Below, in pieces: positions 1-64,000 of a stretch of 64,000 nucleotides of DNA. The stretch is from the NCBI GenBank assembly GCA_030698395.1, contig JAUYKW010000008.1:1662-65661 (forward strand), in the 5' to 3' direction. The notes under the pieces are model-generated. The model saw nothing but the letters and a program-made list of their open reading frames with translations, was not told the origin of the DNA and made no database searches. The position numbers were made by a program, and so were the translations under genes. Source of the stretch: a bacterium (lineage in GTDB: Bacteria; Patescibacteriota; Patescibacteriia; UBA9570). Numbering within the stretch: position 1 is the first letter of the stretch; each line of letters starts with the position of its first letter.

Positions 1-2258
1 GTATTGCAGATTTTGCTGGTAATGCAGGATTAGGTACCACTGTTGATACAACGCGGTCTATGGTTACGGTATCTAGCTATACTCTAGATCCTGGAGCTAC
101 TGAAACTACTGGTTTAGTTACTGGCAAACTTATCACCGATGTTACTATCTCAGCGGAAAGAGCAGTTACTGGATATGACACAGTAGTTTTTTATCAAGTT
201 ATTGAGTTTGCAAAACCGGTTACCGTTCAATCAGGAGAGGTTACTCTGGGTTCTGGTAGCGTAAATATTACTGATCTATTAGGTACATCTGTAGATTTAG
301 ATAGGTCTTGGATTTATTGTTCTTGGGACGCGAGTAATGTTGGTATAAGGCAATCTGCAATTGGTTGTGAGTTACTTAATTCAGATCTAGCATCATTTTA
401 TAGATATAATACAGGTGCTTACACAAACCGAATAAGATACTATGTTATTGAGTTTCCGAGTGGATCTGTTGATGTAGAGCGGGGTAGTGTTTATGATAAT
501 CCAGAAGGAACAGACGGTGTCCAGTATGATCAAGATATTTCAATAAGCGACGTAGTTGATGTACAGAAAGCCTTTCCGTATGTCACTAATACTGCAAATG
601 GCACAGGCACAGCATTGCCGCGTAATAGATGGATAGAGTATTTAGTAGGAACAACAATTTTACGGACGTCAAATTGGCGTACATATACAGGCGGTACAGC
701 AGATGCCAATACAAAATACTGGCAGATTATAAGGTTTACACCATATTATGAAGCACTTGGCTGGGGATGGGTTGGAAATGCAATTGGCCCCGCAGATAAT
801 GCCACTATTGGTTTGGTGAGTTTTAACTGTGCCAGTTTAGATGAAGGTATTTTTGGGGTGTGTGATGATGTAGTTAGAAATAACTATGGAGTAAAACTTC
901 AATATGGTGGTTGCAGAATTGAGTGTGATGTAATAGGGCAAGCCTGGGTTGGTGGTTATGATACTGGCGATAGCGTTCCAGAATCTCCCTTAGGCATAAT
1001 AGATTTTAATCCTGATTTAACGGATGCTCCATCTGTAATAACTGGCCCTGATAATGGTGGAACGGATATTATTGAGGGAGATGATCCTTCTACTGTAGAA
1101 AATGATAGCTTGGATGCGCATTGGAATGAGGAGACAGGGGAGTTGTATGGTTGGGCAAGATTTAGATCATTGCGTGATGAGGAAATTGCCCTTGGCGGTG
1201 TAGCAAATGATTGGGGCTGGATAAAATTGAGGGGAAAAATTAATGATGGAGCTAGCAATGAGTATGGGGTAACTTTTGATACTGATACGCTTGAGTTTAC
1301 GGGGTGGGCATGGAATGAAAATGGTACAAATCCAGTAACGGGATTTGAATCTGATGGTACGGGAATTGGATGGGTGAAATTCGATATAGATTTAACATCT
1401 CTTGTGGGAACTTCATTTTTAGAAACTGTTCAAGGAGATGTTTATTCGAAATTAGGAGTTAGTAATAGCCAAACAAATCCAGTAGGTGAGCATAATGCAA
1501 CATATTTAATTGAGACGAGTGGTACAGTTACGGATTTTACATCAGAATTAGATATTAATCCGCCTGGTTCACCTGAGGATTATACTCCACGTGAAAACAT
1601 AGATATAAAATTTTACCCATATGAACGTGGTACTAATGTTTGGGGAGGAAAAGAACCAGCATATATTGGTAACATTTATGTTAATGAGTTAATAACTGAT
1701 GCAATGAAACAAGATAATGACTTCGTTGGTCCATGTACAGAATCTATATTGACAGGTCGTACTAATCCATTAGATCATCAGGTATTTTACTGTAACGGTG
1801 ATTTAACGATTAATAATAATTTAACTTTCTATAATGCAGTCGCTGATGGTAATGGCAGCGGTACAATTGTAGTAAATGGGGATTTAAATATTCGTGATAA
1901 TATGACATATTTTAATAATACAATTTCTAGTCATATTAATAATTTAGCATCTGTTTCTTGGATAGTTTTAGGAGAAATAAATATTGATCCGACAGTTACA
2001 GAGATAGTTGGAGCCTTTATTGCACTAAAGGAAGATGCTGGAGATCCTGATTTAATTAATTTTTATACAGGTTATGGCAATTTACCTTTAGAAATATATG
2101 GCTTGGTAATGGCTAAGGGTTATGCATTCAATAGACAAGATGTTGGTGTTAGTCCAGATCCAAAACCAGCAGAGAAAATCATCTATGATGGTAGAGTTAT
2201 TGCTAATACCCCGCCCGGATTAGAAGACTTTTCAAAAGTATTACCTACGATTCAATAA
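1..2258 (+). CDS. Large secreted/surface protein, 5'-partial (reading frame continues upstream of the window; codons in phase with nt 3). Rich in Gly/Thr/Asn/Asp and probably beta-rich. Possibly a pilus-associated adhesin.
   Basis: The open frame runs from the window edge to a stop at 2258, with no stop between nt 3 and 60. It is compositionally typical of secreted beta-rich proteins and sits immediately upstream of pilM. No recognisable catalytic motifs. Confidence 0.5.
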   Translation, partial: IADFAGNAGLGTTVDTTRSMVTVSSYTLDPGATETTGLVTGKLITDVTISAERAVTGYDTVVFYQVIEFAKPVTVQSGEVTLGSGSVNITDLLGTSVDLDRSWIYCSWDASNVGIRQSAIGCELLNSDLASFYRYNTGAYTNRIRYYVIEFPSGSVDVERGSVYDNPEGTDGVQYDQDISISDVVDVQKAFPYVTNTANGTGTALPRNRWIEYLVGTTILRTSNWRTYTGGTADANTKYWQIIRFTPYYEALGWGWVGNAIGPADNATIGLVSFNCASLDEGIFGVCDDVVRNNYGVKLQYGGCRIECDVIGQAWVGGYDTGDSVPESPLGIIDFNPDLTDAPSVITGPDNGGTDIIEGDDPSTVENDSLDAHWNEETGELYGWARFRSLRDEEIALGGVANDWGWIKLRGKINDGASNEYGVTFDTDTLEFTGWAWNENGTNPVTGFESDGTGIGWVKFDIDLTSLVGTSFLETVQGDVYSKLGVSNSQTNPVGEHNATYLIETSGTVTDFTSELDINPPGSPEDYTPRENIDIKFYPYERGTNVWGGKEPAYIGNIYVNELITDAMKQDNDFVGPCTESILTGRTNPLDHQVFYCNGDLTINNNLTFYNAVADGNGSGTIVVNGDLNIRDNMTYFNNTISSHINNLASVSWIVLGEINIDPTVTEIVGAFIALKEDAGDPDLINFYTGYGNLPLEIYGLVMAKGYAFNRQDVGVSPDPKPAEKIIYDGRVIANTPPGLEDFSKVLPTIQ

Positions 2259-2264
2259 TTGCTG

Positions 2265-2293
2265 TTGATTTTATGTTAGAAACGTGCTATAAT
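2265..2293 (+). promoter_or_regulatory. Sigma70-like promoter for the pilus operon: TTGATT, 17-nt spacer, extended -10 TGCTATAAT.
   Basis: The sequence is ttgatt-ttatgttagaaacgtgc-tataat, about 10 nt upstream of the pilM ATG. Confidence 0.5.
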
Positions 2294-2303
2294 TTTATAT
2301 AAT

Positions 2304-3425
2304 ATGGCTATTAAATCTTCCGACGGTATTGTCGGTGTCGATATCGGCGGCTCCAGTCTAAAAATGGTGGAGTTACGCAACGAAAAGGGGCGACCAAAGC
2401 TTGTAACTTATGGTTATATTGAGCGACCCAATCAAATATTAAAAGCTGATTCTGCTGAGGCAAAGCAGAGAGTAGTAGAAACCATTAAAGAGGTTGCCGC
2501 GAAAGCAAATATTACAAGTAAGCGAATAGTTGCCGGCTTACCAAGCTTTACTGTATTTTCATCAATTATTACTCTGCCAGAGATGAAAGAGAAAGAGTTG
2601 GCTGCAGCAGTAAAGTGGGAGGCGAAAAAATTTGTGCCAATGCCGATAGAAAAGATGATTCTTGATTATCAAATATTAGAAGATGCTGATGATACTATTA
2701 CAACATCTGATGCAAGTGTTGCACAGACAACTGCTGAAAATAGTGGTGATGCTGCAGGTGCTCAGGTTACAACACAACCAAAGAAATATAGTAAAATTTT
2801 GCTAACAGCGGCACCATCAGATTTGGTTAGTAGGTATGTAGAAATATTCCAGATGGCAGGTTTAACCTTAGAGAGTTTAGAAACTGAGGCATTTGCTCTA
2901 GAAAGAGCATTAGTAGGACACGATCCTTCTCCTGTACTAATCGTAGATATTGGAGCAACTACTACTAATATATCCGTTGTAGTTTCTAGCGTACCAGTTA
3001 TTAATCGTAGTATTGATTTAGGAGGACAGACTATAACAAAAACAATTGCTAGTAGTTTAAATGTAGATCCAGATAGAGCAGAGCAGTTTAAACGTGATTT
3101 TGGTTTAGTACCTTCAGGCTCAACTGGAAATCAAATTCCAAAACGTATTGAGTTTATGGTGTCTTCTGTTATCAATGAAATTAAGTATGTAATGAATCTT
3201 TATCATAATCAGAGCAGTAAACAGATTGAGAAGATTGTCTTGTCTGGAGGATCTGCGTGGTTACCGAATTTACCACAATATTTATCTCAATCATTAAATA
3301 ATAAAGTTATTATTGGTGATCCATGGGCTAGAGTAATCTATCCTGTTGAATTAAAACCAGTACTACAAGAGATTGGCCCTCGTTTAGGTGTTGCAGTTGG
3401 TTTAGCAATGCGTGAAATAGTTTAA
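2304..3425 (+). CDS. pilM: Type IV pilus assembly protein PilM (actin-like ATPase fold).
   Basis: The N-terminus GIVGVDIGGSSLKMVEL is typical of PilM/FtsA-like proteins. Length is 373 aa, and it is followed by pilN/O-like genes. Confidence 0.85.
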   Translation: MAIKSSDGIVGVDIGGSSLKMVELRNEKGRPKLVTYGYIERPNQILKADSAEAKQRVVETIKEVAAKANITSKRIVAGLPSFTVFSSIITLPEMKEKELAAAVKWEAKKFVPMPIEKMILDYQILEDADDTITTSDASVAQTTAENSGDAAGAQVTTQPKKYSKILLTAAPSDLVSRYVEIFQMAGLTLESLETEAFALERALVGHDPSPVLIVDIGATTTNISVVVSSVPVINRSIDLGGQTITKTIASSLNVDPDRAEQFKRDFGLVPSGSTGNQIPKRIEFMVSSVINEIKYVMNLYHNQSSKQIEKIVLSGGSAWLPNLPQYLSQSLNNKVIIGDPWARVIYPVELKPVLQEIGPRLGVAVGLAMREIV

Positions 3426-3427
3426 TA

Positions 3428-4972
3428 ATGGGCACTGTTGACTTCCTACAAGGAGATGAAAAAAAGTCTAAGAAGTCAGACAAAAATCAGCCTGCTCAAT
3501 ATGGTATTGAATATACGAATCCAGACGGAGATTATTCAGAACCATTAAAAGCAAAGAAGGAGAAAAAGAAATTTTCTTTATTTGGAGGGAAAAAGAATAA
3601 ACAAAGAATGCAAAAAGATAATGTCTTAGGTGTTGATTTGGTGAAATCTAGTGAAGAACAGAAGAATAAAATAAAGAGAGTAAAAATTGCAAAAATTAAG
3701 AAAAAGAAAGATAAAAAAGATGTTGATGATTCTGTTGTTGAGAGTGAGGCTTTAGATGTTGAACAACCAGTAAGTGTGAAGGCATCTTTGCCGACAGCTA
3801 ATGTTATGTCTAAAGATAAGGTGATAATTGCGTCTGATACCATAGATACTACTGTAATGAAAAATGATGAGACATTAAAAATAGAGGAGAAAAAGCCAAC
3901 TATACCAATAGCTCCAGTGGTACCTCCAGTTGTGCCAGTTATTCCATCACCGCAAACAGTGATAAAAGAAATGCCTGTTATGTCTGTGCCTTCTAAAAAA
4001 ACAACACCAGATGCAGTAAAAACAAGTGATGAAAGTTTGCCACATTTTGCTGTACCAGAAAAAAAAGTAAAAATTCCAACACCTCCGCCACCACCAGTAC
4101 ATGCTCAACCAGTGCCAAAAAAGGTGGAACCAAAAGTGGAACCTAGTATTAAAGTACCTCCGCCACCAGCTATAGTTACTCCAACTCAAATGCCAACAAC
4201 AGAGTTACCATTAAGTACTGCACAGTCTGGTAGGGTACATTCGAAGAATGTGCAGGCAATTCATGGCAAAGAGACAGATCCTGAACTTGGTCTTGCTTCA
4301 AATTTTTTAATTAATCTTTTGCCATCTGATCTTGTTGATGAATTCAGGCCAATATCGAGAATAGCCAATTTAATCAAAGTGGCAATATATACGGTAGTTG
4401 GCATTGGTGTGCTTTATGGTGCAATGATTGCGTACCAATTCTTTTTTATAATTCAAACTCAAAATAACTTAGAAGAGATATCAAAATTAGATCAAGAGAT
4501 ATTAACATATAAAGATTTACAAACAGATATCAATGAAAGTGATAAAAAAATTGAAGCTTTTAATTCTATAGTTACACAACACGTTTATTGGTCTAACTTT
4601 TTTGAGCTCTTAGAAAAATATACTTTACCTAACGTACATTACACGACTTTCGCTGGAACCGTAGATGGTAAGATAACTTTGCAGGCTACAACTACAGATT
4701 ATGCATCAGTAAGTAGACAAGTAGCTGTATTAAAAGACGCAACTGATTTTATTAAATCAGTTTACGTTACTAACGCTTCGAGCACAGTGACATCATCTGG
4801 AGAAGAAGCGAATACTGAAAATCAAGATGCTTTAGTTGAGGAATTGCCGATCGATGAGTTGCCTAGTGATGATTCAGTTGCAGTTGCACCTAAATCAAAT
4901 GAAGTTTTATTTGCGATTTCTGCTGAACTAAACCCTGATATTTTCTTATATAAGCGTTATGAAATTGAATAG
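3428..4972 (+). CDS. pilN: PilN-like inner-membrane pilus assembly protein, with a ~300-aa Lys/Pro-rich low-complexity N-terminal region.
   Basis: A single TM segment (IANLIKVAIYTVVGIGVLYGAMIAYQFFFII) is followed by a coiled-coil and a ferredoxin-like periplasmic part, as in PilN. The N-terminal half is K/E/P-rich, with PPVVPVIP and PPPPPVHAQP repeats. Confidence 0.6.
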   Translation: MGTVDFLQGDEKKSKKSDKNQPAQYGIEYTNPDGDYSEPLKAKKEKKKFSLFGGKKNKQRMQKDNVLGVDLVKSSEEQKNKIKRVKIAKIKKKKDKKDVDDSVVESEALDVEQPVSVKASLPTANVMSKDKVIIASDTIDTTVMKNDETLKIEEKKPTIPIAPVVPPVVPVIPSPQTVIKEMPVMSVPSKKTTPDAVKTSDESLPHFAVPEKKVKIPTPPPPPVHAQPVPKKVEPKVEPSIKVPPPPAIVTPTQMPTTELPLSTAQSGRVHSKNVQAIHGKETDPELGLASNFLINLLPSDLVDEFRPISRIANLIKVAIYTVVGIGVLYGAMIAYQFFFIIQTQNNLEEISKLDQEILTYKDLQTDINESDKKIEAFNSIVTQHVYWSNFFELLEKYTLPNVHYTTFAGTVDGKITLQATTTDYASVSRQVAVLKDATDFIKSVYVTNASSTVTSSGEEANTENQDALVEELPIDELPSDDSVAVAPKSNEVLFAISAELNPDIFLYKRYEIE

Positions 4973-5606
4973 TGAAAAATTAAACTCTTTTCTTGAAAAG
5001 TACAATAAATTGTTAATATTGGTTATTGTAGTATTGATTGGAAGTGTTGGTATTTTTGCCTTATTGGTTCCCCAATTTTATAGCTTGAGTACTTCAGGTG
5101 TACTAGAATATAAAGAAACTGAAGAGAAAGTAGTGAAACGACAACAGTATCTCGTAGATTTACAAATGATGAAACGGAATTTTGAAGAGCTGGATTTTAG
5201 AATATTTAGATTAATAGATACTATCTTACCTCCACAACAGGAGTCGGCACGATTATTTGAAGAATTGGAGTTATTTTTTGCAGATACGAATATTGAAATT
5301 AAAAGTATTAATATAGCAGCAGTTAATGAACCAGTAGCTACAGAGGCAACGAACAGAGATACAGCAAAACCTTATAACAGCGATGATATTATTCAGCTAA
5401 GTCTTACGGTTAATGTGGATGCAACAGCTGCAAGTTATGAGGATTTCAAAGACGTGTTAATAAAAATTGAAGAATATGATCATCTTTTAGAGTTAGAATC
5501 GTTAGTATATGCACCTGAAAATAGCGCATATACATTTACTTTTATTACATATCAAAGAAGTACCGAAGTAGAACAAGTAATAGATAATATTAACGACGAT
5601 GTCTAG
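4959..5606 (+). CDS. pilO: PilO-like pilus assembly protein.
   Basis: An N-terminal TM segment is followed by a coiled-coil and a C-terminal globular domain. It occupies the position after pilM/pilN, and its start overlaps the pilN stop. Confidence 0.6.
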   Translation: MKLNSEKLNSFLEKYNKLLILVIVVLIGSVGIFALLVPQFYSLSTSGVLEYKETEEKVVKRQQYLVDLQMMKRNFEELDFRIFRLIDTILPPQQESARLFEELELFFADTNIEIKSINIAAVNEPVATEATNRDTAKPYNSDDIIQLSLTVNVDATAASYEDFKDVLIKIEEYDHLLELESLVYAPENSAYTFTFITYQRSTEVEQVIDNINDDV

Positions 5607-6510
5607 AAAATCAAAAAAACAACCTAACATTACTTTATTGGTTATTGTATTAATGCTAGCAATATTTGGTTTAGTAGCTGCATTTTTAATTGCTACTACA
5701 TATTTTCAGGCAAGTTTGGAAAATATGGTATTGCAAAAGCAACAGCAAAATGACATTACTGTTGAGAATGTAGTTACAAAAATATCTACTGATATCTTAG
5801 AAGGAGAGCAAGTGCATGATTTATCAGATTTAAGATATTCAGAGTATGCCAGTCAATTATCTGGTACTGCACAGTTTTATCCAGAACCTGCAGAGCCTAA
5901 TAATTTTAGAGCGGAAAATATTGGTATTGGTGATAGAATATTATTAACTTGGGAAGTGCCTTTCGGACAATCGTATGAAGGAGTTGAAATAAATAGAGAT
6001 GGAGTTTTATTAGAATCAATACCAAGTGAAAGTGGTAGCTTTATTGATGTAAACGTTGTTAATGGGGAGACTTATAAATATTCAATTAGGTCTTATCGTA
6101 CTATTGATGATGTAGTTAATTACTCCAAAACAACAGAAGCAATAAAAGTAAAAGTAAAAGATGATGTTCCACCAGCTGCTCCAAAAAATGTTTCTGTGGT
6201 AGTTAGTGCTGATAATCCAGTTGAGTTAATAGTATCATGGGATAATGGGGACGAAGCTGATACAGATCATTATGTGATATACAGGTCTACAGAGTATGGG
6301 GTTAAAGGGGAAAATATTGGAAATATAGAAAAATCATTTACTGAGGCAAGTGATTCTACCGTAGAGCCAGGAGTTACATACTATTACACAGTAACTGCAG
6401 TTGATTTATCAGGAAATGAATCTACTGGAATATTACCTCACGCTACACCGGGTAACACCACTCCATTTGGTAAGAGTATTGAAGGTGATAATATTGAAGA
6501 ATCACTATAA
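5599..6510 (+). CDS. Membrane-anchored protein with fibronectin type III-like domain(s). It sits where pilP/pilQ would be in diderm pilus loci.
   Basis: There is an N-terminal TM helix. FN3-like signatures (PKNVSVVVSADNPVELIVSWDNG...TYYYTVTAVDLSGNES) are present. Confidence 0.5.
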   Translation: MSRKSKKQPNITLLVIVLMLAIFGLVAAFLIATTYFQASLENMVLQKQQQNDITVENVVTKISTDILEGEQVHDLSDLRYSEYASQLSGTAQFYPEPAEPNNFRAENIGIGDRILLTWEVPFGQSYEGVEINRDGVLLESIPSESGSFIDVNVVNGETYKYSIRSYRTIDDVVNYSKTTEAIKVKVKDDVPPAAPKNVSVVVSADNPVELIVSWDNGDEADTDHYVIYRSTEYGVKGENIGNIEKSFTEASDSTVEPGVTYYYTVTAVDLSGNESTGILPHATPGNTTPFGKSIEGDNIEESL

Positions 6511-6517
6511 ATAAAAT

Positions 6518-8254
6518 ATGATTGCTGATTTTTCATCACGCGTGTTGCAGCAGCTACAAGATAAACAGTTGATTACTCCAGATCAGGGAGTTCAATTATT
6601 ACAGCAAGCCACTGGTTTGAATGTGAGTGTTTTGCAATTAATTGAAGAACAAAGGTTGATTCGAACTGAAGAAATTGCAAAAGCAAAATCAGAGGTTTTA
6701 AATATGGAATACATTGATTTATCTGGTGTTGAAGTAAAGGCTGACGTTTTAAAAGTTATTGCTGAAGAGACAGCTCAAAACTATTTATTGGCACCTTTTC
6801 ATAGAGAGGATGACATTGTGAGTGTGGCCTTTGTAAATCCAGAAGATATTAGAGCAAATGAAGCGTTGGATTTTATAGCTCGTCAAGAAAGAGTGCATTT
6901 TAAAAATTACGTAGCTAGCCCAATGAGTGTTAAACACATATTGCGGCAATACGGTAATTTACATGAAGAAGTAGAGGAGGCTTTAGCAACAGCAGATGTA
7001 ACCGATATAGAATTAGGCGATAAAGAAATAATTGAGGATGAGGTTGTAAAGACGGCACCAGTATCAAAAATGATATCAGTGATTTTAAAGCATGCTATAG
7101 AAGGAGTATCTTCTGATGTTCACATAGAACCAATGGGAGATGAAACTAGAGTAAGGTATCGCGTTGATGGAGTTTTGCATACATCATTAGTTATTCCGGG
7201 AAAAGTTCATCAGGCATTAGTATCTCGTATTAAAGTTTTGGCAAATTTAAAATTGGATGAAACTAGATTACCGCAAGATGGTAGATTTAAAATGAAATTT
7301 GAAGGAAGAGATGTGGAATTTCGTGTTTCAACATTGCCTTTGATAGAGAATGAGAAAGTAGTAATGCGTATTTTGGATACATCTTCTAGTGTTTTAAGTT
7401 TAGAAGATCTTGGTTTTCATGATTATAATTTAACTAGAGCTAGTCGTAATTTACAGCAACCTCATGGAATGTTATTGATTACAGGTCCGACTGGTTCAGG
7501 TAAAAGTACTACTTTATATTCAATGTTATCTTTACTAAATAAAGAAGGAATAAACATCATTACTCTTGAGGATCCGGTGGAATATGATTTGCCTGGGATA
7601 GCTCAATCACAGATGAAACCAGAAATTGGTTTAACTTTTTCTGCTGGATTGCGTTCTGTTTTACGTCAAGATCCGGATGTAATTATGGTTGGTGAAATTA
7701 GAGATCAAGAAACTGCTGATTTAGCTGTGCATGCGGCTTTAACCGGACATATGATGCTTTCTACATTGCATACGAATAATGCTGTTGGTGCAATTCCACG
7801 TTTAATTGATATGGGCATTGAGCCATTTTTGTTAGCAAGTTCTTTGAATGTAGTAGTGGGTCAACGTTTGATAAGAAAAATCTGTGAGCATTGTAAAGAG
7901 ATGGTAGAATTAAATAGTAGCCAAATTAAAGATATTGAAGCAGAAATACAAGCAATGCCAGCAAAATTTTTACCTCATGATGTTTCTTTATTACCGCCAT
8001 ATACAGTTTATAAGGGAATGGGATGTAGTAGGTGCGATGATGGCGGTTATCACGGTAGAATATCAATTAACGAGGTGCTAGAAAATACAAAGGCATTAAA
8101 GAAAATTATTGATGATGGTGATATTGGAAAAACTGATATAGTCTTAAAAGAGATGCACGATCAAGGAATGTTCACTTTACGTCAGGATGGTCTTATTAAA
8201 GTGTTTCGTGGCCAGACAACTTTTGAAGAAGTTTGGAATGCTACTAAAGAATAA
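6518..8254 (+). CDS. pilB: Type IV pilus assembly ATPase PilB (GspE family).
   Basis: It has an N-terminal T2SSE_N-like domain. The Walker A motif is GPTGSGKSTT. A tetracysteine motif (CEHC...CSRC) is present. Length is 578 aa. Confidence 0.9.
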   Translation: MIADFSSRVLQQLQDKQLITPDQGVQLLQQATGLNVSVLQLIEEQRLIRTEEIAKAKSEVLNMEYIDLSGVEVKADVLKVIAEETAQNYLLAPFHREDDIVSVAFVNPEDIRANEALDFIARQERVHFKNYVASPMSVKHILRQYGNLHEEVEEALATADVTDIELGDKEIIEDEVVKTAPVSKMISVILKHAIEGVSSDVHIEPMGDETRVRYRVDGVLHTSLVIPGKVHQALVSRIKVLANLKLDETRLPQDGRFKMKFEGRDVEFRVSTLPLIENEKVVMRILDTSSSVLSLEDLGFHDYNLTRASRNLQQPHGMLLITGPTGSGKSTTLYSMLSLLNKEGINIITLEDPVEYDLPGIAQSQMKPEIGLTFSAGLRSVLRQDPDVIMVGEIRDQETADLAVHAALTGHMMLSTLHTNNAVGAIPRLIDMGIEPFLLASSLNVVVGQRLIRKICEHCKEMVELNSSQIKDIEAEIQAMPAKFLPHDVSLLPPYTVYKGMGCSRCDDGGYHGRISINEVLENTKALKKIIDDGDIGKTDIVLKEMHDQGMFTLRQDGLIKVFRGQTTFEEVWNATKE

Positions 8255-8256
8255 TT

Positions 8257-8634
8257 ATGAGTATTGAAAAGAAAAAAATATTACTAGTTGAAGATGATAC
8301 GTTTATTTCTGATATGTACAGGAAAAAACTAGAGAGTTCTGGATTTAATGTAGTATCATCAACTGATGGCATGAGCGCTTTAGTATTAGCAGCGTCAGAG
8401 TATCCCGATTTAATTTTATTGGATATTATGTTGCCAAAGATGGATGGTTGGGATGCACTTGATAGACTAAAAGATGATCCGGATACTAAAGATATTCCAG
8501 TAATCATTATGACAAACCTTGGGAGCCAAGAGGATGTTAAGCGGGGATTAGAGATGGGAGCTGTAGATTATTTAATCAAAGCTCATTTTGTTCCATCGGA
8601 AGTAGTTAAAAAAATAAGTGCAATTATTCAATAG
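8257..8634 (+). CDS. Stand-alone CheY-like response-regulator receiver (PilH-like).
   Basis: The receiver motifs LLVEDD...LILLDIMLPKMDG...K are present. It is 125 aa and has no output domain. Confidence 0.85.
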   Translation: MSIEKKKILLVEDDTFISDMYRKKLESSGFNVVSSTDGMSALVLAASEYPDLILLDIMLPKMDGWDALDRLKDDPDTKDIPVIIMTNLGSQEDVKRGLEMGAVDYLIKAHFVPSEVVKKISAIIQ

Positions 8635-9667
8635 TATGTCATCAGTTGATTCAGCTTCAGAAATTCAAATTCAAAAATTGTTATCAGCAGTTGCAGAGTA
8701 TAAAGCGACCGATTTACATTTGAGCGTGGGCAGTACCCCAGTTCTGAGGATGGGCGGAAAATTAGTGCCATTAACATCAGAGCCTTTGTTAACAAGTGAA
8801 TTTATTCAAACTGTAGCGTCATTGATGCTAACTCCAGAATTGAATGCAAAATTACAAGAACAGAAATCAATTTTATTTATTTATTATTCTAAATCAAAGG
8901 CCAGGTACAAGGTGCATATGTATTTTCAGGGTGGATTTATTTCTATTAGTTTAAGATTAATTCCGTCTTTAGCTACACCAATCAATGGATTGGAGTTGCC
9001 ACAAGAAGTTAAGAATCTAGTTCAGGTGGAATCTGGTATGATTATAGTTTGTGGACCGTATGGATCAGGAAAATCTACAATTTTAGCTGGTTTTATTGAG
9101 TATTATAATCAAAATCTTGGTAAGCATATAGTTACTTTTGAAAAACCTGTAGAATTCTTAATTAATGATAGTAAATCAATAGTTGAACAACGCGAGATAG
9201 GTAAAGATATTAATTCCATTAATCAAATATCAGAATTTGTTTCTACTGAGGATGTGGATATTGTGTTATTAGCAGATTTATTCAATCATGAAACTATGCA
9301 GGTGGCTTTTGATGCCGCTCGCATGGGTAAGTTGGTTTTAGTGGAAGCTAACACTGATAGTATTCGTGATACCCTGGAAAGTATTATTGGAATGTATAAA
9401 ATAGATGAACAACCTGCAATTATAGCCACAATGGTAAAATCTCTCAAAGCTATAGTAGCATTAGAAAGTCTACCAAATACATCTGGATCCGTGTCGATCG
9501 CGGCAGAGGTATTAGTGATGACGCCAAGCGTACAAGGCTTGTTACAGCAAGGAGCATTGGAGAAAGTTGATATGATTATTGAAGGAGGTAGAAATGAAGG
9601 AATGATTTCTATAAAAGAAGCAAAAGAGGCAATGGCGCAGGCAGGTATTATTAACTTACGTATGTAA
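8618..9667 (+). CDS. pilT: PilT-like twitching-motility/retraction ATPase.
   Basis: It has a Walker A motif (GPYGSGKSTILAG). At about 350 aa it matches the PilT/PilU size class. It lies between pilB and pilC. Confidence 0.7.
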   Translation: MQLFNSMSSVDSASEIQIQKLLSAVAEYKATDLHLSVGSTPVLRMGGKLVPLTSEPLLTSEFIQTVASLMLTPELNAKLQEQKSILFIYYSKSKARYKVHMYFQGGFISISLRLIPSLATPINGLELPQEVKNLVQVESGMIIVCGPYGSGKSTILAGFIEYYNQNLGKHIVTFEKPVEFLINDSKSIVEQREIGKDINSINQISEFVSTEDVDIVLLADLFNHETMQVAFDAARMGKLVLVEANTDSIRDTLESIIGMYKIDEQPAIIATMVKSLKAIVALESLPNTSGSVSIAAEVLVMTPSVQGLLQQGALEKVDMIIEGGRNEGMISIKEAKEAMAQAGIINLRM

Positions 9668-9668
9668 A

Positions 9669-10880
9669 ATGGCACTTTATTCATATACAGCAAAAAATAC
9701 TATTGGTGGTACAACAAAAGGAGTTGTGGATGCACCTGATGAGGAATCAGCTAAAAATTTGTTACGCGAACGTCAGTTAATTGTATTAACGCTTAAAACA
9801 AAATCAAGGCATAATCCATACGAGTTGTTGATGAATGCCATGAATAAGGTAAAAGTTAAGGAGGTTACTTTTTTTGCTAGACAATTATCTGTATTAATAA
9901 ATGCTACTATACCAGTAGTGAGGGCATTGAAAGTGTTAGTAAAACAAACTGAGAATAAGGTTTTTAAAGAAATTATTTCAGATGTTGCATCAGAAGTTGA
10001 TGGTGGTGCAAAATTATCGCAAGCAATGGCTCGTTATCCTCATGTGTTTGATGGTTTCTTTGTTCATATGGTGAGAGCAGGAGAAACTACTGGTAGATTG
10101 GATCAGGTATTGAACTATTTAGCGGATCAGAAAGAGAAAGATTATGCATTGCGAAGTCAGATAACTGGCGCGATGATGTATCCTGGCTTTATTATGATGG
10201 CCATGATTGGAATTGGTGTTGTAATGCTTATTTGGGTAGTTCCAAAGTTGGCTGGCATTATTACACAGGGTGGGGGAGAGCTACCTTTTGCAACCGCTGT
10301 ATTGCTTGGCTTGAGTTCTTTCTTTGTTGGATATTGGTGGTTAATAATATTATTAGTAGGAATAATAGGTGGGGGTGTTTATTTTTTTGCTAGAACAGCT
10401 CAAGGTAAATATTATATAGATGTATTAAAACTCAAACTGCCAGTTATAGGGCCATTATTTCAAAAGGTTGCTCTTGCTCGTTTTGCTGTAAGTTTTTCCA
10501 ATTTATTATCCAGTGGTGTGCCTGTTACAAAATCTTTGGGTATTGCTGGAGATGTGATTGGAAATGCTGTTTATCAAGATATTATAAAGAGGACAATCGT
10601 AGAAGTCGAAGGTGGTAATTCAATATCTACTATATTTGCTACTAGTAAGTATGCACCACCAATTGTTGCACAGATGATAAGTGTAGGTGAAGAAACTGGT
10701 AAATTGGACCAAATCTTAGGTAAATTAGCTGATTTCTATTCCAAAGAGGTGGAAAACTCTGTTGCGACTCTTACTAGTTTAATGGAGCCGATGATTATTG
10801 TTACTTTGGGATTAGGAGCTGCTTTTATGGTTTATGCGATATTGATGCCAATGTATAATATTACAGACTCTATTGGCTAA
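9669..10880 (+). CDS. pilC: Type IV pilus platform protein PilC (GspF family).
   Basis: It is 403 aa with a duplicated GspF-like architecture and three TM regions. It follows the ATPases. Confidence 0.85.
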   Translation: MALYSYTAKNTIGGTTKGVVDAPDEESAKNLLRERQLIVLTLKTKSRHNPYELLMNAMNKVKVKEVTFFARQLSVLINATIPVVRALKVLVKQTENKVFKEIISDVASEVDGGAKLSQAMARYPHVFDGFFVHMVRAGETTGRLDQVLNYLADQKEKDYALRSQITGAMMYPGFIMMAMIGIGVVMLIWVVPKLAGIITQGGGELPFATAVLLGLSSFFVGYWWLIILLVGIIGGGVYFFARTAQGKYYIDVLKLKLPVIGPLFQKVALARFAVSFSNLLSSGVPVTKSLGIAGDVIGNAVYQDIIKRTIVEVEGGNSISTIFATSKYAPPIVAQMISVGEETGKLDQILGKLADFYSKEVENSVATLTSLMEPMIIVTLGLGAAFMVYAILMPMYNITDSIG

Positions 10881-10904
10881 GAAGTAGAATTATTGATATA
10901 TGTA

Positions 10905-10933
10905 TTGCAACAGAATATAAAATGTGCTATAAT
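10905..10933 (+). promoter_or_regulatory. Near-consensus sigma70 promoter for pilA: TTGCAA, 17-nt spacer, TATAAT with an upstream TG.
   Basis: The sequence is ttgcaa-cagaatataaaatgtgc-tataat, about 50 nt upstream of the pilin ATG. Confidence 0.55.
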
Positions 10934-10984
10934 AAACTTAATTAATTAAGAACCTTATCTAACTAATATTGTATAAATAAAAAT

Positions 10985-11473
10985 ATGCGTAAAGGTTTTA
11001 CCCTAATCGAGCTCTTAATCGTTATTGCGATTATTGGATTACTTGCCACTTTGGCAATCGTGTCCCTAACAACTGCGCAACAAAAAGCGCGTGACACAAA
11101 ACGTATAGCTGATCTTAAACAGCTACAAAATGCAACAGAGTTATATTTCAGCGAAGTTACTCCAGGATCATACCCAGCTGCTACTACTTGGGCTGCTTAT
11201 GCTGCGGATGTAGCTGATTATATTTCTGTAATGCCAATCGATCCAACAAATGATACTGATTTTTATTATGTCTACGCAGATAATGATACTGGCGATGAGT
11301 ATGTACTCGGAGCTACGTTGGAAAATACTACTCACTCAGCCTTAAATGGTGATGATGATACTAACTATACTGCAGCAGGTGCATGGTTAGCTATTACACC
11401 AATTTCATCTTCCATTGCTACACCAGCAACAGTTAACTGTAGTCTTGCTGGAGCATATTGTTTATCTGAATAA
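10985..11473 (+). CDS. pilA: Type IV major pilin (PilA-like).
   Basis: The prepilin leader is MRKG|FTLIELLIVIAIIGLLA, with Glu at +5. Two C-terminal cysteines (NCSLAGAYC) could form a disulfide loop. Confidence 0.85.
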   Translation: MRKGFTLIELLIVIAIIGLLATLAIVSLTTAQQKARDTKRIADLKQLQNATELYFSEVTPGSYPAATTWAAYAADVADYISVMPIDPTNDTDFYYVYADNDTGDEYVLGATLENTTHSALNGDDDTNYTAAGAWLAITPISSSIATPATVNCSLAGAYCLSE

Positions 11474-11494
11474 TCTCACTAGTTGATTATCCAA

Positions 11495-11522
11495 AGAGCG
11501 CTCTAACGGGCGCTCTTTTTGG
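11495..11522 (+). terminator. Rho-independent terminator after the first pilin gene.
   Basis: Stem agagcgc / gcgctct, 8-nt loop, followed by a T-run. Confidence 0.6.
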
Positions 11523-11609
11523 TTTAAATAGTGTAAGTATTTTGCTATTCTTATTTCCATTAATAATGATATACTTACCGTAGTGTATTTAATTTTTTAT
11601 AGGCAAGCT

Positions 11610-12098
11610 ATGCGTAAAGGTTTTACCCTAATCGAGCTTTTAATCGTTATTGCGATTATTGGATTACTTGCCACTTTGGCAATTGTGTCTTTAACATCTG
11701 CACAACAAAAATCACGTGATGCAAAACGTATAGCTGATATTAAACAACTACAAAATGCAACGGAGCTGTATTTCAATGAGATTACGGTTGGTTCATATCC
11801 TGATCCAGCCAATTGGACAGAGTATACAAATAATTTAGTACCAATTATGTCATCTATGCCTACAGATCCAACTAATGATGCCACTAGATTTTATATATAC
11901 GCTACAAATGACAGTGCAGATGAATATGTGATTGGTACTAGATTAGAAGATGTAAATCATCCTGCACTGAGTGGTGATGATGATACAAACTATACTGCAG
12001 TAGGTGCATGGTTAGGAATTTCACCAGTAACTTCTTCAGTGGCAACTCCTACTACTGTAAATTGTAGTTTAGCAGGTGTTTATTGCCTTTCAGAGTAA
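11610..12098 (+). CDS. pilA: Second type IV pilin, a paralog of the upstream pilA.
   Basis: The leader is the same, MRKG|FTLIELLIVIAIIGLLA. The C-terminus is the same (NCSLAGVYCLSE), while the central region has diverged. The start is set at the internal ATG, 11610. Confidence 0.8.
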   Translation: MRKGFTLIELLIVIAIIGLLATLAIVSLTSAQQKSRDAKRIADIKQLQNATELYFNEITVGSYPDPANWTEYTNNLVPIMSSMPTDPTNDATRFYIYATNDSADEYVIGTRLEDVNHPALSGDDDTNYTAVGAWLGISPVTSSVATPTTVNCSLAGVYCLSE

Positions 12099-12168
12099 TT
12101 AATATTTGATGTTATAAAGGGGCGTATTCATGGGGCGCTCTTTTTAATTCTTGTGATATACTAAAGGC

Positions 12169-12939
12169 ATGACAATACCAGTGTTATTTGCAGTATTAAT
12201 GGCCGCTCTATTTGGGCTAGGATTTGGTAGTTTTCTAAACGTATTTGTGTTGCGTACTTTTAGTGGTGAAACCCTAACGGGGCGTTCGCATTGTGTTTCT
12301 TGCCAAAAACAGATAGCATGGTTTGATTTAATTCCAGTTTTTTCATATCTTTTTTTGTTAGGAAAGTGTAGATATTGCAAGAAAGGTATATCTGCTCAAT
12401 ATCCAATTGTTGAATTTTGTTGTGCTACTTTGTTAGTTATCATTGCAGTATGGTTTTATGGTGAGCCAATTCAGATGGCAATTTATATGATGTATGTATT
12501 TTTTTTGTTAGCCATCTTTATATATGATCTTAAATACTATCTAATACCTGATATTTTGACACTACCTGGCATTGTTCTTGCTGTGATTGGTAGTTTAATT
12601 CTTGGATTTTCTTGGTGGAATATTTTTTTAGGCATGCTTGTGGGTGGAGGAATATTTTTCGCGCAATATGTTTTTTCTAAAGGCAGGTGGATCGGTGGCG
12701 GAGATATTAGACTTGGCTTGTTAATGGGTGCAATGTTAGGATTTCCAAATATAATAGTTGCATTATTTTTAGCTTATTTATTTGGTGCGGCCATAGCAGT
12801 TCCACTTGTAATTACTAGAAAAAAAAATCGTAAGGATAAATTACCATTTGGAACTTTTTTAACCTTCGCAACATTTATTACAATACTTTTTGGAGATAAA
12901 ATAATGAATTGGTATTTATATGGAGTCATCGGGTTATAG
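12169..12939 (+). CDS. pilD: Prepilin peptidase PilD (A24 family).
   Basis: It has CxxC...CxxC zinc motifs (CVSCQK...CRYCKK), is polytopic in the membrane, and is 256 aa long. Confidence 0.85.
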   Translation: MTIPVLFAVLMAALFGLGFGSFLNVFVLRTFSGETLTGRSHCVSCQKQIAWFDLIPVFSYLFLLGKCRYCKKGISAQYPIVEFCCATLLVIIAVWFYGEPIQMAIYMMYVFFLLAIFIYDLKYYLIPDILTLPGIVLAVIGSLILGFSWWNIFLGMLVGGGIFFAQYVFSKGRWIGGGDIRLGLLMGAMLGFPNIIVALFLAYLFGAAIAVPLVITRKKNRKDKLPFGTFLTFATFITILFGDKIMNWYLYGVIGL

Positions 12940-13465
12940 TTTAGTAGAGCTGATTGCGGTTATGGCCGTTATGGTAATTTTATTTACTGTCACGTCTTTA
13001 CAAATTGGCAAGTCTAATCCGAACGGCACGGTTCATGATGACGGTAATAGTTTGAAATCTACAATTACATTAGCCAGAACATATGCTAGAACGGGTCATC
13101 ATTGTTGTGGTGATATTTTGCCACCGGCTTATGGAGTGCGATTTAAGATGGACGGGCCTCCTGATAGTACATATTTTTTGTATGCTGATTTGGATGGAGA
13201 TAATGTATTTTCACCTGCTGATGAAATTTTAATAAAGCGTGCATTAAGCGAGAATGTAGATTTCTATGAATGCACCGACGGTGTAACAACTTATACTGCA
13301 TTAGGAAAATGCGATATTGCATTCTTAACCGATTTATCTCGAACTGCTACTTTTGAAGGTGGCGAATTTGCTGGAGATTTATATTTATTAATTCGATATA
13401 GGAGTGATGTATCAATTACTGATCAGATAGTTATAGATAAAAATACTCTCAATATTGAAAATTAG
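12920..13465 (+). CDS. Minor pilin/pseudopilin.
   Basis: A class III signal, G|YSLVELIAVMAVMVILF, is present. Confidence 0.6.
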   Translation: MESSGYSLVELIAVMAVMVILFTVTSLQIGKSNPNGTVHDDGNSLKSTITLARTYARTGHHCCGDILPPAYGVRFKMDGPPDSTYFLYADLDGDNVFSPADEILIKRALSENVDFYECTDGVTTYTALGKCDIAFLTDLSRTATFEGGEFAGDLYLLIRYRSDVSITDQIVIDKNTLNIEN

Positions 13466-13468
13466 AAG

Positions 13469-14146
13469 ATGAAATTTAATATATTTAAAAATACATCAGG
13501 TCAGACGTTATTGGAGTCATTATTAGCAATCACGGTTATTGTAGTTGGAGTTGTTAGTTTGATTTCGTTATTGGTAAATGCCAGAGTGTCTGCAGAAGCA
13601 AGCTTGGAAGAAGCTGTTGCTGGTCAAATTGGCAGAGAGACTATTGAGGCTGTAAGATTTATCCGAGACAGCAATTGGTTGAAGAGAGAAGCTGGACTAG
13701 GAGTAAATTATTATGATGGATTGCGCGGTGGTTCTGATGCGGATGATTATAATGGAATTTATGCTTGGAATCCTGAAGGTTCAGCGGAGACCGCAGTATT
13801 ATTTGATTTTACTGACAATTCTATTAATGATGATAGTGCAATTGTTTACCAGGATGTCATGAATTATTATCGCCAGAGCATAATTCCTCAGCCGGGCTGG
13901 GTGGATACTGGATTTAGGCGCTGGGTATCACTTTATCCAATTTGCTTTGATACCACTACTGGCCTAGAATATTTATTAACAAGTGATGGAACTAATTGTG
14001 CCTATGATTTAGAGGTGGGTATTCAAGTTATTGTTCAGGTGCAATGGAAGGGTAGGGCAGGATTAGTCCATGATAGATTAATCGAAGATAGATTATATAA
14101 TTGGAAATACCCAGAGGGGGATGATTTTTCTGATGTAGTTTTTTAA
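13469..14146 (+). CDS. Minor pilin/pseudopilin.
   Basis: A prepilin-type N-terminus, G|QTLLESLLAITVIVVGV, is present. Confidence 0.6.
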   Translation: MKFNIFKNTSGQTLLESLLAITVIVVGVVSLISLLVNARVSAEASLEEAVAGQIGRETIEAVRFIRDSNWLKREAGLGVNYYDGLRGGSDADDYNGIYAWNPEGSAETAVLFDFTDNSINDDSAIVYQDVMNYYRQSIIPQPGWVDTGFRRWVSLYPICFDTTTGLEYLLTSDGTNCAYDLEVGIQVIVQVQWKGRAGLVHDRLIEDRLYNWKYPEGDDFSDVVF

Positions 14147-14147
14147 T

Positions 14148-14700
14148 ATGAAAAATATTCATTCAAAACAATCTGGTTTTACAATAGTTGAGATGATGAT
14201 CTCAACGGCTGTATTTGTAATAGTTATTGTAGTATTAATGGATTTGACTTTTATTTTTATTAGAGATCCGCTTAATTTAGCTAAGCAAAAGGAGCTAGAG
14301 CAAGACATGACGTATGCAATGGATGAAATGAGTTTTATTATTCGGCATGGTGCTATAAATTGGGATAGATATCCTGTTGGAGTACCGCCAAATCCATATC
14401 CATTGTTATATTTTCTGAAGAATGATAAATCACCTGGTCTCTTTCATATAAGTACGCATAAGCGCACGGGATTACAAGAATCTTTAACAATTGGTGACGG
14501 AGTAATGGATAGATATTTAGTAGGTGATGATGTAATTATTGATGAGTTAAATTTCTTTGTGTATCCCACGAAGGATCCTTATGATCTGACTAATGATGTA
14601 CATGCACAGCCAATGGTAATAATATCGCTCACAGGACATCATATTGATGATGATTCAATTAAACCTATTACAATGCAAACAATAGCAACAACAAGATATT

Positions 14701-14711
<11 letters not shown>
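14148..14711 (+). CDS. Minor pilin/pseudopilin.
   Basis: A prepilin-type N-terminus, G|FTIVEMMISTAVFVIVIVV, is present. Confidence 0.6.
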
Positions 14712-17552
<2,841 letters not shown>

Positions 17553-17575
17553 TTGTTTATGCTATACTACGCTGT

Positions 17576-17884
17576 ATGGAATTATCAAAAGCCGAGGTAA
17601 AAAAAATTGCAGATTTAGCTAGAATCGCATTAACCGCAGAGGAAGTTGATAAATATAGTAAAGAATTATCAACTATTTTGGAATTTGTTGATCAGCTCAA
17701 TGAATTAAACACAGATGGTATTGAACCCACTAGCCAAGTTACTGGCTTAGTTAATGTATGGCGGAAGGATGAAGTAAATCATGAAAATACTAGAGAGGAA
17801 ATGTTGAAGTCTGCAATAGAGACAGCAGAGGATCACTTAAAAGTACAGGGTGTTTTTAATGTTAACGAAGATGAAGAAAAGTAG
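17576..17884 (+). CDS. gatC: Glu-tRNA(Gln) amidotransferase subunit C.
   Basis: It is about 100 aa, has a typical GatC N-terminus (KIADLARIALTAEEV), and lies immediately upstream of gatA. Confidence 0.8.
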   Translation: MELSKAEVKKIADLARIALTAEEVDKYSKELSTILEFVDQLNELNTDGIEPTSQVTGLVNVWRKDEVNHENTREEMLKSAIETAEDHLKVQGVFNVNEDEEK

Positions 17885-17885
17885 C

Positions 17886-19289
17886 ATGATTTTAGAATTA
17901 CGAAAAAAATTGGATCAAAAAAAAGTTTCTGCTGTAGAGTTAACGCAGGATTATTTAGCAACTATTAAAAAGAAGAATTCTGAGTTGAATTCTTTTATTT
18001 CTGTTGAAGAAGAATTCGCATTAAAGCAGGCTAAACATGCAGATATGATGATTGCAGATGGTGATGCAAACATTCTAACTGGCATACCATATACTTTAAA
18101 AGATTTATTTTGTGTGAAAGGTGTAGAAACAACGGCCGGATCAAATATATTAAAAGGTTACATTCCTCCTTATACAGCTACTGCAGTGGAGCGATTGAAT
18201 GGTGCAGTTATGCTTGGAAAAACAAATACAGATGAATTTGCAATGGGAGCATCAACTGAAACTTCATGTTTTGGTCCAACAAAGAATCCGTATGATTTAT
18301 CACGAGTAGCCGGTGGATCATCTGGAGGACCCGTAGCAGCAGTAGCAACAGATATGGCTGTGTTTGCATTAGGTACAGATACAGGTGGATCCATCAGACA
18401 ACCAGCTGCGTTTAGTGGTGTTGCGGGATTAAGAGTTACGTATGGTCGTGTGTCTAGATACGGAGCAATAGCTATGGCATCATCTTTAGATACTGTTGGT
18501 CCAATTGCTAAGACGGTTGAAGATTTGGCAATTATTTTAGAGCAGATAGCTGGGATCGATGTGCTTGATGGTACAACGTTAGATAAACCAGTAGAGGAAT
18601 ATACAAAAGCGTTAGGAAAGTTAAAGAAAAATATTACAATTGGTATACCTAAGGAGTATTTTGAATTAGAAGGGCTCGATATTGGGGTTCAACAGAAGGT
18701 TGAAAACGTAATCGCTGAGCTAAAGAAGCAGGGGATTAAATTTAAGGAGATTTCTTTGCCACATACAAAATATGCTGTGCCAGCATATTATATAATTACT
18801 CCTAGTGAGGTGAGTTCTAATATGGCTAGATATGATGGTATAAAATTTGGATATCGTGCAGAAAATGCTAGTGAATTAATGGAAGTTTATAAACAATCAA
18901 GATCGGCCGGTTTTGGTGATGAAGTAAAACGTAGAATTATGTTAGGTACATATGCGTTATCAGCTGGTTATTATGATGCTTATTATTTAAAGGCCATGAA
19001 GGTTAGAACTTTGATCAGGAATGATTTTACTACAGCCTTTAAGGATGTTGATCTGATTATTACACCAACAACACCAACTACAGCCTTTAAAATTGGTGAG
19101 AATATGGATGATCCGATTAAGATGTATTTGGCTGATATTTATACCGCACCAGCATCATTGGCGGGAATTCCTGGATTAGCAATCCCATGCGGTGAAGTTG
19201 ATAATTTGCCTGTTTCTGTGCAGATTTTAGGTCCTCAATGGTCTGAATCTTCCGTATTACAGTTAGGGAAGGTGATAGAAGAGCTGTAA
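17886..19289 (+). CDS. gatA: Glu-tRNA(Gln) amidotransferase subunit A (amidase signature family).
   Basis: The amidase signature GGSSGG...GTDTGGSIRQPA is present. The start is set at MILELRKKL (ATG at 17886), directly after the gatC stop. Confidence 0.9.
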   Translation: MILELRKKLDQKKVSAVELTQDYLATIKKKNSELNSFISVEEEFALKQAKHADMMIADGDANILTGIPYTLKDLFCVKGVETTAGSNILKGYIPPYTATAVERLNGAVMLGKTNTDEFAMGASTETSCFGPTKNPYDLSRVAGGSSGGPVAAVATDMAVFALGTDTGGSIRQPAAFSGVAGLRVTYGRVSRYGAIAMASSLDTVGPIAKTVEDLAIILEQIAGIDVLDGTTLDKPVEEYTKALGKLKKNITIGIPKEYFELEGLDIGVQQKVENVIAELKKQGIKFKEISLPHTKYAVPAYYIITPSEVSSNMARYDGIKFGYRAENASELMEVYKQSRSAGFGDEVKRRIMLGTYALSAGYYDAYYLKAMKVRTLIRNDFTTAFKDVDLIITPTTPTTAFKIGENMDDPIKMYLADIYTAPASLAGIPGLAIPCGEVDNLPVSVQILGPQWSESSVLQLGKVIEEL

Positions 19290-19382
19290 AAGTTGAAATT
19301 TAATGAGATTTGTCTTGTATAAAGTATGATATTGTAGTATAATAAATATCTATTTAATAAATATTTCAGATAATACACGAAT

Positions 19383-19754
19383 ATGGCAAAAAAAATATTG
19401 TTGGTCGAGGATGATGAGATGCTACATAACATGTATACGCAGAAATTCAAGAAACATGGATATGAAGTATTATCAGCATATAATGGAGCAGATGGTGTAA
19501 AGATGGCGATCTCTGAAAATCCTGACTTAATTCTACTAGATGTAATTATGCCAAAAATGGATGGTTTTGTTGCATTGAAGAAAATTAGAAAAACTCCTGC
19601 GTTAGAAAAAACTCCAATTATATTGTTAACAAATTTAGGCCAAGAAGAGGACGTTAGAAAAGGCAATGAACTAGGTGCTGATGATTACTTCATTAAAGCT
19701 AATCACACACCACAGGAAATAGTAGATAAAGTTAAAACTTTTTTAAAGGAATAA
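19383..19754 (+). CDS. Stand-alone CheY-like receiver, a paralog of the 8257-8634 gene.
   Basis: The motifs ILLVEDDEML...DLILLDVIMPKMDG are present. Length is 123 aa. Confidence 0.85.
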   Translation: MAKKILLVEDDEMLHNMYTQKFKKHGYEVLSAYNGADGVKMAISENPDLILLDVIMPKMDGFVALKKIRKTPALEKTPIILLTNLGQEEDVRKGNELGADDYFIKANHTPQEIVDKVKTFLKE

Positions 19755-19758
19755 TATT

Positions 19759-20223
19759 ATGGTTCAGAAATCACTTATAATTGTAAAGCCTGATGCTTTA
19801 CAGAGAAATTTGCTTGGAGAAATTGTTAGTCGCTTCGAGCGTAAAGGATTAAAAATTGCCGGCATGAAAATGATGGCTATTGATGATGTAATGATTGAAA
19901 GTCATTACGAACATCATGTAGATAAACCTTTTTTTGAAGGATTAAAAAAATATATGCAATCATCCCCAGTTGTAGTTATGGCTGTTGAAGGCTATGAAGC
20001 AATTGATGCAATTAGATTGATTGTTGGGCCAACTAAGGGTAGGGAAGCGGATGCTGGAAGTATTCGTGGTGATTTTGCTATGAGTGTACAATATAATATT
20101 GTGCATGCATCAGACTCTGCTGAGAATGCCGAAGCTGAAGTAGCTAGATTTTTCAAAGATGATGAATTGTTCGATTATAGAAAGGTTGACTTTGATTACA
20201 TATACGGCGAAGACGAAAGATAA
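19759..20223 (+). CDS. ndk: Nucleoside diphosphate kinase.
   Basis: The NDK motifs GSIRGDFA and NIVHASDS are present. Length is 154 aa. Confidence 0.9.
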   Translation: MVQKSLIIVKPDALQRNLLGEIVSRFERKGLKIAGMKMMAIDDVMIESHYEHHVDKPFFEGLKKYMQSSPVVVMAVEGYEAIDAIRLIVGPTKGREADAGSIRGDFAMSVQYNIVHASDSAENAEAEVARFFKDDELFDYRKVDFDYIYGEDER

Positions 20224-20261
20224 TTTGACAAAAAAACAATACGAATTTATACTCTTTCTAT

Positions 20262-20342
20262 ATGATACATTTAAATAAAAATTTCTGGTTTTACTTTAGC
20301 TATATACAGCTCCGGAAGGTGTGTGCATTTGACGTGTCATAA
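20262..20342 (+). CDS. Candidate 26-aa attenuator leader peptide rich in aromatic codons: MIHLNKNFWFYFSYIQLRKVCAFDVS.
   Basis: This is a direct translation. The run FWFYFSY (3 Phe, 1 Trp, 2 Tyr) lies immediately before and overlapping segment 1 of the attenuator. No strong SD was seen. Confidence 0.45.
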   Translation: MIHLNKNFWFYFSYIQLRKVCAFDVS

Positions 20343-20396
20343 AAAAAGACATTAGATAGAAATAGCAACCTTCCGGAGCAACCGGAAGGTTTTTTT
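20309..20396 (+). promoter_or_regulatory. Transcription attenuator. Segment 1 (gctccggaagg, 20309-20319) can pair with segment 2 (ccttccggagc, 20370-20380) as an antiterminator. The alternative is an intrinsic terminator (aaccttccgg-agcaa-ccggaaggtt plus a T-run, 20367-20396). It lies upstream of the DAHP synthase/trp/aro operon.
   Basis: The 11-nt and 10-nt complementarities were read directly from the sequence. The terminator stem is followed by TTTTTTT. Confidence 0.6.
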
Positions 20397-20432
20397 ATTA
20401 AAAACCTTATCAATAAATAATTCAAGAAAAAT

Positions 20433-21449
20433 ATGATTATAGTTATGAAACAACAAACTCCAAAACAAATGGCACTAGATGTCATGGAGCGTATTAAGGA
20501 GATGGATTTAGAACCCGTACTATTAGAAGGCACAGAGCGTAATGTAATTGCAGTAATTGGTGATGAACGGATAGTGGATGAACATGTACTGAATTCTTTA
20601 GAGGGTGTAGAAAAAGTTATGCCGGTGCTAGCTCCATTTAAACTTGCTTCAAAGGAACATTCATCTGAGAAATCAGCAATTGTAATTGCACCAGGCGTTA
20701 CAGTTGGCGGAAAACGTTTAGCAATTATGGCAGGAAACTGTGCAGTAGAAACAATTGAAACATCTTTAGCAACTGCAGCTGCAGTTAAAAAAGTTGGTGC
20801 AAATATTCAGCGGGGTGGTGCATATAAGCCACGATCATCCCCATACTCTTTTCAAGGTTTAGGTGCAGAAGGATTAGAAATTTTGCAACAAGCTAAAGAA
20901 AAAAGTGGATTACCAATTGTTACAGAAGTTTTAGACACTAGACATGTGGAGCTAGTTGCAAAACATGCAGATATTTTACAAGTTGGTACTAGAAATATGC
21001 AGAATTTTGAATTACTGCGTGAAGTTGGTAATTCAAAAAAGCCGGTATTGTTGAAGCGGGGAATGGCTGCAACACTTGATGAATTCCTAATGTCTGCAGA
21101 ATATGTTTTATCTAGTGGAAATCCAAATGTAATTCTTTGCGAACGAGGTATTAGAACATACGAAACTGCAACTAGAAATACATTAGATATTTCTGCGATT
21201 CCTGTATTAAAACAAATGACGCATTTACCAGTGATAGTTGATCCTTCACATGCTGCGGGTAAGCGTGATTATGTTTCTGCGTTAGCAAGAGCGGCAATTG
21301 CTGCTGGAGCTGATGGTTTGTTATTGGATGTACATCCTAATCCTTCTCAGTCGTTAGTAGATCCGGATCAGGCATTAACATTCGAACATTTCGCTGAATT
21401 GATGGATGAAATAAAATTAATCGCTACAGCCGTTGGTAGGGAAGTATAA
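20433..21449 (+). CDS. 3-deoxy-D-arabino-heptulosonate-7-phosphate synthase (type I-beta / KDO8PS-like, with an N-terminal regulatory extension).
   Basis: A GGAYKPRSSPYSFQGLG-type motif is present. The C-terminal TIM-barrel motifs (VDPSH) are present. Confidence 0.8.
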   Translation: MIIVMKQQTPKQMALDVMERIKEMDLEPVLLEGTERNVIAVIGDERIVDEHVLNSLEGVEKVMPVLAPFKLASKEHSSEKSAIVIAPGVTVGGKRLAIMAGNCAVETIETSLATAAAVKKVGANIQRGGAYKPRSSPYSFQGLGAEGLEILQQAKEKSGLPIVTEVLDTRHVELVAKHADILQVGTRNMQNFELLREVGNSKKPVLLKRGMAATLDEFLMSAEYVLSSGNPNVILCERGIRTYETATRNTLDISAIPVLKQMTHLPVIVDPSHAAGKRDYVSALARAAIAAGADGLLLDVHPNPSQSLVDPDQALTFEHFAELMDEIKLIATAVGREV

Positions 21450-21451
21450 CT

Positions 21452-22927
21452 ATGTTTTATACCCGGGATGTAGAATCAATAAAATATGATACTGCATTAA
21501 GCTATTTTAAGCAGTTTGCTGAAGATGTACCGGGTTTTTTGCTGGAGTCTGTTGATATTGCTCCAATTTATGGACGCTTAAGCATTTTTAGCATTGATCC
21601 TCCTTTGGAAGTGGTTGGTAGTGGTGAAGATTTTTATATCAGGGCTTTAAATGATTATGGTAAAGTTTTGTTGAGTTACATTACTGAAGAGACCTTCGCT
21701 TTTTGTTCAACGTTCACTAAAACTGAATCGGAGTGTCGTGGAACAGTAAAGCGTGCTATGGAGATGTTGGATGAATCTAAGCGACAGCAACAAACAAATA
21801 TTTCATCAGTAATTCGTGCGTTATTAAAAATCTTTGCTATAGATGATCCTTATTTAGGATTATACGGTGCATTTAGTTATGATTTTGTGAGGCAATTTGA
21901 GGATATTCCAAATGTTCATGCAGAAGGTGCAATTCCTGATTTTCATTTGTTTTTACCAGATGTATTATATGTATTTGATCATCTTAAGCAGACGGCAGAA
22001 ATACGTTATTATAATTTTTCTCAAGTTAGTTTAAGTTCTAGATTAACAGGGTTACCTCGGACAAATGAATTATCGCAACCTTTCTCAGTTACAGGATTAG
22101 AATCTTCATGTCAAAGAAGTGAGTATGAAGAAAGTGTATTGAAGGCAAAAAATTATATGAAAAAAGGTGATATTTTTGAAATAGTTATATCCAGAAAATT
22201 TTCTGGTTCATGCACGGGTTCTACAATAGATTTATATACGCAATATTGTGAAATTAATCCGTCTCCTTATATGTTTTATTATCGCTTTCCGATTGCTGAA
22301 TCTAAACAGCTAAGAACTTTATTAGGTGCTTCGCCAGAAATGTTTGTACGCGTTGAAGATAACATAGTGATGACAAGACCAATATCTGGCACTGCTATTA
22401 GGAGTAATGATCCAATTGAAGATTATGAAAATATGCTAGATTTATTGAATAGTCAGAAAGAAAAAAGTGAACTTGATATGTTAATTGATTTAGCAAGGAA
22501 TGATGTATCTAGAGTTTGTGAGCCGGGCATTGCGGTAAAGGATTATCGGTATGTAGAAAAATATTCAAAAGTGATGCACACTATCGCACATGTTGAAGGA
22601 AATCTTGATGTAGAAAATTTTTCTGCTTTTGATGCTTTCATTGCTTGTTTGAATGCTGGTACTTTAACTGGCGCGCCGAAAATTCGAGCAATGGAATTAA
22701 TTGAAGAAATGGAAATCGAACGGAGAGGCTATTATGGTGGTAATGTTGGCTATATAACTTTTAACAATGAACTGAATACAGGTATAATTATCAGATCTGC
22801 AGTAATTGAGGATGGCTCTGTATCTACTCAAGTTGGTGCAACATTATTGTTGGATTCACAGCCCACGGCAGAATTCGATGAAACAACTAATAAGGCATCT
22901 GCTCTTTTATCAGTATTAACACCATAG
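21452..22927 (+). CDS. trpE: Anthranilate synthase component I.
   Basis: The chorismate-binding motifs LLGASPEMFVRV...GTLTGAPKIRAMELIEE...RGYYGGNVGY are present. Confidence 0.9.
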   Translation: MFYTRDVESIKYDTALSYFKQFAEDVPGFLLESVDIAPIYGRLSIFSIDPPLEVVGSGEDFYIRALNDYGKVLLSYITEETFAFCSTFTKTESECRGTVKRAMEMLDESKRQQQTNISSVIRALLKIFAIDDPYLGLYGAFSYDFVRQFEDIPNVHAEGAIPDFHLFLPDVLYVFDHLKQTAEIRYYNFSQVSLSSRLTGLPRTNELSQPFSVTGLESSCQRSEYEESVLKAKNYMKKGDIFEIVISRKFSGSCTGSTIDLYTQYCEINPSPYMFYYRFPIAESKQLRTLLGASPEMFVRVEDNIVMTRPISGTAIRSNDPIEDYENMLDLLNSQKEKSELDMLIDLARNDVSRVCEPGIAVKDYRYVEKYSKVMHTIAHVEGNLDVENFSAFDAFIACLNAGTLTGAPKIRAMELIEEMEIERRGYYGGNVGYITFNNELNTGIIIRSAVIEDGSVSTQVGATLLLDSQPTAEFDETTNKASALLSVLTP

Positions 22928-22930
22928 GAT

Positions 22931-23512
22931 ATGAAACAAGTAGTAGTTATCGACAATTTTGATTCATTCACTTTTAATTTAGTTGATTATCTTAAACAAT
23001 GTGATGTGAATGTGATGGTTTATAGAAACACTGTGGACTTTAATATTATTGAAGATCTGCAACCAGATTTAATTGTACTATCTCCGGGTCCTGGTAACCC
23101 ACAACAAGCTGGAAAATTAATTGATTATATAAAACATTTTTCAGAACAGGTGCCAATCTTTGGTGTGTGTTTAGGTATGCAAGCAATTACAGAAGCGTTT
23201 GGTGGAAGCTTGCGATTACTAGATCAACCGAAGCATGGTAAATCTTCTTTAATCGAGCATGATGGCAAAAGTATTTTTGCAGGCATTACAAATCCTGCAG
23301 AAGTTGGCAGATATCATTCTTTGGCTGTTGATTTAATGCCAGATGACTTTGAAATTTCTGCTAGCACAAAGGATGGGAAGGATGAAGTGGTAATGGCAAT
23401 GCGTCATAATACTTTACCAATTGAAGGGGTGCAGTTTCATCCAGAATCTGTTTTGTCTTTCAAACAGCAAGTTGGATTAAAAATGATACAGAATTTAATT
23501 GCTCAATTATGA
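22931..23512 (+). CDS. trpG: Anthranilate synthase component II (class I glutamine amidotransferase).
   Basis: The motifs GVCLGMQA...VQFHPES are present. Confidence 0.9.
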   Translation: MKQVVVIDNFDSFTFNLVDYLKQCDVNVMVYRNTVDFNIIEDLQPDLIVLSPGPGNPQQAGKLIDYIKHFSEQVPIFGVCLGMQAITEAFGGSLRLLDQPKHGKSSLIEHDGKSIFAGITNPAEVGRYHSLAVDLMPDDFEISASTKDGKDEVVMAMRHNTLPIEGVQFHPESVLSFKQQVGLKMIQNLIAQL

Positions 23513-24486
23513 AGCAGTATCTTCAAATCATTGAGGATGGTGATACACTTTCTGAAGATCAAGCGGAGCAGGCTTTAAATTTAATCATGACAGGAAATGC
23601 AGATGAATCTGAAGTAGCTGCGTTACTTTCTGGTATGGCTAAACGAGGCGAGAGTGAATCTGAAATAATTGGTATGTTACGTGGTATGAGATCACAAATG
23701 GTGAAGATTGATTTAGGAAATGATTTGCTTGATACTTGTGGTACGGGTGGTGATGGTTTGAGTACTTTTAATATTTCTACAACCGTTGCATTAATTTGTG
23801 CGGCGTTGGGAGTTAAAGTGGCAAAGCATGGTAATAGAGCGGCTAGTTCTAAGAGTGGAAGTGCGGATGTGCTGGAAGCTTTAGGTGTGCCAATTGAATT
23901 ATCTGGTGGTGATGCAAAAGAATATTTTAATGAACATAATTTTGTCTTCCTTTTTGCTCGTACCTATCATCCTGCAATGAAACACGTTGCATCTGTAAGA
24001 AAAGAATTGGGCATTAGGACGATATTTAATTTCTTAGGACCCTTGGCTAATCCAGCCGGTGTAACAAGACAAATTGTAGGTGTTTCAAATCCAGAAAAAG
24101 CAAAGAGTATTGGCAATGCATTAATGGCTTTGGGAGCAGAACATGTATTAGTAATTTTTAGTGAAGACGGCATGGATGAGGCTAGCATTGCTACGCCAAC
24201 TAGCGTGCTAGATTTTAAACTAGGTCATATGGAAGAATTTACAGTGCAACCGCGTCAAATATTTTCTTTAGCCGACATAGCTGGTGGAGAGCCTGAAGAA
24301 AATGCACAGTTAATTAAAAACTTAGCAATCGGTAATGTGCATGCAGCTGTAAAAGAAGCAGTAATCCTTAATGCTGGCTTAGCATTGTATACTGCTGATG
24401 ACGTTTCTTCATATCAACAGGGGATAGAAAAAGTTGAAGAGTTTTTAAACAGTGGGGAGTTTGATAATTATCTGCAAAAGTTATGA
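23509..24486 (+). CDS. trpD: Anthranilate phosphoribosyltransferase.
   Basis: The motifs DTCGTGGDG...KHGNRA are present. Confidence 0.9.
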   Translation: MKQYLQIIEDGDTLSEDQAEQALNLIMTGNADESEVAALLSGMAKRGESESEIIGMLRGMRSQMVKIDLGNDLLDTCGTGGDGLSTFNISTTVALICAALGVKVAKHGNRAASSKSGSADVLEALGVPIELSGGDAKEYFNEHNFVFLFARTYHPAMKHVASVRKELGIRTIFNFLGPLANPAGVTRQIVGVSNPEKAKSIGNALMALGAEHVLVIFSEDGMDEASIATPTSVLDFKLGHMEEFTVQPRQIFSLADIAGGEPEENAQLIKNLAIGNVHAAVKEAVILNAGLALYTADDVSSYQQGIEKVEEFLNSGEFDNYLQKL

Positions 24487-25907
24487 TTACTCTGGAAGAT
24501 ATTTTAATAAAAAAACGTCAACGTTTAGAAGCAACGAAAAAGCAACAACCCTTAGTAGAATTAAAAAAAGCGCTAGCAGTTGTAGCGGATTCAAAACATA
24601 GTTTAGTTGATGCACTTACAGGTAAGGACAAAGTAAACGTTATTGCTGAATACAAAACTGCTTCGCCAAGTGGAGGGGTATTGATTGAGCAACCGAATTT
24701 AGAGAAAATTATTGCCAGCTATATATCTGGTGGTGCAACAGCTATATCAGTTTTAACAGAGCAAGACTTTTTTCTTGGAAATCTTTCTAGATTATCGTAT
24801 GTAAAATCTATGGTTGATGTACCAGTGTTGCGCAAGGATTTTATTATCGATCCGTATCAAATATATGAAAGTAAGGTACAACAAGCTGATGCAATATTAC
24901 TGATTGCTAATATACTGTCCGCTGAGCAGTTGCTAGAGTTTTCTCAGTTAGCAAAAGAATTAAAGTTGGATGTTTTATTTGAGATTCATGATGAACAAGA
25001 TCTTGAAAAAGTATTAGCATGCAAGCCACGTTTAATTGGCGTGAATGCACGTGATTTATCAACTATGGAAGTTGATTTGAGGAGGATAAATAAATTAATA
25101 AAAAAGATTCCTGATAATATTACGATAGTTGCTGAATCTGGAATTACTACTAAGCAAGATATCGATCACTTAAAAGATTTAGGAGTCAGTGCTGCGTTAA
25201 TTGGAACAACATTAATAAAATCTGATGATCCTCAAGGTAAGTTGCACGAACTGTTAGGCATTGATGACAATAAACAGTTTGTTGCTAAACAACAGTGTAA
25301 AGTAAAGGTGTGTGGAATAACTAATGAGGCTGATGCTTTTTTAGCTGTTCAATGTGGAGCTAATTATCTTGGATATATTTTAAATTATCCAAATAGTTCA
25401 AGATTTATTTCTATTAGTGATGCGAGTAAAATAATAAAAAGTGTTAGCTTGTTATATCCAGATATTAAGCATGTAGGCGTATTTGTAGATGCGACGGTAG
25501 ATACTATAACTAGAATGCAAAAACAATTGGATCTTGATGTAGTGCAGTTGCATGGCGATGAATCCATAGAGGAGGTTAGGGCAATAGGTAATGTAGAGAA
25601 ATGGAAGGCAGTTGAGATTCATCATACATCAGATGTTTCTTTAATCGAAAAATACATTGATGATGTGGATGCGATTGTAGTTGATGCTGGTAAAGGGTCT
25701 GGTAAGAGGATCGATCATGATATTTTACAGCAGATTAAATTTTCTAAACAGTTAGTGCTAGCTGGCGGTTTGGCGCCGGACAATGTTAGAATGTTAGTAG
25801 CAGATTATAGGCCAGCTATAGTTGATGTAAGTTCTGGAGTAGAAGCGATGCCCGGAAAAAAGGATCGTGCAAAGTTAGAAGCTTTTTTTGAGGCTGTGTT
25901 AATATAA
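24483..25907 (+). CDS. trpC: Bifunctional indole-3-glycerol-phosphate synthase / phosphoribosylanthranilate isomerase (TrpC-TrpF fusion).
   Basis: The N-terminal half has IGPS motifs (IAEYKTASPSGG, GVNARDL). The C-terminal half has the PRAI motif (KVCGITNEADA). Total length is 474 aa. Confidence 0.85.
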   Translation: MITLEDILIKKRQRLEATKKQQPLVELKKALAVVADSKHSLVDALTGKDKVNVIAEYKTASPSGGVLIEQPNLEKIIASYISGGATAISVLTEQDFFLGNLSRLSYVKSMVDVPVLRKDFIIDPYQIYESKVQQADAILLIANILSAEQLLEFSQLAKELKLDVLFEIHDEQDLEKVLACKPRLIGVNARDLSTMEVDLRRINKLIKKIPDNITIVAESGITTKQDIDHLKDLGVSAALIGTTLIKSDDPQGKLHELLGIDDNKQFVAKQQCKVKVCGITNEADAFLAVQCGANYLGYILNYPNSSRFISISDASKIIKSVSLLYPDIKHVGVFVDATVDTITRMQKQLDLDVVQLHGDESIEEVRAIGNVEKWKAVEIHHTSDVSLIEKYIDDVDAIVVDAGKGSGKRIDHDILQQIKFSKQLVLAGGLAPDNVRMLVADYRPAIVDVSSGVEAMPGKKDRAKLEAFFEAVLI

Positions 25908-25916
25908 ATTATCAAT

Positions 25917-27152
25917 ATGAGCAAAGAACTTTTTTTTAAAACTCAATATGAGCCAGATGAGAATGGCCATTTTGGGGAGTTTGGTGGACGATATGTGCCG
26001 GAATTATTAATGCCGGTTTTGATTGAATTAGAACAAGCTTATAAAAAAGCTATTCAAGATGAAAGTTTTTTAGCAGATATAAAAAAAGTTTTTAAGAATT
26101 TTGTGGGTCGTCCTACGCCATTACATTATGCAAATAATCTTTCGGATGAGTTAGGCGGTGCTAGAATCTATTTAAAAAATGAAGGTCAGGCGCATACGGG
26201 AGCACATAAGATTAATCATTGCGTCGGACAAGCATTACTTGCAAAACGCATGGGAAAGAAACGAATCATTGCAGAAACTGGTGCTGGTCAGCATGGCATA
26301 GCTGCAGCTACGGTAGCTGCCAAGTTTGGTTTTTCATGCACGGTTCATATGGGAGCAGTTGATGCTAAACGGCAAGCACCAAACGTTTTTTGGATGCAAC
26401 AGTTAGGTGCAGAGGTGAAGATTGTAGAGCATGGAACTAAAACATTGAAGGATGCAGTAACTAGCGCATTACAAGATTGGATTGGAGATCCAGCAGAGAG
26501 TTACTATTTATTAGGATCCGCGTTAGGTCCACATCCTTATCCAATGATGGTGCGAGATTTTCAGAGTATCATCGGTATAGAAGTATCAGAACAAATTCAG
26601 GAATACATTGGAGAAAATAAAAAGCCAGATTATTTAGTAGCCTGCGTGGGTGGAGGTAGTAATGCAATTGGATTATTCAATGCATTTTTGGATGATCCTG
26701 AGGTACACATGATTGGTGTAGAGGCTGGCGGTAGAGATGTCACTAAACCTGGTGAGCATGCAACTAGATTGGCTAATAATTCTAAAGTAGGAGTGATTGA
26801 TGGGTATAAATCTTACTTTTTACAAGATGATCAAGGTAATGTGGAATCAACCCATAGTATTTCTGCTGGATTAGATTATGCAGGCATTGGTCCGGAGCAT
26901 GCTTATTTACATAGTGTAGGCAGAGTAGAATATACGTCGGTCTCAGATGAAGAAGCTAGAGCAGCTTTTACAAAACTCAGTCGTAGTGAAGGAATTATTC
27001 CAGCTTTGGAATCCGCACATGCTGTGGCGCATGCGCTTAAACTTGCACCAGAGTTATCATCTGATAAGAATATTGTGGTGAACATTTCTGGAAGAGGGGA
27101 TAAAGATTTATTTATTGTTAACGAAAAATTGAATGCCAAGATCAATAACTGA
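25917..27152 (+). CDS. trpB: Tryptophan synthase beta chain.
   Basis: The PLP motifs HTGAHKINH and GGGSNAIG are present. Confidence 0.95.
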   Translation: MSKELFFKTQYEPDENGHFGEFGGRYVPELLMPVLIELEQAYKKAIQDESFLADIKKVFKNFVGRPTPLHYANNLSDELGGARIYLKNEGQAHTGAHKINHCVGQALLAKRMGKKRIIAETGAGQHGIAAATVAAKFGFSCTVHMGAVDAKRQAPNVFWMQQLGAEVKIVEHGTKTLKDAVTSALQDWIGDPAESYYLLGSALGPHPYPMMVRDFQSIIGIEVSEQIQEYIGENKKPDYLVACVGGGSNAIGLFNAFLDDPEVHMIGVEAGGRDVTKPGEHATRLANNSKVGVIDGYKSYFLQDDQGNVESTHSISAGLDYAGIGPEHAYLHSVGRVEYTSVSDEEARAAFTKLSRSEGIIPALESAHAVAHALKLAPELSSDKNIVVNISGRGDKDLFIVNEKLNAKINN

Positions 27153-27906
27153 ACAAATTAAGTTAGCCAAGCAGGAAAATCGCATGGCACTTATGACTCA
27201 TGTAGTAATGGGTTATCCAAGCTTAGAAGATACTAGGCAGAGAGTTTTATTGATGGTACAAGCTGGCGTTGATATTATTGAGTTACAACTTCCGTTTTCT
27301 GATCCTTTAGCGGACGGACCAATTATTACCGTGGCGAATCAGACTGCTGTGAAAAATGGGGTTACAATTAAGCAATGTATGGATCTTGCTACAGAATTAT
27401 CCAGCCAAGTTGAAATACCTTTGCAATGGGTTGGTTATTATAATACAGTTTTTAATTATGGCATCGAGAAATTTATTAAGGATAGTAGGAGGGCAGGAAT
27501 TCAGGCATTTACTTTTCCAGACTTACCAATTGATGAAGAACCATATGAACATTTTTTTGAATTAGCTAGTCTGGCTGGTATTCCAGTGATTCAGTTAGTG
27601 TCACTAATAACACCAGTGGAGAGACTTAAAGAAATTAACAAATTAGCTCATTCATATATTTATTGCGTGGCTCGTTTTGGTGTGACGGGTACTGATTCTA
27701 AGATGTCAGATGAGATTGTTTCATATCTGCAGAAGGTACGAAAATATGTTACAGTACCTTTAGCAGTTGGTTTTGGCATTTCGCAACCACAGCATATTCG
27801 GGATTTGCGTGATAGTGCTGATGTGGTAGTTGTAGGAAGTGCTCTACTAAATTTATCTTTACCAGAGTTAAAAGACCAAATTCAAACATTATGCGCAGCT
27901 TTGTAA
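27133..27906 (+). CDS. trpA: Tryptophan synthase alpha chain.
   Basis: The size is right, it overlaps trpB, and it has a typical TrpA core (ELQLPFSDPLADGP). Confidence 0.85.
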   Translation: MPRSITEQIKLAKQENRMALMTHVVMGYPSLEDTRQRVLLMVQAGVDIIELQLPFSDPLADGPIITVANQTAVKNGVTIKQCMDLATELSSQVEIPLQWVGYYNTVFNYGIEKFIKDSRRAGIQAFTFPDLPIDEEPYEHFFELASLAGIPVIQLVSLITPVERLKEINKLAHSYIYCVARFGVTGTDSKMSDEIVSYLQKVRKYVTVPLAVGFGISQPQHIRDLRDSADVVVVGSALLNLSLPELKDQIQTLCAAL

Positions 27907-28910
27907 AAACTTTATCAAAAAAATATCCAGTTATTATTGAGCAAGGTATTGTGAAGAAATTTAAGTTTCCAAAAAATGCATTTGTTATCAGTGATGATAG
28001 TTTGCGGATAAAATTTAAAAATGAATTACCAAATCATCAATGGATTAGTTTTTCTGCTGGTGAACATTCTAAAAATTTAACTACAGTTGAAGAACTGTGT
28101 GAAAAATTAGTAAAGTTGGGAGCAAATCGTAGTTCTAGTATTATTGCGTTTGGTGGCGGTATAGTTGGTGATATTGCAGGATTTGTAGCATCTATATATA
28201 TGAGAGGGATTCCGTTTTATCAAGTTCCAACATCTTTGCTAGCAATGGTGGATGCGAGTGTTGGTGGTAAAACAGGTGTAGATTTAAATGCCGGAAAAAA
28301 TTTAATTGGATCTTTTTATCAGCCCGAAGCTGTACTGATTGATCCGACATTTTTAGTTAAGCTTCCGCAACTAGAGTTTAGTCATGGTATGGCAGAAGTT
28401 ATTAAACATGGAGTTATTGATGGTAAGTTTTTTAATTGGCTAGAAAATAATCAGGATAAGATAAAACAGCGTGATGTAGAAACTTTGTCTACGATGATTG
28501 CAAAAAATGTGAAAATTAAATCTGATATTGTCGAGCAGGACGAGAAAGAGGGCAATGTAAGGATGTTGCTAAATCTGGGACACACCTTTGGTCATGCAAT
28601 TGAAAAATTAAGTGAATATGCAATACCACATGGTGAAGCAGTTGCGATGGGAATGATTTACGCTGCTGAATTTTCTGAATCGAAAGATGTATTAAGAATA
28701 ACTAAGTTATTATATGAATTTGGTTTATCAAGCCATTTAGAAAAACCATATACTGCAAAATCTATGGTTGGCGTGATGATGTCTGATAAAAAAAATAAAG
28801 ATAATAAGATTAATTTAGTTTTACCTCAATCGATTGGTGATGTAAAAATCAATTCTGCATTTAGTTCAGAAAAATTAGAGAAGTTTATCTCGAACTATTA
28901 TGAGCGCTAA
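27891..28910 (+). CDS. aroB: 3-dehydroquinate synthase.
   Basis: A glycine-rich NAD motif (GGGIVGDIAGFVA) and metal-binding His residues are present. Confidence 0.9.
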   Translation: MRSFVKTLSKKYPVIIEQGIVKKFKFPKNAFVISDDSLRIKFKNELPNHQWISFSAGEHSKNLTTVEELCEKLVKLGANRSSSIIAFGGGIVGDIAGFVASIYMRGIPFYQVPTSLLAMVDASVGGKTGVDLNAGKNLIGSFYQPEAVLIDPTFLVKLPQLEFSHGMAEVIKHGVIDGKFFNWLENNQDKIKQRDVETLSTMIAKNVKIKSDIVEQDEKEGNVRMLLNLGHTFGHAIEKLSEYAIPHGEAVAMGMIYAAEFSESKDVLRITKLLYEFGLSSHLEKPYTAKSMVGVMMSDKKNKDNKINLVLPQSIGDVKINSAFSSEKLEKFISNYYER

Positions 28911-30621
28911 AAAGATTGCTGTATTAGCAAAACCGATTAAATATTCAATTTCGGTTCCTGGTTCTAAATCTCTAATGAACCGAGCATTAATTTGTGCAGC
29001 TCTTGCTAGTGGACAGACAAAACTTACGAATCCAAATTATTGCGAGGATACAGTTTATCTTATTAAGGCATTGCAATCTCTTGGCGTAACTATCAAGCAA
29101 CATGCTGATTATTTATTAGTTAAAGGAATTGCTGGCAAGTTCAAAAAACCAAGTCGAGCATTATTTTTAGGCAATGCAGGAACAGCGACTAGATTTTTAA
29201 CTCCACTAGTTCCAGTGGGAACAAGCATAACTGGTGACAAACATATGCAGCAAAGACCACTAGATGATTTGTTAAAAGCATTGTATCAGTTAGGATTTGA
29301 TTTTGAATCGAAAACTGGATGTCCACCAGTAAAAATTATATCTCGCGAACAAACATCAGAAACAATAGATATTCCAGGAAAGATAAGTAGTCAATATTTA
29401 TCGGCCATATTAATGATGGCACCAACTTTAAAGAAGCCATTAACTATTAATGTACGCGGAACATTGGTATCGAAGCCATATGTAGAAATGACTATTGCGG
29501 TAATGAAGCAATTTGGTGTGAGCATTAGGCATGAAGATTTTAAGAAATTTTTTATTAAGCCCCAAGTTTATCAATTTACAAAATATGAAGTGCCAGCAGA
29601 TGCAAGTAGTGCAACTTACTGGTGGACACTTGCAGCGATTACAGGTAGCTCAATTACAGTGGATAATTTACATGATAATAAGCAAGCAGATTTTGGTTAT
29701 TTGCAGATTTTAAAAAAGATGGGTTGCCAGGTTAAAGGAACTACAGTTACTGGCTCGGAAGAATTGTGGGCAGTTTCTCAAAATATGAAAGATATGCCGG
29801 ATGCAGTTATGAGTTTAGCAATGGTCGCAGCATGCGCAACAGGTGTAACTGAGATAAAAAATATTTCTCACTTAAAAGCTAAAGAAACTAATAGGCTAAA
29901 GTTGTTAATTTCTAATTTACGAAAAGTTGGAATTAGAGCAAGTACTAATGGCACGAATTTAAAAATCACAGGGGATGTTGGTAAAATAAATGGGAAGCGG
30001 ATAACAACAGAAGATGATCATCGGTTTGCAATGGCTTTTGCTATTCTAGGTTTGCGTTTTTCTAATATGTCGATTGATAAATCGGAATGTGTAAAAAAAA
30101 GCTATCCAGCTTTTTGGCAAGATATTCAGAAATGCCAGCAAGCCAGTAAGAAACAAACCATCTTGTTAACTGGCATGAGGGGTTCTGGTAAAAGTACAAT
30201 TGGAAAAAATTGGGCAAAAAAGTATGGTGCAAGTTTTATAGATCTTGATGAAGAGATTGAAAAAGAAATTAGCATGAGTATTTCGCAATATGTTAAAAAC
30301 TATGGTTGGAAAAAGTTCAGAAATGTTGAAATTAAAATTACGAAACGGTTCATAGATATTGAAAATGCTGTTATAGCGACAGGGGGCGGTACATTGATGA
30401 ATCAGCATAATTATGTTAATCTTAAACACTACTATATAGTTTTAATGTATGCGCCAGTCTCAGAATTAAGACGCAGGGTGCAGAATGACAAGAAAACAAG
30501 TAAGTCTCGCCCAGCATTATTATCTGATACACAAGATGAATTAGGTGATATTTGGAAAAAACGCAAATATAAATATTATCAGGTAGCTGATAAAATATAT
30601 GATAGCCGTAACCCTCGCTAA
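28900..30621 (+). CDS. aroA: Bifunctional EPSP synthase / shikimate kinase (AroA-AroK fusion).
   Basis: The N-terminal ~420 aa have EPSPS motifs (LFLGNAGTATRFL). The C-terminal ~150 aa carry a P-loop (LTGMRGSGKSTIGK) typical of shikimate kinase. Confidence 0.85.
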   Translation: MSAKKIAVLAKPIKYSISVPGSKSLMNRALICAALASGQTKLTNPNYCEDTVYLIKALQSLGVTIKQHADYLLVKGIAGKFKKPSRALFLGNAGTATRFLTPLVPVGTSITGDKHMQQRPLDDLLKALYQLGFDFESKTGCPPVKIISREQTSETIDIPGKISSQYLSAILMMAPTLKKPLTINVRGTLVSKPYVEMTIAVMKQFGVSIRHEDFKKFFIKPQVYQFTKYEVPADASSATYWWTLAAITGSSITVDNLHDNKQADFGYLQILKKMGCQVKGTTVTGSEELWAVSQNMKDMPDAVMSLAMVAACATGVTEIKNISHLKAKETNRLKLLISNLRKVGIRASTNGTNLKITGDVGKINGKRITTEDDHRFAMAFAILGLRFSNMSIDKSECVKKSYPAFWQDIQKCQQASKKQTILLTGMRGSGKSTIGKNWAKKYGASFIDLDEEIEKEISMSISQYVKNYGWKKFRNVEIKITKRFIDIENAVIATGGGTLMNQHNYVNLKHYYIVLMYAPVSELRRRVQNDKKTSKSRPALLSDTQDELGDIWKKRKYKYYQVADKIYDSRNPR

Positions 30622-31939
30622 TCCAAGACACCTCAAGCGTGCTAATAGCACTAAGGCGGATCTTATTGAAATCCGAACTGATTTATATCCTGAATCAAAC
30701 ATAGCCGGTTTAATTGCAAAATGTGAGAAACCGGTTATTTTAACTATCAAATCTCCACGCACTGTTTGGCTGGATTATATTGATTCACCAAAAGTTAAAT
30801 ATGTTGATATTGATTATCGCTTAACTGGTTTGATTAAGGAATTTCATAAAGAGAGATCAAAACGTGTAAAGCTAATTGTATCTTTTCATGATTACAAGGA
30901 AACTCCATCTTGGGAAAGAATTCAAAAACGATTAGTACAATTACAAAAGTTAAATCCAGATGTTATCAAAGTCGCTACTATGATAGAGGAGTTTGATGAT
31001 ATTAGTGTGATTGCGCGATTACAAAAGAAACTAGGTAAGAAAGTGATTGCAGTTGGCATGGGAGATTTAGGTATGATGACCAGAATATATAACAGGGGAT
31101 TACTAACATACGCGCGGTTAAGTGCAACAGATAAGCAAACGTTGGAAAATGTTAGTGCAGCACCAGGACAACTTACCGTAGAACAATTAAAGGAGAGAAA
31201 GATTTTTGGGCTAGTCGGTGATGCTATTAAATATAGCTTAAGTCCTTTGATGTATAATAACTCTTTTCAGCATTATGATTTGCCACATATTTATCAGTTG
31301 TGGGATACGTCAAAGTTTTCTACATTTAAAGAGGTATTCAATTTTTTTAAGCTTCCTGGAGCATCAGTAACACAGCCTTTTAAAACTAACGCATTAAAGA
31401 TGGTTGACCACGCAGATGCAGATTCGGTAAAAATTGGTGCAGTAAATACAGTGGTCCGAGATTCTGATGATAAGTTGATTGGATATAATACAGATTGGGT
31501 AGGTGCAGAAAAAGCTTTGCATGGAGAATTAAAAGATAAAAAAATATTAATTCTTGGGGCTGGCGGTGCGTCAGCAGCTGTGGCATATGCAGCTGAAAAA
31601 AATGGTGCAACTAAGGTAACAGTATTATCTCGGAGGGATATGCCAACTGATGAAGATGATTTTGATGTTTTAGTTAATGCAACACCGGTTTACGATACAG
31701 TTTTAGTTCCAGAAGATTCTTTGTATAGTAAAGTTGTAATGGATTGTAATTATGGAACAATTACAGAGTTAGTACGTCATGCTGAGAAAAAAGCGCGAGT
31801 TGTCATGGATGGCTTGCCCATGTTATTGTATCAGGGTGAACCGCAATTTAAATATTGGACTGGAAAAAAAATGCCAGTAGAGAAAATTATGACAGCATTA
31901 AAAAAACATAAGAAAGCAAAAACTGGGTATGGCAGGTAA
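30599..31939 (+). CDS. Bifunctional 3-dehydroquinate dehydratase (type I) / shikimate dehydrogenase (AroD-AroE fusion).
   Basis: The N-terminus is DHQase-I-like. The C-terminus has the NADP Rossmann motif ILGAGGASAAVAYAA. Confidence 0.75.
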   Translation: MIAVTLANPRHLKRANSTKADLIEIRTDLYPESNIAGLIAKCEKPVILTIKSPRTVWLDYIDSPKVKYVDIDYRLTGLIKEFHKERSKRVKLIVSFHDYKETPSWERIQKRLVQLQKLNPDVIKVATMIEEFDDISVIARLQKKLGKKVIAVGMGDLGMMTRIYNRGLLTYARLSATDKQTLENVSAAPGQLTVEQLKERKIFGLVGDAIKYSLSPLMYNNSFQHYDLPHIYQLWDTSKFSTFKEVFNFFKLPGASVTQPFKTNALKMVDHADADSVKIGAVNTVVRDSDDKLIGYNTDWVGAEKALHGELKDKKILILGAGGASAAVAYAAEKNGATKVTVLSRRDMPTDEDDFDVLVNATPVYDTVLVPEDSLYSKVVMDCNYGTITELVRHAEKKARVVMDGLPMLLYQGEPQFKYWTGKKMPVEKIMTALKKHKKAKTGYGR

Positions 31940-32906
31940 TACATTTGGACAATTATTTCGAGTAACAACATGGGGAGAATCTCATGGTCATGCTATTGGT
32001 GGTGTAATTGATGGATGTCCAGCTGGAATCTCACTATCCATAGATGATATTCAGGTAGATTTGGATAGGCGCAGGCCAGGGCAAAGTATTATTACAACAC
32101 CGCGCAAAGAACTTGATAAGATAAAAATTTTATCTGGAGTTTTTGAAGGAAAAACTACTGGTACGCCAATTAGTTTAGCGATTAAGAATCAGGATCAGCG
32201 ATCTCAGGATTATGCCAAATTAAAAACGAGTTATCGAAAAGGACACGCAGATGAGGTGTATGATTTGAAGTATGGTTTTCGTGATCATCGTGGAGGTGGT
32301 AGAGCAAGTGCACGTGAGACTGCTGTGCGAGTAGCTGCAGGTGCAGTGGCAAAAAAAATATTACCGAAGAAAACCAAAGTAATTGCTTATACTAAACAGA
32401 TTCAAGATTTGGTAGTAGCAATACCAAAGTTTAATCAGATAGAGCAGAATCCAGTTAGAGCAGCAGATAATAAAGTAGCAGCTGAGATGGTGACATTAAT
32501 AAAGCAGGCTATGAGAGCTAAAGATTCCGTGGGTGGAATTATTGAGATAGTAATTAAAAATTGTCCGGTTGGTCTGGGTGAGCCTGTGTTTGATAAATTA
32601 AAAGCAGATTTAGCGAAAGGCTTATTAAGTATTCCAGCAGTTGTTGGATTTGAGTATGGTGCGGGTTTTGATGTAGTTGCAATGTATGGTTCAGAGCATA
32701 ATGATATTGAAGTTGGTATGTATGGTGGAATTTCTGATGGTAAAGACATAACAATGAGGGTAGCAGTTAAGCCTACTTCTTCAATAAAAATAAATGGTCG
32801 TCACGATCCATGTTTACTGCCTCGAGCAGTTCCAGTTTGTGAGGCAATGGTTAATTTAGTATTGATAGATTTTTATTTACGTAATAAGATTGTTCGTTCT
32901 AAATAA
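31929..32906 (+). CDS. aroC: Chorismate synthase.
   Basis: The motifs GESHG...RPGQS are present. Confidence 0.95.
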   Translation: MAGNTFGQLFRVTTWGESHGHAIGGVIDGCPAGISLSIDDIQVDLDRRRPGQSIITTPRKELDKIKILSGVFEGKTTGTPISLAIKNQDQRSQDYAKLKTSYRKGHADEVYDLKYGFRDHRGGGRASARETAVRVAAGAVAKKILPKKTKVIAYTKQIQDLVVAIPKFNQIEQNPVRAADNKVAAEMVTLIKQAMRAKDSVGGIIEIVIKNCPVGLGEPVFDKLKADLAKGLLSIPAVVGFEYGAGFDVVAMYGSEHNDIEVGMYGGISDGKDITMRVAVKPTSSIKINGRHDPCLLPRAVPVCEAMVNLVLIDFYLRNKIVRSK

Positions 32907-32931
32907 CTATTTTTAATGAACTTATATTTAT

Positions 32932-34266
32932 ATGGCAGATCCATTTAAGCCAGGGAGTGTAGCAAGAAAAATAGATTCTGATGTTCCACCAGCTGAAGAA
33001 GATGACTTAGGTATTTCTGTTGAGCATGCTGCTGTTTTAGATCGAGCAGCTCGTTATGGTGATCTTGAGAATGATGTTGAAGAGGGCTTGAGTGAAGCAG
33101 AGAAAAAAAATAAGGTGGCAGAGCTGGCAACTACTTTTGCTAGTGAGGATCATAGATTTGATAGAGAATTGATGAATGCGATAGATATAAAGCTTGGTGC
33201 TAAACATATGGCCATGGAGCAAAGTCTATCTGGTTTCGTTGAATATATAAATGAACCTGATTTGGAATCTTGTAATAAATTATTGGAGATTTTTGGTGAA
33301 ACTAGAATGGAATTTGAGGAACGATTTGGATATTTAGAGATGTTCAAGAGTAGAATGCAACGATCAGAGTTTCCAGAAGTTCGAGCGATGGCGTTAATAA
33401 TTGAAAAATCATACGCAGCGATGCTGCAGTACGCAGATTTATTATCGGCAGCTGAGAATTTAATGGGTAAGATAAAGAACCAGGTCGAGATGACTGGATT
33501 ACCAGAAGATATTGCATTACAGCAATTAAAAAAATTGAGTAATAAAATAGCTACATTGTATCGAAATGAGCTCCACAAAGTCGGTAGAAATGTTCGTCAC
33601 GCGTTAGCGTACGAAGGATATCGTGCATATATTGATAGTACTGATGATAAAGAAAATTTAAGAGAAGGCGATGTTGATGAGGATTATCTTTATGAATCTG
33701 GGATAAAGTTGGATGATGTGAAATTAAATGAAGGAGATATAAAAACACTCCAAGCATTGGATTTTAGAATGAAAGGTAGAGTTGGAGCTATTACGACTGA
33801 GTTGTTTAATTCCACCAGCGAAGAGAGATTAGAAAAAAATAGACAATCACTAGAAACGATACAGAAAGTTAAAATGTACTTTCAGGATCGTATGCAAATT
33901 ATATCTGATATATTACCAACACTAAACGAGGCTGATTCTATCTTTTTGCAAGAATTGCACATGCCAATGAGAGAGTTCATTATAGAAATGGAAAATCTAT
34001 TTAGCGTTTTGGATCGAGCTATTGTTGAATTGAATAAGTTAGTAGAAAGTAATTTATCAATTGAAGATAGATCTCTAATACAAATTAAATTGGATGAAAT
34101 GCAGAATGAAGTTGAGAGAATTTATCAACAAAAACTACAACCATTTGCAAATGTGGTCGCTACAAATTTAGCTTATATGAAGTACCGTAAAGGCGTGACT
34201 GAAACTCAAAGAGACGAGACGCCTGAATTGGTAGGTGAAGATTATCAATTAAATGTTGCTAAGTAA
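32932..34266 (+). CDS. Hypothetical acidic, probably helical protein (444 aa) embedded in the aromatic operon.
   Basis: The ORF is intact in the host low-GC composition. No motifs were recognised. Confidence 0.4.
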   Translation: MADPFKPGSVARKIDSDVPPAEEDDLGISVEHAAVLDRAARYGDLENDVEEGLSEAEKKNKVAELATTFASEDHRFDRELMNAIDIKLGAKHMAMEQSLSGFVEYINEPDLESCNKLLEIFGETRMEFEERFGYLEMFKSRMQRSEFPEVRAMALIIEKSYAAMLQYADLLSAAENLMGKIKNQVEMTGLPEDIALQQLKKLSNKIATLYRNELHKVGRNVRHALAYEGYRAYIDSTDDKENLREGDVDEDYLYESGIKLDDVKLNEGDIKTLQALDFRMKGRVGAITTELFNSTSEERLEKNRQSLETIQKVKMYFQDRMQIISDILPTLNEADSIFLQELHMPMREFIIEMENLFSVLDRAIVELNKLVESNLSIEDRSLIQIKLDEMQNEVERIYQQKLQPFANVVATNLAYMKYRKGVTETQRDETPELVGEDYQLNVAK

Positions 34267-34272
34267 ATTATA

Positions 34273-34893
34273 ATGATGAAAATAGCAGTATCCGGAGAAA
34301 AGGGTAGTTTTTCACATCAAGCAGCGCAGCTTTATGCTACAGCTCACAGTTTAAGTGATATTGATATTATCTTTTGTGGTGATAGCGCTGGTGCATTTAG
34401 TGCTTTATCTAATAAAGAAGCAGATAAAATTATTATTCCAATATATAATTCAACAGGAGGTTTTGTGAACATGACGTTGCAAGCTATGGGAGAGTTTTTG
34501 TTTCAGATTGAAGAAATGTTCGAAATGAATGTATTGCAATGTTTGCTGATAGATAAAAATATTAATGCTGATCAGATTGAGCAGATTGCATCTCATCCTC
34601 AGGCATTGAAACAATGCAAAGATTATTTACAAGAGAATTGGTCCGGTAGAGAGTTATTAGAATATCAAGATACAGCCAAGGCAGCCAAAGATTTAGCAAG
34701 CGGTAAATTAGATAACACCACAGCTGTGATAGCACCTGAATTAGCTGCAGAAATTTATGGGCTCAAGGTACTGGAAGAATCAATTCAAGATTTGAAATTT
34801 AATGCTACAACTTTTTTAGTAGTAGCTTCACCAGGTGGTGAAAAACAATCTGAAGAGATTAAACAGGAAAAATTAAAGGAGGAACTAGAATAG
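34273..34893 (+). CDS. pheA: Prephenate dehydratase-like (PDT domain only, no ACT domain).
   Basis: The N-terminus IAVSGEKGSFSHQAA resembles the PDT start (GxxGSFS/TE.A). It is in aromatic-pathway context. Confidence 0.65.
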   Translation: MMKIAVSGEKGSFSHQAAQLYATAHSLSDIDIIFCGDSAGAFSALSNKEADKIIIPIYNSTGGFVNMTLQAMGEFLFQIEEMFEMNVLQCLLIDKNINADQIEQIASHPQALKQCKDYLQENWSGRELLEYQDTAKAAKDLASGKLDNTTAVIAPELAAEIYGLKVLEESIQDLKFNATTFLVVASPGGEKQSEEIKQEKLKEELE

Positions 34894-34894
34894 T

Positions 34895-35584
34895 ATGAAC
34901 ATAGGAATTATAGGTGCTGGTAGATTTGGTAAGTTGCTCGCTGAACAATTGGAAAATGATAATAAAATTTTTCTTTTTGATAAGTTAGATGATAAAGATG
35001 AATTAGAGTCTTGTAATTTAGTTATTTATGCAGTACCAAATAGTTTATTGCAAGACGTAATAAATGAAACAAAAGAATTTATTCAATCAGATGCGATTGT
35101 AATGGATGTTGGTTCGGTTAAAATAAAACCATGTGCTGTGTTACAGGAAGCATTTGGAGAAAATATTTTAGGTACGCATCCGCTGTTTGGCCCAGATAGT
35201 GCTAGTGATTCTTGGGAGGGACATAAGATGGTTTTTTGCAAATTGAATATTCCTGATGATCAGTATAATAAAGTAAAAGAATTATTTATTAGCAGGGGAG
35301 TTAAAGCAATTGAATGTTCACCAGAGGAACATGATAAAATGATGGCTAAAACTCAAGCTTTAGTACACTACATTGGACGAGCACTTTCTGGAATTAAAGA
35401 GCAAGAAATATCTACGCCAGATTATGCAAATTTATTACGCATGATGGAGAAAGTTACTCATGATACTTGGGAATTATTTTATGACATGCAAAATTTGAAT
35501 CCGTATGCTAAATTAGAAAGAGAAAAGTTCAGTAAAAATATTGCTGAGTTAGAAGAAAAAATTAACCAAGAGTTAGATAAATAA
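34895..35584 (+). CDS. tyrA: Prephenate/arogenate dehydrogenase.
   Basis: The NAD(P) motif is IGIIGAGRFG. It is in aromatic-pathway context. Confidence 0.7.
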   Translation: MNIGIIGAGRFGKLLAEQLENDNKIFLFDKLDDKDELESCNLVIYAVPNSLLQDVINETKEFIQSDAIVMDVGSVKIKPCAVLQEAFGENILGTHPLFGPDSASDSWEGHKMVFCKLNIPDDQYNKVKELFISRGVKAIECSPEEHDKMMAKTQALVHYIGRALSGIKEQEISTPDYANLLRMMEKVTHDTWELFYDMQNLNPYAKLEREKFSKNIAELEEKINQELDK

Positions 35585-35587
35585 AGT

Positions 35588-35854
35588 ATGATCGAAAAAT
35601 CTTTAGAAGAATTAAGAGAGCAGATTGATAATATTGATGAAAAGATAATAAAATCAATTGGTGAAAGGTTTTTGGTTGTTGAGAAAATTGGAAAACTAAA
35701 GCAGGCGACTGGAATTCCAGTGCAAGATCCACACCGAGAAGCAAAATTATTATTGAAATTAAATACTTTAGCTCAGAAATATAACGTGTCCATTGAGGTA
35801 GTTACTCATATATATGACTATTTAATGCATCATTCCAGAGATAGCCAGCAGTAG
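35588..35854 (+). CDS. AroQ-class chorismate mutase.
   Basis: It is an 88-aa helical protein, with LEELREQIDNID...IGKLK typical of AroQ chorismate mutase. Confidence 0.8.
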   Translation: MIEKSLEELREQIDNIDEKIIKSIGERFLVVEKIGKLKQATGIPVQDPHREAKLLLKLNTLAQKYNVSIEVVTHIYDYLMHHSRDSQQ

Positions 35855-35871
35855 CATTATTAAAGAAAATT

Positions 35872-35900
35872 TTGACACTTTATAAAGTATAAATTATAAT
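35872..35900 (+). promoter_or_regulatory. Perfect consensus sigma70 promoter: TTGACA, 17 nt, TATAAT.
   Basis: The sequence is ttgaca-ctttataaagtataaat-tataat. Confidence 0.55.
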
Positions 35901-35906
35901 GTTCTT

Positions 35907-36095
35907 AAGTTTATGAATTTTATACACAGCAACAACTTATCTAAGCTTAAATGGACAGTGGTCTCTTCTATTAAGACACTGGTACGTATTTATTTACATA
36001 TAGCGCGGGCAAGGATAAGCAATGCAATTACATAAGTTGCATAATAAACAGAAAAGCTGCAACCTTAGCCCGCGAAAAAAACGCGGGATTTTTAT
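35907..36095 (+). ncRNA. Candidate ~190-nt small RNA or leader transcript, running from the consensus promoter to an intrinsic terminator. It contains a long imperfect stem (36003-36014 with 36063-36074) that competes with the terminator stem, and an optional 30-codon sORF.
   Basis: The promoter and terminator were read from the sequence, with no gene in between. It could not be matched to SRP RNA, 6S RNA, tmRNA or RNase P consensus motifs. Confidence 0.3.
36068..36095 (+). terminator. Intrinsic terminator: stem cccgcg / cgcggg, a 7-A loop, and a T-run.
   Basis: The sequence is gcccgcg-aaaaaaa-cgcggg-atttttat. Confidence 0.55.
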
Positions 36096-36230
36096 ATATT
36101 ATTTCTAGACTACTCGACTGGTATCCTCCGCACTAGTTGAGTCGCCTGGAAAGTAATTTCCAGATTATCGTTCTTTGTAAAGTATTTATCCCTATTTTTA
36201 GAAGTTATTCTGTTAATGGTGATAAAACAA

Positions 36231-36251
36231 TTTTAGAGGCAACGTGAAATT
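36231..36251 (+). repeat. Conserved leader box TTTTAGAGGCAACGTGAAATT, copy 1. Copy 2 is at 37283-37303, and a degenerate copy 3 is at about 37815-37835.
   Basis: Two copies are identical over 21 nt. Each lies upstream of a GC-rich ORF in the island. Confidence 0.6.
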
Positions 36252-36275
36252 AAATCTGGTTTAAAACGTAGCAGA

Positions 36276-36342
36276 GCGAGGAAAATGGTTTTTGTAGATA
36301 CGCGATTAATCGCGTATCTACGGATAAAAATATTTTCCTCGC
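36276..36342 (+). repeat. 67-nt inverted repeat. The outer arms are gcgaggaaaat / attttcctcgc. They enclose a perfect 28-bp palindrome, GTAGATACGCGATTAATCGCGTATCTAC (36294-36321).
   Basis: Read directly from the sequence. It lies about 80 nt upstream of the first GC-rich ORF. Confidence 0.7.
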
Positions 36343-36422
36343 TCCGGCTACCTAGTAGACCGGATTTCTCGGGTCATAGACCCATCCTCATACTCCTGCT
36401 GAAAAGCATGTGGAGATTCTCG

Positions 36423-37064
36423 ATGTCTGTTCGCCCTTCCAGTCCCTGCTCCAAGCTCGTCGTGCTCGCCGATGATGCTCCTGCCCTCTCCGTTCTCTGC
36501 GAGTTCATCGAGCCCAAGGCTATCGGTGGTCGCTGCATGTCCTTCGAAAGCACTCAGGTGCTGTTCTTCAACCGGAACAATCTGCAGGGCCTCGTGGCTC
36601 GGGTCGTGGTTCGGCGCACTGCTCGACCGCTCGGCGACAACATCGTATCTGTGCGCACGGTCGACGTGATCGTGGTGAACAGCGAAGATGATCTTCGACA
36701 CTACTTGCAGGACTCCCAGGTGTTGCATCTGCGCAGCACCGATCAGCGCCAGCCTGCCATGTACACCTTCACCCACAGCAAGATGTTCCCCAAGCCGCCC
36801 AGTGGTAGTGCTCACATCTGTCAGTTCGAGACTGGTCACCTGCAGAGTCACCTCCGGAACCTGGTGTCGGTTCTCTACTCGGGATGGTTCTCCCGCAAAC
36901 CGCAGGATGCCACGGTCTGCACGCCGAACAGCGCCATCGCCCAGATGTCTGGCTACATCGGACGTTCCACCCTGGCCTTCGAGGAAGGAGGTTATGGCGG
37001 AAGCGTGCAGTTCGGTCAGGACGACGCTTACGACGCGATCCGCGAGGACGGTTCTCGCTTGTAG
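36423..37064 (+). CDS. GC-rich (~60% GC) hypothetical protein of 213 aa, with strong G/C bias at codon third positions.
   Basis: The + frame has about 85% G/C at third positions with very few A, while all other frames look like wrong-frame GC-rich noise (R/P/S-rich). An SD (GGAGA) lies 8 nt upstream of the ATG at 36423. No known motifs were recognised. Confidence 0.5.
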   Translation: MSVRPSSPCSKLVVLADDAPALSVLCEFIEPKAIGGRCMSFESTQVLFFNRNNLQGLVARVVVRRTARPLGDNIVSVRTVDVIVVNSEDDLRHYLQDSQVLHLRSTDQRQPAMYTFTHSKMFPKPPSGSAHICQFETGHLQSHLRNLVSVLYSGWFSRKPQDATVCTPNSAIAQMSGYIGRSTLAFEEGGYGGSVQFGQDDAYDAIREDGSRL

Positions 37065-37080
37065 AAGAGCGAATAGAGGG

Positions 37081-37197
37081 CACGATTCGTCGTGGACAGT
37101 GATGGTAGACCGCATGACACCTCCTGTCGGGCTTCTTCTTTTCACGTTGCCCACCTCTCCTTTGTTTATCTATTAGCCCTTGCTAAATGGTAGAAAA
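37081..37197 (+). repeat. Conserved ~115-nt 3' trailer element, copy 1. H1 is CACGA-UUCG-UCGUG. H2 is gacag...ctgtc. H3 is gggc...gccc. Then follows ACCTCTCCTTTG and an AATGGTAGAAAA box.
   Basis: It is about 85% identical to 37633-37745, and a degenerate third copy is at about 38166-38240. Compensatory changes keep the stems intact: H2 is gacag/ctgtc in copy 1 and gacaa/ttgtc in copy 2; H3 is gggc/gccc in copies 1 and 2 and aggc/gcct in copy 3. Confidence 0.65.
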
Positions 37198-37320
37198 TAA
37201 GGTAAATAATGTAGTGGTAATAATTAGTCGTTCCTTTTATTTGTACTGGATGAATAACACTATTCTTTCAGTATTAACAGTATTTTAGAGGCAACGTGAA
37301 ATTCTAGCTGGTAATGTCCT

Positions 37321-37362
37321 AGGGTGAGGATATTGGTTTTATAACCAATGCCCCCACCCTGG
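37321..37362 (+). repeat. Conserved 5' leader stem-loop, copy 2: AGGGTG-AGGATATTGGTTTT-hairpin-ATGCCCCC-CACCCT. Copy 3 is at 37866-37919: TGTTGGGGT-AAGGATATGGGTTTTT-...-ATGCCCCC-ACCCCAACA.
   Basis: The closing stem differs in sequence but keeps its pairing in the two copies. A related AGGAAAATGGTTTTT motif sits in the 67-nt IR upstream of ORF1. Confidence 0.5.
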
Positions 37363-37620
37363 CTTACATTCGTAAAGCTGGAAATTGGGTTTCGACCCAC
37401 CCCTCAACCCCTCGAAAGGATCCTCCAGGTGGCTAAGAAAAAGCGGAAGAAGGAAGTTTGTAGAAGTGGTAGCAAGAAGATTCGTGTTGTGCAAATCAGC
37501 GATGCGGAACTTCGCAGGAGTACTATATCTGAGCTTTGTCGGAAGTATCATGGACGCATGGTCGTTGTTAACGGTCAGCGGTTCCTGATGACGAACGAAG
37601 AGCACAGCGAACACACCTGA
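37348..37620 (+). CDS. Small basic protein (63-90 aa depending on start), moderately GC-rich, a paralog of the 37933-38136 ORF.
   Basis: The ATG at 37348 lies inside the conserved noncoding ATGCCCCCACCC motif. A GTG at 37429 preceded by AAAGGA is a plausible alternative start. It shares ELCRKYHGRMVVVNG with EFCRRYNGQQVTIGS in the next ORF. Confidence 0.4.
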   Translation: MPPPWLTFVKLEIGFRPTPQPLERILQVAKKKRKKEVCRSGSKKIRVVQISDAELRRSTISELCRKYHGRMVVVNGQRFLMTNEEHSEHT

Positions 37621-37632
37621 GCAACCTGGGGT

Positions 37633-37745
37633 CACGATTCGTCGTGGACAATGATGATGGACTATTCGTCGTCACTTGTCGGGCTTCAACTCTTCACGTT
37701 GCCCACCTCTCCCTTGACTATTATCATTAAAAATGGTAGACAAAG
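37633..37745 (+). repeat. 3' trailer element, copy 2.
   Basis: See copy 1. The identical H1 hairpin cacgattcgtcgtg is present. Confidence 0.65.
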
Positions 37746-37932
37746 GATTGGTGAAAGTCATTCGTTCTTTATAACTAATGTGATGACTCACAATAATATT
37801 GTGATAGTTACTATTTTTTTCAGGCAATATGAATAGATCGTGGGCTAAACGTCCAAAAGGACTATGTTGGGGTAAGGATATGGGTTTTTCGATAAAAATC
37901 TATGCCCCCACCCCAACAAGTAAGGAGTGCTC

Positions 37933-38136
37933 ATGAATGCACCAGATGCTGAGCCCGGCGGTGTACGTGGCAGCGAGAGAGAGGTAGATCGAGACATGCA
38001 GAGATTTTCAGCGCGGGAGTTCTGCCGGCGTTACAATGGTCAGCAGGTCACTATCGGCTCCATGCGGATTCACATTCGCTACGAGCCCACTCCCTCGTTG
38101 CCGCGCGATCGGCCGGAGGCGCAGCTGTCCATCTAG
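37933..38136 (+). CDS. Small protein (67 aa) paralogous to the 37348-37620 ORF.
   Basis: A strong SD, AAGGAG, lies 5 nt upstream of the ATG at 37933. About 68% of third positions are G/C. The upstream ATGCCCCCACCCC motif is out of frame and terminated, so it is noncoding here. Confidence 0.45.
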   Translation: MNAPDAEPGGVRGSEREVDRDMQRFSAREFCRRYNGQQVTIGSMRIHIRYEPTPSLPRDRPEAQLSI

Positions 38137-38165
38137 GGCAGCGGAGGTTGTGGCTGGTGGTGCAG

Positions 38166-38240
38166 TCATAGACAAGATGGTAGGCTACGCCCCATCCTGT
38201 TAGGCTTACCGTTTTCATATTGCCTACCTCTCTTTTGATT
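38166..38240 (+). repeat. 3' trailer element, degenerate copy 3.
   Basis: It aligns to copies 1 and 2 over GATGGTAG...TCCTGT..GGCTT...TTTTCA..TTGCC.ACCTCTC.TTTG, with stem covariation. Confidence 0.5.
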
Positions 38241-38374
38241 AGCTAGTAAGCTAGTTGTTTAGAAGAGAGGTAAGTTTCAACAGGATCTTTCCCAAGTACG
38301 TTTAGTTGCACTAGCGACTTTGCGTCAACAGTTTTTTTGACAACGTCAGTTATGCACCTACCTAGCAGGAGGAG

Positions 38375-38467
38375 ATGGTAGGGAAGTTGCAGCAAGAGGT
38401 GCTGCAGGTGGGATTTTTCGTCTCCATCCCATTGGACAACCCGCTGACGTTGTCCCTTTCCTTATAA
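38375..38467 (+). CDS. Possible 30-codon sORF (MVGKLQQEVLQVGFFVSIPLDNPLTLSLSL) bracketed by an 11-nt inverted repeat (gacaacgtcag at 38338-38348, ctgacgttgtc at 38444-38454).
   Basis: An AGGAGG lies immediately upstream of the ATG. It is short and unsupported otherwise. Confidence 0.15.
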   Translation: MVGKLQQEVLQVGFFVSIPLDNPLTLSLSL

Positions 38468-38573
38468 ATATCATTTGTTGGTACTTATAAGGATTTGGAT
38501 AATTGTGAATAAGTTAAATAATATAAGTTGACTTATTAAAAAAATAATATATTCTTTATTTTAAGAAGTATTT

Positions 38574-38663
38574 ATGAATATTCTTTTTGCCCAAATAAAT
38601 CTTATTAGCATTATTAGCCTGCTTATTAGCCATGGTTCTTTGCGTTATGAACAAACTTAAGTA
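38574..38663 (+). CDS. Possible 29-aa hydrophobic peptide (MNILFAQINLISIISLLISHGSCVMNKLK), followed by a terminator.
   Basis: It is a short ORF in host-like AT-rich composition. An intrinsic terminator lies 25 nt downstream. No clear SD was seen. Confidence 0.2.
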
Positions 38664-38684
38664 AAAAAGTAATTCAAACGTAAA

Positions 38685-38713
38685 GAACCCTGTCAAATAT
38701 CGCAGGGTTTTTT
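38685..38713 (+). terminator. Intrinsic terminator: aaccctg-tcaaatatcg-cagggtt-ttttttt.
   Basis: Read from the sequence. Confidence 0.55.
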
Positions 38714-38811
38714 TATTGCCTCATTAATTTCTCCTTTAACAGGGGATGAGAACCGTACGGCGGTAGGAGGAGTCTATCGTTCTTCCTGTACGCTTCGGCA
38801 ACGAGGATACA

Positions 38812-39036
38812 ATGTACCGGCGCGGTACCTGGGAGTTTTATCAGTTCAACGCCGTGTTTCACGCTGAGCTGGTCAGGTGTTCGAATGGCATCGTGGCGCT
38901 GATGTGGCGCAACGAGGTGCACAAGACCGGTGCCAACGAAGTGACCATTGCGTACCGACGGTTCGAGCGTCAGCAGTGGAGCTTCTGGGCTCATTCGGCC
39001 ACAGGAGGCACCTGTGACACGTCCGCGGTCTACTAG
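38812..39036 (+). CDS. GC-rich hypothetical protein (74 aa) with high G/C at third positions.
   Basis: About 78% of third positions are G/C. A GGAGG lies about 45 nt upstream and the proximal SD is weak (GAGGAT). It is flanked by an inverted repeat: gcgagacggcgg (39083-39094) and ccgtcgtctcg (39137-39147). Confidence 0.35.
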   Translation: MYRRGTWEFYQFNAVFHAELVRCSNGIVALMWRNEVHKTGANEVTIAYRRFERQQWSFWAHSATGGTCDTSAVY

Positions 39037-39231
39037 CAGCTCCGAGAGCGTTGCTACGCCTGACGCAAATACGGAATCTCACGCGAGACGGCGGCATGGG
39101 TTGACTAGATGTATTTATGTACGTCTTGCTATCACCAGCCGTCGTCTCGACCGTTCATCTTATTTATTGTTTAATTTGCTCTAAGAAATAAAATCATTTA
39201 TACTCATTAAAGTTAAGTTAAAGGATATATC

Positions 39232-41829
39232 ATGCAAAATTCTTTCGAACAATTACAAAATTACCTTGCTAAAAATCCAGATTTAGTTGCAGAAACTACG
39301 CGGCGGAAGCGAACATTAGTTTACATCGCTGGAATGTCTTTGGATCAAGAGGAGCTTGCTAAGGTACGAGGTATTGAGTTTTACGAAGAACGTTTATTAT
39401 ACGTTGTTGGCTTATTACGAGATCCAAACACTAAGATTGTTTTTGTATCCTCAAAGCAAATTGATCCAGTTATTATTGATTATTATTTTGATTTATTTAG
39501 TAGATCTCAGAAAGAGCGGATTAGCATGGAGAAAAGATGGCATCATTTTTATATTGGTAATAGTAGAATTCATAAAACTTTAACTCAAAAAGTTTTAACA
39601 TCAAAACGGTTGGTTATTCAAATTAATCAGCAAATTGATAATACTAAGCAAGCTGTATTACGGTGTTTTAATTCGTCTGAAGATGAAAAAGCCCTAGCAG
39701 TTAAATTAAATATTCCTTTATATGCTCCAGATCCTAAATTTTTACATTATGGATCGAAATCCGGAGCTCGTCAGGTGTTCAAGCAAGCAGGTTTAAAACC
39801 ACCATATGGAGTAGAAAATATTACCTCAATGTTGGAGTTGATTAACTCAATTAGAAAAATTAAACAGCATGAGAAGGGGGTTGAACAAGTTGTTGTAAAA
39901 TTTGATTACAGCTTTTCTGGAGTAGGTAATGCTAATTTGACGGTAAGCAAATTTCCACGTACAAATGTAGCTGCCGAGAAGTACATTAAAACTCATCTTA
40001 AACCAAATGAATCAGATGTTACTGCGATTCAGTATTTAAAAAAGTTATTTGATATTGGTGGAATTGTTGAAACGTGGTTACAAGGAATACGAATCTTTTC
40101 ACCAAGTGTTCAGTTAGCAATAGATCCAGATAAGAGTGTCCGGATTATTTCTAGTCATGAGCAGTTGCTTGATGAAGAAACAAAACAAGTTTTTTTAGGA
40201 GCTAGATTTCCGGCTCGTAAATCGATGAGACAACCTTTGTTACTACAGGCAGAAAAGGTGGGAAAAGAATTAGCTGATGCAGGAGTGATTGGATTTTTTG
40301 GAATAGATTTTATTGCTGTGAAAGAGAAAACAAAATATGTTGCGTATCCTATTGAAATAAATTTGCGCAAAGGTGGAGCAACACATCCTTTTCAGATAGC
40401 TAGAATGTTAACGCAAGGTAGCTATAAAAAAGATGGAGCTATGCGTGATGATTCACGACAGAGGATTGCATATTATTCTTTTGATAACATTAAATCTACA
40501 GATTACGTTGGTTTGAAGCCTGAGGAAATTATTAAAATAGTTAAGCAAGCAGGGCTAGAATTTGATCATGAAAATAATGGTGGAGTTTCTTTACACTTGT
40601 TAGGAAGCTTAAAAAAATATGGAAAATTTGGTACAGTTTGTATTGCACGTTCACCACGAGCAGCTGAGCAATTATTTATCATTTTAACTAAGGTTGTTGA
40701 TGCGTATGTGGCACGAAAATCAGAAATTGAAATTGTTACACCTCAAGTAGTTTCTGTAAATCAAAAGAGATTGGTTGATACTTTTATAAAATTAGTTAAG
40801 ATTGCTAGTCCTTCAGGAGAAGAAGCAAAAATTAGATTATTGCTTAGAGAAGAATTAGTGAGATTGGGCGTAAAAACAAGAGTTGATAAGTCAGGAAATT
40901 TAATCGGTAAAAAACCAGGTGTAGGTACCGTACCGTTTTTGTTATCAGCACATATGGATACTGTAAAACCATGTGAAAATGTTAATCCCGTAATTAGGGG
41001 AAATACTATCATGACAGATGGCACTACTATATTGGGCGCAGACAACAAGGCTGGAATTGTATATATTTTGGAGCTACTGCGATTATTGCATGAATTTGAT
41101 ATTAAACATCGGCCATTAGAAATAGTAATGTCTGTCTGTGAAGAACAGTTTTCGGGTGGAGCAGACGAACTTGATGTTTCTAAATTAAAATCTCCAGTTG
41201 GTCTGGTTGTGGATGGTGCTGATTTAGGGGAGGTTGATTATATTTCACCTTATATAGCAACCATTAATGTATCTGTTATTGGTAAAGCTGCTCATTCTGG
41301 AGTAGAGCCAGAAAATGGTGTAAGTGCGATTCAGATAGCATCTAACGCTATTGCAAATATGCCATTAGGAAGACTTGATCATGATACGACTGCAAATATT
41401 GGCTTAATTACTGGTGGGACTAATAGAAATGCAATTCCAGATCGAGTAGAATTAGAAGGAGAAGTACGAAGTTTAACAAAACGATATTTAGAAGAACAGT
41501 TAGAGCGAATGCATAAGGCTTTAGAAGATGCTGCTGAGTTATATGGCGGGTTACTTGATATTTCTAGTAAGATAGCTGTTCAAGGTTACAAATTTTCCAA
41601 AAATGATCCTGATTTAAAGAAGATTATGCAGATTATGAAAGAAGTAGACATTAAACCAGATTTAAGGAAAGCTGGGGGTGGTTCAGATGCGAATGTATTT
41701 GTTGCTAGAGGCATAAAAACTATTGATGTTGGGACAGGTGTACAGAAGCCACATACTGTTGAAGAGAGTATAAAAATAGACGACATGACGAAGATGGTAG
41801 AATTTTTATTAAAGATTGTCCAAGTTTAG
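39232..41829 (+). CDS. Two-domain protein: an N-terminal ATP-grasp-type ligase domain fused to a C-terminal M20-family metallopeptidase domain (peptidase T/ArgE/DapE-like).
   Basis: The ATP-grasp signatures are VVVKFDYSFSGVGN (compare VxxKP..GSxGxGV) and GIDFIAV...YPIEINLRKGG (compare EVNxxPG). The M20 signatures are SAHMDTV, GADNKAG and IGKAAHSG. Confidence 0.55.
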   Translation: MQNSFEQLQNYLAKNPDLVAETTRRKRTLVYIAGMSLDQEELAKVRGIEFYEERLLYVVGLLRDPNTKIVFVSSKQIDPVIIDYYFDLFSRSQKERISMEKRWHHFYIGNSRIHKTLTQKVLTSKRLVIQINQQIDNTKQAVLRCFNSSEDEKALAVKLNIPLYAPDPKFLHYGSKSGARQVFKQAGLKPPYGVENITSMLELINSIRKIKQHEKGVEQVVVKFDYSFSGVGNANLTVSKFPRTNVAAEKYIKTHLKPNESDVTAIQYLKKLFDIGGIVETWLQGIRIFSPSVQLAIDPDKSVRIISSHEQLLDEETKQVFLGARFPARKSMRQPLLLQAEKVGKELADAGVIGFFGIDFIAVKEKTKYVAYPIEINLRKGGATHPFQIARMLTQGSYKKDGAMRDDSRQRIAYYSFDNIKSTDYVGLKPEEIIKIVKQAGLEFDHENNGGVSLHLLGSLKKYGKFGTVCIARSPRAAEQLFIILTKVVDAYVARKSEIEIVTPQVVSVNQKRLVDTFIKLVKIASPSGEEAKIRLLLREELVRLGVKTRVDKSGNLIGKKPGVGTVPFLLSAHMDTVKPCENVNPVIRGNTIMTDGTTILGADNKAGIVYILELLRLLHEFDIKHRPLEIVMSVCEEQFSGGADELDVSKLKSPVGLVVDGADLGEVDYISPYIATINVSVIGKAAHSGVEPENGVSAIQIASNAIANMPLGRLDHDTTANIGLITGGTNRNAIPDRVELEGEVRSLTKRYLEEQLERMHKALEDAAELYGGLLDISSKIAVQGYKFSKNDPDLKKIMQIMKEVDIKPDLRKAGGGSDANVFVARGIKTIDVGTGVQKPHTVEESIKIDDMTKMVEFLLKIVQV

Positions 41830-42214
41830 CGAAAAAAGTGTCAATTTATTTGGTGTATAAATTGTGACTATTTTGGATTGAAAAGAACCTCTTTTTTTGC
41901 TATACTTGTAATACCCTGTTCCGTACCTTAAACAACTTTCGACAAACGATTCTCATCAGGGAGTTTTACATTCATGATAGTCGGTGAACTCAAAAAAGGT
42001 ATTGATAATAAATGTTGATACAATTGAGTATCTAAGAATATCAGATGCGAACACCCACTTAAAATCAGAGGGGAGTTGAAAAAGTGATGAAACAGGGCAA
42101 AAAAATATCCTATAAATATGGGGTATTTTTTTATTTATTAAAGTTTTTTATGGCTAGCGTGAATAACGACTTTTCGTTATACTAAGCACGTAAAAATATT
42201 AATATTCAATAATC

Positions 42215-43390
42215 ATGACAGATAAAATACCGGCATTAACCCTAGATCTCGAACAAGACGGTTGGCAAACATCCAAAGGCTTTATTAAACGCGATGTTGA
42301 TATGCCGGTTTTGGATGAAGCTGTTAATAGCAGTGATGCTTTATCAGTGATAGTTAAAATTCAATACGCTGGAATGTGTGGATCGGATAGAGGAATATGG
42401 AACCGAACGGCGTTTTCAGATATGTTTAAGGAATCTCTTGTAGCTGAAACAAAAAGTCTCAGAATTTTGGGTCATGAATTTGTTGGTGAGGTAGTATCTG
42501 CAGGCTCCCAAGTAGAAAATTTATATGGTATTAAAGTAGGTGAACCGGTATCTGGAGATTCGCATGTAACATGTGGTCGGTGTTTTCAGTGTCGCGTTGG
42601 TGAGCAGGAAGTATGTCAGGATCAGGCAATTTTAGGAATCAGCATTGATGGAATATTTGCTCATTATGTAAAAATTCCTGCAAAGAATTTATGGGTAGTA
42701 GATAATGATAGAGTAAGGCCAGAAGTTTGTGCTTTATACGATCCATTTGGAAATGCAGTGCACTCATTATCTAAAACAGATGTGCGAGGAGCTCGAGTTG
42801 CGGTGTTTGGTTGTGGACAAATTGGAATGTTTTCAATACTTTTGGCTCGTCAATTTGGAGCAGCTAAGGTTATTGGCATAGATGTAAATCAAGCGAATTT
42901 AGATATAGCTAAAGAACTAGGTGCTCATGAAACTATTTTGATTGAAAAATCAGACAAGAAAAATGATTACGATGTGGATCGGAATGTTGTTGATGAAATA
43001 ATGGAATTAACGTATGGCAAGGGAGTTGATGTGAGCTTGGAAATGGCAGGATTCAATTCTTCTGTGAATAATGCAATTGCGTCTACTAGATTTGGTGGTG
43101 ATGTAATTTTATTTGGCATAAAAGATGGCGAATTCATGATTCCGGATTTTTCTAAAATGATTGTAAAAGGAATTACCTTACATAATGTGATTGGCCGACA
43201 GATATTTCAAACCTGGCAAACTGCACAACGCGTGTTATCGGATTCTACTAATGGAGTACAAGAAAAGATATGGAAAACTATTCTTAAGGGTGGTAACGAT
43301 ACTATTATCAAGTTATCTGAGTTCTCTCCAGAAGACATGGAGAAGAAGATGGCGGCTCATCCAAAATTAATTTTTGATATTCAAAATTAA
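42215..43390 (+). CDS. tdh: Zn-dependent medium-chain dehydrogenase, probably L-threonine 3-dehydrogenase.
   Basis: It has the zinc-ADH fold with a Rossmann motif (VAVFGCGQIG) and a GHE catalytic zinc motif. It lies immediately upstream of kbl. Confidence 0.7.
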   Translation: MTDKIPALTLDLEQDGWQTSKGFIKRDVDMPVLDEAVNSSDALSVIVKIQYAGMCGSDRGIWNRTAFSDMFKESLVAETKSLRILGHEFVGEVVSAGSQVENLYGIKVGEPVSGDSHVTCGRCFQCRVGEQEVCQDQAILGISIDGIFAHYVKIPAKNLWVVDNDRVRPEVCALYDPFGNAVHSLSKTDVRGARVAVFGCGQIGMFSILLARQFGAAKVIGIDVNQANLDIAKELGAHETILIEKSDKKNDYDVDRNVVDEIMELTYGKGVDVSLEMAGFNSSVNNAIASTRFGGDVILFGIKDGEFMIPDFSKMIVKGITLHNVIGRQIFQTWQTAQRVLSDSTNGVQEKIWKTILKGGNDTIIKLSEFSPEDMEKKMAAHPKLIFDIQN

Positions 43391-43403
43391 AATTTAAAAT
43401 AAT

Positions 43404-44591
43404 ATGTACGATTCTTTAAAAAAAGTAGTAAGCTCTGGATTAGCAGAAATTAATGAAGCTGGTTTATATAAAGGTCAGCGTTTGATTAGCGGTCATCAGG
43501 GAACAATAGTAGAAGTGGAAGGTAAGGAGTTGATAAATTTTTGTGCAAATAATTATCTTGGTTTGTCTGGTAAGCAAGAGTTAGTGGATGTGGCAAAAGA
43601 AAATTTAGATAAGTATGGCTATGGTTTATCATCTGTGCGATTCATTTGTGGTACTCAGACAGTTCATAAAGAATTAGAAGCAAAGATTGCGGAATTTTTA
43701 CATAAAGAAGATGCTATTACATTCACATCTTGTTGGGATGCTAATGAGGCTGTATTTGCCAGTTTGTTAACAGCAGATGATGCGGTTCTTACGGATGCAC
43801 TTAATCATGCTAGCTTGATAGATGGCATTAGATTGTGTAAAGCAGAACGACGTATTTTTAAGCACATGGACATGTCAGATTTGGAGCAACAACTACAAGA
43901 TACGCAAGATAAAAGATTGCGCTGTATCGTAACTGACGGAGTATTTAGTATGGATGGAGATGTAGCACCATTAAAAGAAATTTGTGATTTAGCAGACAAA
44001 TATGATGCTTATGTAGTTGTTGATGATTCACATGCAACAGGATTCATGGGTGAAACTGGTAGGGGAGCAGTAGAGCAGGAAGGTGTACTGGATCGTGTCG
44101 ATATTATTACTACAACTTTTGGTAAAGCATTAGGTGGCGCAAATGGCGGTTGCATTGCAGGACCAAAGGAAGTAATTGAATTGTTGCATCAAAAAGCAAG
44201 AACAACATTATTTACAAACTCTCTAGCACCAGTGATTGCTGGAACTACAATATTTGTATTGGACTATATCGATCAACATCCAGAACTACGTGAGCAATTG
44301 TGGACTAACACAAATTATTTTAGAGAAAAGATGATAGCAGCAGGATTTACGGTGCCGGAATCAGTTCATCCGATTGTTCCAGTAATGATTGGAGATGGTA
44401 AGGCAGCGGGCGATATGGCAGCAGATATGTTAGAAGAAGGTATCTATGTAATTGGTTTCAGCTATCCAGTTGTACCAATGGATACAGCTAGAATTCGTGT
44501 TCAGATATCTGCCGAGCACACAATTGAACAAATTGACGTTTTGGTTACAGCTTTCACTAAACTAGGTAAAAAATACGGTATTATTGATTAG
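43404..44591 (+). CDS. kbl: 2-amino-3-ketobutyrate CoA ligase (glycine C-acetyltransferase), PLP-dependent.
   Basis: An alpha-oxoamine synthase family PLP-lysine region (TFGKALGG) is present. It is paired with tdh. Confidence 0.8.
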   Translation: MYDSLKKVVSSGLAEINEAGLYKGQRLISGHQGTIVEVEGKELINFCANNYLGLSGKQELVDVAKENLDKYGYGLSSVRFICGTQTVHKELEAKIAEFLHKEDAITFTSCWDANEAVFASLLTADDAVLTDALNHASLIDGIRLCKAERRIFKHMDMSDLEQQLQDTQDKRLRCIVTDGVFSMDGDVAPLKEICDLADKYDAYVVVDDSHATGFMGETGRGAVEQEGVLDRVDIITTTFGKALGGANGGCIAGPKEVIELLHQKARTTLFTNSLAPVIAGTTIFVLDYIDQHPELREQLWTNTNYFREKMIAAGFTVPESVHPIVPVMIGDGKAAGDMAADMLEEGIYVIGFSYPVVPMDTARIRVQISAEHTIEQIDVLVTAFTKLGKKYGIID

Positions 44592-44620
44592 CAAAAGCAC
44601 CTGCGCTATACTGTGATTCT

Positions 44621-44899
44621 ATGGCAAAAGTAAAATTTATAGCAGATGATATAGAAGTCGAAGTACCAGATGGTACGGGTCTTCGTAAATGTTGTCAGGA
44701 AAATGATATGACTCTTCCATTTGGTTGTGAAAATGGAATTTGTGGCACATGTTTAATTGCAGTGAAAGAAGGGGAAAAGAACATATCAGAAAAGACAGAG
44801 CAAGAAAAGGAAACATTAGAGATGTTAATGGCGTATGAGGATCAACGACTAGCATGTCAATGCAAAGTTAACGGAGACGTAACGTTTGATTTAGATTAA
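44621..44899 (+). CDS. Small 2Fe-2S ferredoxin-like protein.
   Basis: Four cysteines sit in the spacing C..C....CENGICGTC...C. Length is 92 aa. Confidence 0.5.
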   Translation: MAKVKFIADDIEVEVPDGTGLRKCCQENDMTLPFGCENGICGTCLIAVKEGEKNISEKTEQEKETLEMLMAYEDQRLACQCKVNGDVTFDLD

Positions 44900-45537
44900 T
44901 GTTATTTGCAATATTTGGTGTAGATCCGTTATTTATTGTGCCGTGGATTGTCACGATCTTACTTTCGATTGGTGTACATGAGTTTGCTCATGCCTTGGCT
45001 GGTTATTGGCAGGGAGATGACACTGCACAGCGACAAGGTAGATTAACACTTAATCCAATTGCTCATGTTGATTGGTTGGGGTTGATGTTGTTATTAGTAA
45101 TTGGATTTGGTTGGGGTAAACCAACGCCGTTTAATCCTTATAACCTTAAATATAAGAAGTGGGGTAGCGCATTAGTTTCTGTTGCTGGACCAATCTCGAA
45201 TGTGATTATGGTATTAGTGGCTCTAATTGTATTTAAAGTACTTGGTTTTATACACATAGATTGGTCATTATCAACAAATTTACTGGAAGTTTTCTTATTA
45301 TTCATGGTGCAATTAAATGTAGTATTGTTTGTATTTAATTTGATCCCAGTACCACCTTTAGATGGTTCGAAAGTACTATACACTTTCCTAGGCTATAAAA
45401 GGCAAGCATTAATACAAATGTTAGAAACTCAAGGGCCGTGGTTATTATTAATAGTAATAATTTTTGGACAAGGAATACTAAGTTGGATAATAAGTTTTGT
45501 AATGACTCTACTGTATGCCTTATTTGGCATAATATAG
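44899..45537 (+). CDS. Membrane metalloprotease, M50/site-2-protease-like.
   Basis: A HEFAHAL (HExxH) motif sits in the first TM helix. The protein is polytopic. Confidence 0.6.
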   Translation: MLFAIFGVDPLFIVPWIVTILLSIGVHEFAHALAGYWQGDDTAQRQGRLTLNPIAHVDWLGLMLLLVIGFGWGKPTPFNPYNLKYKKWGSALVSVAGPISNVIMVLVALIVFKVLGFIHIDWSLSTNLLEVFLLFMVQLNVVLFVFNLIPVPPLDGSKVLYTFLGYKRQALIQMLETQGPWLLLIVIIFGQGILSWIISFVMTLLYALFGII

Positions 45538-45616
45538 CCAAATTGACAGTGTTGTTGAGTAACGTGTATGCTCAAAGTAACGTATAAAATAAGGTAATTA
45601 GCTAAACATAAAAAAT

Positions 45617-46330
45617 ATGCTAAAAAAACTATTTAAAATGGCACTAATCACAAGTTTAGTGTTTGTACCTGTAGTGTCAGTAAATGCTGCAACACCTGCA
45701 TTCACTAATCAACCAGCGATTTCGTCTGCTGAGCGTGAAGGTAATAGACCATTGCCAGTGCAAATTTCGTGGGAATCATCTGGTAGAGTAGCAGATGGTG
45801 ATGAAGTGTTAGATCATTATAATGTCGTGATAAAAAATAATTCAGGTTCTGAGATTTGTAGTTTAGAAATTAATCCAGATGAAGTTGGGGTAGTTATTAC
45901 AAAAACTTTATGTGGAAGTTTGTATAAGGTATATAAAAAATATACAGTATATTTATCCGAAGTAAGGGTAGGGGATGAAGAAACTAATGCATCAAGTAAG
46001 AAATTTTATACTGGACCGCCAAAACTTCGTAATGTAAGAATGAGGAATAAAGAATTACAAAGCGATGGTACTGTTAATGCAACTATTAAATGGAGAAAAC
46101 CTACAGCACTAAATGGGGTATCTATTAAATATGCATACAAAATTTCTCGGCGGAATAATAAAACAAGCTTAATTAAATCTGATTATCAGTATGGAGATAT
46201 TAATAGCATTGATGTAACTGGTCTTCCACAACGTAAAATGAGAATAAAAGTACGTGCTGAAGGTAGTTCAACTTCATATGGAAATGGCAGATGGTCCGAT
46301 GTTAAATTCTTCAATGTGCCTAGAGAATAA
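45617..46330 (+). CDS. Secreted hypothetical protein with FN3-like repeats.
   Basis: It has a signal peptide. The repeat units are beta-rich. Confidence 0.4.
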   Translation: MLKKLFKMALITSLVFVPVVSVNAATPAFTNQPAISSAEREGNRPLPVQISWESSGRVADGDEVLDHYNVVIKNNSGSEICSLEINPDEVGVVITKTLCGSLYKVYKKYTVYLSEVRVGDEETNASSKKFYTGPPKLRNVRMRNKELQSDGTVNATIKWRKPTALNGVSIKYAYKISRRNNKTSLIKSDYQYGDINSIDVTGLPQRKMRIKVRAEGSSTSYGNGRWSDVKFFNVPRE

Positions 46331-46393
46331 AGCAAGAATTAGTCATAGTTTGGAAATAAGGGGCATGTGTATACGTGCCTCTTTTATTATCGC

Positions 46394-46428
46394 TTGACAT
46401 ATATTTCAAGCTTGATATAGTAATCGTC
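46394..46428 (+). promoter_or_regulatory. Promoter for rpsL-rpsG: TTGACA, 16 nt, TATAGT.
   Basis: Read directly upstream of rpsL. Confidence 0.45.
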
Positions 46429-46431
46429 GCT

Positions 46432-46845
46432 ATGCCAACAATAAATCAACTAATTAGAAAACCCCGCAAGAAGACTAAAAAGAAGTCTGTAGTGCCTGCA
46501 TTGGAGACAACTTTTAATGCTATAAAGAGAAGAAAAAGAACTTTACCAAAAGGTAGTCCTTTCAAACGTGGGGTTTGTACAAAAGTTACCACAGTAACAC
46601 CAAAAAAACCTAACTCAGCACTGCGAAAAATTGCTCGTATTCGATTATCAAATGGAATGGAAGTTACGGCTTATATTCCTGGAGAAGGGCACAACTTGCA
46701 AGAACATTCAATTGTTTTAGTACGTGGTGGTAGAGTTCGTGATTTACCTGGTGTACGTTATCATGTAATTAGAGGAGTTTATGATACTAGTGGAGTTGAA
46801 AGCAGAAAGAAGAGTCGATCCCTATACGGAACTAAAAAAAGTTAA
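46432..46845 (+). CDS. rpsL: 30S ribosomal protein S12.
   Basis: It has [14 protein letters not shown] and the PNSALRK motif. The start is set at the internal ATG, 46432. Confidence 0.95.
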
Positions 46846-46853
46846 TTTAAATT

Positions 46854-47318
46854 ATGCGCGGAAAACAAGCACCAAAAAGAGATATTAATCCAGATCCTGT
46901 TTATAACAGCACTACAGTTGCTAAATTTATTAATTACATAATGTTACATGGCAAGAAGACTGTAGCTCAGTCTGTTGTTTATGATGCATTTGATTTTATC
47001 GAGAAGAAAACTGGTGAGCAAGGATTAGATGTATTTGATAAAGCAGTACATAATGTAACACCAACTGTAGAAGTAAAGGCTCGTAGAATAGGTGGAGCTA
47101 ACTATCAAGTACCAATCGAAGTAAGAACTAGTCGTAGATTCACTTTAGCGTCTCGTTGGTTGATTACAGCAGCTCGAGCTCGCAAAGGTAAACCAATGCA
47201 TCAGAAATTAGCTTTAGAGCTTATGGAAGCCGCTGAGAACACTGGAGATGCAGTAAAGAAAAAGCAGGATGTTCATAGAATGGCTGAATCTAATAGAGCA
47301 TTTGCACATTTTGCGTAA
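46854..47318 (+). CDS. rpsG: 30S ribosomal protein S7.
   Basis: S7 signature residues are present. Length is 154 aa. Confidence 0.95.
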   Translation: MRGKQAPKRDINPDPVYNSTTVAKFINYIMLHGKKTVAQSVVYDAFDFIEKKTGEQGLDVFDKAVHNVTPTVEVKARRIGGANYQVPIEVRTSRRFTLASRWLITAARARKGKPMHQKLALELMEAAENTGDAVKKKQDVHRMAESNRAFAHFA

Positions 47319-47350
47319 GAAACTCTTTTAAACACGAAATTTACATATTA

Positions 47351-47375
47351 ACAGGGCTGGAAAGCCCTGTTTTGT
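47351..47375 (+). terminator. Intrinsic terminator after rpsG: acagggct-ggaa-agccctgt-tttt.
   Basis: Read from the sequence. Confidence 0.6.
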
Positions 47376-47430
47376 TATCTATTCATTATTTTGCTATAAT
47401 TAGACTATTAATATTTAAGTGGATTCATAA

Positions 47431-47868
47431 ATGTATATGAAGAAAAATCTTACAAGAGGCTTGGCAGTTTTGGCAGGATTTGCTTTGCCAGCACTAGCAT
47501 CAGCCCAAAATTTTAACTATGATTATGGTTATGATGATTATTACTACGATGATTACGGGACTAGCACCGGATCAGCTGCACTTGGAGTTGGTATTCTAAT
47601 ATTTATTGGAATCATGGGTCTTATCAGTTTAGTTGCATTAGCCTTTGTTATTTGGATGATCGTAGATGCAGCAAAACGAGATTTCGATCAGAAAGTACTA
47701 TGGATTCTACTAATGGTATTTATTGGATTTATTCCTGCTGTAATTTACTATTTCATGATCAAGAGAAAGAATGTAACTGGATCTGGAAAACCAGCAGCTA
47801 CAGTGCCACAAGCCACACCTGAGACACCTGCAGCAGAACCACCAAAACCTCAAGAACCACAACAATAA
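47431..47868 (+). CDS. Small membrane protein with a PLDc_N-like motif (IWMIVDAAKRDF...W..LM.F..P..IYYF.IKRK), an N-terminal signal and a DYGYDDYYYDDYG segment.
   Basis: It shares a motif with the adjacent paralog 47880-48260. It has 2 TM helices. Confidence 0.5.
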   Translation: MYMKKNLTRGLAVLAGFALPALASAQNFNYDYGYDDYYYDDYGTSTGSAALGVGILIFIGIMGLISLVALAFVIWMIVDAAKRDFDQKVLWILLMVFIGFIPAVIYYFMIKRKNVTGSGKPAATVPQATPETPAAEPPKPQEPQQ

Positions 47869-47879
47869 ATAATTATTCA

Positions 47880-48260
47880 ATGATTATAAAAAAATCATTA
47901 TCAAAAGTGGCGCGTATTATCGCGCCTCTATTGGTATTGTCATACCCTTTAAGTGTTTTTGCGGCCTCTGATGATGAGACTTGGGCAATTTTTGGCTTTC
48001 TTTTAATGATGATTCTGATATTCATGATCGTGGGAACGATATTGTTATCAGTGATGGCTATGTATGGATTCACTATTTGGATGATCGTAGATGCAGTTCA
48101 GCGTGATTTTGAACAACAGATGGTTTGGTTGGTTTTAATGCTAGTGTTCTTACTGTTTTTTCCATTTGTTGGTTTTGCAATTGCGTTTGTTTATTATTTT
48201 GCAGTGAGACGGAAGGATTTAGGAACGAAGAAGGACTCTCAATCAAAAAAGAGTAAATAA
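47880..48260 (+). CDS. Small membrane protein, a paralog of 47431-47868 (PLDc_N-like).
   Basis: It carries IWMIVDAVQRDFEQQMVWLVLMLVF...FAIAFVYYFAVRRK. Confidence 0.5.
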   Translation: MIIKKSLSKVARIIAPLLVLSYPLSVFAASDDETWAIFGFLLMMILIFMIVGTILLSVMAMYGFTIWMIVDAVQRDFEQQMVWLVLMLVFLLFFPFVGFAIAFVYYFAVRRKDLGTKKDSQSKKSK

Positions 48261-48307
48261 TAAATTTACCTCTTTACAAGCTAAATTGTATCCGTTATTA
48301 TACAGCA

Positions 48308-48330
48308 GTCTCAGTGATGAGACATTTTTT
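48308..48330 (+). terminator. Intrinsic terminator: gtctca-gtga-tgagac-atttttt.
   Basis: Read from the sequence. Confidence 0.55.
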
Positions 48331-48359
48331 CGCTAATGAATTAACAATAATATTAGGTA

Positions 48360-50495
48360 ATGTCAAATACTGAATTTAATCTCAAGAATGTGCGTAATAT
48401 CGGAATCATTGCACATATTGATGCTGGTAAAACAACTACTACTGAGCGTGTTTTGTTTTATACTGGAAAAAAACATAAGATTGGTGAAGTTCATGAAGGT
48501 GAAGCAGAAATGGATTGGATGGAACAGGAACAAGAGCGTGGTATTACAATTACATCTGCGGCAACAACAGCATTTTGGAAATTACCAGAATTTTTAGGTG
48601 GCGGTGAAGCGTGGATAAATATTATTGATACTCCAGGTCATGTAGATTTTACTGCAGAAGTAGAGCGTTCTCTGCGTGTTTTAGATGGAGGAGTTGTGGT
48701 ATTTGATGGAGTAGCTGGAGTGGAGCCACAATCAGAAACAGTTTGGCATCAAGCAGAAAAGTATAAGGTGCCAAGAATTTGTTTCATTAATAAGTTAGAT
48801 AGAACAGGTGCTGATTTTTATAAAGATGTTGATTCTATCCACGATCGTTTAACTAAACTTGCATTTCCAATTCAATTACCAATTGGAACTGAAGAAAACT
48901 TTAGTGGAGTAGTGGATTTAATCGAACAAAAGGCATTTATATATAAAGATGATTTAGGACAAGATATTGAAGAAGTCGAAATTCCAGAGGACATGAAGGA
49001 GAAAGCAGCAGAATATCGTAGTGCAATGCTTGATGCTGTAGTTGAACAGGATGAAGAGTTAATGAATTCATATTTAGATGGCACGGAGCCAACTCCAGAT
49101 CAGATTAGAGTAATGATGCGTAAAGGTGTGATTGCAAATGAATTCATTCCTATTATGTGTGGTACTGCTTTAAAGAATAAAGGAGTACAGCGTTTATTAG
49201 ATGCTGTAACGGCATTTTTACCATCTCCTTTAGATTTACCAGATGTTAGTGGTCATGATTATAAAGATGAAGAAAAAGAGCTTTCTTTTTCAGCTGATGC
49301 ATCTGGACCTTTGGCTGCTTTAGCATTTAAAGTTGCAACTGACCCGTTTGTGGGTAAATTAATTTTTGTGCGAGTGTATTCTGGTACATTAAAATCTGGA
49401 TCATATGTGTTTAATGCTACTACAGGTAAGAAAGAAAGAATTTCTAGAATTGTTCGTATGCACGCAAATAGCCGTGATGAGATTGATGAAATTCGAGCTG
49501 GAGACATTGCAGCAGTAGTAGGATTAAAGGAAACAGTTACTGCAGATACTTTGTGTGAACCAGAGAATCCAGTTATTCTTGAAAAGATTGTATTTCCAGA
49601 ACCAGTAATTTCGGTCGCTATTGAACCAAAAACTAAGTCAGATCAAGAAAAAATGTCAATTGCTTTACAGAAGCTTGGTGAAGAGGATCCCACCTTTAAG
49701 GTGGAGTCTAATGAGGAAACAGGGCAAACCTTAATTTCTGGAATGGGTGAGTTGCATTTAGAAATTCTAGTAGAACGCATGAAGCGTGAATTTACCGTAG
49801 AAGCAAATGTTGGAGCACCGCAGGTTGCATATCGTGAAACTATTAAAAAGATGGCTGACGCCGAAGGTAAGTACATTAAACAGTCTGGTGGACGTGGTCA
49901 GTATGGTCATTGCTTCTTAACTATCGAGCCATTAACCGATGAAGATAGAGGTGAAGATACAGATATGACATTTATGTTTATAGACAAGGTTAAGGGTGGT
50001 CGGATTCCAAAAGAATTTATTGGTCCGATTCAAAAAGGTGCACGCGAAGCTATGGATAAAGGTGTGTTAGCAGGATATCCATTATTGAATGTTAAAGTAA
50101 CAGTTACTGATGGTAGTTATCATGATGTGGATTCTTCGGAAATTGCATTTAAGATGGCTGGAATAATGGCATTTAAATCAGCTGTACAAAAGGCTGATGC
50201 TGTAATTCTAGAACCAGTTATGAAAACTAGCGTTATTACTCCAGAGGATTATATGGGTGATGTAGTTGGTGATTTGAACTCAAAACGTGGCCAGATTTTA
50301 GAGATGGGTGATCGCGGAAAAGCGAAGGTTATTGAAGCATTGGTGCCTTTAGCAGAAATGTTTGGTTATTCTACTTCACTGCGTTCCATGACCCAGGGTA
50401 GAGCATCTTATTCTATGCAGTTTGAGAAGTATGATGAGGTACCAAGAAATATTATGCAAGAATTAATGGAGAAACACACTACTGGAGATAAGTAA
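48360..50495 (+). CDS. fusA: Elongation factor G.
   Basis: G1 is [10 protein letters not shown]3 is DTPGHVDF. Length is 711 aa. Confidence 0.95.
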
Positions 50496-50498
50496 TAA

Positions 50499-50609
50499 AG
50501 ACCTCCCCTCCCAACCCTCCCCTCCTAATAGGAGGGGAGGTCTTTTTTTATATTTTAAATCCCCCTCTTTATAGGAGGGGGAAATAGGGGGAGGTCGCGA
50601 CCTACCCCT
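50499..50609 (+). terminator. Cluster of three GC-rich hairpins downstream of fusA. The first is a 13-bp stem (agacctcccctcc...ggaggggaggtct) plus TTTTTTT. The second is ccccctc-tttatag-gaggggg. The third is the near-palindrome agggggaggtcgcgacctacccct.
   Basis: Read from the sequence. The first hairpin is a strong intrinsic terminator. Confidence 0.6.
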
Positions 50610-50636
50610 ACATTTCATTTCTGGTATAGTAAACAC

Positions 50637-51878
50637 ATGCTCTCATTTTTATCAAAATATGCTCATCCATTTGAAAAGCAGGTAGATACTTTCTTCAAGC
50701 ATATTTCTAGTACCAGCGATCCGCAAAAGGTGCATAAATCAATTGAGCGTCTGTTGCAGAAAAATGTTGTAGTAGTAAACCTTTGGATGGAAAAACGATT
50801 TAAAAATTATCGTTATTTGTCTAATGCTAAGCGGAAGAAGTTATATGCAAATACTGAAACTATAGTTGAAGCTTTTATAAAATTTCAAGAAGCACACAAA
50901 TCAAATCCTGATAATTTACATCAAATTTTTATAACTCATCAAGTATCGTATCCAGAACAATATTCTGAACACCTTGCTTATATAGATGCGATTATGAACT
51001 TTCTGAAACCAGGAGGTAATTATCATTATATTAAGTCCGCTACTTTCGGAAAACTACTTCAAAATCCAGCACAGGGAAAGTTAACGGGGGATTGTAATCA
51101 AATAGTTACTTTATATGTTTATCTATATTCATTGAAATATCCGATTACTGATTTACAGATTAAAATTCTTCCAGAACATGTATGTTTGCACTTCAAAGGT
51201 ATTGATATAGAGGCTACAACAGCTACATTCACAAAATATACAGAATTTGATTATACGGCACCTATTAGCGAGCTTTTATCCGTTAATTTACTGGATGTAT
51301 CTGATTTTCGGGAGACTACTGCTACTATTTCTGAGCATTCCATCGTGAAAAGTGCTGAATTAGCATATACAGTTAGTAGTATGCGAGAATTGGTGACTAG
51401 AAATTTACGAATTTCGTATCATAATCTGGCATTAGTAACTACTGAACGGAAAAATTTTAAAACAGCAATGTTTTATGCAAAGAAAAATGGAGATCAGAAA
51501 TTATTGGAATATGTGAATTATCGTGCAACTATGCATTATGTAGAAAATAAAATGTACGACAAAGCTCGGTATTATGCAAAGCAATCTGGAGATGCAAAAT
51601 TAAATTCGTTTGTGATTACAAATGAGGCTAATAGGTATTTGAAGAAGGGAAGTTATAAGAAAGCCAGAGGAATTTATCAAAAAGTTGGAGATGCGAGAAT
51701 GGTTCAAGTTACTTATCAACAGGAATATAATTCTTTAGTAAAAACTGTACAAGCGTTAAAAACAGTTGAGCAAATGAAGAAGCGCAAAACAACATATCGA
51801 ACTTTATTGCAGTTGGCACAAAAAGGGGGATTGAGCGAACAGATGAATCAAATCAGAAATGTGTTAAAACAGCTGTAA
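50637..51878 (+). CDS. Hypothetical protein (413 aa) inserted between fusA and tuf.
   Basis: The ORF is intact in host composition. No motifs were recognised. Confidence 0.4.
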   Translation: MLSFLSKYAHPFEKQVDTFFKHISSTSDPQKVHKSIERLLQKNVVVVNLWMEKRFKNYRYLSNAKRKKLYANTETIVEAFIKFQEAHKSNPDNLHQIFITHQVSYPEQYSEHLAYIDAIMNFLKPGGNYHYIKSATFGKLLQNPAQGKLTGDCNQIVTLYVYLYSLKYPITDLQIKILPEHVCLHFKGIDIEATTATFTKYTEFDYTAPISELLSVNLLDVSDFRETTATISEHSIVKSAELAYTVSSMRELVTRNLRISYHNLALVTTERKNFKTAMFYAKKNGDQKLLEYVNYRATMHYVENKMYDKARYYAKQSGDAKLNSFVITNEANRYLKKGSYKKARGIYQKVGDARMVQVTYQQEYNSLVKTVQALKTVEQMKKRKTTYRTLLQLAQKGGLSEQMNQIRNVLKQL

Positions 51879-52034
51879 TTTTGCATATTATGGTATATTT
51901 TTGACATTGTGTCAATAATTTAGCTAATTAAACTACTTATCCACAGCTTTTAAATAGGTCCTTTCTTTACAGGGTTATGAATGTTGTTATAATAGCTTGG
52001 CTATTTTAACTTGATAACAACAATATTTTTCAAT

Positions 52035-53225
52035 ATGGCCGAAACTTTTGATCGCTCAAAACCACATTTAAATGTGGGAACACTGGGTCACGTAGACCAC
52101 GGTAAAACAACAACAACAGCAGCTATTTTATCTGTTTTAAACAAACAGGGTGGAGTTGCTCAGGATAAAAGCGTTGACCAAATTGATAACGCTCCTGAAG
52201 AAAAGGAACGTGGTATTACAATTAATACCGCTCATGTAGAGTATGAGACTGAAAATCGTCATTATGCTCATATTGATTGTCCAGGACATGCTGATTACAT
52301 TAAAAACATGATTACTGGTGCCGCTCAGATGGATGGTGCTGTTCTTGTAGTATCTGCATCTGATGGACCTATGCCTCAGACTCGTGAGCATATCTTATTA
52401 GCTCGCCAAGTAGGTGTGCCTGCGTTCGTTGTATTTTTAAACAAGGTTGATCAAGTTGAAGACGAAGAATTATTAATGTTGGTAGAAGAAGAGATTCGTG
52501 ATTTATTAACCAAATATGAATTTGATGGTGCAAATACACCAATTATTCGTGGTTCAGCTCTTAAAGCACTAGAAAATAAAGATGACGAATCTGCAACAAA
52601 ACCAATTGTTGATCTTTTAGCTGCTCTTGATGAATTCATTCCAGAACCAAAACGTGATGTTGATAAAGACTTCTTAATGGCTATTGAGGATGTAATGTCT
52701 ATCGAAGGTCGAGGAACAGTAGTTACTGGAAGAATTGAAAGCGGAATTATCAATGTTGGTGGTGAGGTTGAAATTGTTGGTGTTAGAGACACTACTAAAA
52801 CAACTGTAACTGGCATTGAAATGTTTAATAAAACATTAGATGAAGGTAGAGCAGGTGATAATGCTGGTATTTTGTTACGTGGAACAAAGAAAGAAGATGT
52901 TGAACGTGGACAAGTGCTTGCAAAACCAGGAACTGTTACTCCTCATACAGAATTTGAAGCAGAGGTGTATGTTTTATCAAAAGAAGAAGGTGGTCGACAC
53001 AAACCATTTATATCTGGTTATAAACCACAATTCTATATGCGTACAACTGATGTAACTGGTGAAGTTTTCTTACCTGAAGGAACTGAAATGGCTATGCCTG
53101 GAGATACATTAAATGTAACAGTTAAATTAATCGTGCCAGTAGCAATTACTGATAAACAAACTTTTTCAATTAGAGAAGGTGGACATACTGTAGGTGCTGG
53201 AGTAGTAACAAAGGTTGTAAAATAA
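52035..53225 (+). CDS. tuf: Elongation factor Tu.
   Basis: The motifs GHVDHGKTT and DCPGHADY are present. The start is set at [11 protein letters not shown]. Confidence 0.95.
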
Positions 53226-53228
53226 TAA

Positions 53229-53573
53229 ATGTCCGATACTAAGACTGACAATAAAACTGAGGAAGATTTTCAGCAGCGAATCAGAGTAAAGATTAGATCT
53301 TACGACAGTAAAATCATCGATCAGTCTAGTAAAACTATTCTTGAAACAGCGCAACGAACTGGGGCCAAAGTACGTGGTCCCATTCCGTTGCCAACGGAGC
53401 GTAATCGGTATACGGTTATGCGATCAACTTTTGTTCACAAAACTGCTCGTGATCAATATGAAATACGAGTACACAAGAGATTGATCGACATTTACAGCCC
53501 AACAGCAAAAACTATTGATGAACTGTCGCATTTGAATCTACCGGCTGGTGTGGACGTAGAAATAAAAATGTAA
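53229..53573 (+). CDS. rpsJ: 30S ribosomal protein S10.
   Basis: The S10 core [10 protein letters not shown]...GPIPLPT is present. Confidence 0.9.
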
Positions 53574-53779
53574 AATAAAAAAAATTAATAATAAGTTTTT
53601 ACTCGGTTACCGGTAGTGATCTTCAAAAAGAAGGAAGATATCAACCATCAATCGTATAGAAACAAGGAGAATAATTAATAAAAAATAATACCTCAATAAT
53701 CAATATGATCAATAGCTGTGATGTAACCACATCAAAAATATTATTCCGGTTTGGTTTGGGTGCATAACAGCTTTTTTTA

Positions 53780-54397
53780 ATGCAAAATATGAAAAAATTT
53801 ATTGTTGGAAAGAAAATTGAAATGACGCAGATTTACAATGACAGTGGAAATGTCGTTCCTGTTACTGTGGTTGATATTCAACCATGTGTTGTGACACAAG
53901 TAAAAAATAAAGAAACTGATGGATATATTGCAGTACAAGTGGGTTATGGAGTACAAAAGAAATCAAGAATTGCAAAACCACAACAAGGACACACAAAAGA
54001 TGTGGGATATTTTGCAGGGTTTAAAGAGTTCCGAACAGCAGAGGAGTATAAAGTTGGAGATAAGATTGATGTATCTCAATTTGAATTAGGTGATGAAGTA
54101 AAAGTTTCTGGAGTTAGTAAAGGTAAAGGTTTCCAAGGTGTAGTAAAGAGATATGGTTTTAAAGGTGCTCCTAAAAGTCATGGTACTAAAGATCAAGTAC
54201 GGATGCCTGGATCAATTGGTGCTACAGGACCGCAAAGAGTATTTAAAGGTACTAGAATGGGTGGTCAAATGGGAAATCAAGGATCTACAGTTTCTAATTT
54301 AACAGTTGAAAAAATTGATATTGAAAAGAATCAAGTTTATCTACGCGGTGCTGTTCCTGGTGCGCGAAATTCATTAGTAACGATCTATTGTAATTAG
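53780..54397 (+). CDS. rplC: 50S ribosomal protein L3.
   Basis: The L3 N-terminus (IVGKKIEMTQI) is present. About 200 aa. Confidence 0.95.
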   Translation: MQNMKKFIVGKKIEMTQIYNDSGNVVPVTVVDIQPCVVTQVKNKETDGYIAVQVGYGVQKKSRIAKPQQGHTKDVGYFAGFKEFRTAEEYKVGDKIDVSQFELGDEVKVSGVSKGKGFQGVVKRYGFKGAPKSHGTKDQVRMPGSIGATGPQRVFKGTRMGGQMGNQGSTVSNLTVEKIDIEKNQVYLRGAVPGARNSLVTIYCN

Positions 54398-54398
54398 T

Positions 54399-55064
54399 AT
54401 GGCAAACGTAAAAGTATACAATGTAAAAGGTGAAGTAGTTGGAGATCTAGAATTGGATCCAAAGATTTTTGAAGTAGCCGCAAAGAAAACTGTTATTCAT
54501 CAAGTTATGGTTGCACAGGGCGCAAATAGTCGCCAAGTAGTTGCTCACACAAAAACTCGTGGTGAAGTACAAGGTGGTGGTAAAAAACCATGGAAGCAAA
54601 AAGGTACCGGTAGAGCACGACACGGGTCTATTCGTTCACCATTATGGAAGGGTGGGGGAGTAACCTTTGGTCCAAGAAAGGATCGTAACTATACAAAACA
54701 AGTTAACAAAAAAATGAAGCTAGTTGCGTTACGCATGGTACTGTCTGATAAAGTGGCTCATGATCATTTGATTATAGTAGATAGTTTTGATATGCCTGAG
54801 ATGAAAACAAAGCAAATGAAAGAAGCATTGTCTAAATTACCATCAGCAAATGAAAAGAATTTAGTAGCTTTAGGAGCAAGGCAAGAGGCAGTTATTCGTT
54901 CAGCAATGAATTTGCCAAAAGTTAATTGTATTGCTGCGGATAGTTTGAATGTAGTGGATTTATTGAAATATGACTATTTAGTAATAGATCAAGCAGGTGT
55001 GGAGAAAGTGCAACAAGTTTTTGGAGTGCATGATAAAAAAATAGTTGAAAAAGCAAAAGCATAA
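54399..55064 (+). CDS. rplD: 50S ribosomal protein L4.
   Basis: Ribosomal-operon position and conserved family sequence (221 aa). Confidence 0.95.
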   Translation: MANVKVYNVKGEVVGDLELDPKIFEVAAKKTVIHQVMVAQGANSRQVVAHTKTRGEVQGGGKKPWKQKGTGRARHGSIRSPLWKGGGVTFGPRKDRNYTKQVNKKMKLVALRMVLSDKVAHDHLIIVDSFDMPEMKTKQMKEALSKLPSANEKNLVALGARQEAVIRSAMNLPKVNCIAADSLNVVDLLKYDYLVIDQAGVEKVQQVFGVHDKKIVEKAKA

Positions 55065-55066
55065 TT

Positions 55067-55573
55067 ATGGGAATTTTAGATAAAATCAAAAAATCAAAAC
55101 CACAAGCAACTGATGAAAAACAGAAGGATGCTGTTGTTAAATCTGATGATAAGAAAGAAGTAGAAAAGGATGTGGTTGCTAAAGATAAGAAAGTTGATAC
55201 CGATAAGTCTGGAGAAAAGAAAGGTTTATTAGGAAAACTTAAAAAAGATACAAAAGATGATTCTGCAAAAGTTAGTTCAAAAAAGTTAACTGCTGCTCAA
55301 GTACAAGCTATTAAAATCCTGTTGCAACCAATTGTTACTGAAAAATCTACAATGACAGGAACGTACACATTTAAAGTAAAATATGATACTAGCAGAAATG
55401 AAGTAAAGAAAGCCTTTAGTGCCATGTACGGTAAAACTCCGAGAAAAGTAAATGTGATGAATGTTAGAGGAAAAAAAGTAACTTTTGGTAGAATTGAAGG
55501 CAAACGTGCTAATTGGAAGAAAGCAGTAGTTTATTTAAAAAAAGGGGAGACAGTTGATATTTTTGTAGATTAA
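55067..55573 (+). CDS. rplW: 50S ribosomal protein L23 with a ~75-aa Lys-rich N-terminal extension.
   Basis: The core ILLQPIVTEKS...YTFKV is present. Total length is 168 aa. Confidence 0.85.
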   Translation: MGILDKIKKSKPQATDEKQKDAVVKSDDKKEVEKDVVAKDKKVDTDKSGEKKGLLGKLKKDTKDDSAKVSSKKLTAAQVQAIKILLQPIVTEKSTMTGTYTFKVKYDTSRNEVKKAFSAMYGKTPRKVNVMNVRGKKVTFGRIEGKRANWKKAVVYLKKGETVDIFVD

Positions 55574-55575
55574 TT

Positions 55576-56418
55576 ATGGGAGTTAAAGTATACAAACCAA
55601 CAACACCAGGAAGACGTAAATCTAGCGTAGATGATTTTGCTGATATTACTAGAAATACTCCTGAAAAAAGTTTAACTGTACCGATTAAACGAACTGGTGG
55701 TAGAAATAATCAGGGTAAAATTACAGTACGTCATCGTGGTGGTGGAGCAAAACGTCGATATAGAATCGTTGATTTTAAACGTTTGAAATTTGATGTTGAA
55801 GCAACAGTAATTACTATTGAATATGATCCAAATAGAAATGCCCGTATAGCACTTATTGAGTACACTGATGGAGTAAAAGCATACATGGTTGCTCCTCATC
55901 AATTACAGGTTGGTGCAAAAGTTATCTCATCTCAGTCACAGTTAGAAATTGAAATTGGAAATCGTATGCCTATAGGTTTTATTCCTGCTGGTATAACAGT
56001 TTATAATGTAGAGTTACAGCCTGAAAAAGGTGGAACAGTTGCAAGATCTGCAGGAAACGGTATTGTAGTGATGTCCGCAGAAGGGGATTTCGTACAAGTA
56101 CGAATGCCATCTGGAGAGATTAGAATGTTTAATAAAAAATGTTCAGCAACAATCGGACAAGTTAGTAATCCAGAATACAGAGGAATTAGATGGGGAAAAG
56201 CTGGTCGTATGCGACTAAAAGGTCGTCGACCAACAGTACGTGGTAAAGCAATGAATCCTGTAGATCATCCTCATGGTGGTGGAGAAGGTAATCAGCCTAT
56301 CGGATTGAAGCATCCAAAAACTGCACAAGGTAAACCTGCACTTGGCGTTAAGACGCGTAATCCTAATAAGTCATCTAATAAATTCATCCTAAAGAGAAGG
56401 AAGAAGAGAAAGAAATAG
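55576..56418 (+). CDS. rplB: 50S ribosomal protein L2.
   Basis: Ribosomal-operon position and conserved family sequence (280 aa). Confidence 0.95.
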
Positions 56419-56419
56419 T

Positions 56420-56707
56420 ATGGGAAGAAGCTTAAAAAAAGGGCCATTTATAGATGATAATTTGTTGAAAAAAGTTCAACAGGCTAAAAGTGGTGACAAT
56501 TCAAAAGTAATAAAAACTTGGTCAAGATCATCAACGATTACTCCGGAAATGGTTGGATTAAAGTTTGGTGTACATAATGGCAAGAATTTTATTGAAGTGT
56601 TAGTTACTGAAAATATGGTAGGTCATAAGTTAGGTGAGTTTTCTCCAACCAGAACCTTTAGAGGACATGGTGGAAAAATGGCTAAAGAACAAGCTAAGGA
56701 TTCATAG
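56420..56707 (+). CDS. rpsS: 30S ribosomal protein S19.
   Basis: Ribosomal-operon position and conserved family sequence (95 aa). Confidence 0.95.
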
Positions 56708-56719
56708 TATTAGATTTAT

Positions 56720-57250
56720 ATGGAAGTTAAAGCAAAATTACGAAGATTACGCATGGCACCACGAAAAGTGAGAGTTGTTGCTGATGAAATCAGAGGTTTA
56801 TCTGTTGATGCTGCAGAGAAGAAGTTAGAGGGTCTAACAAAGAGAGCTGCGATGCCGGTTTTGAAATTAGTAAAATCTGCTGTAGCGAATGCGGAACATA
56901 ATCAAAAATTGAAGAAAAATGATTTATTTATTAAAACTATAAGAGTTGATGAGGGTGTTACTTTAAAGAGATGGAAACCAAGAGCATTTGGTAGAGCTGC
57001 TCCAATTAGAAAGAGATCATCACAAATATTGTTAGTTTTAGATGTTACTGATGAAGCAAAGCAGGCTACTCAAGTAAAACAAGTAACTGCTAAAAAAGAG
57101 AAACCCGTAAAGGATGAAATAGCTAAAAAAGCAGATGTGAAGAAAGATTCAGAAAAGGAAGAAAAAATAAAGAGTGAAACAAACAAAAAAGAAGTTAACG
57201 AAGAGGATAAAACAACTGATAATTCTGAAACAACTAATAAAAAAAGCTAG
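56720..57250 (+). CDS. rplV: 50S ribosomal protein L22 with a ~60-aa Lys/Glu-rich C-terminal extension.
   Basis: The L22 core is present. Total length is 176 aa. Confidence 0.9.
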   Translation: MEVKAKLRRLRMAPRKVRVVADEIRGLSVDAAEKKLEGLTKRAAMPVLKLVKSAVANAEHNQKLKKNDLFIKTIRVDEGVTLKRWKPRAFGRAAPIRKRSSQILLVLDVTDEAKQATQVKQVTAKKEKPVKDEIAKKADVKKDSEKEEKIKSETNKKEVNEEDKTTDNSETTNKKS

Positions 57251-58066
57251 ATGGGAAAGAAAATAAATCCAGTAATATTAAGAATCAATACCACGGCTAA
57301 ACCGTTGTCTCGTTGGTTTGCGAATAAACAAACTTTTGCAGATTATTTACAACAAGATGTTCAGTTACGAAAAATGATTGCAACTCATTTGAAAGATAGT
57401 GGTGTTTCTAGAATTGAAATTAAGAGATCAAGTGATAAAGTAATATTGGTTATTTATACATCAAAACCTGGTGTAATTATTGGGCGAAGTGGTTCAGGAA
57501 TTGATGAATTAAAGAAACGGATCAAAAAGCAATTCTTTGGATCAGAAAAAGTAAAGATTAATATAGAAATTGAAGAAATTCGGCAGCCAGATTTAGACGC
57601 AGCATTGGTAATGCAAAGTATCGCATATCAGTTAGAAAAACGTGTTCCTTTCCGGAGAGCTATGAAAAGGGCTGTTGATTCAGTAATGCAGGCTGGTGGT
57701 AAGGGAGTAAAAGTTATATGTGCTGGAAGATTGAATGGTGTTGAAATTGCTCGAACGGAAACTTTAGTGAAGGGTTCTATTCCAACTCATACATTGCGAG
57801 CAAATTTAGATTACTCACGAGGAGCTGCTAATACAATTTATGGAAAAATTGGTATAAAAGTATGGATTTTTAAGGGATTGGTATTTGGTGACGAACCTGA
57901 GCAAGAAAGTAAGAGACCAAGACAGAGAAATCAAAGAAAACCACGTCCAAAAAAACAAGATCCAGATGTAAAGAAATCAACTCGAAGAAAAAAGCGAACT
58001 ATTGTTAAAGGTACTGTAAAAAACACTGAGGAATCTAAAAAAAGTAGTCCAGAAGTAGTCAACTAA
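57251..58066 (+). CDS. rpsC: 30S ribosomal protein S3 with a basic C-terminal extension.
   Basis: KH and S3-C domains are present. Total length is 271 aa. Confidence 0.95.
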   Translation: MGKKINPVILRINTTAKPLSRWFANKQTFADYLQQDVQLRKMIATHLKDSGVSRIEIKRSSDKVILVIYTSKPGVIIGRSGSGIDELKKRIKKQFFGSEKVKINIEIEEIRQPDLDAALVMQSIAYQLEKRVPFRRAMKRAVDSVMQAGGKGVKVICAGRLNGVEIARTETLVKGSIPTHTLRANLDYSRGAANTIYGKIGIKVWIFKGLVFGDEPEQESKRPRQRNQRKPRPKKQDPDVKKSTRRKKRTIVKGTVKNTEESKKSSPEVVN

Positions 58067-58086
58067 GGTAATATTTTGAAATAATT

Positions 58087-58494
58087 ATGTTAACACCAAG
58101 AAAATTAAAACACAGAAAGTGGCACCGAGCGAAGGTGAGGGGAATTGCTACAAAAAACACGACATTAGGTTTTGGTGATTATGGATTAAAAGCTATTACT
58201 GGTTCATGGATAACAGCAAGACAAATTGAGTCAGCGCGTAGAGCAATGACAAGATTCGTTCAGCGTGGTGGAAAGATTTGGATTAGAATATTCCCACATC
58301 ATCCAGTTACCTTAAAAGGTGGTGAAATCAGAATGGGTGGTGGAAAAGGAGCAGTTGATCATTTTATTGCAGAAGTTAAGCCTGGATCAATGTTGTTTGA
58401 AATGGGTGGTGTAACTGAAGAGCAGGCAATAGAGGCATTGCGGTTAGCTGCACATAAATTGCCAGTTAAAACCAAATTTGTAAAGAAAAATTAA
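58087..58494 (+). CDS. rplP: 50S ribosomal protein L16.
   Basis: Ribosomal-operon position and conserved family sequence (135 aa). Confidence 0.95.
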
Positions 58495-58498
58495 TAGT

Positions 58499-58684
58499 AT
58501 GAAATACAACGAGTTGAAGCAAAAATCTAAAGCTGAATTACAGGAATTACTTGTAAAATCAAGAGCAGAGCTACAAGCTGCGAGATTTAAAGATAGCAAT
58601 CAACAGTTAGCAAATGTTAGACAGATAAGAGTGTTGCGACAAGAGGTTGCACGAATTTTAACACTAATAAATCAAAGCTCGTAA
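58499..58684 (+). CDS. rpmC: 50S ribosomal protein L29.
   Basis: It is 61 aa, helical, in the operon position. Confidence 0.9.
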
Positions 58685-58950
58685 TGACTAAAGATAATAA
58701 AGTAACAAAAAGGCGTTTTCAAGGTGTGGTGGTTTCCGATAAAATGGATAAGACTATTGTTGTAAAAGTAAATCGTGTAAGAGTTCATGCTATTTATAAG
58801 AAACGCTATACTACTAGCAAAAAATACAAAGTACATGATGAAGCAAATAGATACAAAACAGGTGATGTAGTCGATTTCATGGAATGTAGACCACTTAGTA
58901 AAGATAAGAAATGGAGAGTAATTTACCCGGGAGATAAAGAGAAGCAATAA
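58684..58950 (+). CDS. rpsQ: 30S ribosomal protein S17.
   Basis: Operon position and conserved family sequence. Confidence 0.9.
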
Positions 58951-58985
58951 TTTTATAAGTTTAAAGTCACAATCAATATAAATCT

Positions 58986-59357
58986 ATGATCCAAGTTGAG
59001 TCAAAAATGAGAGTAACAGATAATAGCGGTGCTAAAGTAGTGCAGTGTATTAAGGTACTTGGAGGAAATAGTAAAAGATATGCTCGAGTGGGTGATATTA
59101 TCACAGTAGCTGTTAAAGAAGCGCAACCACACACACAAATGAAGAAAGGTCAGGTGGCTCATGCAGTTATCGTTAGAACAAAGAAGGAAATTAGACGAAA
59201 AGATGGTAGTTATATTAGATTCGATGATAATGCTTGCGTAATTGTTGATAAAAACTCAAAGGAACCAAAAGGTACAAGAATATTTGGTCCGATTCCTAGA
59301 GAGATTAAGGCGCACGGTTTTAATAAAATCGCTTCCTTAGCACCAGAAGTTTTATAA
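58986..59357 (+). CDS. rplN: 50S ribosomal protein L14.
   Basis: The MIQ...DNSGA N-terminus is present. Confidence 0.95.
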
Positions 59358-59364
59358 TAATTAT

Positions 59365-59676
59365 ATGAAGATAAAAAAAGGAGATACAGTAAAAATAATG
59401 GCGGGAAAGGATTCAGGAAAAACTGGAAAGGTTATTCAAATTTTGCCAAAGGATATGAAAGTTGTAGTTGATGGTGTTAATCAGGTTATTAAACATATGA
59501 AATCTCAAAGAAAAGAAGAAAAAGGTCAGAGATTTGAATTTTTTGCGCCTGTAGATGTTTCAAATGTACAGTTAATTGATGAAAAATCAAAAAAAGTAAT
59601 TCGAGTTGGTTATAAATTCTTGGAGAATGGACAGAAAGTAAGAATCTCAAGAAAAACTGGACAAGAACTTGATTAA
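59365..59676 (+). CDS. rplX: 50S ribosomal protein L24.
   Basis: A KOW motif is present. It is in operon position. Confidence 0.9.
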   Translation: MKIKKGDTVKIMAGKDSGKTGKVIQILPKDMKVVVDGVNQVIKHMKSQRKEEKGQRFEFFAPVDVSNVQLIDEKSKKVIRVGYKFLENGQKVRISRKTGQELD

Positions 59677-59686
59677 AATTAAAATC

Positions 59687-60235
59687 ATGAATGTATTAAA
59701 AGAACAATATAAAAAAGATATAGCACCGCAGCTCAAAAAAGAGTTTGAGATTAAAAATGCGATGGCTGTTCCAAAGTTAACTAAGATAACAGTTAATGTT
59801 GGCGTTGGTCGTGCAGCTGGAGACAAGAAAGTAATTGAAAATGTAGTTAGTAATATCACTAGAATTACCGGACAAAAACCTGTATTAGTTAAAGCTAGAA
59901 AATCTATTTCAAATTTTAAGCTTAGAGAAGGAATGATAGTTGGAGTAATGGTGACTTTAAGAGGAAAGAGTATGTATGATTTCATGTATAAATTAGTGAA
60001 TATCACCTTACCTCGAGTTCGTGATTTTCAGGGTATTGATCCAAAGGCTGTTGATACAGATGGAAACTTGAATATTGGTTTTAAAGAGCATATTGTGTTT
60101 CCAGAAATTAGCTCAGATGAAGTGGAGAGAGTTCATGGATTAGAAGTAGCGGTAACTACGTCAACGACAAGCCGAGAACAAGGTTATAGGCTACTTGAAT
60201 TAATGGGAGTACCTTTTAAGAAAAAAAATAAATAA
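59687..60235 (+). CDS. rplE: 50S ribosomal protein L5.
   Basis: The start is set at [10 protein letters not shown]. Conserved family sequence. Confidence 0.95.
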
Positions 60236-60236
60236 T

Positions 60237-60422
60237 ATGGCGAAGAAATCTCTAATTGCAAAAGCAAAGCGTAAACCTAAATTTTCGACTCGAAAAATAA
60301 ATCGATGTTGGAGATGTGGGAGAAACAGAGGATATATGAGAGATTTTAATTTGTGTCGGATTTGTTTCCGGGAGTTAGCTGAAAAAGGCGCAATTCCAGG
60401 AATGAGACGAGCCAGCTGGTAA
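60237..60422 (+). CDS. rpsN: 30S ribosomal protein S14, short Zn-ribbon type.
   Basis: It is 61 aa and has CxxC...CxxC. Confidence 0.95.
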
Positions 60423-60442
60423 TTAATAAATAAAGCACTAAG

Positions 60443-60835
60443 ATGACAGACCCAATTGCTGATATGCTAACTAGAATAAGGAATGCACAGGCTATAAACA
60501 AGCCCTTTGTTGACGTTCCTTCTTCAAAAATAAAACAAAGTCTTGCTAACATTCTTCAAGAAGAAGGATATATAATAAATTTTTCTGTTGAAGAGAAATA
60601 TGGTAGACCAAATCTAAAGATAGAACTAAAGTATTCAACAACTGGTGATTCAGTTATTAAATCTTTAAAAAGAATTAGTAAGCCTGGCAGGAGAGTCTAT
60701 TCAGGAAAGAAAGAATTGCCATACGTGTTAAATAATCTTGGTATTGCTGTTATTTCTACATCACATGGATTGATGACTAATAAACTTGCTCGCGAGCGTA
60801 ACCTTGGTGGCGAGGTATTATGTGAAATTTATTAA
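60443..60835 (+). CDS. rpsH: 30S ribosomal protein S8.
   Basis: Operon position and conserved family sequence. Confidence 0.95.
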   Translation: MTDPIADMLTRIRNAQAINKPFVDVPSSKIKQSLANILQEEGYIINFSVEEKYGRPNLKIELKYSTTGDSVIKSLKRISKPGRRVYSGKKELPYVLNNLGIAVISTSHGLMTNKLARERNLGGEVLCEIY

Positions 60836-60840
60836 AAAGT

Positions 60841-61392
60841 ATGTCTAGAAAATCAAATAAACCAATAGCATATCCGGAAACAGTTACTGTAACATTTGCA
60901 GATAATGTTTTAGTTGTTAAAGGAGCAAAGGCAGAGTTGAAGTTAGATGTTCATCCTTTTGTGAAAGTAGAAGTTAATGAAAAAGATAGAACAGTTATTT
61001 TAACCGTAGCAGAGCCAGAAAATAAGGAACAGAGATCACTTTGGGGAACATTTGGTGCTCATGTGCAAAATATGATCGTTGGTGTAACAGAAGGTTATAA
61101 GAAACAATTAGAAATAAATGGTGTAGGTTATGGATTTGATCTGGTTGGTAATAAATTAACTATTAAAGCTGGATATTCTCATCCTGTGATAATGGAAGTT
61201 CCAGTTGGTATTGAAGCATCTCAAGATAAGAATTTATTAACATTAGCGTCTCATGATAAACAGTTAGTAGGTCAGTTTGCTGCAGAAATTAGAAAGGTAA
61301 GGAAGCCCGAGCCATACAAAGGAAAGGGCATTAAATATGTAGATGAAGTTATTATTAGAAAACAAGGTAAACAATCTGCTAGTGCAGGATAA
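60841..61392 (+). CDS. rplF: 50S ribosomal protein L6.
   Basis: Operon position and conserved family sequence. Confidence 0.95.
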   Translation: MSRKSNKPIAYPETVTVTFADNVLVVKGAKAELKLDVHPFVKVEVNEKDRTVILTVAEPENKEQRSLWGTFGAHVQNMIVGVTEGYKKQLEINGVGYGFDLVGNKLTIKAGYSHPVIMEVPVGIEASQDKNLLTLASHDKQLVGQFAAEIRKVRKPEPYKGKGIKYVDEVIIRKQGKQSASAG

Positions 61393-61397
61393 TACGT

Positions 61398-61751
61398 ATG
61401 AACAAACAAATTATAAAAAATCAAAGACATTCACGACGTAAAGCTAGAGTTCGTGCTAAAGTAATGGGTACAAGCTCACGACCACGTTTGTCTGTGTATC
61501 GAAGTTTACAATATGTGTATGCACAGTTGATTGATGATGAGAATAGTAAAGTTCTTGCTGCTGCTACTGATAAAAAAATGGAGAAGAAAAGCACTAAAAC
61601 AGAAAATGCAAAAGCAGTAGGTTTAGCAATAGGTGAAGCAGCTAAGAAACAAGGCATCTTAGAAGCTGTATTTGATCGCGGTGGAAGAACATTCCATGGT
61701 CGAGTAAAAGCAGTAGCAGAAGGTGCACGTGAAAGTGGATTAAAATTTTAA
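61398..61751 (+). CDS. rplR: 50S ribosomal protein L18.
   Basis: Operon position and conserved family sequence. Confidence 0.9.
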   Translation: MNKQIIKNQRHSRRKARVRAKVMGTSSRPRLSVYRSLQYVYAQLIDDENSKVLAAATDKKMEKKSTKTENAKAVGLAIGEAAKKQGILEAVFDRGGRTFHGRVKAVAEGARESGLKF

Positions 61752-61754
61752 TAT

Positions 61755-62258
61755 ATGGCTAAGATAAGACGAAAAAAACAATCAGAACGAGATCGTCCTA
61801 AGGATGAATTTGAACAGCGAATCGTAGATTTGGCTCGTGTTACTCGAGTAATGGCGGGTGGAAAAAGAATGCGTTTTCGAGCTTGTGTTGTTGTGGGTGA
61901 TAAAAAAGGAAAAGTAGGTGCGGCTATTTCAAAAGGCCATGATGTTGCTGGTGCTGTAAATAAAGCTGTAAAAAAAGCCAAGAAGAACTTAATAACAGTT
62001 CCTCTAGTAAATGGTACAATTCCACATGAGGTTAACCTTAAGTATTCAAGCGCTCAGATTTTATTGAAGCCAGCTCGTAAGGGTAGAGGATTGATTGCTG
62101 GTGGTGCCGTGCGTTCTGTTTTGGAATTAGCCGGTGTACCAAATATCGTTGCAAAAATGAAAGGATCTCGAAATAAAATTAATAACGTTGGTGCAGTGAT
62201 GGAAGCTTTGAAATCATTGAGAACTAAAGAATCTATAGAGCGGACTAAATCAAGCTAA
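61755..62258 (+). CDS. rpsE: 30S ribosomal protein S5.
   Basis: Operon position and conserved family sequence. Confidence 0.95.
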   Translation: MAKIRRKKQSERDRPKDEFEQRIVDLARVTRVMAGGKRMRFRACVVVGDKKGKVGAAISKGHDVAGAVNKAVKKAKKNLITVPLVNGTIPHEVNLKYSSAQILLKPARKGRGLIAGGAVRSVLELAGVPNIVAKMKGSRNKINNVGAVMEALKSLRTKESIERTKSS

Positions 62259-62268
62259 ACTATAAATT

Positions 62269-62682
62269 ATGTTGTCATTAAAAACCGTATCATCTAGACA
62301 AAAGAGAAAACATAAAAAGCGCATTGGACGTGGTAATGCTTCTGGTACTGGTACTTATGCTGGGCGTGGACTTAAAGGTCAGCGTTCTCGATCTGGTGGT
62401 AAGGGTGGATTAAAGCTAAGAGGTTTAAAAGCTACTTTTAAGAGCGTACCGAAAAATAAAGGTTTTAAGAGTATTCAAGTAAAGAAAGACGTTACGAATG
62501 TAGGAACACTTGATAAAATGTATGAAGCTAACAGTATTGTACGACTAGATACACAAAAAATACTAGGACAAGGTGAGTTAACAAAATCTCTTACTGTATA
62601 TGCTGGTGAATTCTCAAAAACAGCTCAAGAAAAAATTGAACAACAAGGTGGAAAGGCAATCAAATGTGGGAAATCGTCTTAA
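62269..62682 (+). CDS. rplO: 50S ribosomal protein L15. It is directly adjacent to S5, with no L30 gene in between.
   Basis: A Gly/Arg-rich N-terminus typical of L15 is present. The 10-nt gap to rpsE leaves no room for rpmD. Confidence 0.9.
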   Translation: MLSLKTVSSRQKRKHKKRIGRGNASGTGTYAGRGLKGQRSRSGGKGGLKLRGLKATFKSVPKNKGFKSIQVKKDVTNVGTLDKMYEANSIVRLDTQKILGQGELTKSLTVYAGEFSKTAQEKIEQQGGKAIKCGKSS

Positions 62683-63932
62683 AAGTCTGGCGACATAAAG
62701 ATCTTAGAAAAAAGATTGGTTACGTATTAGGTTTGTTAGTAATTTTTAGATTTGCTGCTCATATTCCAATTCCGGGAATTGATATTTCAAATTTAGAAAG
62801 CTTTTTTAATTCTAATGCTTACTTAGGATTATTAAATGTATTTACTGGTGGAGCGTTAGAAAATTTTTCTATCGTGATGCTTGGTGTGGGTCCTTACATT
62901 ACGGCGTCAATTGTATTTCAATTGTTGAACATGATTGTGCCAAAGTTTGAAGAAATGCAAAAGGAAGCAGATGGTCAGAAGAAGATTCAACAATGGACCA
63001 GATATTTATCTGTACCGCTTGCTATGGCTCAGGGTTACGGAACAATCGCCTTATTACAAAGATCTGGTGGTGGAGTAATTGGTGAGTTAAGTGCTATACA
63101 GTGGGTAACAGCAATTACATTAGTTACTGCTGGTAGTGTATTTGTGATGTGGCTAGGTGAATTGATAACAGAAAAGAATATTGGAAATGGTATATCGTTA
63201 ATGATTTTTGCGGCTATTGTGGCTAGAATTCCAACTAGTATTCAACAAATGTTTACTACCTATGATCCGTCTCAATTACCTACAATTGTATTATTTGCAG
63301 CCTTTGCCTTGATAATGATTTATGGAATCGTATTTGTAACAGAAGGGCAACGTAATATTCCAATTGCTACAGCAAGACAATCTCGTGGACAGGCAGGTGT
63401 ACAAACACATTTACCGATTAGAGTGAATCAAGCAGGTGTAATTCCTATCATCTTTGCTGTTTCTTTAGTTTTATTCCCACCAATTATTGGTCAATTTATG
63501 ACTACATCAGCAATCGGCTGGGCTAGTACAGTTGGTTATTTTATAGTTGATGCGTTTAACAATCAATTTATCTATGGTGGATTATATTTTACTTTTGTAT
63601 TCATCTTTACATATTTTTATACAGCTGTGATTTTCAAACCAGAACAGATAGCGGAGAATTTACAAAAGCGTGGTTCTTTTATTCCAGGCGTTAGACCAGG
63701 TAAACCAACCTCAGATTATTTGAATTATATTTCTAATCATATTTTATTATTTGGTGCTATATTTTTAGGAGTTGTTGCAGTTTTACCAGTTGCTCTGCAA
63801 GCATTTGCAGTAGGTGGTGCTAATTCTATGGTGATAGGCGGTACATCTTTACTAATCGTTGTGTCAGTAGCAATTGAGACAGTTAAGCAAATACAAGCTC
63901 AATTACAAGTTAGAGACTACGAACGTTTCTAA
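62664..63932 (+). CDS. secY: Preprotein translocase SecY.
   Basis: It has 10 TM segments and the SecY signature region. Length is 422 aa. Confidence 0.95.
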   Translation: MWEIVLKVWRHKDLRKKIGYVLGLLVIFRFAAHIPIPGIDISNLESFFNSNAYLGLLNVFTGGALENFSIVMLGVGPYITASIVFQLLNMIVPKFEEMQKEADGQKKIQQWTRYLSVPLAMAQGYGTIALLQRSGGGVIGELSAIQWVTAITLVTAGSVFVMWLGELITEKNIGNGISLMIFAAIVARIPTSIQQMFTTYDPSQLPTIVLFAAFALIMIYGIVFVTEGQRNIPIATARQSRGQAGVQTHLPIRVNQAGVIPIIFAVSLVLFPPIIGQFMTTSAIGWASTVGYFIVDAFNNQFIYGGLYFTFVFIFTYFYTAVIFKPEQIAENLQKRGSFIPGVRPGKPTSDYLNYISNHILLFGAIFLGVVAVLPVALQAFAVGGANSMVIGGTSLLIVVSVAIETVKQIQAQLQVRDYERF

Positions 63933-63935
63933 AAT

Positions 63936-64000
63936 ATGAATAATATTTTATTATTTGGTCCACAGGGATCAGGCAAAGGTACGCAGGGAGAAAAATTGGC
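63936..64000 (+). CDS. adk: Adenylate kinase, 3'-truncated by the window edge.
   Basis: The N-terminus is MNNILLFGPQGSGKGTQ (P-loop). Confidence 0.9.
   Translation, partial: MNNILLFGPQGSGKGTQGEKL

What the first reader, a model, noticed from the sequence alone, without database searches (positions are those of the whole stretch)
36423..39036. High-GC3 codon usage of island ORFs 1 and 4 in a ~35% GC genome: recent horizontal acquisition from a high-GC donor
ORF 36423-37064 has about 85% G/C at third codon positions and almost no A-ending codons. ORF 38812-39036 has about 78%. The neighbouring host genes are strongly A/T-ending. Such codon usage is typical of Actinobacteria-like donors.

The window otherwise carries CPR-type hallmarks (no L30, extended r-proteins). 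Some CPR lineages such as Saccharibacteria live as epibionts on high-GC Actinobacteria. Host-to-epibiont gene transfer is therefore an attractive but unproven explanation.

The ORF1 product (213 aa, begins MSVRPSSPCSKLVVLADDAPALSVLCEFIEP...) has no motif I can place.
Basis: partly seen in the sequence, partly recalled or inferred. Interest (0 to 1): 0.6.

Follow-up and report, generated by a model that had tools for sequence, protein, structure and literature searches.

The report
GC-rich gene cassettes in Patescibacteria
The two GC-rich ORFs are real genes carried in a tandem array of small cassettes whose ends base-pair, and related AT-rich Patescibacteria hold the same kind of array with different genes at the same site, so the high GC belongs to an apparently undescribed cassette system and does not mark one recent gene transfer from Actinobacteria.

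Summary
The observation largely holds. ORF1 (36423-37064) has GC3 0.75, not the ~0.85 claimed. ORF4 (38812-39036) has 0.77. A-ending codons are 5% in both, against host GC3 of 0.21-0.29, and the bias is frame-specific.

The 3.3-kb island is a tandem array of five modules. Each has a 5' core (GGCAAYRTGAA), an SD-containing hairpin, a GC-rich cargo ORF, a structured 3' UTR, a complementary 3' core (TTCAYRTTGCC) and a pyrimidine-rich hairpin. The 5'/3' pairing covaries across eight modules from five contigs (8 of 12 pairs change on both sides).

Three related Patescibacteria genomes carry the same kind of GC-rich cassettes, with unrelated cargo, upstream of the same gene; two of them share the full gene junction. 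ORF1's only four homologues among 1.84 billion cluster representatives sit in the same cassette context. No hit points to a high-GC organism. Orthologous GC-rich genes elsewhere in two relatives keep GC3 0.73-0.80 although housekeeping proteins are only 67-79% identical.

An independent assembly confirms the junctions. Integron (attC), transposon (target duplication), Rfam, phage and plasmid tests are negative. Cargo function and the mode of turnover remain unknown.

The parts
35872..36095 (+). Leader unit ahead of the array: perfect sigma-70-type promoter (35872-35900), near-leaderless 40-aa ORF (35913-36035) and a canonical terminator (36069-36095).
   Evidence: 12/12 promoter match; terminator; the same promoter, small ORF and terminator precede the arrays in L047, L048 and L049.
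36231..37215 (+). Module A. 5' core 36238-36249; 5' hairpin 36274-36344 (holds GAGGAAAATG and the inner palindrome GTAGATACGCG/CGCGTATCTAC, 36294-36321); cargo ORF1 36423-37064; UUCG hairpin 37081-37094; 3' core 37140-37151; pyrimidine motif CACCTCTCC plus AT-rich tail to 37215.
36423..37064 (+). ORF1, 213 aa. Cargo of module A and a member of a very rare protein family (motifs LVvLaDD, EF..P...GgRC, YTFT..M.P.P, CQ, SVLy). The core of residues ~7-160 is predicted to be an alpha/beta fold; the C-terminal 50 residues are window-specific and predicted disordered.
   Evidence: period-3 signal; homologues; alignment A3; AF2 pLDDT 63, pTM 0.61; no specific fold match.
36348..37154 (-). Antisense 268-aa ORF, codon-aligned with ORF1. 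I read it as a by-product of avoiding A-ending codons (no TTA, CTA or TCA in the sense frame) and not as a gene.
   Evidence: antisense GC3 0.59 against 0.75 for the sense frame; sense-strand homology is far stronger; another gene caller annotated this ORF instead of ORF1.
37283..37760 (+). Module B. 5' core 37290-37300; SD-containing hairpin 37322-37359; possible leader ORF from ATT 37332 to 37436; cargo ORF2 (GTG 37429, or ATG 37348, to 37620); UUCG hairpin 37632-37647; 3' core 37693-37703; terminal hairpin 37704-37753.
   Evidence: MFE closes the module, z -5.19.
37815..38275 (+). Module C. 5' core 37823-37834 (GGCAATATGAAT); hairpin 37865-37918; 18-aa leader ORF 37880-37936 whose TGA overlaps the ATG of cargo ORF3 (37933-38136) as ATGA; 3' core 38213-38224 (ATTCATATTGCC); terminal hairpin 38225-38272.
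   Evidence: I2, I7; z -7.04.
38339..38454 (+). Mini-module E. Closing stem GACAACGTCAG / CTGACGTTGTC around 94 nt, with no sizeable ORF. Possibly a cassette that has lost its cargo.
38528..38716 (+). Second leader-like unit inside the array: promoter-like site 38528-38555, 28-aa hydrophobic ORF 38574-38660 with host-like AT-rich codons, terminator 38688-38716.
   Evidence: promoter-like site, 9/12; sequence read directly.
38717..39160 (+). Module D, with diverged ends. MFE closing helix about 38748-38760 with 39070-39082; C(UUCG)G loop just upstream of the SD; cargo ORF4 38812-39036 (74 aa); GC-rich 3' hairpin about 39084-39150.
   Evidence: (z -2.6). ORF4 has no match in Pfam, PHROGs, PADLOC, phages or plasmids.

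Best explanation
ORF1 and ORF4 are the protein-coding cargo of two units in a tandem array of five self-contained cassettes. The array lies between the chorismate mutase gene and an ATP-grasp/M20 fusion gene of a Patescibacteria genome.

Shown: each cassette has conserved, host-like AT-rich ends and a GC-rich interior. The order is a 5' core, a hairpin whose 5' arm is a Shine-Dalgarno-like GAGGA facing a C-rich arm, the cargo ORF with its own canonical SD, a structured GC-rich 3' UTR, a 3' core complementary to the 5' core, and a pyrimidine-rich (anti-SD-like) CACCTCTCC motif that starts a further hairpin. The site is a conserved hot spot: related genomes carry the same architecture with unrelated cargo. 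High GC is a standing property of the cargo class, not the trace of one recent transfer.

Inferred mechanism: each cassette is expressed as a tightly folded mRNA. The 5'-3' closing helix, the SD-sequestering hairpin and the 3' anti-SD motif keep it stable and translationally closed. Expression would then depend on read-through of the upstream terminators and on processing or refolding, as in hok-type and AapA1-type mRNAs. The conserved ends also serve as homology or recognition sequences through which cargo is exchanged.

Why the cargo stays GC-rich is not settled. Candidates are a common GC-rich pool with fast turnover, or selection for stable, promoter-poor, tightly shut-off genes.
For: Coding: frame-specific GC3 and A3 bias; ORF1 family with conserved motifs; a confident predicted core fold; canonical SDs 5-9 nt upstream of every cargo start.

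Modular architecture: repeated 5' and 3' elements.

Closing helix: every module's MFE is closed by it, with z -5.2 and -7.0. Across 8 modules from 5 contigs, 94.8% of cells are paired, 8 of 12 pairs change on both sides, 0 of 500 shuffles reach this, and slid registers pair only 34-54%.

GC-rich domain: it begins and ends at the cores, averaging 0.32 outside, 0.57 inside and 0.34 outside.

RNA-level signs: UUCG-capped hairpins are 4 on the coding strand against 0.7 expected and 1 on the other strand. The SD arm of the 5' hairpin keeps conserved A.C mismatches instead of forming a perfect palindrome (sequences). In L049 the 3' CTTCCTCTCAT motif is complementary to the cargo's own SD region 661 nt upstream.

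Lineage property: L047 and L048 share the chorismate mutase / fusion-gene junction and hold GC-rich cassettes there; L049 holds them upstream of the same fusion gene with different upstream neighbours. Cargo GC3 is 0.65-0.87 and unrelated between genomes. Other ORF1-family members carry the same cores. Island-2 orthologues keep GC3 0.73-0.80 at 51-56% identity while housekeeping proteins are 67-79% identical with GC3 0.24-0.37.

Not an artefact: a Logan contig is 100% identical over 7,733 bp across both junctions.
Against: No expression data exist: transcript ends, processing and any antisense RNA are inferred.

All covariation in the closing helix is Watson-Crick to Watson-Crick, with essentially no G.U intermediates. 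A DNA-level inverted repeat would give the same pattern. Two of the eight modules were found by eye for complementarity, which is an ascertainment bias.

Inside the coding sequences, structure does not exceed codon-shuffled controls for ORF1, ORF4 or the ORF1 family (z -1 to +0.7). Only two L048 cargos reach z about -5. Selection for specific mRNA folds therefore does not explain the GC-richness.

Leader-ORF coupling is clear only in window modules B and C. Cargo proteins are soluble-looking and up to 213 aa, unlike classical type I toxins. No mobilising enzyme was identified. The island-2 argument could also be met by independent insertion of related elements at the same site.
Confidence: 0.45

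Rival explanations
1. DNA-level mobile cassettes. The 11-14-bp perfect inverted repeats (GGCAACGTGAA ... TTCACGTTGCC) are terminal inverted repeats or recombinase sites. The modules would be non-autonomous passenger-carrying elements (like mobile insertion cassettes) or invertible segments, moved in trans by an enzyme encoded elsewhere. The RNA features would be secondary.
For: Strictly Watson-Crick covariation with no G.U intermediates. The repeats start with GG and end with CC, as many IS ends do (my knowledge). Cargo differs completely between relatives while the ends persist. Ends are homogenised within a genome: A and B share identical 20- and 21-mers, and both L043 modules share the same 3' end. 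The GC-rich domain stops at the cores.
Against: No target-site duplication at any of the 8 modules. Conservation runs well beyond the repeats on both sides, in the spacer box, the CACCTCTCC hairpin, about 55 nt of 5' UTR and about 90 nt of 3' UTR. No transposase, integrase or RT family is among the called genes within +/-10 kb in three syntenic relatives, or among the window proteins scanned. All modules have the same orientation. No dispersed copies were seen in the 64-kb window.
Confidence: 0.25
2. One reading: ORF1 and ORF4 were recently acquired from a high-GC (Actinobacteria-like) organism, for example the host of an epibiotic CPR cell, and have not yet ameliorated.
For: GC1/2/3 of 0.61/0.44/0.75, and an amino-acid usage rich in Arg, Ala and Gly and poor in Lys, Asn and Ile, look like a normal gene from a roughly 60% GC genome (plus my knowledge). 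Cargo turnover between relatives is fast, so individual cassettes may be young. The host is plausibly Patescibacteria.
Against: No homologue was found in any named or high-GC organism among 1.84 billion cluster representatives or 5.8 billion sequences, or in phages or plasmids. All four ORF1 homologues lie in the same cassette context and are only 24-42% identical to each other, so the family has diverged for a long time within cassettes. Every cargo gene in four genomes is GC-rich, which is not a random sample of donors. Island-2 orthologues stay GC-rich across deep divergence. GC3 of 0.65-0.87 is lower than I would expect for typical Actinobacteria (my knowledge).
Confidence: 0.12
3. Local GC-biased gene conversion or another regional mutational bias at a recombination hot spot raises GC in the cassettes, with no selective meaning and no foreign origin.
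For: The locus is hypervariable and presumably recombines often. The rise is strongest at third positions.
Against: GC switches sharply at the cores, and the spacers between cassettes remain AT-rich at 0.25-0.40. First positions and amino-acid usage are shifted too. As far as I know, the effect sizes reported for bacteria are far smaller than a GC3 change from 0.25 to 0.80. Island 2 is conserved, not hypervariable, yet is equally GC-rich.
Confidence: 0.08
4. Artefact or non-coding reading: a chimeric assembly, or a GC-rich structured RNA (such as rRNA, an intron or a large ncRNA) whose ORFs are accidental.
For: Overlapping ORFs on both strands and GC-richness in an AT-rich genome are typical of structural RNA genes. 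Whole modules fold far better than shuffles.
Against: No Rfam family at gathering or relaxed thresholds and no tRNA or tmRNA. The codon bias is frame-specific. There are protein-level homologues with conserved motifs. An independent assembly is identical across both junctions. Host-like AT-rich spacers and repeated ends lie inside the island.
Confidence: 0.03

Closest known systems
Integron gene-cassette arrays and CALINs (clusters of attC sites lacking an integrase)
   Same: Tandem, same-orientation array of small, mostly orphan ORFs at one chromosomal site. Contents differ completely between related genomes. The repeated ends are similar within a genome and more diverged between genomes, as with the VCRs of sedentary chromosomal integrons. 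The complementary halves belong to the same cassette.
   Different: No attC-type site (RYYYAAC ... GTTRRRY, 45-150 nt apart) on either strand, even with a relaxed pattern. The complementary halves enclose the ORF (116-914 nt apart) instead of forming a compact 60-140-nt site after it. No IntI is nearby. The conserved ends include UTR-like features: an SD hairpin, UUCG loops and an anti-SD motif. Cargo is uniformly GC-rich relative to the host.
hok/mok/sok and AapA1/IsoA1-type (type I toxin-antitoxin) mRNAs
   Same: Small ORFs lie in highly folded mRNAs whose 5' and 3' ends pair over a long distance (the fbi/tac type of lock). The SD is sequestered in a hairpin. An upstream reading frame overlaps the start of the main ORF (modules B and C). 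The units occur as tandem repeats. The properties of the known systems are from my own knowledge.
   Different: Cargo proteins are unrelated to one another, not hydrophobic and up to 213 aa. No antisense RNA gene was demonstrated; there are only weak minus-strand promoter-like sites inside ORF2. The cargo is compositionally foreign. There is no sequence similarity to any known type I system (Rfam and PADLOC negative).
Mobile insertion cassettes (MICs), MITEs and other TIR-bounded non-autonomous elements
   Same: Perfect 11-14-bp inverted repeats flank passenger genes, and no transposase lies inside.
   Different: No target-site duplications. Conservation extends outside the repeats. Copies are clustered at one conserved site and not dispersed. 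No cognate IS or transposase was seen.
rRNA-operon and phage early-mRNA processing stems (RNase III substrates)
   Same: Each GC-rich unit of a possibly polycistronic transcript is looped out by pairing of its 5' and 3' flanks, downstream of a strong promoter.
   Different: The looped-out units are mRNAs with SDs, not stable RNAs. RNase III cleavage is purely hypothetical here.

Membership tests
Integron cassette / CALIN | attC site after each ORF: R'' RYYYAAC and R' GTTRRRY, complementary, about 57-141 nt apart | tested here: not met
   strict (up to 1 mismatch) and relaxed (....AAC / GTT...., perfect 7-mer) scans of both strands of the five islands found none. The cores read GTT...AAC across spacers, which is the wrong order. 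This was my own regex, not IntegronFinder's covariance model.
Integron cassette / CALIN | IntI tyrosine recombinase with attI and Pc at the head of the array (not required for a CALIN) | tested here: not met
   No integrase family among called genes within +/-10 kb in L047-L050. The window neighbours are pheA, tyrA, chorismate mutase and the ATP-grasp/M20 fusion. Not every window ORF was scanned.
Transposon / MIC / MITE | Terminal inverted repeats | tested here: met
   Complementary cores of 11-14 bp at both ends of 8 modules.
Transposon / MIC / MITE | Target-site duplication abutting the repeats, and conservation that ends at the repeats | tested here: not met
   no direct repeat longer than 3 nt at any module. 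The flanks outside the repeats are themselves conserved.
Transposon / MIC / MITE | Cognate transposase in the genome; dispersed copies | not testable with these tools
   Only 64 kb of the genome is available. There is no copy outside the island in the window, and no transposase among the scanned neighbours.
Type I toxin-antitoxin (hok-like or AapA-like) | Long-distance 5'-3' pairing and SD sequestration in the toxin mRNA | tested here: met
   Predicted only. MFE folds and covariation; SD-like arm within the 5' hairpin.
Type I toxin-antitoxin (hok-like or AapA-like) | Small (<60 aa) hydrophobic toxin | tested here: not met
   Cargo is 63-213 aa, charged and soluble-looking. The only hydrophobic peptide, 38574-38660, lies outside the modules.
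Type I toxin-antitoxin (hok-like or AapA-like) | Antisense or divergent antitoxin RNA | tested here: inconclusive
   Only weak (9/12) minus-strand promoter-like sites inside ORF2. No expression data.
Known structured RNA families (rRNA, introns, large ncRNAs, riboswitches) | Match to an Rfam covariance model | tested here: not met
   nothing at gathering thresholds. The best relaxed hits have E >= 3.2.
Recent HGT from Actinobacteria-like donor | Closest homologues in high-GC donor genomes | tested here: not met
   the only homologues are four cassette-borne environmental proteins, and none carries a name. ORF4 could be searched only against Pfam, PHROGs, PADLOC, phages and plasmids, not the large protein collections.
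REP / REPIN elements | GTAG-headed palindromes dispersed through intergenic regions, with a RAYT transposase | tested here: not met
   GTAGAKACGC palindromes occur only inside the islands in the sequence available. No RAYT was seen.

The most novel reading that the evidence does not exclude
Patescibacteria of this lineage maintain a previously undescribed kind of gene-cassette platform. It is a conserved chromosomal site, headed by a small leader gene, that collects interchangeable GC-rich ORFs. Each ORF is packaged between covarying complementary ends as a self-closing, translationally locked RNA. The platform works without integron-type attC sites or integrase and without transposon hallmarks. 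The uniformly GC-rich coding style would be an intrinsic requirement of the system. It might serve stability and tight silencing of conditionally expressed effector, immunity or toxin genes. More speculatively, it might be adapted to expression in, or exchange with, a GC-rich partner organism.
Probability: 0.3. Interest if true: 0.8.

Novelty: new variant of a known kind. Interest (0 to 1): 0.62.

Why it matters
Patescibacteria (CPR) are abundant, mostly uncultured and reduced, and little is known about how they gain and control accessory functions. This locus suggests a dedicated, conserved site where small genes are swapped in and out, packaged in a common RNA or DNA frame. It resembles an integron in outcome but apparently not in mechanism.

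It also shows that a strong compositional anomaly, normally read as recent horizontal transfer, can be a long-lived feature of a gene class. That matters for HGT inference by codon usage.

There are practical consequences. Gene callers disagree on these cassettes: one called the antisense ORF, and ORF2 and ORF4 were not called at all in a 15-billion-protein collection. Their cargo is therefore largely missing from protein databases. The covarying cores give a search handle for finding such arrays.

Tried and rejected
1. An rRNA, tRNA, intron or large ncRNA reading was my first guess from the GC profile and two-strand ORFs. Rfam at gathering and relaxed thresholds and ARAGORN were negative.

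2. DNA-pattern scans for the 3' element gave only seed-only chance hits in genome contigs and viral contigs (checked by BLAST) and nothing in metagenome contigs. These patterns required ACCTCTC and would have missed L043-type ends (GCCTTTC). The source genome itself was not recovered. These negatives are therefore weak. A corrected pattern found nothing in viral contigs.

3. A synteny scan of JGI metagenomes with the neighbour protein found nothing. The large protein collection then supplied the relatives.

4. Phage or plasmid origin: no tblastn or blastn match for ORF1, ORF4, the inter-module region or the island-2 protein.

5. Integron attC and transposon target duplications: absent.

6. A T-arm-like GGGTTCGATTCCCC in L047 module 1 suggested a tRNA or tmRNA integration site. 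ARAGORN and Rfam found none.

7. GTAG-headed palindromes as dispersed REPs: they are confined to the islands.

8. Selection for mRNA structure inside the coding sequences as the cause of GC-richness: synonymous-codon shuffles give z about 0 for ORF1, ORF4 and the ORF1 family.

9. Leader-ORF translational coupling as a general rule: it holds only in window modules B and C.

11. Literature searches found no description of such arrays.

Full report
**The observation**

The window averages about 35% GC. The only strong departure is 36.3-39.15 kb.

| ORF | Coordinates | GC1/2/3 | A-ending codons |
|---|---|---|---|
| ORF1 | 36423-37064 | 0.61/0.44/0.75 | 5% |
| ORF4 | 38812-39036 | 0.52/0.48/0.77 | 5% |
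| Five flanking host genes | - | GC3 0.21-0.29 | 37-39% |

The bias is confined to one reading frame, so it is a coding signal and not a property of the DNA as such.

**What it is not**

My first hypothesis was a structural RNA gene, because the stretch is GC-rich in an AT-rich genome and has ORFs on both strands. Rfam finds nothing at gathering thresholds, and only E >= 3.2 noise at relaxed ones. ARAGORN finds no tRNA or tmRNA in the whole window.

A chimeric assembly is excluded as far as sequence allows. An independent Logan contig from run SRR13727534 is 100% identical to window 35525-43257, spanning the island and both host junctions. It may derive from the same reads as the MAG.

**Anatomy**

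The island is five modules, not four ORFs. Modules A (ORF1), B (ORF2) and C (ORF3) share two elements:
- a 5' element, TTTTAGA-GGCAAYRTGAA
- a 3' element of about 100 nt ending in TTCAYRTTGCC-CACCTCTCC, followed by a hairpin

The two cores are complementary, and every module's minimum-energy fold is closed by them. The z-scores against dinucleotide shuffles are -5.2 (B) and -7.0 (C).

Between the cores, in order:
- A hairpin whose 5' arm is GAGGAWAT(N)TGG (an SD plus a start codon) facing a C-rich arm.
- The cargo ORF with its own SD.
- A GC-rich 3' UTR with a UUCG-capped hairpin.

A 116-nt mini-module E (38339-38454) has the same closing stem without a sizeable ORF. Module D (ORF4) has diverged ends but also folds closed.

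GC rises from 0.32 outside the 5' core to 0.57 inside, and falls to 0.34 after the 3' core.

Ahead of the array lies a perfect promoter, a near-leaderless 40-aa ORF and a canonical terminator (35872-36095). A second such unit, with a 28-aa hydrophobic ORF, precedes module D.

**Relatives of ORF1**

The word-indexed search of 5.8 billion proteins returned only the protein itself, annotated in an NCBI MAG labelled 'bacterium'. The exhaustive HMMER search of 1.84 billion cluster representatives found four homologues, with E from 2.5e-11 to 1e-6 and 32-39% identity. They share clear motifs.

All four are singletons on contigs of 0.9-2.2 kb. Their genes are also GC-rich (GC3 0.69-0.86). L043 has AT-rich flanks throughout, and L044 and L046 have AT-richer 5' flanks.

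- **L043:** two tandem modules, each with the 3' core followed by the same CGCCTTTCTGTG end; the second module also has the 5' core AAAAGGCAACGTGAAAT (the first module's 5' end is cut off by the contig start). The cargo of the two modules is unrelated.
- **L044 and L046:** the 5' core follows a terminator.
- **L045:** keeps the hairpin motif only.

The family thus lives inside this type of cassette. No member comes from a named or high-GC organism. Phage and plasmid collections give nothing.

**The same site in related genomes**

The downstream ATP-grasp/M20 fusion has full-length orthologues at 50-66% identity, and some are labelled Patescibacteria.

| Locus | Position of the island | Content |
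|---|---|---|
| L047 | gap between chorismate mutase and the fusion gene | GC-rich blocks; closing stem present |
| L048 | gap between chorismate mutase and the fusion gene | GC-rich blocks, up to 76% GC per 100 nt; closing stems present |
| L049/L050 | upstream of the fusion gene, with different upstream neighbours | GC-rich blocks; cores diverged, pyrimidine/purine hairpins kept |

The plus-strand ORFs there have GC3 0.65-0.87 and A3 0.02-0.17. They are unrelated to one another and to ORF1-4. L047 and L048 show no nucleotide similarity across the island.

The leader promoter, small ORF and terminator are conserved. So is the closing-stem architecture, with different sequence:
- GGTAACGTAAT / ATTACGTTACC
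- GGACAACGGT / ACCGTTGTCC
- GGCAACGTGAT / ATCACGTTGCC

On eight register-matched modules, 94.8% of cells pair and 8 of 12 pairs change on both sides. No shuffle out of 500 reaches this, and slid registers pair only 34-54%.

**Is the high GC recent?**

L047 and L048 share a second GC-rich island at the same position. It holds a minus-strand gene and a large gene with a class III cyclase domain.

| Gene set, L047 vs L048 | Protein identity | GC3 |
|---|---|---|
| Housekeeping | 67-79% | 0.24-0.37 |
| Island-2 orthologues | 51-56% | 0.73-0.80 |

At that divergence synonymous sites are saturated. The GC-richness is therefore either maintained, or re-imported repeatedly from related GC-rich sources into the same site. 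Maintenance is the more economical reading.

Together with the ORF1 family, which has diverged to 24-42% identity inside cassettes, this argues against a single recent transfer that has not yet ameliorated. Nothing points to Actinobacteria.

**RNA or DNA?**

Several features favour function in RNA:
- Every cargo ORF has a canonical SD.
- The SD-like arm of the 5' hairpin keeps A.C mismatches at the same places in several modules, which a DNA palindrome would not need.
- UUCG-capped hairpins are enriched on the coding strand: 4 against 0.7 expected, and 1 on the other strand.
- In module C an 18-codon leader ORF ends in ATGA on the cargo start, and in module B a leader frame ends 7 nt inside ORF2.
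- In L049 the 3' pyrimidine motif is complementary to the cargo's own SD region and, alternatively, to a local hairpin arm.

Other results point away from a purely RNA reading, or leave it open:
- All closing-stem covariation is Watson-Crick to Watson-Crick, as expected of a DNA inverted repeat.
- Coding sequences are generally no more structured than codon-shuffled versions.

The DNA-level models also fail their own tests. There is no attC-type site and no target-site duplication. No recombinase, transposase or RT lies within 10 kb in three relatives. Conservation extends beyond the repeats.

I therefore favour self-closing, translationally guarded mRNA cassettes whose conserved ends also mediate cargo exchange. 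I keep a DNA-level mobile-cassette model as a serious rival.

**Comparison with known systems**

- **Integrons and CALINs.** In outcome the locus resembles an integron cassette array, but it lacks attC sites and IntI.
- **Type I toxin mRNAs.** In RNA design it resembles hok-type and AapA1-type mRNAs. It lacks a small hydrophobic toxin, and no antisense RNA has been shown.
- **Mobile insertion cassettes.** In its ends it resembles these elements, but it lacks target duplications and dispersed copies.

Literature searches found no description of it.

**Verdict**

The ORFs are genes. The 'recent transfer from an Actinobacteria-like donor' reading is not supported. What is there is a conserved, hypervariable array of GC-rich cassettes with covarying complementary ends in a Patescibacteria lineage. 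It appears to be undescribed, and its mechanism is only partly resolved.

Noticed in passing
window 35872-36095; also L047 8316-8550, L048 7505-7728, L049 about 8490-8645: A perfect sigma-70 promoter (TTGACA-17-TATAAT) drives a near-leaderless 19-44-aa ORF ended by a canonical terminator. The unit is conserved in position directly ahead of the cassette array in all four genomes. The peptide sequence is poorly conserved. It could be a leader or attenuator for the array, or an independent small gene.
   Followed up: partly
window 38528-38716: A promoter-like site, a 28-aa hydrophobic ORF (MNILFAQINLISIISLLISHGSLRYEQT, host-like AT-rich codons) and a terminator sit inside the array, just ahead of module D. 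This is the only membrane-peptide-like product in the island.
   Followed up: no
window 36348-37154 (minus strand): A 268-aa antisense ORF is exactly codon-aligned with ORF1. It stays open because A-ending sense codons are avoided. The gene caller behind the Logan contig annotated this ORF instead of ORF1. In L048 the only genes called in the island are minus-strand ORFs. ORF2 and ORF4 are absent from a 15-billion-protein collection.
   Followed up: partly
L047 14301-17100; L048 14251-17000: A second, larger GC-rich island (GC3 0.73-0.80) lies downstream of the fusion gene and an aminotransferase in two relatives. It holds a minus-strand 137/142-aa gene and a 482+164 / 637-aa protein with a class III nucleotide cyclase domain that weakly resembles Pycsar cyclase. 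The window has no counterpart. A CACCTCT...AGAGGTG hairpin marks its edge in L047.
   Followed up: partly
L049 18751-19500; window 47318-48360: L049 has a GC-rich 244-aa ORF with a lipoprotein-like N-terminus between the S7 and EF-G genes. The equivalent 1-kb gap in the window has no ORF of 150 aa or more and is not GC-rich.
   Followed up: no
window 36294-36321; L044 284-310; L048 7832-7860, 8449-8476, 9103-9127: A GTAG-headed palindrome (GTAGAGACGC-loop-GCGTCTCTAC; GTAGATACGCG in the window) recurs at hairpin tips inside the cassettes of three unrelated contigs, and nowhere else in the sequence available. It may be a protein-binding hairpin.
   Followed up: partly
whole window: Every ORF of 150 aa or more is on the plus strand, with GC skew about +0.25, and there is no tRNA gene in 64 kb. 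The genome encodes a full shikimate, Phe and Tyr pathway (aroA-aroK fusion, aroC, pheA, tyrA, chorismate mutase), and the relatives also encode Trp synthase. That is more biosynthesis than I would expect for Patescibacteria. GC-skew dips at 4-5 kb and 11-12 kb were not examined.
   Followed up: no
window 39232-41829: The downstream neighbour is a fusion of a PGM1-like ATP-grasp peptide ligase with an M20 peptidase. The fusion seems restricted to this lineage: non-fused homologues of about 520 aa are widespread at about 39% identity.
   Followed up: no
window 36172, 37230, 37762, 38775: A conserved box (A/T)TCGTTCYTT lies 60-66 nt upstream of the 5' core of modules A, B and C, and inside the 5' region of D. 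It could be part of a promoter or a binding site.
   Followed up: no

Follow-up and report, generated by a model that had tools for sequence, protein, structure and literature searches.

The 64-kb stretch of a Patescibacteria chromosome analysed here (hereafter the window) belongs to an AT-rich host and holds an island of GC-rich orphan genes flanked by a chorismate mutase gene on one side and an ATP-grasp/M20 gene on the other. Several of these genes are followed by similar trailers, and the question raised by this locus is whether the trailers are self-contained RNA elements of about 115 nt, as the initial annotation had proposed, or parts of something larger. Based on the analysis below, a trailer is best explained as the 3′ part of a two-part untranslated frame enclosing each GC-rich orphan gene. 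Since the two arms of this frame change together across several Patescibacteria genomes, each gene most likely resides in its own closed, folded mRNA module, most likely of a kind not yet catalogued.

Trailers and their partners upstream of the ORFs

Repeated trailers are located at 37081-37197, 37633-37745 and about 38166-38240, all of them containing TTGCC(C/T)ACCTCTC and an ATGGTAG box. Within the 64 kb, TTGCC[CT]ACCTCT is present at 37147, 37699 and 38220 only, and five ATGGTAG boxes lie within 37102-38375, with 0.17 expected from the remaining window (Poisson P about 1e-6). The hairpins described previously were also recovered. The UUCG hairpin CACGATTCGTCGTG is exact at 37081-37094 and 37633-37646 (copies 1 and 2), H2 consists of GACAG (37095-37099) and CTGTC (37124-37128) in copy 1 and of GACAA and TTGTC in copy 2, and H3 consists of GGGC and GCCC in copies 1 and 2 (37129-37132 and 37149-37152 in copy 1) and of AGGC and GCCT in copy 3; the compensation in H2 is one event, too few for statistics. 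As had been stated, the trailers are not terminators, since no T-run lies behind any of them (the terminator scan gave sites at 36069 and 38434 and none at the three trailers), and they match no catalogued RNA family: searching Rfam 15 gave 0 matches at gathering thresholds in the whole window and, for 35800-39300 at E<=5, two chance-level matches only (22 and 18 bits versus gathering thresholds of 99 and 63).

Other details had to be corrected. Over the above coordinates and with gaps counted, the identity of copies 1 and 2 is 76%, not 85%, with values of 100% for H1, 62% for the H2 region and 86% for the H3/IR-R/pyrimidine block; copy 3 is indeed more diverged (61-63% identity to copies 1 and 2). 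A trailer of this type follows the ORFs of units 1-3, whereas what follows the fourth GC-rich ORF (38812-39036) is a different trailer. The CACCUCU tract resembling an anti-Shine-Dalgarno (anti-SD) sequence is kept in all relatives, although it is conserved as a pyrimidine tract, CC.CCTYTC, which is the 5′ arm of an additional downstream hairpin. Promoter-like matches of TTGCCC-N17 and of the ATGGTAGA box were weak in a promoter scan.

Careful examination revealed that TTTCACGTTGCC, the trailer block with the highest conservation, forms the 3′ arm (IR-R) of an 11-14 nt inverted repeat, the partner of which had been overlooked; the 5′ arm (IR-L) of unit 1, GGCAACGTGAAA, is located upstream of the same ORF. 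Units 1, 2 and 3 each possess such a pair (Table 1), and in unit 3 CG is replaced by TA in both arms relative to units 1 and 2. A fourth pair, an 11-nt perfect inverted repeat, encloses about 95 nt containing AGGAGGAG-ATG and an ATGGTAG box (mini-unit). The arm consensus is GGYAACGU... for IR-L and ...ACGUURCC for IR-R, and all six arm-core matches in the 64-kb window are inside the island. The signal is the motif plus its position and not inverted-repeat density, as generic inverted repeats of at least 10 nt did not separate islands from host DNA (2.2 vs 1.8 per kb). The conserved and covarying part of the trailer is the block TTCACGTTGCC, the partner of which lies 290-900 nt upstream across the ORF. 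H3, with 4 bp and a 16-nt loop, could at best be a weak alternative in which the IR-R block pairs locally; its 3′ arm belongs to the much stronger long-range inverted repeat. Similarity between the units runs on through the spacers past the arms. The possibility that IR-L is, as a general rule, a conserved Shine-Dalgarno sequence plus a mini-ORF start was rejected: GGCAAC variants have GTG/ATG, and GGTAAC variants GTA/GTT.

The enclosed ORFs encode charged, soluble-looking proteins of 218, 63 and 67 aa, and the fourth ORF one of 74 aa; the unit 1 protein has a predicted alpha/beta fold. Their composition is foreign to the host: genes of this type have a GC content of 55-70% in genomes of 36-51% and have relatives only inside such modules. 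Genes of the unit 1 (U1) family are found in differing genomic contexts, each with a frame. The proteins of units 2 and 3 are weak paralogues (BLASTP E 3e-6 over 27 aa), and therefore the double CG to TA change postdates the module duplication.

Table 1. Features of the island and the sequence upstream of it (positions in the window)
Feature	Position	Strand	Evidence or remark
Upstream module, consensus promoter TTGACA-17-TATAAT	35872-35900	+	12/12 match
Upstream module, 40-codon ORF	35913-36035	+	ORF list
Upstream module, intrinsic terminator CCCGCG..CGCGGG, then T-run	36069-36095	+	terminator scan
Unit 1 IR-L GGCAACGTGAAA, 5′ arm of predicted closing helix	36238-36249	+	pairs with 37140-37151 in MFE and centroid
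Unit 1 leader hairpin	36252-36367	+	inverted-repeat search; inner stem 36274-36344
Unit 1 leader perfect palindrome GTAGATACGCGATT/AATCGCGTATCTAC	36294-36321	+	inverted-repeat search
Unit 1 ORF, GC-rich orphan, 218 aa	36408-37064	+	NCBI gene call begins at 36423, 213 aa
Unit 1 trailer H1, CACGA-UUCG-UCGUG	37081-37094	+	fold, motif search
Unit 1 trailer H2, GACAG...CUGUC	37095-37128	+	fold
Unit 1 IR-R TTTCACGTTGCC	37140-37151	+	inverted-repeat search; then pyrimidine tract CACCTCTCCTTTG, to 37164
Unit 1 H4 hairpin, 5′ arm = pyrimidine tract	37156-37203	+	fold
ATGGTAGA box in 3′ arm of unit 1 H4	37187-37193	+	box enrichment
Unit 2 IR-L GGCAACGTGAA	37290-37300	+	motif search, fold; partner 37693-37703
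Unit 2 leader hairpin GGGUGAGGAUAUUGG...CCAAUGCCCCCACCC	37319-37362	+	fold
Unit 2 ORF, 63 aa, GTG start uncertain	37429-37620	+	weak paralogue of unit 3 ORF
Unit 2 trailer hairpins H1, H2	37633-37680	+	fold
Unit 2 IR-R TTCACGTTGCC	37693-37703	+	motif search; pyrimidine tract and H4 follow, to 37745
ATGGTAGA box in unit 2 H4	37733-37739	+	fold
Unit 3 IR-L AGGCAATATGAA, CG to TA vs units 1 and 2	37822-37833	+	inverted-repeat search; partner 38214-38225
Unit 3 uORF, 35 codons	ATG 37829, ends 37936	+	ATGA overlap with main start codon
Unit 3 leader hairpin	37861-37921	+	inverted-repeat search, fold
Unit 3 ORF, 67 aa, Shine-Dalgarno AAGGAG ahead	37933-38136	+	ORF list
Unit 3 trailer hairpins, two	38149-38201	+	fold
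Unit 3 IR-R TTCATATTGCCT, then pyrimidine tract	38214-38225	+	inverted-repeat search
Unit 3 near-perfect 48-nt hairpin, 5′ arm = pyrimidine tract	38225-38272	+	inverted-repeat search, fold
Mini-unit IR-L-like GACAACGTCAG	38339-38349	+	11-nt perfect inverted repeat
Mini-unit IR-R-like CTGACGTTGTC, then CCTTTCCTTAT	38444-38454	+	span 38339-38465; local hairpin 38434-38455
Second promoter-like site before unit 4	38528-38555	+	promoter scan
Terminator hairpin before unit 4	about 38689-38712	+	terminator scan
Orphan IR-R-like ATTGCCTCATTAATTTCTCC	38707-38730	+	repeat search
CGGCAACGAGG just before unit 4 ORF	38796-38806	+	repeat search
Unit 4 ORF, GC-rich, 74 aa, GC3 0.77	38812-39036	+	different frame (whole unit 38812-39160)
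Unit 4 long 3′ hairpin	about 39085-39150	+	repeat search

The frame in other genomes, covariation and folding

Further copies, as required by the initial annotation, were found at eight other Patescibacteria loci (metagenomic or MAG), the named ones being L086 and L099 (two units each), L087, L089, L098, L101 and L103. The order is IR-L, leader hairpin, GC-rich orphan ORF, 3′ hairpins, IR-R and pyrimidine tract. Six of the eight loci are found at one and the same site ahead of an ATP-grasp/M20 gene yet carry different ORFs; the island is hypervariable. In all relatives, the ATP-grasp/M20 gene is immediately preceded by a unit of the unit 4 type, and the promoter, small ORF and CCCGC..GCGGG-T-run terminator that precede the island in the window also precede those of L098, L099, L100, L101, L102, L103 and L104. 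Leader hairpins homologous to that of unit 1 are present in L087 and L099. The terminator, IR-L and leader base of L089 and L103 are near-identical while the ORFs are unrelated, and therefore the frame is a conserved scaffold and not a mobile-DNA end. The more distant relatives L102 and L104 are without GGYAACGT arms.

Scans of larger collections gave no further islands. A genome contig scan with TTCAYRTTGCCYACCTCT yielded 85 single matches, a chance number, with none island-like beyond the seed; this pattern was too specific, as it excluded the variants CGCCTTTC and ACCCACCTT, and the result is thus no evidence of absence. A viral contig scan with CACGTTGCCCRCCTYTC gave six chance matches in high-GC phage genes, a metagenome contig scan with TCACGTTGCCCRCCTYTCYBTK gave two chance matches within coding regions, and the island had no blastn match in collections of phages and plasmids. 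The literature search did not find a described equivalent in Patescibacteria or CPR.

Seven arm variants, each with its own matching partner, were identified across genomes whose flanking proteins are 51-66% identical (GGCAACGTGAAA, AGGCAATATGAA, GGCAACGTGAT, TGGGTAACGTAATA, GGTAACGTTAAGG, GGACAACGGT and GACAACGTCAG). For seven units picked because their cores matched, leaving out L086 unit A and L100 unit 1 (weaker pairs) as well as L102 and L104, 87.8% of cells were paired versus 30-48% with the partner slid; 8 of 14 helix positions were changed on both sides and 0 on one side only, and the observed covariation score was reached in 0 of 500 shuffles. In the lone single-sided change, L103 GGTAACGTAAGG / CCTTATGTTACC, the sense strand retains a G-U pair. 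The claim that pairing is under selection is supported by arms that covary in the array and across genomes, although covariation almost without G-U intermediates is equally expected of matched DNA sites. Six arm letters (GG.AA..T.A) are invariant, which suggests protein recognition and not pairing alone.

When whole units were folded, the + strand had z-scores of -4.27, -5.02 and -5.87 against shuffles, to which many local GC-rich hairpins, rather than a global fold, could contribute, and for each of the three units both the MFE and the centroid structure predicted in silico contained the closing helix. The - strand of the units gave z-scores of -2.57 and -3.78 and was 16-25 kcal/mol weaker than the + strand; host coding segments used for comparison gave -0.75 and -0.93. 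Leader hairpins had no strand preference (+ more stable in 4 of 8), and in the trailers the + strand was more stable in seven of eight, with 27 G-U pairs in the hairpins on the sense strand versus 9.

Proposed closed mRNA modules and competing explanations

These observations suggest that the units may be mRNA modules closed by 5′-3′ pairing, like the tac/fbi stem of hok or the terminal stalk of an rRNA intervening sequence (IVS), to which we assign a probability of about 0.5. In such a module, IR-L, located just before the long leader hairpin, would pair with IR-R, located just after the two short 3′ hairpins, and the closing helix would turn the whole cistron (290-920 nt) into a compact, heavily folded domain; outside the helix there would be the anti-SD-like pyrimidine tract CC.CCUYUC and then another hairpin. 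By analogy with the 5′-3′ stem of hok and aapA1 mRNAs or with the IVS stalk, the helix would delimit a discrete unit, the ends of which are either protected or processed by RNase III, although a core helix of 11-14 bp is short for a classical RNase III site. The unit could be cut from read-through transcripts passing the upstream terminator, and would remain stable and poorly translated until processing or opening. Since both arms are outside the ORF, translation would not open the helix. The units are always co-oriented with flanking genes and with transcription.

Does the trailer nevertheless act by itself, as a 3′ UTR stabiliser or processing element made of H1, H2 and H3 and independent of a 5′ partner? 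H1 does not differ between copies 1 and 2, H2 and H3 have one compensated pair each, nine trailers form two or three hairpins each in the interval from the stop codon to IR-R, and the sense strand is enriched in G-U pairs. However, H1 and H2 sequences are kept neither in copy 3 nor in any other genome, where just a couple of hairpins recur at their place; across genomes, conservation of the trailer is limited to IR-R and the pyrimidine tract, and the 3′ arm of H3 is IR-R itself, which pairs perfectly over 11-14 nt with IR-L. Folding each trailer gave local hairpins weakly better than shuffles (z from +0.9, for copy 1, to -2.8; mean about -1.2; eight of nine negative). As the block is conserved and paired across the ORF and H1/H2 are not conserved, the trailer makes up the 3′ part of a two-part frame around each gene, and we consider an autonomous element improbable. 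A somewhat better case, though still an unlikely one, can be made for arms acting on DNA, as inversion or excision sites or as terminal inverted repeats of non-autonomous cassettes swapping GC-rich genes in and out. Such sites would fit the islands that in seven genomes keep a fixed place ahead of the ATP-grasp/M20 gene while their ORFs differ each time, the foreign composition of the ORFs, the U1-family genes framed in various contexts, the invariant arm letters, and the partner-specific identical cores, almost never changed one-sidedly, that a site-specific recombinase needs. On the other hand, 35 of the 52 non-overlapping window ORFs of at least 150 aa were searched (Pfam/NCBIfam) and gave no recombinase, transposase or reverse transcriptase, with five of them matching no family; all ten clean units are oriented like the flanking genes, so that there is no sign of inversion, and no target-site duplication was seen. 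Inter-unit similarity that continues past the arms, the same frame around different ORFs in L089 and L103, the confinement of all arm-core matches in the window to the island, and the phage and plasmid collections without matches likewise argue against DNA sites, which in addition do not predict a systematically more stable sense strand.

Small orphan ORFs arranged in tandem and all pointing the same way, separated by conserved repeats of about 100 nt, and a unit start complementary to a box after the ORF, like split R′/R″ boxes, recall an integron-like cassette array (CALIN) with the trailers as attC sites. The arms are GGYAACGT / ACGTTRCC and not RYYYAAC / GTTRRRY, they are 290-900 nt apart around an ORF, the trailer forms separate hairpins instead of a single imperfect palindrome of 57-141 nt, and neither intI nor another tyrosine recombinase was present in the 35 large ORFs searched; this origin is thus scarcely credible to us. 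The inter-unit spacers (141-162 nt, AT-rich) were also considered as attC and rejected, their ssDNA folds being weak (-15 kcal/mol, z about -2.3). The empty Rfam scans are uninformative on this point, because Rfam is not known to hold an attC model. Finally, the repeats might be functionless, neutral leftovers of tandem module duplication, as the weak paralogy of U2 and U3 and the homologous inter-unit spacers would allow, but decay would break complementarity, seven arm variants match their partners across genomes of 51-66% identity, and L089 and L103 have a near-identical frame with different ORFs, which makes neutrality very improbable. Returning to closed mRNA modules, we regard it as a tentative and rather unlikely further step that they form an undescribed, Patescibacteria-specific class in which orphan genes are RNA-locked by a covarying GGYAACG-core 5′-3′ stem with an anti-SD-like tail and are exchangeable beside a PGM1-like ATP-grasp/M20 enzyme. 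The frame and not the gene may be the conserved unit, a landing pad and processing signal inside which ORFs are swapped; it may also mimic helix 45 and the anti-SD end of 16S rRNA.

Relation to known systems and implications

The tac/fbi stem of hok is a 5′-3′ UTR stem (PMC9841398), and the hok and aapA1 type I toxin mRNAs are described as kept stable and untranslated by a long-distance stem until 3′ processing (PMC9841398; PMC5416894). The units resemble hok/Sok and Helicobacter pylori aapA1/IsoA1 in being predicted to form a compact mRNA of about 400 nt closed by a long-distance 5′-3′ stem and in having anti-SD-like tracts, and the overlapping uORF of unit 3 is placed as mok is to hok. They differ in that type I toxins are small hydrophobic peptides of under about 60 aa, whereas the proteins here have 63-218 aa and are soluble-looking, and in that the units are in tandem arrays with interchangeable ORFs and stand out by their high GC content from an AT-rich host; they show no similarity to hok or aapA1 in sequence or in Rfam. 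A promoter scan of the minus strand gave two weak promoter-like sites only (9/12 match), both inside the U2 ORF and at chance rate, and no antisense RNA is evident from this.

An rRNA IVS is a selfish segment. That in 23S helix 45 of Coxiella burnetii contains an ORF and terminal inverted repeats forming a 28-bp stem and is cleaved by RNase III (PMC4990558), and insertions of this kind are abundant in CPR rRNA genes (PMC11270868). The units are similarly segments of a few hundred nt with an ORF enclosed by complementary termini, but their stem has 11-14 bp, several are in tandem, their ORFs are unrelated to S23p, and they lie outside rRNA genes, between the chorismate mutase and ATP-grasp/M20 genes; the Rfam scan detected no rRNA gene in the 64-kb window. 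ARAGORN found neither tRNA nor tmRNA in the window or the islands, and it was noticed that a T-arm-like GGGTTCGATTCCCC is present in L098 unit 1 despite this.

With integron cassettes the units share co-oriented small orphan ORFs, conserved structured repeats between these, and unit-specific complementarity of the unit start and post-ORF box, but they have no R/L box consensus, no single palindromic attC and no integrase in the ORFs searched, and they have sense-strand RNA signals. MITE-type repeats such as Correia/NEMIS of Neisseria and ERIC are non-coding elements of 100-150 bp with hundreds of dispersed copies and target duplications, and their terminal inverted repeats fold into transcript stems that can be RNase III targets. 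In contrast, the arms here enclose whole genes in one island with no target duplications, and within the 64-kb window we found neither homology ending at the arms, as expected for a MITE or IS, nor dispersed copies. In retrons, the msr-msd a1/a2 repeats flank a non-coding RNA of about 200 nt beside a reverse transcriptase gene, whereas the units contain ORFs, are 290-920 nt long, and no reverse transcriptase domain was found in the 35 of 52 large window ORFs searched.

If the closed-module reading is true, an uncultured, host-dependent lineage packs fast-turnover orphan genes into uniform closed mRNA scaffolds, a design for which tiny type I toxin mRNAs and rRNA IVSs are the main documented cases so far. 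It would offer a handle on the persistence of GC-rich genes in genomes of much lower GC content, and a motif pair (IR-L with the leader; the trailer with IR-R and the pyrimidine tract) for searching CPR genomes and metatranscriptomes. Minus-strand coding of unit 1 (a 268-aa ORF with a AGGAGGTGTC-ATG start) was considered and rejected, as codon-position GC fits the + frame and the + product has homologues. It was also noticed that gene callers place spurious minus-strand ORFs on the GC-rich units, for which annotators should be cautious.

Genomic setting and genes of the island

The window, with a GC content of 36%, is a segment of a bacterial chromosome in which all large ORFs lie on the + strand, among them type IV pilus genes, ligA, gatA, the trp and aro operons, fusA, tuf, ribosomal protein genes and secY. 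A 3.4-kb island, in which four blocks reach GC contents of 52-62%, was located between the chorismate mutase gene and one whose product joins a PGM1-like ATP-grasp domain with an M20 peptidase (ATP-grasp/M20). Ahead of the island, a short ORF of 40 codons (MNFIHSNN...) stands between a consensus promoter and a strong CCCGC..GCGGG-T-run terminator, and a second, weaker copy of this module precedes unit 4. Possible roles of the module are attenuator, leader peptide and small RNA. It was also noticed that fusA (48360-50495) and tuf (52011-53225), a conserved gene pair, are unusually separated by a 413-aa ORF (50637-51878) with no match in Pfam or NCBIfam.

The ORFs of the units, each unit being one framed GC-rich gene, are genes; that of unit 1 had GC contents of 0.60/0.45/0.75 at codon positions 1/2/3 in the + frame. 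A Pfam search of the unit ORFs gave zero matches. Exhaustive search of 1.8 billion representatives revealed four remote homologues of the unit 1 protein (U1), sharing motifs that include LVVLADD..A and GGRC, and the proteins of units 2 and 3 were weak paralogues. The AlphaFold model of U1 was moderate (pLDDT 63) and matched generic alpha/beta folds only. In the database, U1 is a hypothetical protein of an unclassified MAG ('bacterium', 79-kb contig), and homologues of the neighbouring 865-aa protein are labelled 'Patescibacteria group bacterium'. In two related loci, the GC-rich units (L099 7947-9830, L101 3389-5008) carry public gene calls for minus-strand ORFs of 172, 116, 135 and 539 aa; these are probably artefacts of GC-rich DNA, because the plus-strand ORFs carry Shine-Dalgarno sequences.

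Inverted repeats framing the units

The initial annotation had described a 3' trailer of about 115 nt with hairpins H1 (UUCG), H2 and H3, an ATGGTAG box and a CACCTCT-like end. The UUCG hairpin occurs exactly twice (37081-37094 and 37633-37646), the single compensated changes in the H2 and H3 arms were confirmed, TTGCC(C/T)ACCTCT was found only three times in the 64 kb, each time in a trailer, and five ATGGTAG boxes were seen versus 0.17 expected. The trailers are not terminators, as stated, a T-run following none of them, and the Rfam 15 scan was empty even at E<=5, with no family matched, in line with the view that no known motif is present. Copies 1 and 2, reported as 85% identical, were 76% identical as measured, and unevenly so (H1 100%, H2 region 62%, final block 86%); moreover, the same trailer does not follow every GC-rich ORF, the fourth carrying a different one. 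The local hairpins are present but only weakly above shuffled sequence (z +0.9 to -2.8, nine trailers), and H3 (GGGC/GCCC) exists, but as a 4-bp local alternative using the end of the 3' arm described below.

Overlooked at that stage was that the trailer block with the strongest conservation belongs to a long-range inverted repeat as one of its arms; the repeat's 5' and 3' arms (IR-L and IR-R) surround the ORF of each unit. Both arms of unit 3 carry CG->TA relative to units 1 and 2. The order within a unit is IR-L, long leader hairpin, Shine-Dalgarno sequence and ORF, two short hairpins (H1, H2), IR-R and a pyrimidine tract, the last being the 5' arm of one further hairpin, which contains the ATGGTAGA box.

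Features of the island and its flanks (window positions unless another locus is named)
Feature	Position	Strand	Remark
Chorismate mutase gene	35588-35854	+	upstream flank
Promoter, short ORF, terminator	35872-36095		ahead of island
Unit 1 arms	GGCAACGTGAAA 36238-36249 / TTTCACGTTGCC 37140-37151		flank one ORF (36408-37064)
Unit 2 arms	GGCAACGTGAA 37290-37300 / TTCACGTTGCC 37693-37703		flank one ORF (37429-37620)
Unit 3 arms	AGGCAATATGAA 37822-37833 / TTCATATTGCCT 38214-38225		flank one ORF (37933-38136)
Fourth mini-unit	GACAACGTCAG 38339 / CTGACGTTGTC 38444		ORF-less
Leader hairpins, units 1, 2, 3	36252-36367, 37319-37362, 37861-37921
Second promoter/terminator module	38528-38712		ahead of unit 4 (ORF 38812-39036)
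ATP-grasp/M20 fusion gene	39232-41829	+	downstream flank
Palindrome	36294-36321; L087 284-320; L099 7832-7860, 8449-8476, 9101-9127

The palindrome, GTAGA(G/T)ACGC...GCGT(C/A)TCTAC, is perfect, recurs in leader and inter-unit hairpins of the islands and, in the window and in L099, is confined to the island; it may have arisen as a REP-like insertion or serve to bind a protein. The unit 3 ORF end and the unit 4 leader are connected by a perfect inverted repeat of 11 nt (CCTCGTTGCCG / CGGCAACGAGG, 38093-38103 / 38796-38806), and ATTGCCTCATTAATTTCTCC, an orphan resembling IR-R, lies behind the second terminator at 38707-38730. In unit 3, the CG->TA change in IR-L creates the ATG of a 35-codon uORF (37829-37936), which crosses the leader hairpin and whose stop overlaps the main start codon as ATGA, an arrangement that suggests translational coupling; GTG mini-ORFs of only 6 and 3 codons occupy the equivalent place in units 1 and 2.

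Related loci and covariation of the arms

All further copies were obtained through genomic contexts of protein homologues (U1; ATP-grasp/M20), direct scans of genome and metagenome collections having used too narrow patterns to bear on the distribution of the element. The U1-homologue contexts, in AT-rich hosts, shared this architecture: L086 contains two units with unrelated ORFs (IR-L AAGGCAACGTGAAAT, IR-R TCACGTTGCCCGCCTTTC), and in L087 and L089 the contig ends after IR-L and a homologous leader hairpin. Through ATP-grasp/M20 homologues at 51-66% identity, seven syntenic loci (L098-L104) were reached, and in all seven the DNA immediately upstream of this gene holds GC-rich orphan ORFs, even with another upstream neighbour (L102, L104). 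The island ORFs vary between genomes; their fixed position suggests that the small proteins are functionally linked to the PGM1-like ATP-grasp peptide ligase / M20 peptidase. Each of these islands is preceded by a consensus promoter, an ORF of 20-45 codons and a strong terminator, with no conservation of the peptide. Matched arms with more variants (GGCAACGTGAT, TGGGTAACGTAATA, GGACAACGGT, GGTAACGTTAAGG, GGTAACGTAAGG) occur in L098, L099 (two units), L101 and L103, and the most distant relatives, L102 and L104, are without GGYAACGT arms and retain the leader hairpin, trailer hairpin and C-rich tract. In L101, GGAGGCAACGTG (3508-3518) is seemingly the Shine-Dalgarno sequence plus GTG start of a GC-rich ORF of roughly 360 aa, within which its inverted partner CTCACGTTGCCG (3926-3937) falls.

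Homologous units without a long ORF were found at L098 8693-8972 and L100 about 370-700. Arms are matched in L098 only (GGCAACGTGAT / ATCACGTTGCC), L100 having an IR-R-like CTGTTCACGTTGCCCACTTTCC and no recognisable IR-L. Both contain GGGTTCGATTCCCC, which resembles a tRNA T-arm, and a hairpin whose differences between L098 and L100 are compensatory, and the antisense strand is 18 kcal/mol less stable than the sense strand; ARAGORN detected neither tRNA nor tmRNA in them. This unit may be a non-coding RNA cassette.

Pairs were counted over a 14-pair helix in seven units with clean arms. The helix was 87.8% paired, a fraction inflated because the units were selected for matching 8-nt cores, versus 30-48% after sliding the partner by one to three columns; covariation extends to positions beyond these cores. 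In eight helix pairs both partners had changed, in no pair just a single partner, and 0 of 500 shuffles reached the observed covariation score. The flanking proteins of the genomes that supplied the arm variants are only 51-66% identical. The only single-sided arm change seen, in L103, makes a G-U pair in the sense RNA.

Sense RNA, DNA sites and a possible mechanism

Such arms could act as RNA or as DNA sites recognised by a protein, perhaps in a cassette system. Whole-unit folds had z = -4.27, -5.02 and -5.87, with the closing helix in both MFE and centroid structures, compared with -0.75 and -0.93 for two equally long host coding segments; the opposite strands were weaker by 16-25 kcal/mol (z -2.57 and -3.78). 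The + strand was more stable in 7 of 8 trailers, with threefold G-U pairs, the two arms are untranslated, and the units all run in the direction of the flanking genes. Protein-recognised DNA sites would equally well account for the invariant arm letters GG.AA..T.A and for the scarcity of G-U intermediates, and ORF turnover at a fixed site is the expected product of a cassette system. The search of 35 of the 52 non-overlapping large window ORFs yielded no recombinase, transposase or reverse transcriptase, and inter-unit similarity within the window extends through the spacers. Between L089 and L103, terminator, IR-L and leader base are almost identical and the ORFs unrelated; by sequence comparison, the conserved item is the frame and not the gene, and mobile-DNA ends are therefore a poor fit. 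The predicted folds, strand preference, placement, frame, spacer similarity and enzyme search favour sense RNA.

The element belongs to none of the families tested. An attC site is contradicted by the boxes, the geometry and the lack of an integrase among the window ORFs searched, a MITE by the absence of target duplication and of dispersal within the window and by homology running past the arms, and an rRNA intervening sequence (IVS) by a location outside any rRNA gene; a type I toxin locus would call for smaller, less soluble proteins, and antisense RNA is not evident. Terminator and retron were likewise rejected. The closest in working would be the 5'-3' stem of hok or aapA1 and the IVS stalk, and no description of such modules was found in the literature on CPR bacteria.

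We put the probability that the units are closed RNA modules at about one half. Most transcription from the strong upstream promoter would end at the terminator, and RNA reading through it, or starting at weak promoters in the spacers, would fold unit by unit, IR-L pairing with IR-R to close each cistron as a compact domain. The full-length hok mRNA is held stable and untranslated by its 5'-3' UTR stem (tac/fbi) until the 3' end is trimmed (PMC9841398), and the terminal stem of the rRNA IVS is the RNase III site (PMC4990558); analogously, the stem may protect or define unit ends and hold back translation until processing. The anti-SD-like tract beside IR-R would be compatible with such control, as would the unit 3 uORF starting within IR-L. 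IR-L (AAGGYAACGUA...) and IR-R with its tail (...CGUUGCC-CACCUCUCCUUU) appear similar to both strands of helix 45 in 16S rRNA plus the anti-SD tail (GGUAACCGUAGG...CGGUUGGAUCACCUCCUUA), examples being window 37140-37164 and L103 at about 2108 and 2870.

Follow-up and report, generated by a model that had tools for sequence, protein, structure and literature searches.

The 865-residue protein encoded at 39232..41829 (+) of the window, a 64,000-nucleotide stretch of Patescibacteria DNA, is a true fusion of a putative ATP-grasp amide ligase with a putative M20 peptidase. In the ORF listing it is the sole ORF of its span, with an ATG start and an uninterrupted frame up to the stop codon. The two modules, of ~500 and 357 residues, are separated by a short linker (Table 1), in good agreement with the ~480 and ~380 residues estimated in a preliminary description of this DNA, which had proposed the fusion. 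The protein is identical to NCBI MDP3970389.1, annotated as 'M20/M25/M40 family metallo-hydrolase [bacterium]', a name that covers the M20 hydrolase only. A search for the same architecture elsewhere yielded 17 clusters of full-length homologues from NCBI, Logan, and ENA assemblies (863-898 residues, 50-66% identity), as well as a more distant fusion, P0122, that is 43% identical. Because the ORF is continuous in all 17 of these independently assembled clusters, with the halves never split by a frameshift, the fusion is true rather than the artefact of a frameshift. The DNA comes from a metagenome-assembled genome, in which a frameshift or a chimeric contig could have joined two genes during assembly or gene calling, but we consider this exceedingly improbable and effectively already refuted: the continuous frame recurs in at least 17 clusters that trace back to separate samples and were built by different assemblers, the helix and linker are kept across the junction, and base composition is even along the gene.

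Table 1 Features of the fusion gene and of the region upstream of it (window coordinates).
Feature	Position	Strand	Details
Promoter and conserved leader	35872..36095	+	sigma-70-type promoter 35872-35900 (12/12 positions); terminator detected; putative link to fusion gene
Cassette A	36238..37163	+	arms, hairpin, orphan ORF
Cassette A, 5' arm	36238-36249	+	GGCAACGTGAAA
Cassette A, long hairpin	36294-36321	+	REP-like palindrome GTAGATACGCGATTAATCGCGTATCTAC
Cassette A, orphan ORF	36423-37064	+	213 aa, GC3 0.75
Cassette A, 3' arm	37140-37151	+	TTTCACGTTGCC, then CACCTCTCC tail
Cassette B	37290..37715	+	5' arm 37290-37301; ORF 37348-37620 (start uncertain); 3' arm 37692-37703 and tail
Cassette C	37823..38236	+	5' arm GGCAATATGAAT 37823-37834; 3' arm TTTCATATTGCC 38213-38224 and tail
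Cassette C, ORF	37933-38136	+	67 aa; preceded by Shine-Dalgarno; weak paralogue of cassette B ORF
Fourth GC-rich orphan ORF	38812..39036	+	74 aa, GC3 0.77; last ORF before fusion gene
ATP-grasp amide-ligase module (predicted)	39232..40731	+	aa 1-500; PGM1/BesA-like; PF24923, PF18105, PF02655; NF042917, 8yi6
ATP-binding strand and flexible loop	39886..39933	+	aa 219-234, V-V-V-K223-F-D-Y-S-F-S-G-V-G-N; aligns to BesA VKLD...IGN
Mg/ATP and catalytic site	40291..40389	+	aa 354-386, G-I-D359-F ... I-E375-I-N377-L-R379-K-G-G; aligns to BesA VDF...VEINLRKVG
Inter-domain linker	40732..40755	+	aa 501-508; pLDDT <50 at aa 502-504; alignment columns variable and gapped; sequence and length vary
PepT-like M20 di-zinc peptidase module (predicted)	40756..41826	+	aa 509-865; catalytic and lid/dimerisation domains; TIGR01883, PF01546, PF07687, 3gb0, 3rza

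The ligase module comprises a pre-ATP-grasp region, an ATP-grasp core, a PGM1_C domain, and a terminal long helix (residues 475-500). Its scores exceed the cut-offs for ATP-grasp_IQCH (PF24923, 76.3 bits versus a curated cut-off of 27), PGM1_C (PF18105, 30.3 versus 22.5 bits), and PF02655 (28.1 versus 23.2 bits), and profiles, fold, and residues all place it in the PGM1/BesA-related ATP-grasp clade (PF24923/PF18105). The L-propargylglycine--L-glutamate ligase BesA (PDB 8yi6) matches in sequence with an E value of 2.5e-39 and, in a Foldseek search with the AF2 model, with a TM score of 0.87 over 468 columns; the Streptomyces ATP-grasp peptide ligase 8ynd reaches 0.77. Residues 37-479 have fold and domain order in common with BesA and with the pheganomycin peptide ligase PGM1, together with the ATP/Mg motifs (VKxD...G-rich loop, DF...EINLRK), and the same chemistry would be expected, with an acyl-phosphate formed before the amide with an amino group. 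However, identity to these enzymes is only ~25-27%, and neither has the C-terminal peptidase that the fusion carries. The BesA model NF042917 spans residues 31-461 but scores 151.4 bits against an equivalog cut-off of 750, and the substrate of BesA is therefore not transferable to the fusion. No bes or pgm pathway genes lie near the fusion gene, with halogenase, PLP, and hydroxylase genes all absent nearby. To our knowledge, BesA is the sole characterised close structural relative of the ligase half. Across an alignment of 15 full-length homologues (49-66% identity, mean column identity 63%), invariant positions include K223, S227, F228, S229, G230, G232, N233, and A234 in the ATP-binding loop, D359, E375, N377, L378, R379, K380, G382, T384, H385, and P386 in the Mg/ATP site, and likewise H309-E310-Q311.

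The peptidase module passes the cut-offs for Peptidase_M20 (PF01546, 53.1 versus 24.6 bits) and M20_dimer (PF07687, 65.3 versus 21 bits). The PepT-like model TIGR01883, of which positions 1-360 of 361 align to residues 513-863, is passed marginally (277.8 versus 274.25 bits), and true peptidase T is excluded by score (TIGR01882, 81.7 versus 285.75 bits; PRK05469, 129.1 versus 255 bits). PepT-like M20B enzymes from B. cereus (3gb0; E value 2e-71, Foldseek TM score 0.81) and S. aureus (tripeptidase 3rza; 6e-58 and 0.87) align end-to-end with residues 509-865 at 34-38% identity. These relatives are stand-alone proteins of ~360-400 residues, unlike the fusion, and their TIGR01883 clade ranks as a 'hypothetical equivalog' to which no substrate has been firmly assigned. 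Their metal ligands, catalytic Glu, and lid His are all present: H574, D604, E638, D661, and H841 are the predicted metal ligands and E637 the general base, in motifs that align with 3gb0, and these residues, D576, and the lid H688 are invariant in the 15 homologues. H574 and D576 fall within HMDTV, D604 within GADNKAG, and H688 within GKAAHSG. The preliminary description had singled out these three motifs along with the ATP loop and GIDF...IEINLRKGG, and all five proved to be the functional ones, without variation among the homologues, so each half is a domain of catalytic type in which all key residues are conserved. Because all catalytic and metal residues are invariant at 49-66% identity, both activities appear to be under purifying selection. 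A free-standing M20 protein is 56% identical to the fused M20 half, so an M20 half of this kind can evidently work on its own. The AF2 model of the fusion protein has a pLDDT of 86 and a pTM of 0.58, with the mutual orientation of the two modules not confidently predicted.

The ATP-grasp/M20 architecture is genuine but rare, and is limited to one small clade. Only 3 of 1.84 billion cluster representatives are of this fusion type, the labelled ones originating from Patescibacteria MAGs. Scanning metagenomes with a fusion-specific segment recovered one more fusion (L093) and 79 stand-alone ligases, and a scan of genome contigs with the full alignment returned no fusion, its matches being dominated by stand-alone PepT-like genes. 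Genome L267 has lost the ATP-grasp core in frame (residues ~200-400) and retains an intact M20 half. The searchable literature on topics including PGM1, BesA, IQCH, amidoligases, and Patescibacteria integrons contained no account of an ATP-grasp/M20 fusion, and the preliminary description likewise knew of none.

From the sequences we infer, with confidence that is evenly balanced, that the fusion is a bifunctional enzyme in which both halves would be active on one small-molecule amide system of a shared, glutamyl-type class. In such an enzyme, the N-terminal module would bind ATP-Mg and phosphorylate a carboxylate to give an acyl-phosphate, which the amine of an amino acid or peptide N-terminus would attack to form an amide bond, while the C-terminal module would use two zinc ions and the general-base glutamate to hydrolyse an amide bond of a short peptide-like substrate. 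The substrate system would most probably be a small amino-acyl or γ-glutamyl di-/tripeptide-like amide; the enzyme could both make and degrade a single compound, or could attach an amino-acid 'handle' that is later removed, around other steps.

The ligase family is repeatedly coupled to amide hydrolases, and these have unrelated folds. In P0210, a ligase of the same family is fused to an AstE/AspA deacylase domain. At 82 stand-alone ligase loci, same-strand upstream genes encode AstE/AspA in seven cases (81-116 nt away in six, 919 nt in one) and a CPG2-like M20 in four, a γ-glutamyltransferase (GGT) passing the TIGR00066 cut-off lies downstream in three, and a divergent class-I GATase-like gene is found at two; a hydrolase neighbour is present at only ~16-18 of the 82, many of the contigs being short. 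It is because ligase relatives recurrently adjoin or are fused to unrelated amide hydrolases that we favour a make-and-break or protect/deprotect role. Members of the AstE/AspA, CPG2-like M20, GGT, and GATase-like families for the most part liberate glutamate or split γ-glutamyl or N-acyl-Glu/Asp bonds, and the product of BesA is reportedly a γ-glutamyl dipeptide; the glutamyl-type class is proposed on these two grounds. Several observations weigh against a make-and-break role. If a ligase and a hydrolase acted on the same bond, they would run a futile cycle in the absence of regulation or of intervening steps, and no conserved modifying enzyme lies near the fusion gene in the neighbourhoods of related genomes examined. 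The fused M20 belongs to the PepT-like (aminotripeptidase-type) clade, whereas the M20 beside stand-alone ligases is CPG2-like, and no PGM1/BesA-type ligase lies within 6 kb of any of the 80 stand-alone PepT-like genes closest to it. The small share of stand-alone ligase loci with a hydrolase neighbour, the shortfall from the BesA equivalog cut-off, the L267 variant without an ATP-grasp core, and the stand-alone M20 of 56% identity point in the same direction.

Glutathionylspermidine synthetase/amidase (GspSA) also combines an ATP-dependent amide-forming domain with an amide-hydrolysing domain in one polypeptide. The resemblance noted in the preliminary description is reasonable as a working principle, and is strengthened by the ligase-hydrolase partnering, but it does not extend beyond that principle to family membership: GspSA consists of a CHAP cysteine amidase followed by GSP_synth, whereas the fusion places the ligase before the hydrolase. 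Membership is rejected because a Pfam scan at E values up to 1 found no match to GSP_synth or CHAP in the fusion protein, the folds belong to different, unrelated families, and the domain order is reversed. Ligase/hydrolase pairs of two proteins include LysX (ATP-grasp) and LysK (M20) of the LysW carrier pathway, carnosine synthase (ATP-grasp) and carnosinase (M20), and PuuA/PuuD in γ-glutamylation. In each, as proposed for the fusion, a ligase attaches an amino-acyl or glutamyl group that a metallo- or amidohydrolase removes, and the first two pairs use the same ATP-grasp and M20 folds. However, all are separate proteins, from other ATP-grasp and M20 subfamilies than the fusion; models of [LysW]-lysine hydrolase score 46.8 bits against a cut-off of 363, and no carrier protein or intermediate enzymes are linked to the fusion gene. 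Nothing was found in support of the peptidoglycan peptides, polyglutamate, or cyanophycin suggested earlier as substrates. Bifunctional make-and-break amide enzymes are few and usually mark a regulated metabolite, such as glutathionylspermidine, and a conserved 2.6-kb example in genome-reduced Patescibacteria would suggest that these symbionts contain a small-peptide or γ-glutamyl metabolite that has so far escaped notice. The PGM1-related ligases of ~525 residues form a very large uncharacterised family with thousands of members, on which the fusion and the hydrolase partners offer a handle.

Other roles can be drawn from the same domains. PepT-type enzymes remove N-terminal residues, and the M20 half could trim the N-terminus of a ribosomal peptide or small protein to which the PGM1-like half ligates an acid or amino acid, or adds terminal residues, in a RiPP-like maturation with the upstream cassette proteins as substrates. 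The founding protein of PF18105, PGM1, is a ligase that attaches an acid to the N-terminal end of ribosomally made peptides, and branches of ATP-grasp enzymes that are strongly associated with peptidases but lack an evident precursor are on record (PMC8939145). Small same-strand ORFs lie directly upstream of the fusion gene at all loci, but their products have no common N- or C-terminal motif or leader of the kind expected of graspetide or other RiPP precursors, most of the cassette proteins are mutually unrelated and lack family matches, and their extreme GC3 suggests foreign cassette genes rather than co-evolved substrates. Moreover, the substrates of M20/PepT-type enzymes are very short peptides and not proteins of 70-210 residues, and we regard such maturation as unlikely. 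A small ORF in the leader is itself disfavoured as a RiPP precursor, because the leader is conserved at the level of nucleotides and structure and not of reading frame.

Patescibacteria are scavengers with reduced metabolism, and the two halves might instead work in series on different bonds, the M20 taking an amino acid off tripeptides that have been imported and the ligase at once building from it a dipeptide or conjugate that the cell needs, for example an aromatic amino acid in storable or soluble form. The tripeptidase-like clade of the M20 half would suit this salvage role, as would the position of the locus behind a shikimate/Phe/Tyr operon (DHQS, EPSPS-SK, DHQase-SDH, chorismate synthase, PDT, PDH, CM) in seven genomes. 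Yet this aro neighbourhood is missing in the P0015 lineage, a variable island and a terminator intervene between operon and fusion gene, and the pairing of stand-alone ligases with deacylases and GGT would be left unexplained; salvage coupling is in our view quite unlikely. It is still more improbable that the halves were joined by chance without functional coupling, or that one is dead and serves as a scaffold or oligomerisation module. The confinement to one small clade, the pTM with its unsettled domain orientation, and the natural variant devoid of the ATP-grasp core would agree with chance fusion, but the invariance of catalytic and metal residues in both halves at 49-66% identity argues against it, as does the independent fusion or adjacency of the same ligase family to other hydrolases.

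The fusion gene lies at the right border of a GC-rich island, as described earlier (GC 0.345-0.360, versus 0.46-0.51 for the 3 kb on its left; GC3 0.22, versus 0.55-0.77 in the island ORFs). The adjacency stands, but the island is more than the mere neighbour it had been taken for, as its position beside the fusion gene is conserved in every related genome examined. In eight independent genomes, an attenuator-like leader and cassettes of GC3-rich orphan ORFs directly precede the fusion gene. This association is the newest part of our findings. The leader, conserved in the window and in L001, L089, L093, and L003, contains an invariant TTATGAA and a terminator with a T-run at 36069-36087. A competing antiterminator helix, in which ~36003-36014 pairs with 36063-36075, shows compensatory changes and forms in the minimum-free-energy fold of the window copy. 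Many cassettes are bracketed by covarying inverted arms, GGYAACG/CGTTRCC, with compensatory changes in both arms of cassette C relative to cassettes A and B. The final 103 nt of cassette B share 76% identity with the last part of cassette A, and the fourth orphan ORF has no recognisable GGYAACG-type arms. Extreme GC3 marks the cassette ORFs as probably foreign. A homology search with cassette A found nothing beyond itself, and the cassette proteins have no Pfam or PHROG families and no phage tblastn match. Since Rfam searches (the whole window at the gathering threshold, the island at an E-value threshold) returned nothing meaningful and no tRNA or tmRNA was found, the island is not rRNA, tRNA, or known ncRNA.

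The island resembles integron arrays and CALIN in its tandem, co-oriented short orphan ORFs of foreign composition behind a strong promoter, bounded by repeated imperfect inverted repeats in which complementarity rather than sequence is conserved, and in the conserved inner AAC...GTT triplets of its arms. However, its complementary arms bracket the ORFs 270-900 nt apart, whereas attC is a compact site of 60-140 nt that follows the ORF; by inspection, GGYAACG/CGTTRCC does not fit the attC consensus RYYYAAC/GTTRRRY; and in eight genomes the array is found with one particular gene downstream of it. Because of the misfit in arm geometry and consensus, and because no integrase lies nearby and no recombinase in the flanks at the loci of related genomes examined, we reject integron or CALIN membership. 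Invertible segments are not favoured either, because all eight arm-bounded units have the same orientation. One conceivable, though unlikely, interpretation is that the fusion gene, rather than lying at a passive integration hotspot, forms the fixed downstream end at which an undescribed Patescibacteria gene-cassette platform is anchored, the enzyme processing, tagging, or detoxifying cassette products, or the region upstream of the gene acting as a capture site. Such a platform would comprise a consensus promoter and attenuator leader, then turnover-prone foreign orphan ORF cassettes (GC3 0.55-0.91), with the ligase-peptidase gene always last. Independently of the enzyme's role, the fusion gene marks a site at which orphan genes of foreign appearance build up, flanked by a regulated promoter on one side and a conserved gene on the other; should this be a means of capture, a lineage regarded as genetically streamlined would have a new way of acquiring genes. 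Two candidate cassette signals were rejected: a tRNA-like CCA end behind the 3' arm is not conserved, and the palindrome GTAGAGACGC-N8-GCGTCTCTAC is present in 93 viral contigs that differ in GC content and resembles a common hairpin of the REP type.

The gene at the right of the GC-rich island is a single open reading frame that encodes both an ATP-grasp ligase module and an M20 metallopeptidase module. In Pfam, the first half of the protein matches PF24923 (IQCH-like/PGM1-type ATP-grasp, 76 bits), ATP-grasp_3 and, at residues 434–481, PGM1_C, and residues 570–864 match Peptidase_M20 and M20_dimer. The NCBIfam model TIGR01883, 'PepT-like protein', matches residues 513–863 with 277.8 bits (cut-off 274.25), and the model for BesA, the L-propargylglycine–L-glutamate ligase, gives a sub-threshold match to residues 31–461 (151 bits, cut-off 750). 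The best matches among solved structures are BesA (PDB 8yi6) for residues 37–479 of the ligase half (2.5e-39) and the PepT-like structures 3gb0 (2e-71) and 3rza (6e-58) for residues 509–864 of the M20 half. An AlphaFold2 model calculated with 15 homologues (mean pLDDT 86, pTM 0.58) predicts two well-folded modules, connected via a long helix that runs into a short linker of low confidence (residues 502–504), and leaves their relative orientation uncertain. Foldseek TM scores, relative to the target, are 0.81–0.87 for 3gb0 and 3rza; in the ligase half, BesA scores 0.87 and a Streptomyces ATP-grasp peptide ligase, 8ynd, scores 0.77. Together, the domain, structure and Foldseek matches to both halves bear out the preliminary description, in both its observation of an ATP-grasp/M20 fusion and its domain boundaries.

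An identical protein at NCBI, MDP3970389.1, is named only 'M20/M25/M40 family metallo-hydrolase [bacterium]'. Sixteen more clusters, from differing NCBI, Logan and ENA assemblies, are full length (863–898 aa, 50–66% identity), and the fusion clusters with a taxon label are all 'Patescibacteria group bacterium'. In an alignment of 15 of the full-length homologues, with a mean column identity of 63%, the ATP-grasp half has invariant K223, S227-F-S-G-x-G-N-A234, H309-E-Q311, D359, E375, N377 and R379-K380, which line up with the BesA motifs for ATP/Mg and for catalysis. Invariant residues in the M20 half (H574, D576, D604, E637-E638, D661, H688 and H841) line up with the matching conserved motifs of 3gb0. 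The catalytic residues and metal ligands singled out earlier for checking are thus conserved throughout, and full-length homologues with invariant active sites from several assemblies rule out a frameshift artefact; the two halves are not split in these assemblies. By this alignment, both modules are seen to retain intact sites, one of an ATP-grasp ligase and the other of a di-zinc M20 peptidase, and both catalytic centres are under purifying selection. A natural variant of the fusion (P0121, from GCA_040960315.1) has lost residues ~200–400, the ATP-grasp core, in frame, with the N-terminal region and M20 half intact. A stand-alone M20 gene (P0123) with its own start codon is 56% identical to the fused M20 half and is preceded by ~100 nt of non-coding, hairpin-forming sequence, on a 1.2-kb contig too short to reveal any ligase gene upstream.

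When 1.84 billion cluster representatives (50% identity) were searched exhaustively with HMMER, only three proteins of the fusion type stood among the best 150 matches: P0012, the clade representative; P0121, the deleted form; and P0122, with 858 aa and 43% identity. Every other protein among these 150 matched one half alone. Metagenomes scanned with a segment specific to the fusion, containing the motifs LRCFN and SFSG[VG]GNA, yielded one extra fusion, at locus L093, and the remaining 79 kept loci were stand-alone ligases. The genome-collection scan returned no fusion, only stand-alone PepT-like genes with at best 47% identity, and none of these 80 genes had the ligase within 6 kb. With three fusion proteins in the HMMER matches, one more in the metagenome scan and none in the genome scan, the fusion is, judging from these searches, rare and an innovation of a single small lineage. 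A literature search found no paper on an ATP-grasp/M20 fusion.

Sequence places the protein in the PGM1/BesA-related ATP-grasp clade and the PepT-like M20 clade. Identity with BesA is rejected by the bit score of 151 against 750, and the protein was also rejected as peptidase T proper. The likeness to glutathionylspermidine synthetase/amidase (GspSA) drawn earlier holds for the kind of enzyme, a bifunctional amide synthetase/hydrolase, but not for family membership, and the fusion is a new domain combination inside this known kind. A ligase–hydrolase theme newly visible in a very large uncharacterised family, and the conserved cassette island, add to its interest.

That family, to which the ligase half belongs, has thousands of members of ~505–560 aa, labelled 'peptide ligase PGM1-related', with 35–41% identity to the query and spread over many phyla. 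Two further fusions of the same ligase arose independently of the ATP-grasp/M20 fusion, one with an AstE/AspA (succinylglutamate desuccinylase/aspartoacylase) domain (P0210, 833 aa) and one with WD40 repeats (P0165, 803 aa). We clustered the gene neighbours of 82 genes for stand-alone ligases (~525 aa), many of them on short contigs, and a hydrolase partner was visible at only about one-fifth of these loci. AstE/AspA genes lie 81–116 nt from the ligase gene at six of their seven loci and 919 nt away at the other, and two additional ligase loci have a weaker AstE/AspA match. The partners belong to four unrelated hydrolase folds in like position (table), which is the pattern of non-orthologous displacement and argues that an amide hydrolase is the usual working partner of the PGM1-related ligases. 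Their recurrence suggests a general, undescribed ligase–hydrolase system. The partner hydrolase families mostly cut γ-glutamyl or N-acyl-Glu/Asp bonds, and the product of BesA is a γ-glutamyl dipeptide. Because of these usual bonds and this product, our best guess for the substrate class of the fusion enzyme is a glutamyl-type amide.

In the mechanism that we propose, the ligase half would bind ATP-Mg through K223, the loop at residues 227–233, and D359, E375 and N377, form an acyl-phosphate on a carboxylate and join this to an amino group; R379 is the putative stabiliser of the transition state. In the M20 half, E637 would serve as the general base for hydrolysis of a short peptide-like amide, and the dimerisation domain would contribute the lid residue H688. 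We favour a reading in which both halves act on a shared substrate system, so that one small amino-acyl or γ-glutamyl compound may be both synthesised and degraded or, alternatively, an amino-acid handle may be put on and later taken off. The nearest working analogues are GspSA, LysX/LysK, carnosine synthase/carnosinase and PuuA/PuuD.

Several points stand against a shared substrate. The fused M20 domain is of the PepT-like clade, whereas the M20 enzymes beside stand-alone ligases are CPG2-like; no conserved intermediate enzyme was found near the fusion gene; and a ligase and hydrolase acting on the same bond need regulation, or they would run a futile cycle. The rival explanations are maturation of a ribosomal peptide, in which M20 trimming would be followed by PGM1-like ligation, coupling of the two activities in salvage, and a fortuitous fusion. 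The shared-substrate reading remains the one we prefer.

Coordinates of the fusion gene, its relatives, ligase partners and elements of the island
Feature	Location	Strand or position	Remarks
Fusion ORF	window 39232-41829	+	865 aa, ATG start, sole ORF of the span
Deleted fusion variant (P0121)	L267 7257-9131		
Stand-alone M20 gene (P0123)	L266 103-1230		
Ligase–AstE/AspA fusion (P0210)	L092 54-2555		
GC-rich island	window 36100-39200; L001 6560-8000; L003 6650-7990; L089 4740-7000; L090 4425-7000; L091 1-1677; L093 3690-5580; L267 4900-7250	directly upstream of fusion gene	
Leader	window 35872-36095; aligned L001 6300-6565, L089 4495-4735, L093 3445-3685, L003 6480-6650		
Leader promoter	window 35872-35900		
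Leader terminator	window 36069-36087		
Palindrome	window 36294-36321; L089 4832, 5449, 6100; L093 3842		
DnaA-box-like sequence	L001 ~6283; L089 ~4487; L093 3401-3428	just 5' of leader promoter	not obvious in window
Unassigned ORF	window 32932-34266		444 aa
AstE/AspA partner	L101, L111, L122, L129, L133, L144, L169	upstream, same strand	7 loci
Glutamate-carboxypeptidase-like M20 partner	L123, L151, L154, L160	upstream, same strand	4 loci
γ-Glutamyltransferase partner	L100, L102, L104	downstream	3 loci; passes TIGR00066
Class-I GATase-like partner	L007, L008	divergent	2 Bacteroidota-type loci

The GC content of the fusion gene is 0.345–0.360, like the rest of the window, and that of the 3 kb on its left is 0.46–0.51. 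The position of the gene at the right border of a GC-rich island, in AT-rich composition, is therefore as first described, and, in addition, eight independent genomes (the window, L001, L002-4, L089, L090, L091, L093 and L267) all have such an island directly upstream of the gene. In genomes with composition profiled, the GC content of this stretch is 0.55–0.75, compared with 0.33–0.50 for the surrounding genes. Beyond the island, on its far side, five of the eight genomes and also L270/L271 have a shikimate/Phe/Tyr operon. Other genes occupy this side in L002-4, so that the island accompanies the fusion gene and not the far-side neighbour, in an association that may be functional or positional. 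The island ORFs are small and co-oriented, many with good Shine-Dalgarno sequences, and look foreign, with a GC3 of 0.55–0.91 against 0.22–0.45 in the fusion genes. Comparison with Pfam, PHROG and phage sequences gave no match for them, and cassette A of the window matched only itself among 5.8 billion proteins. A cassette family with the motif LPCGC...HTRCG occurs in L089 (two copies) and L091, and the two homologues with retrieved context, from three genomes, are all at a like type of locus.

Eight units in the islands are bracketed by complementary arms with the consensus 5'-GGYAACG... / ...CGTTRCC-CCTCTC-3'. Across 12 arm positions, 96% of cells pair and six pairs have changed on both sides, a covariation score equalled by none of 500 shuffles, in a measure biased by the arms having been picked by hand. 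The 3'-arm motif has six copies in the fusion loci, all inside the island on the + strand, and ten in 2.3 Mb of other loci. Three units that were folded did better than shuffled controls (z-scores -4.7 to -7.3). No Rfam family matched in the island, and no recombinase was found near it. A canonical integron was rejected, as there is no integrase and neither the geometry nor the consensus of the arms fits, and an invertible segment was not favoured, as the island bears no sign of inversion.

All islands examined open with a conserved small transcription unit, the leader. In the window, its promoter scores 12/12 (a perfect TTGACA-17-TATAAT), and the leader includes an invariant TTATGAA. The 5' half of the terminator stem has an alternative pairing partner in a segment upstream of it, and the helix between the two carries compensatory changes across genomes. 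A competing antiterminator of this kind is what marks an attenuator, and the leader looks like one. The reading frame of a 19–44-codon ORF inside the leader is not conserved. The palindrome GTAGAGACGC-N8-GCGTCTCTAC (window variant GTAGATACGCGATTAATCGCGTATCTAC), which lies within some of the units, was rejected as a cassette-specific element, since it is widespread in viral contigs: it occurs in 93 contigs of IMG/VR (L173-L265; GC 0.40–0.63), often in several copies, against a chance estimate of ~2 contigs. It looks like a widespread REP-type hairpin beginning GTAG.

Several minor features were also seen. In four leader copies, a Tyr codon coincides with or immediately precedes the antiterminator strand, and DnaA-box-like sequences TGTGGATAA / TTATCCACA occur at three loci. 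GC skew is positive in nearly all 1-kb bins of window 1-64000, and cumulative skew climbs almost unbroken with small dips near 4–5, 11–12 and 36–37 kb, which places the window on one replichore with neither origin nor terminus in view. Within the shikimate/aromatic amino-acid operon of the window, a 444-aa ORF with no Pfam match lies between the genes for chorismate synthase and prephenate dehydratase, and related loci have unannotated ORFs of 168–224 aa at its position.
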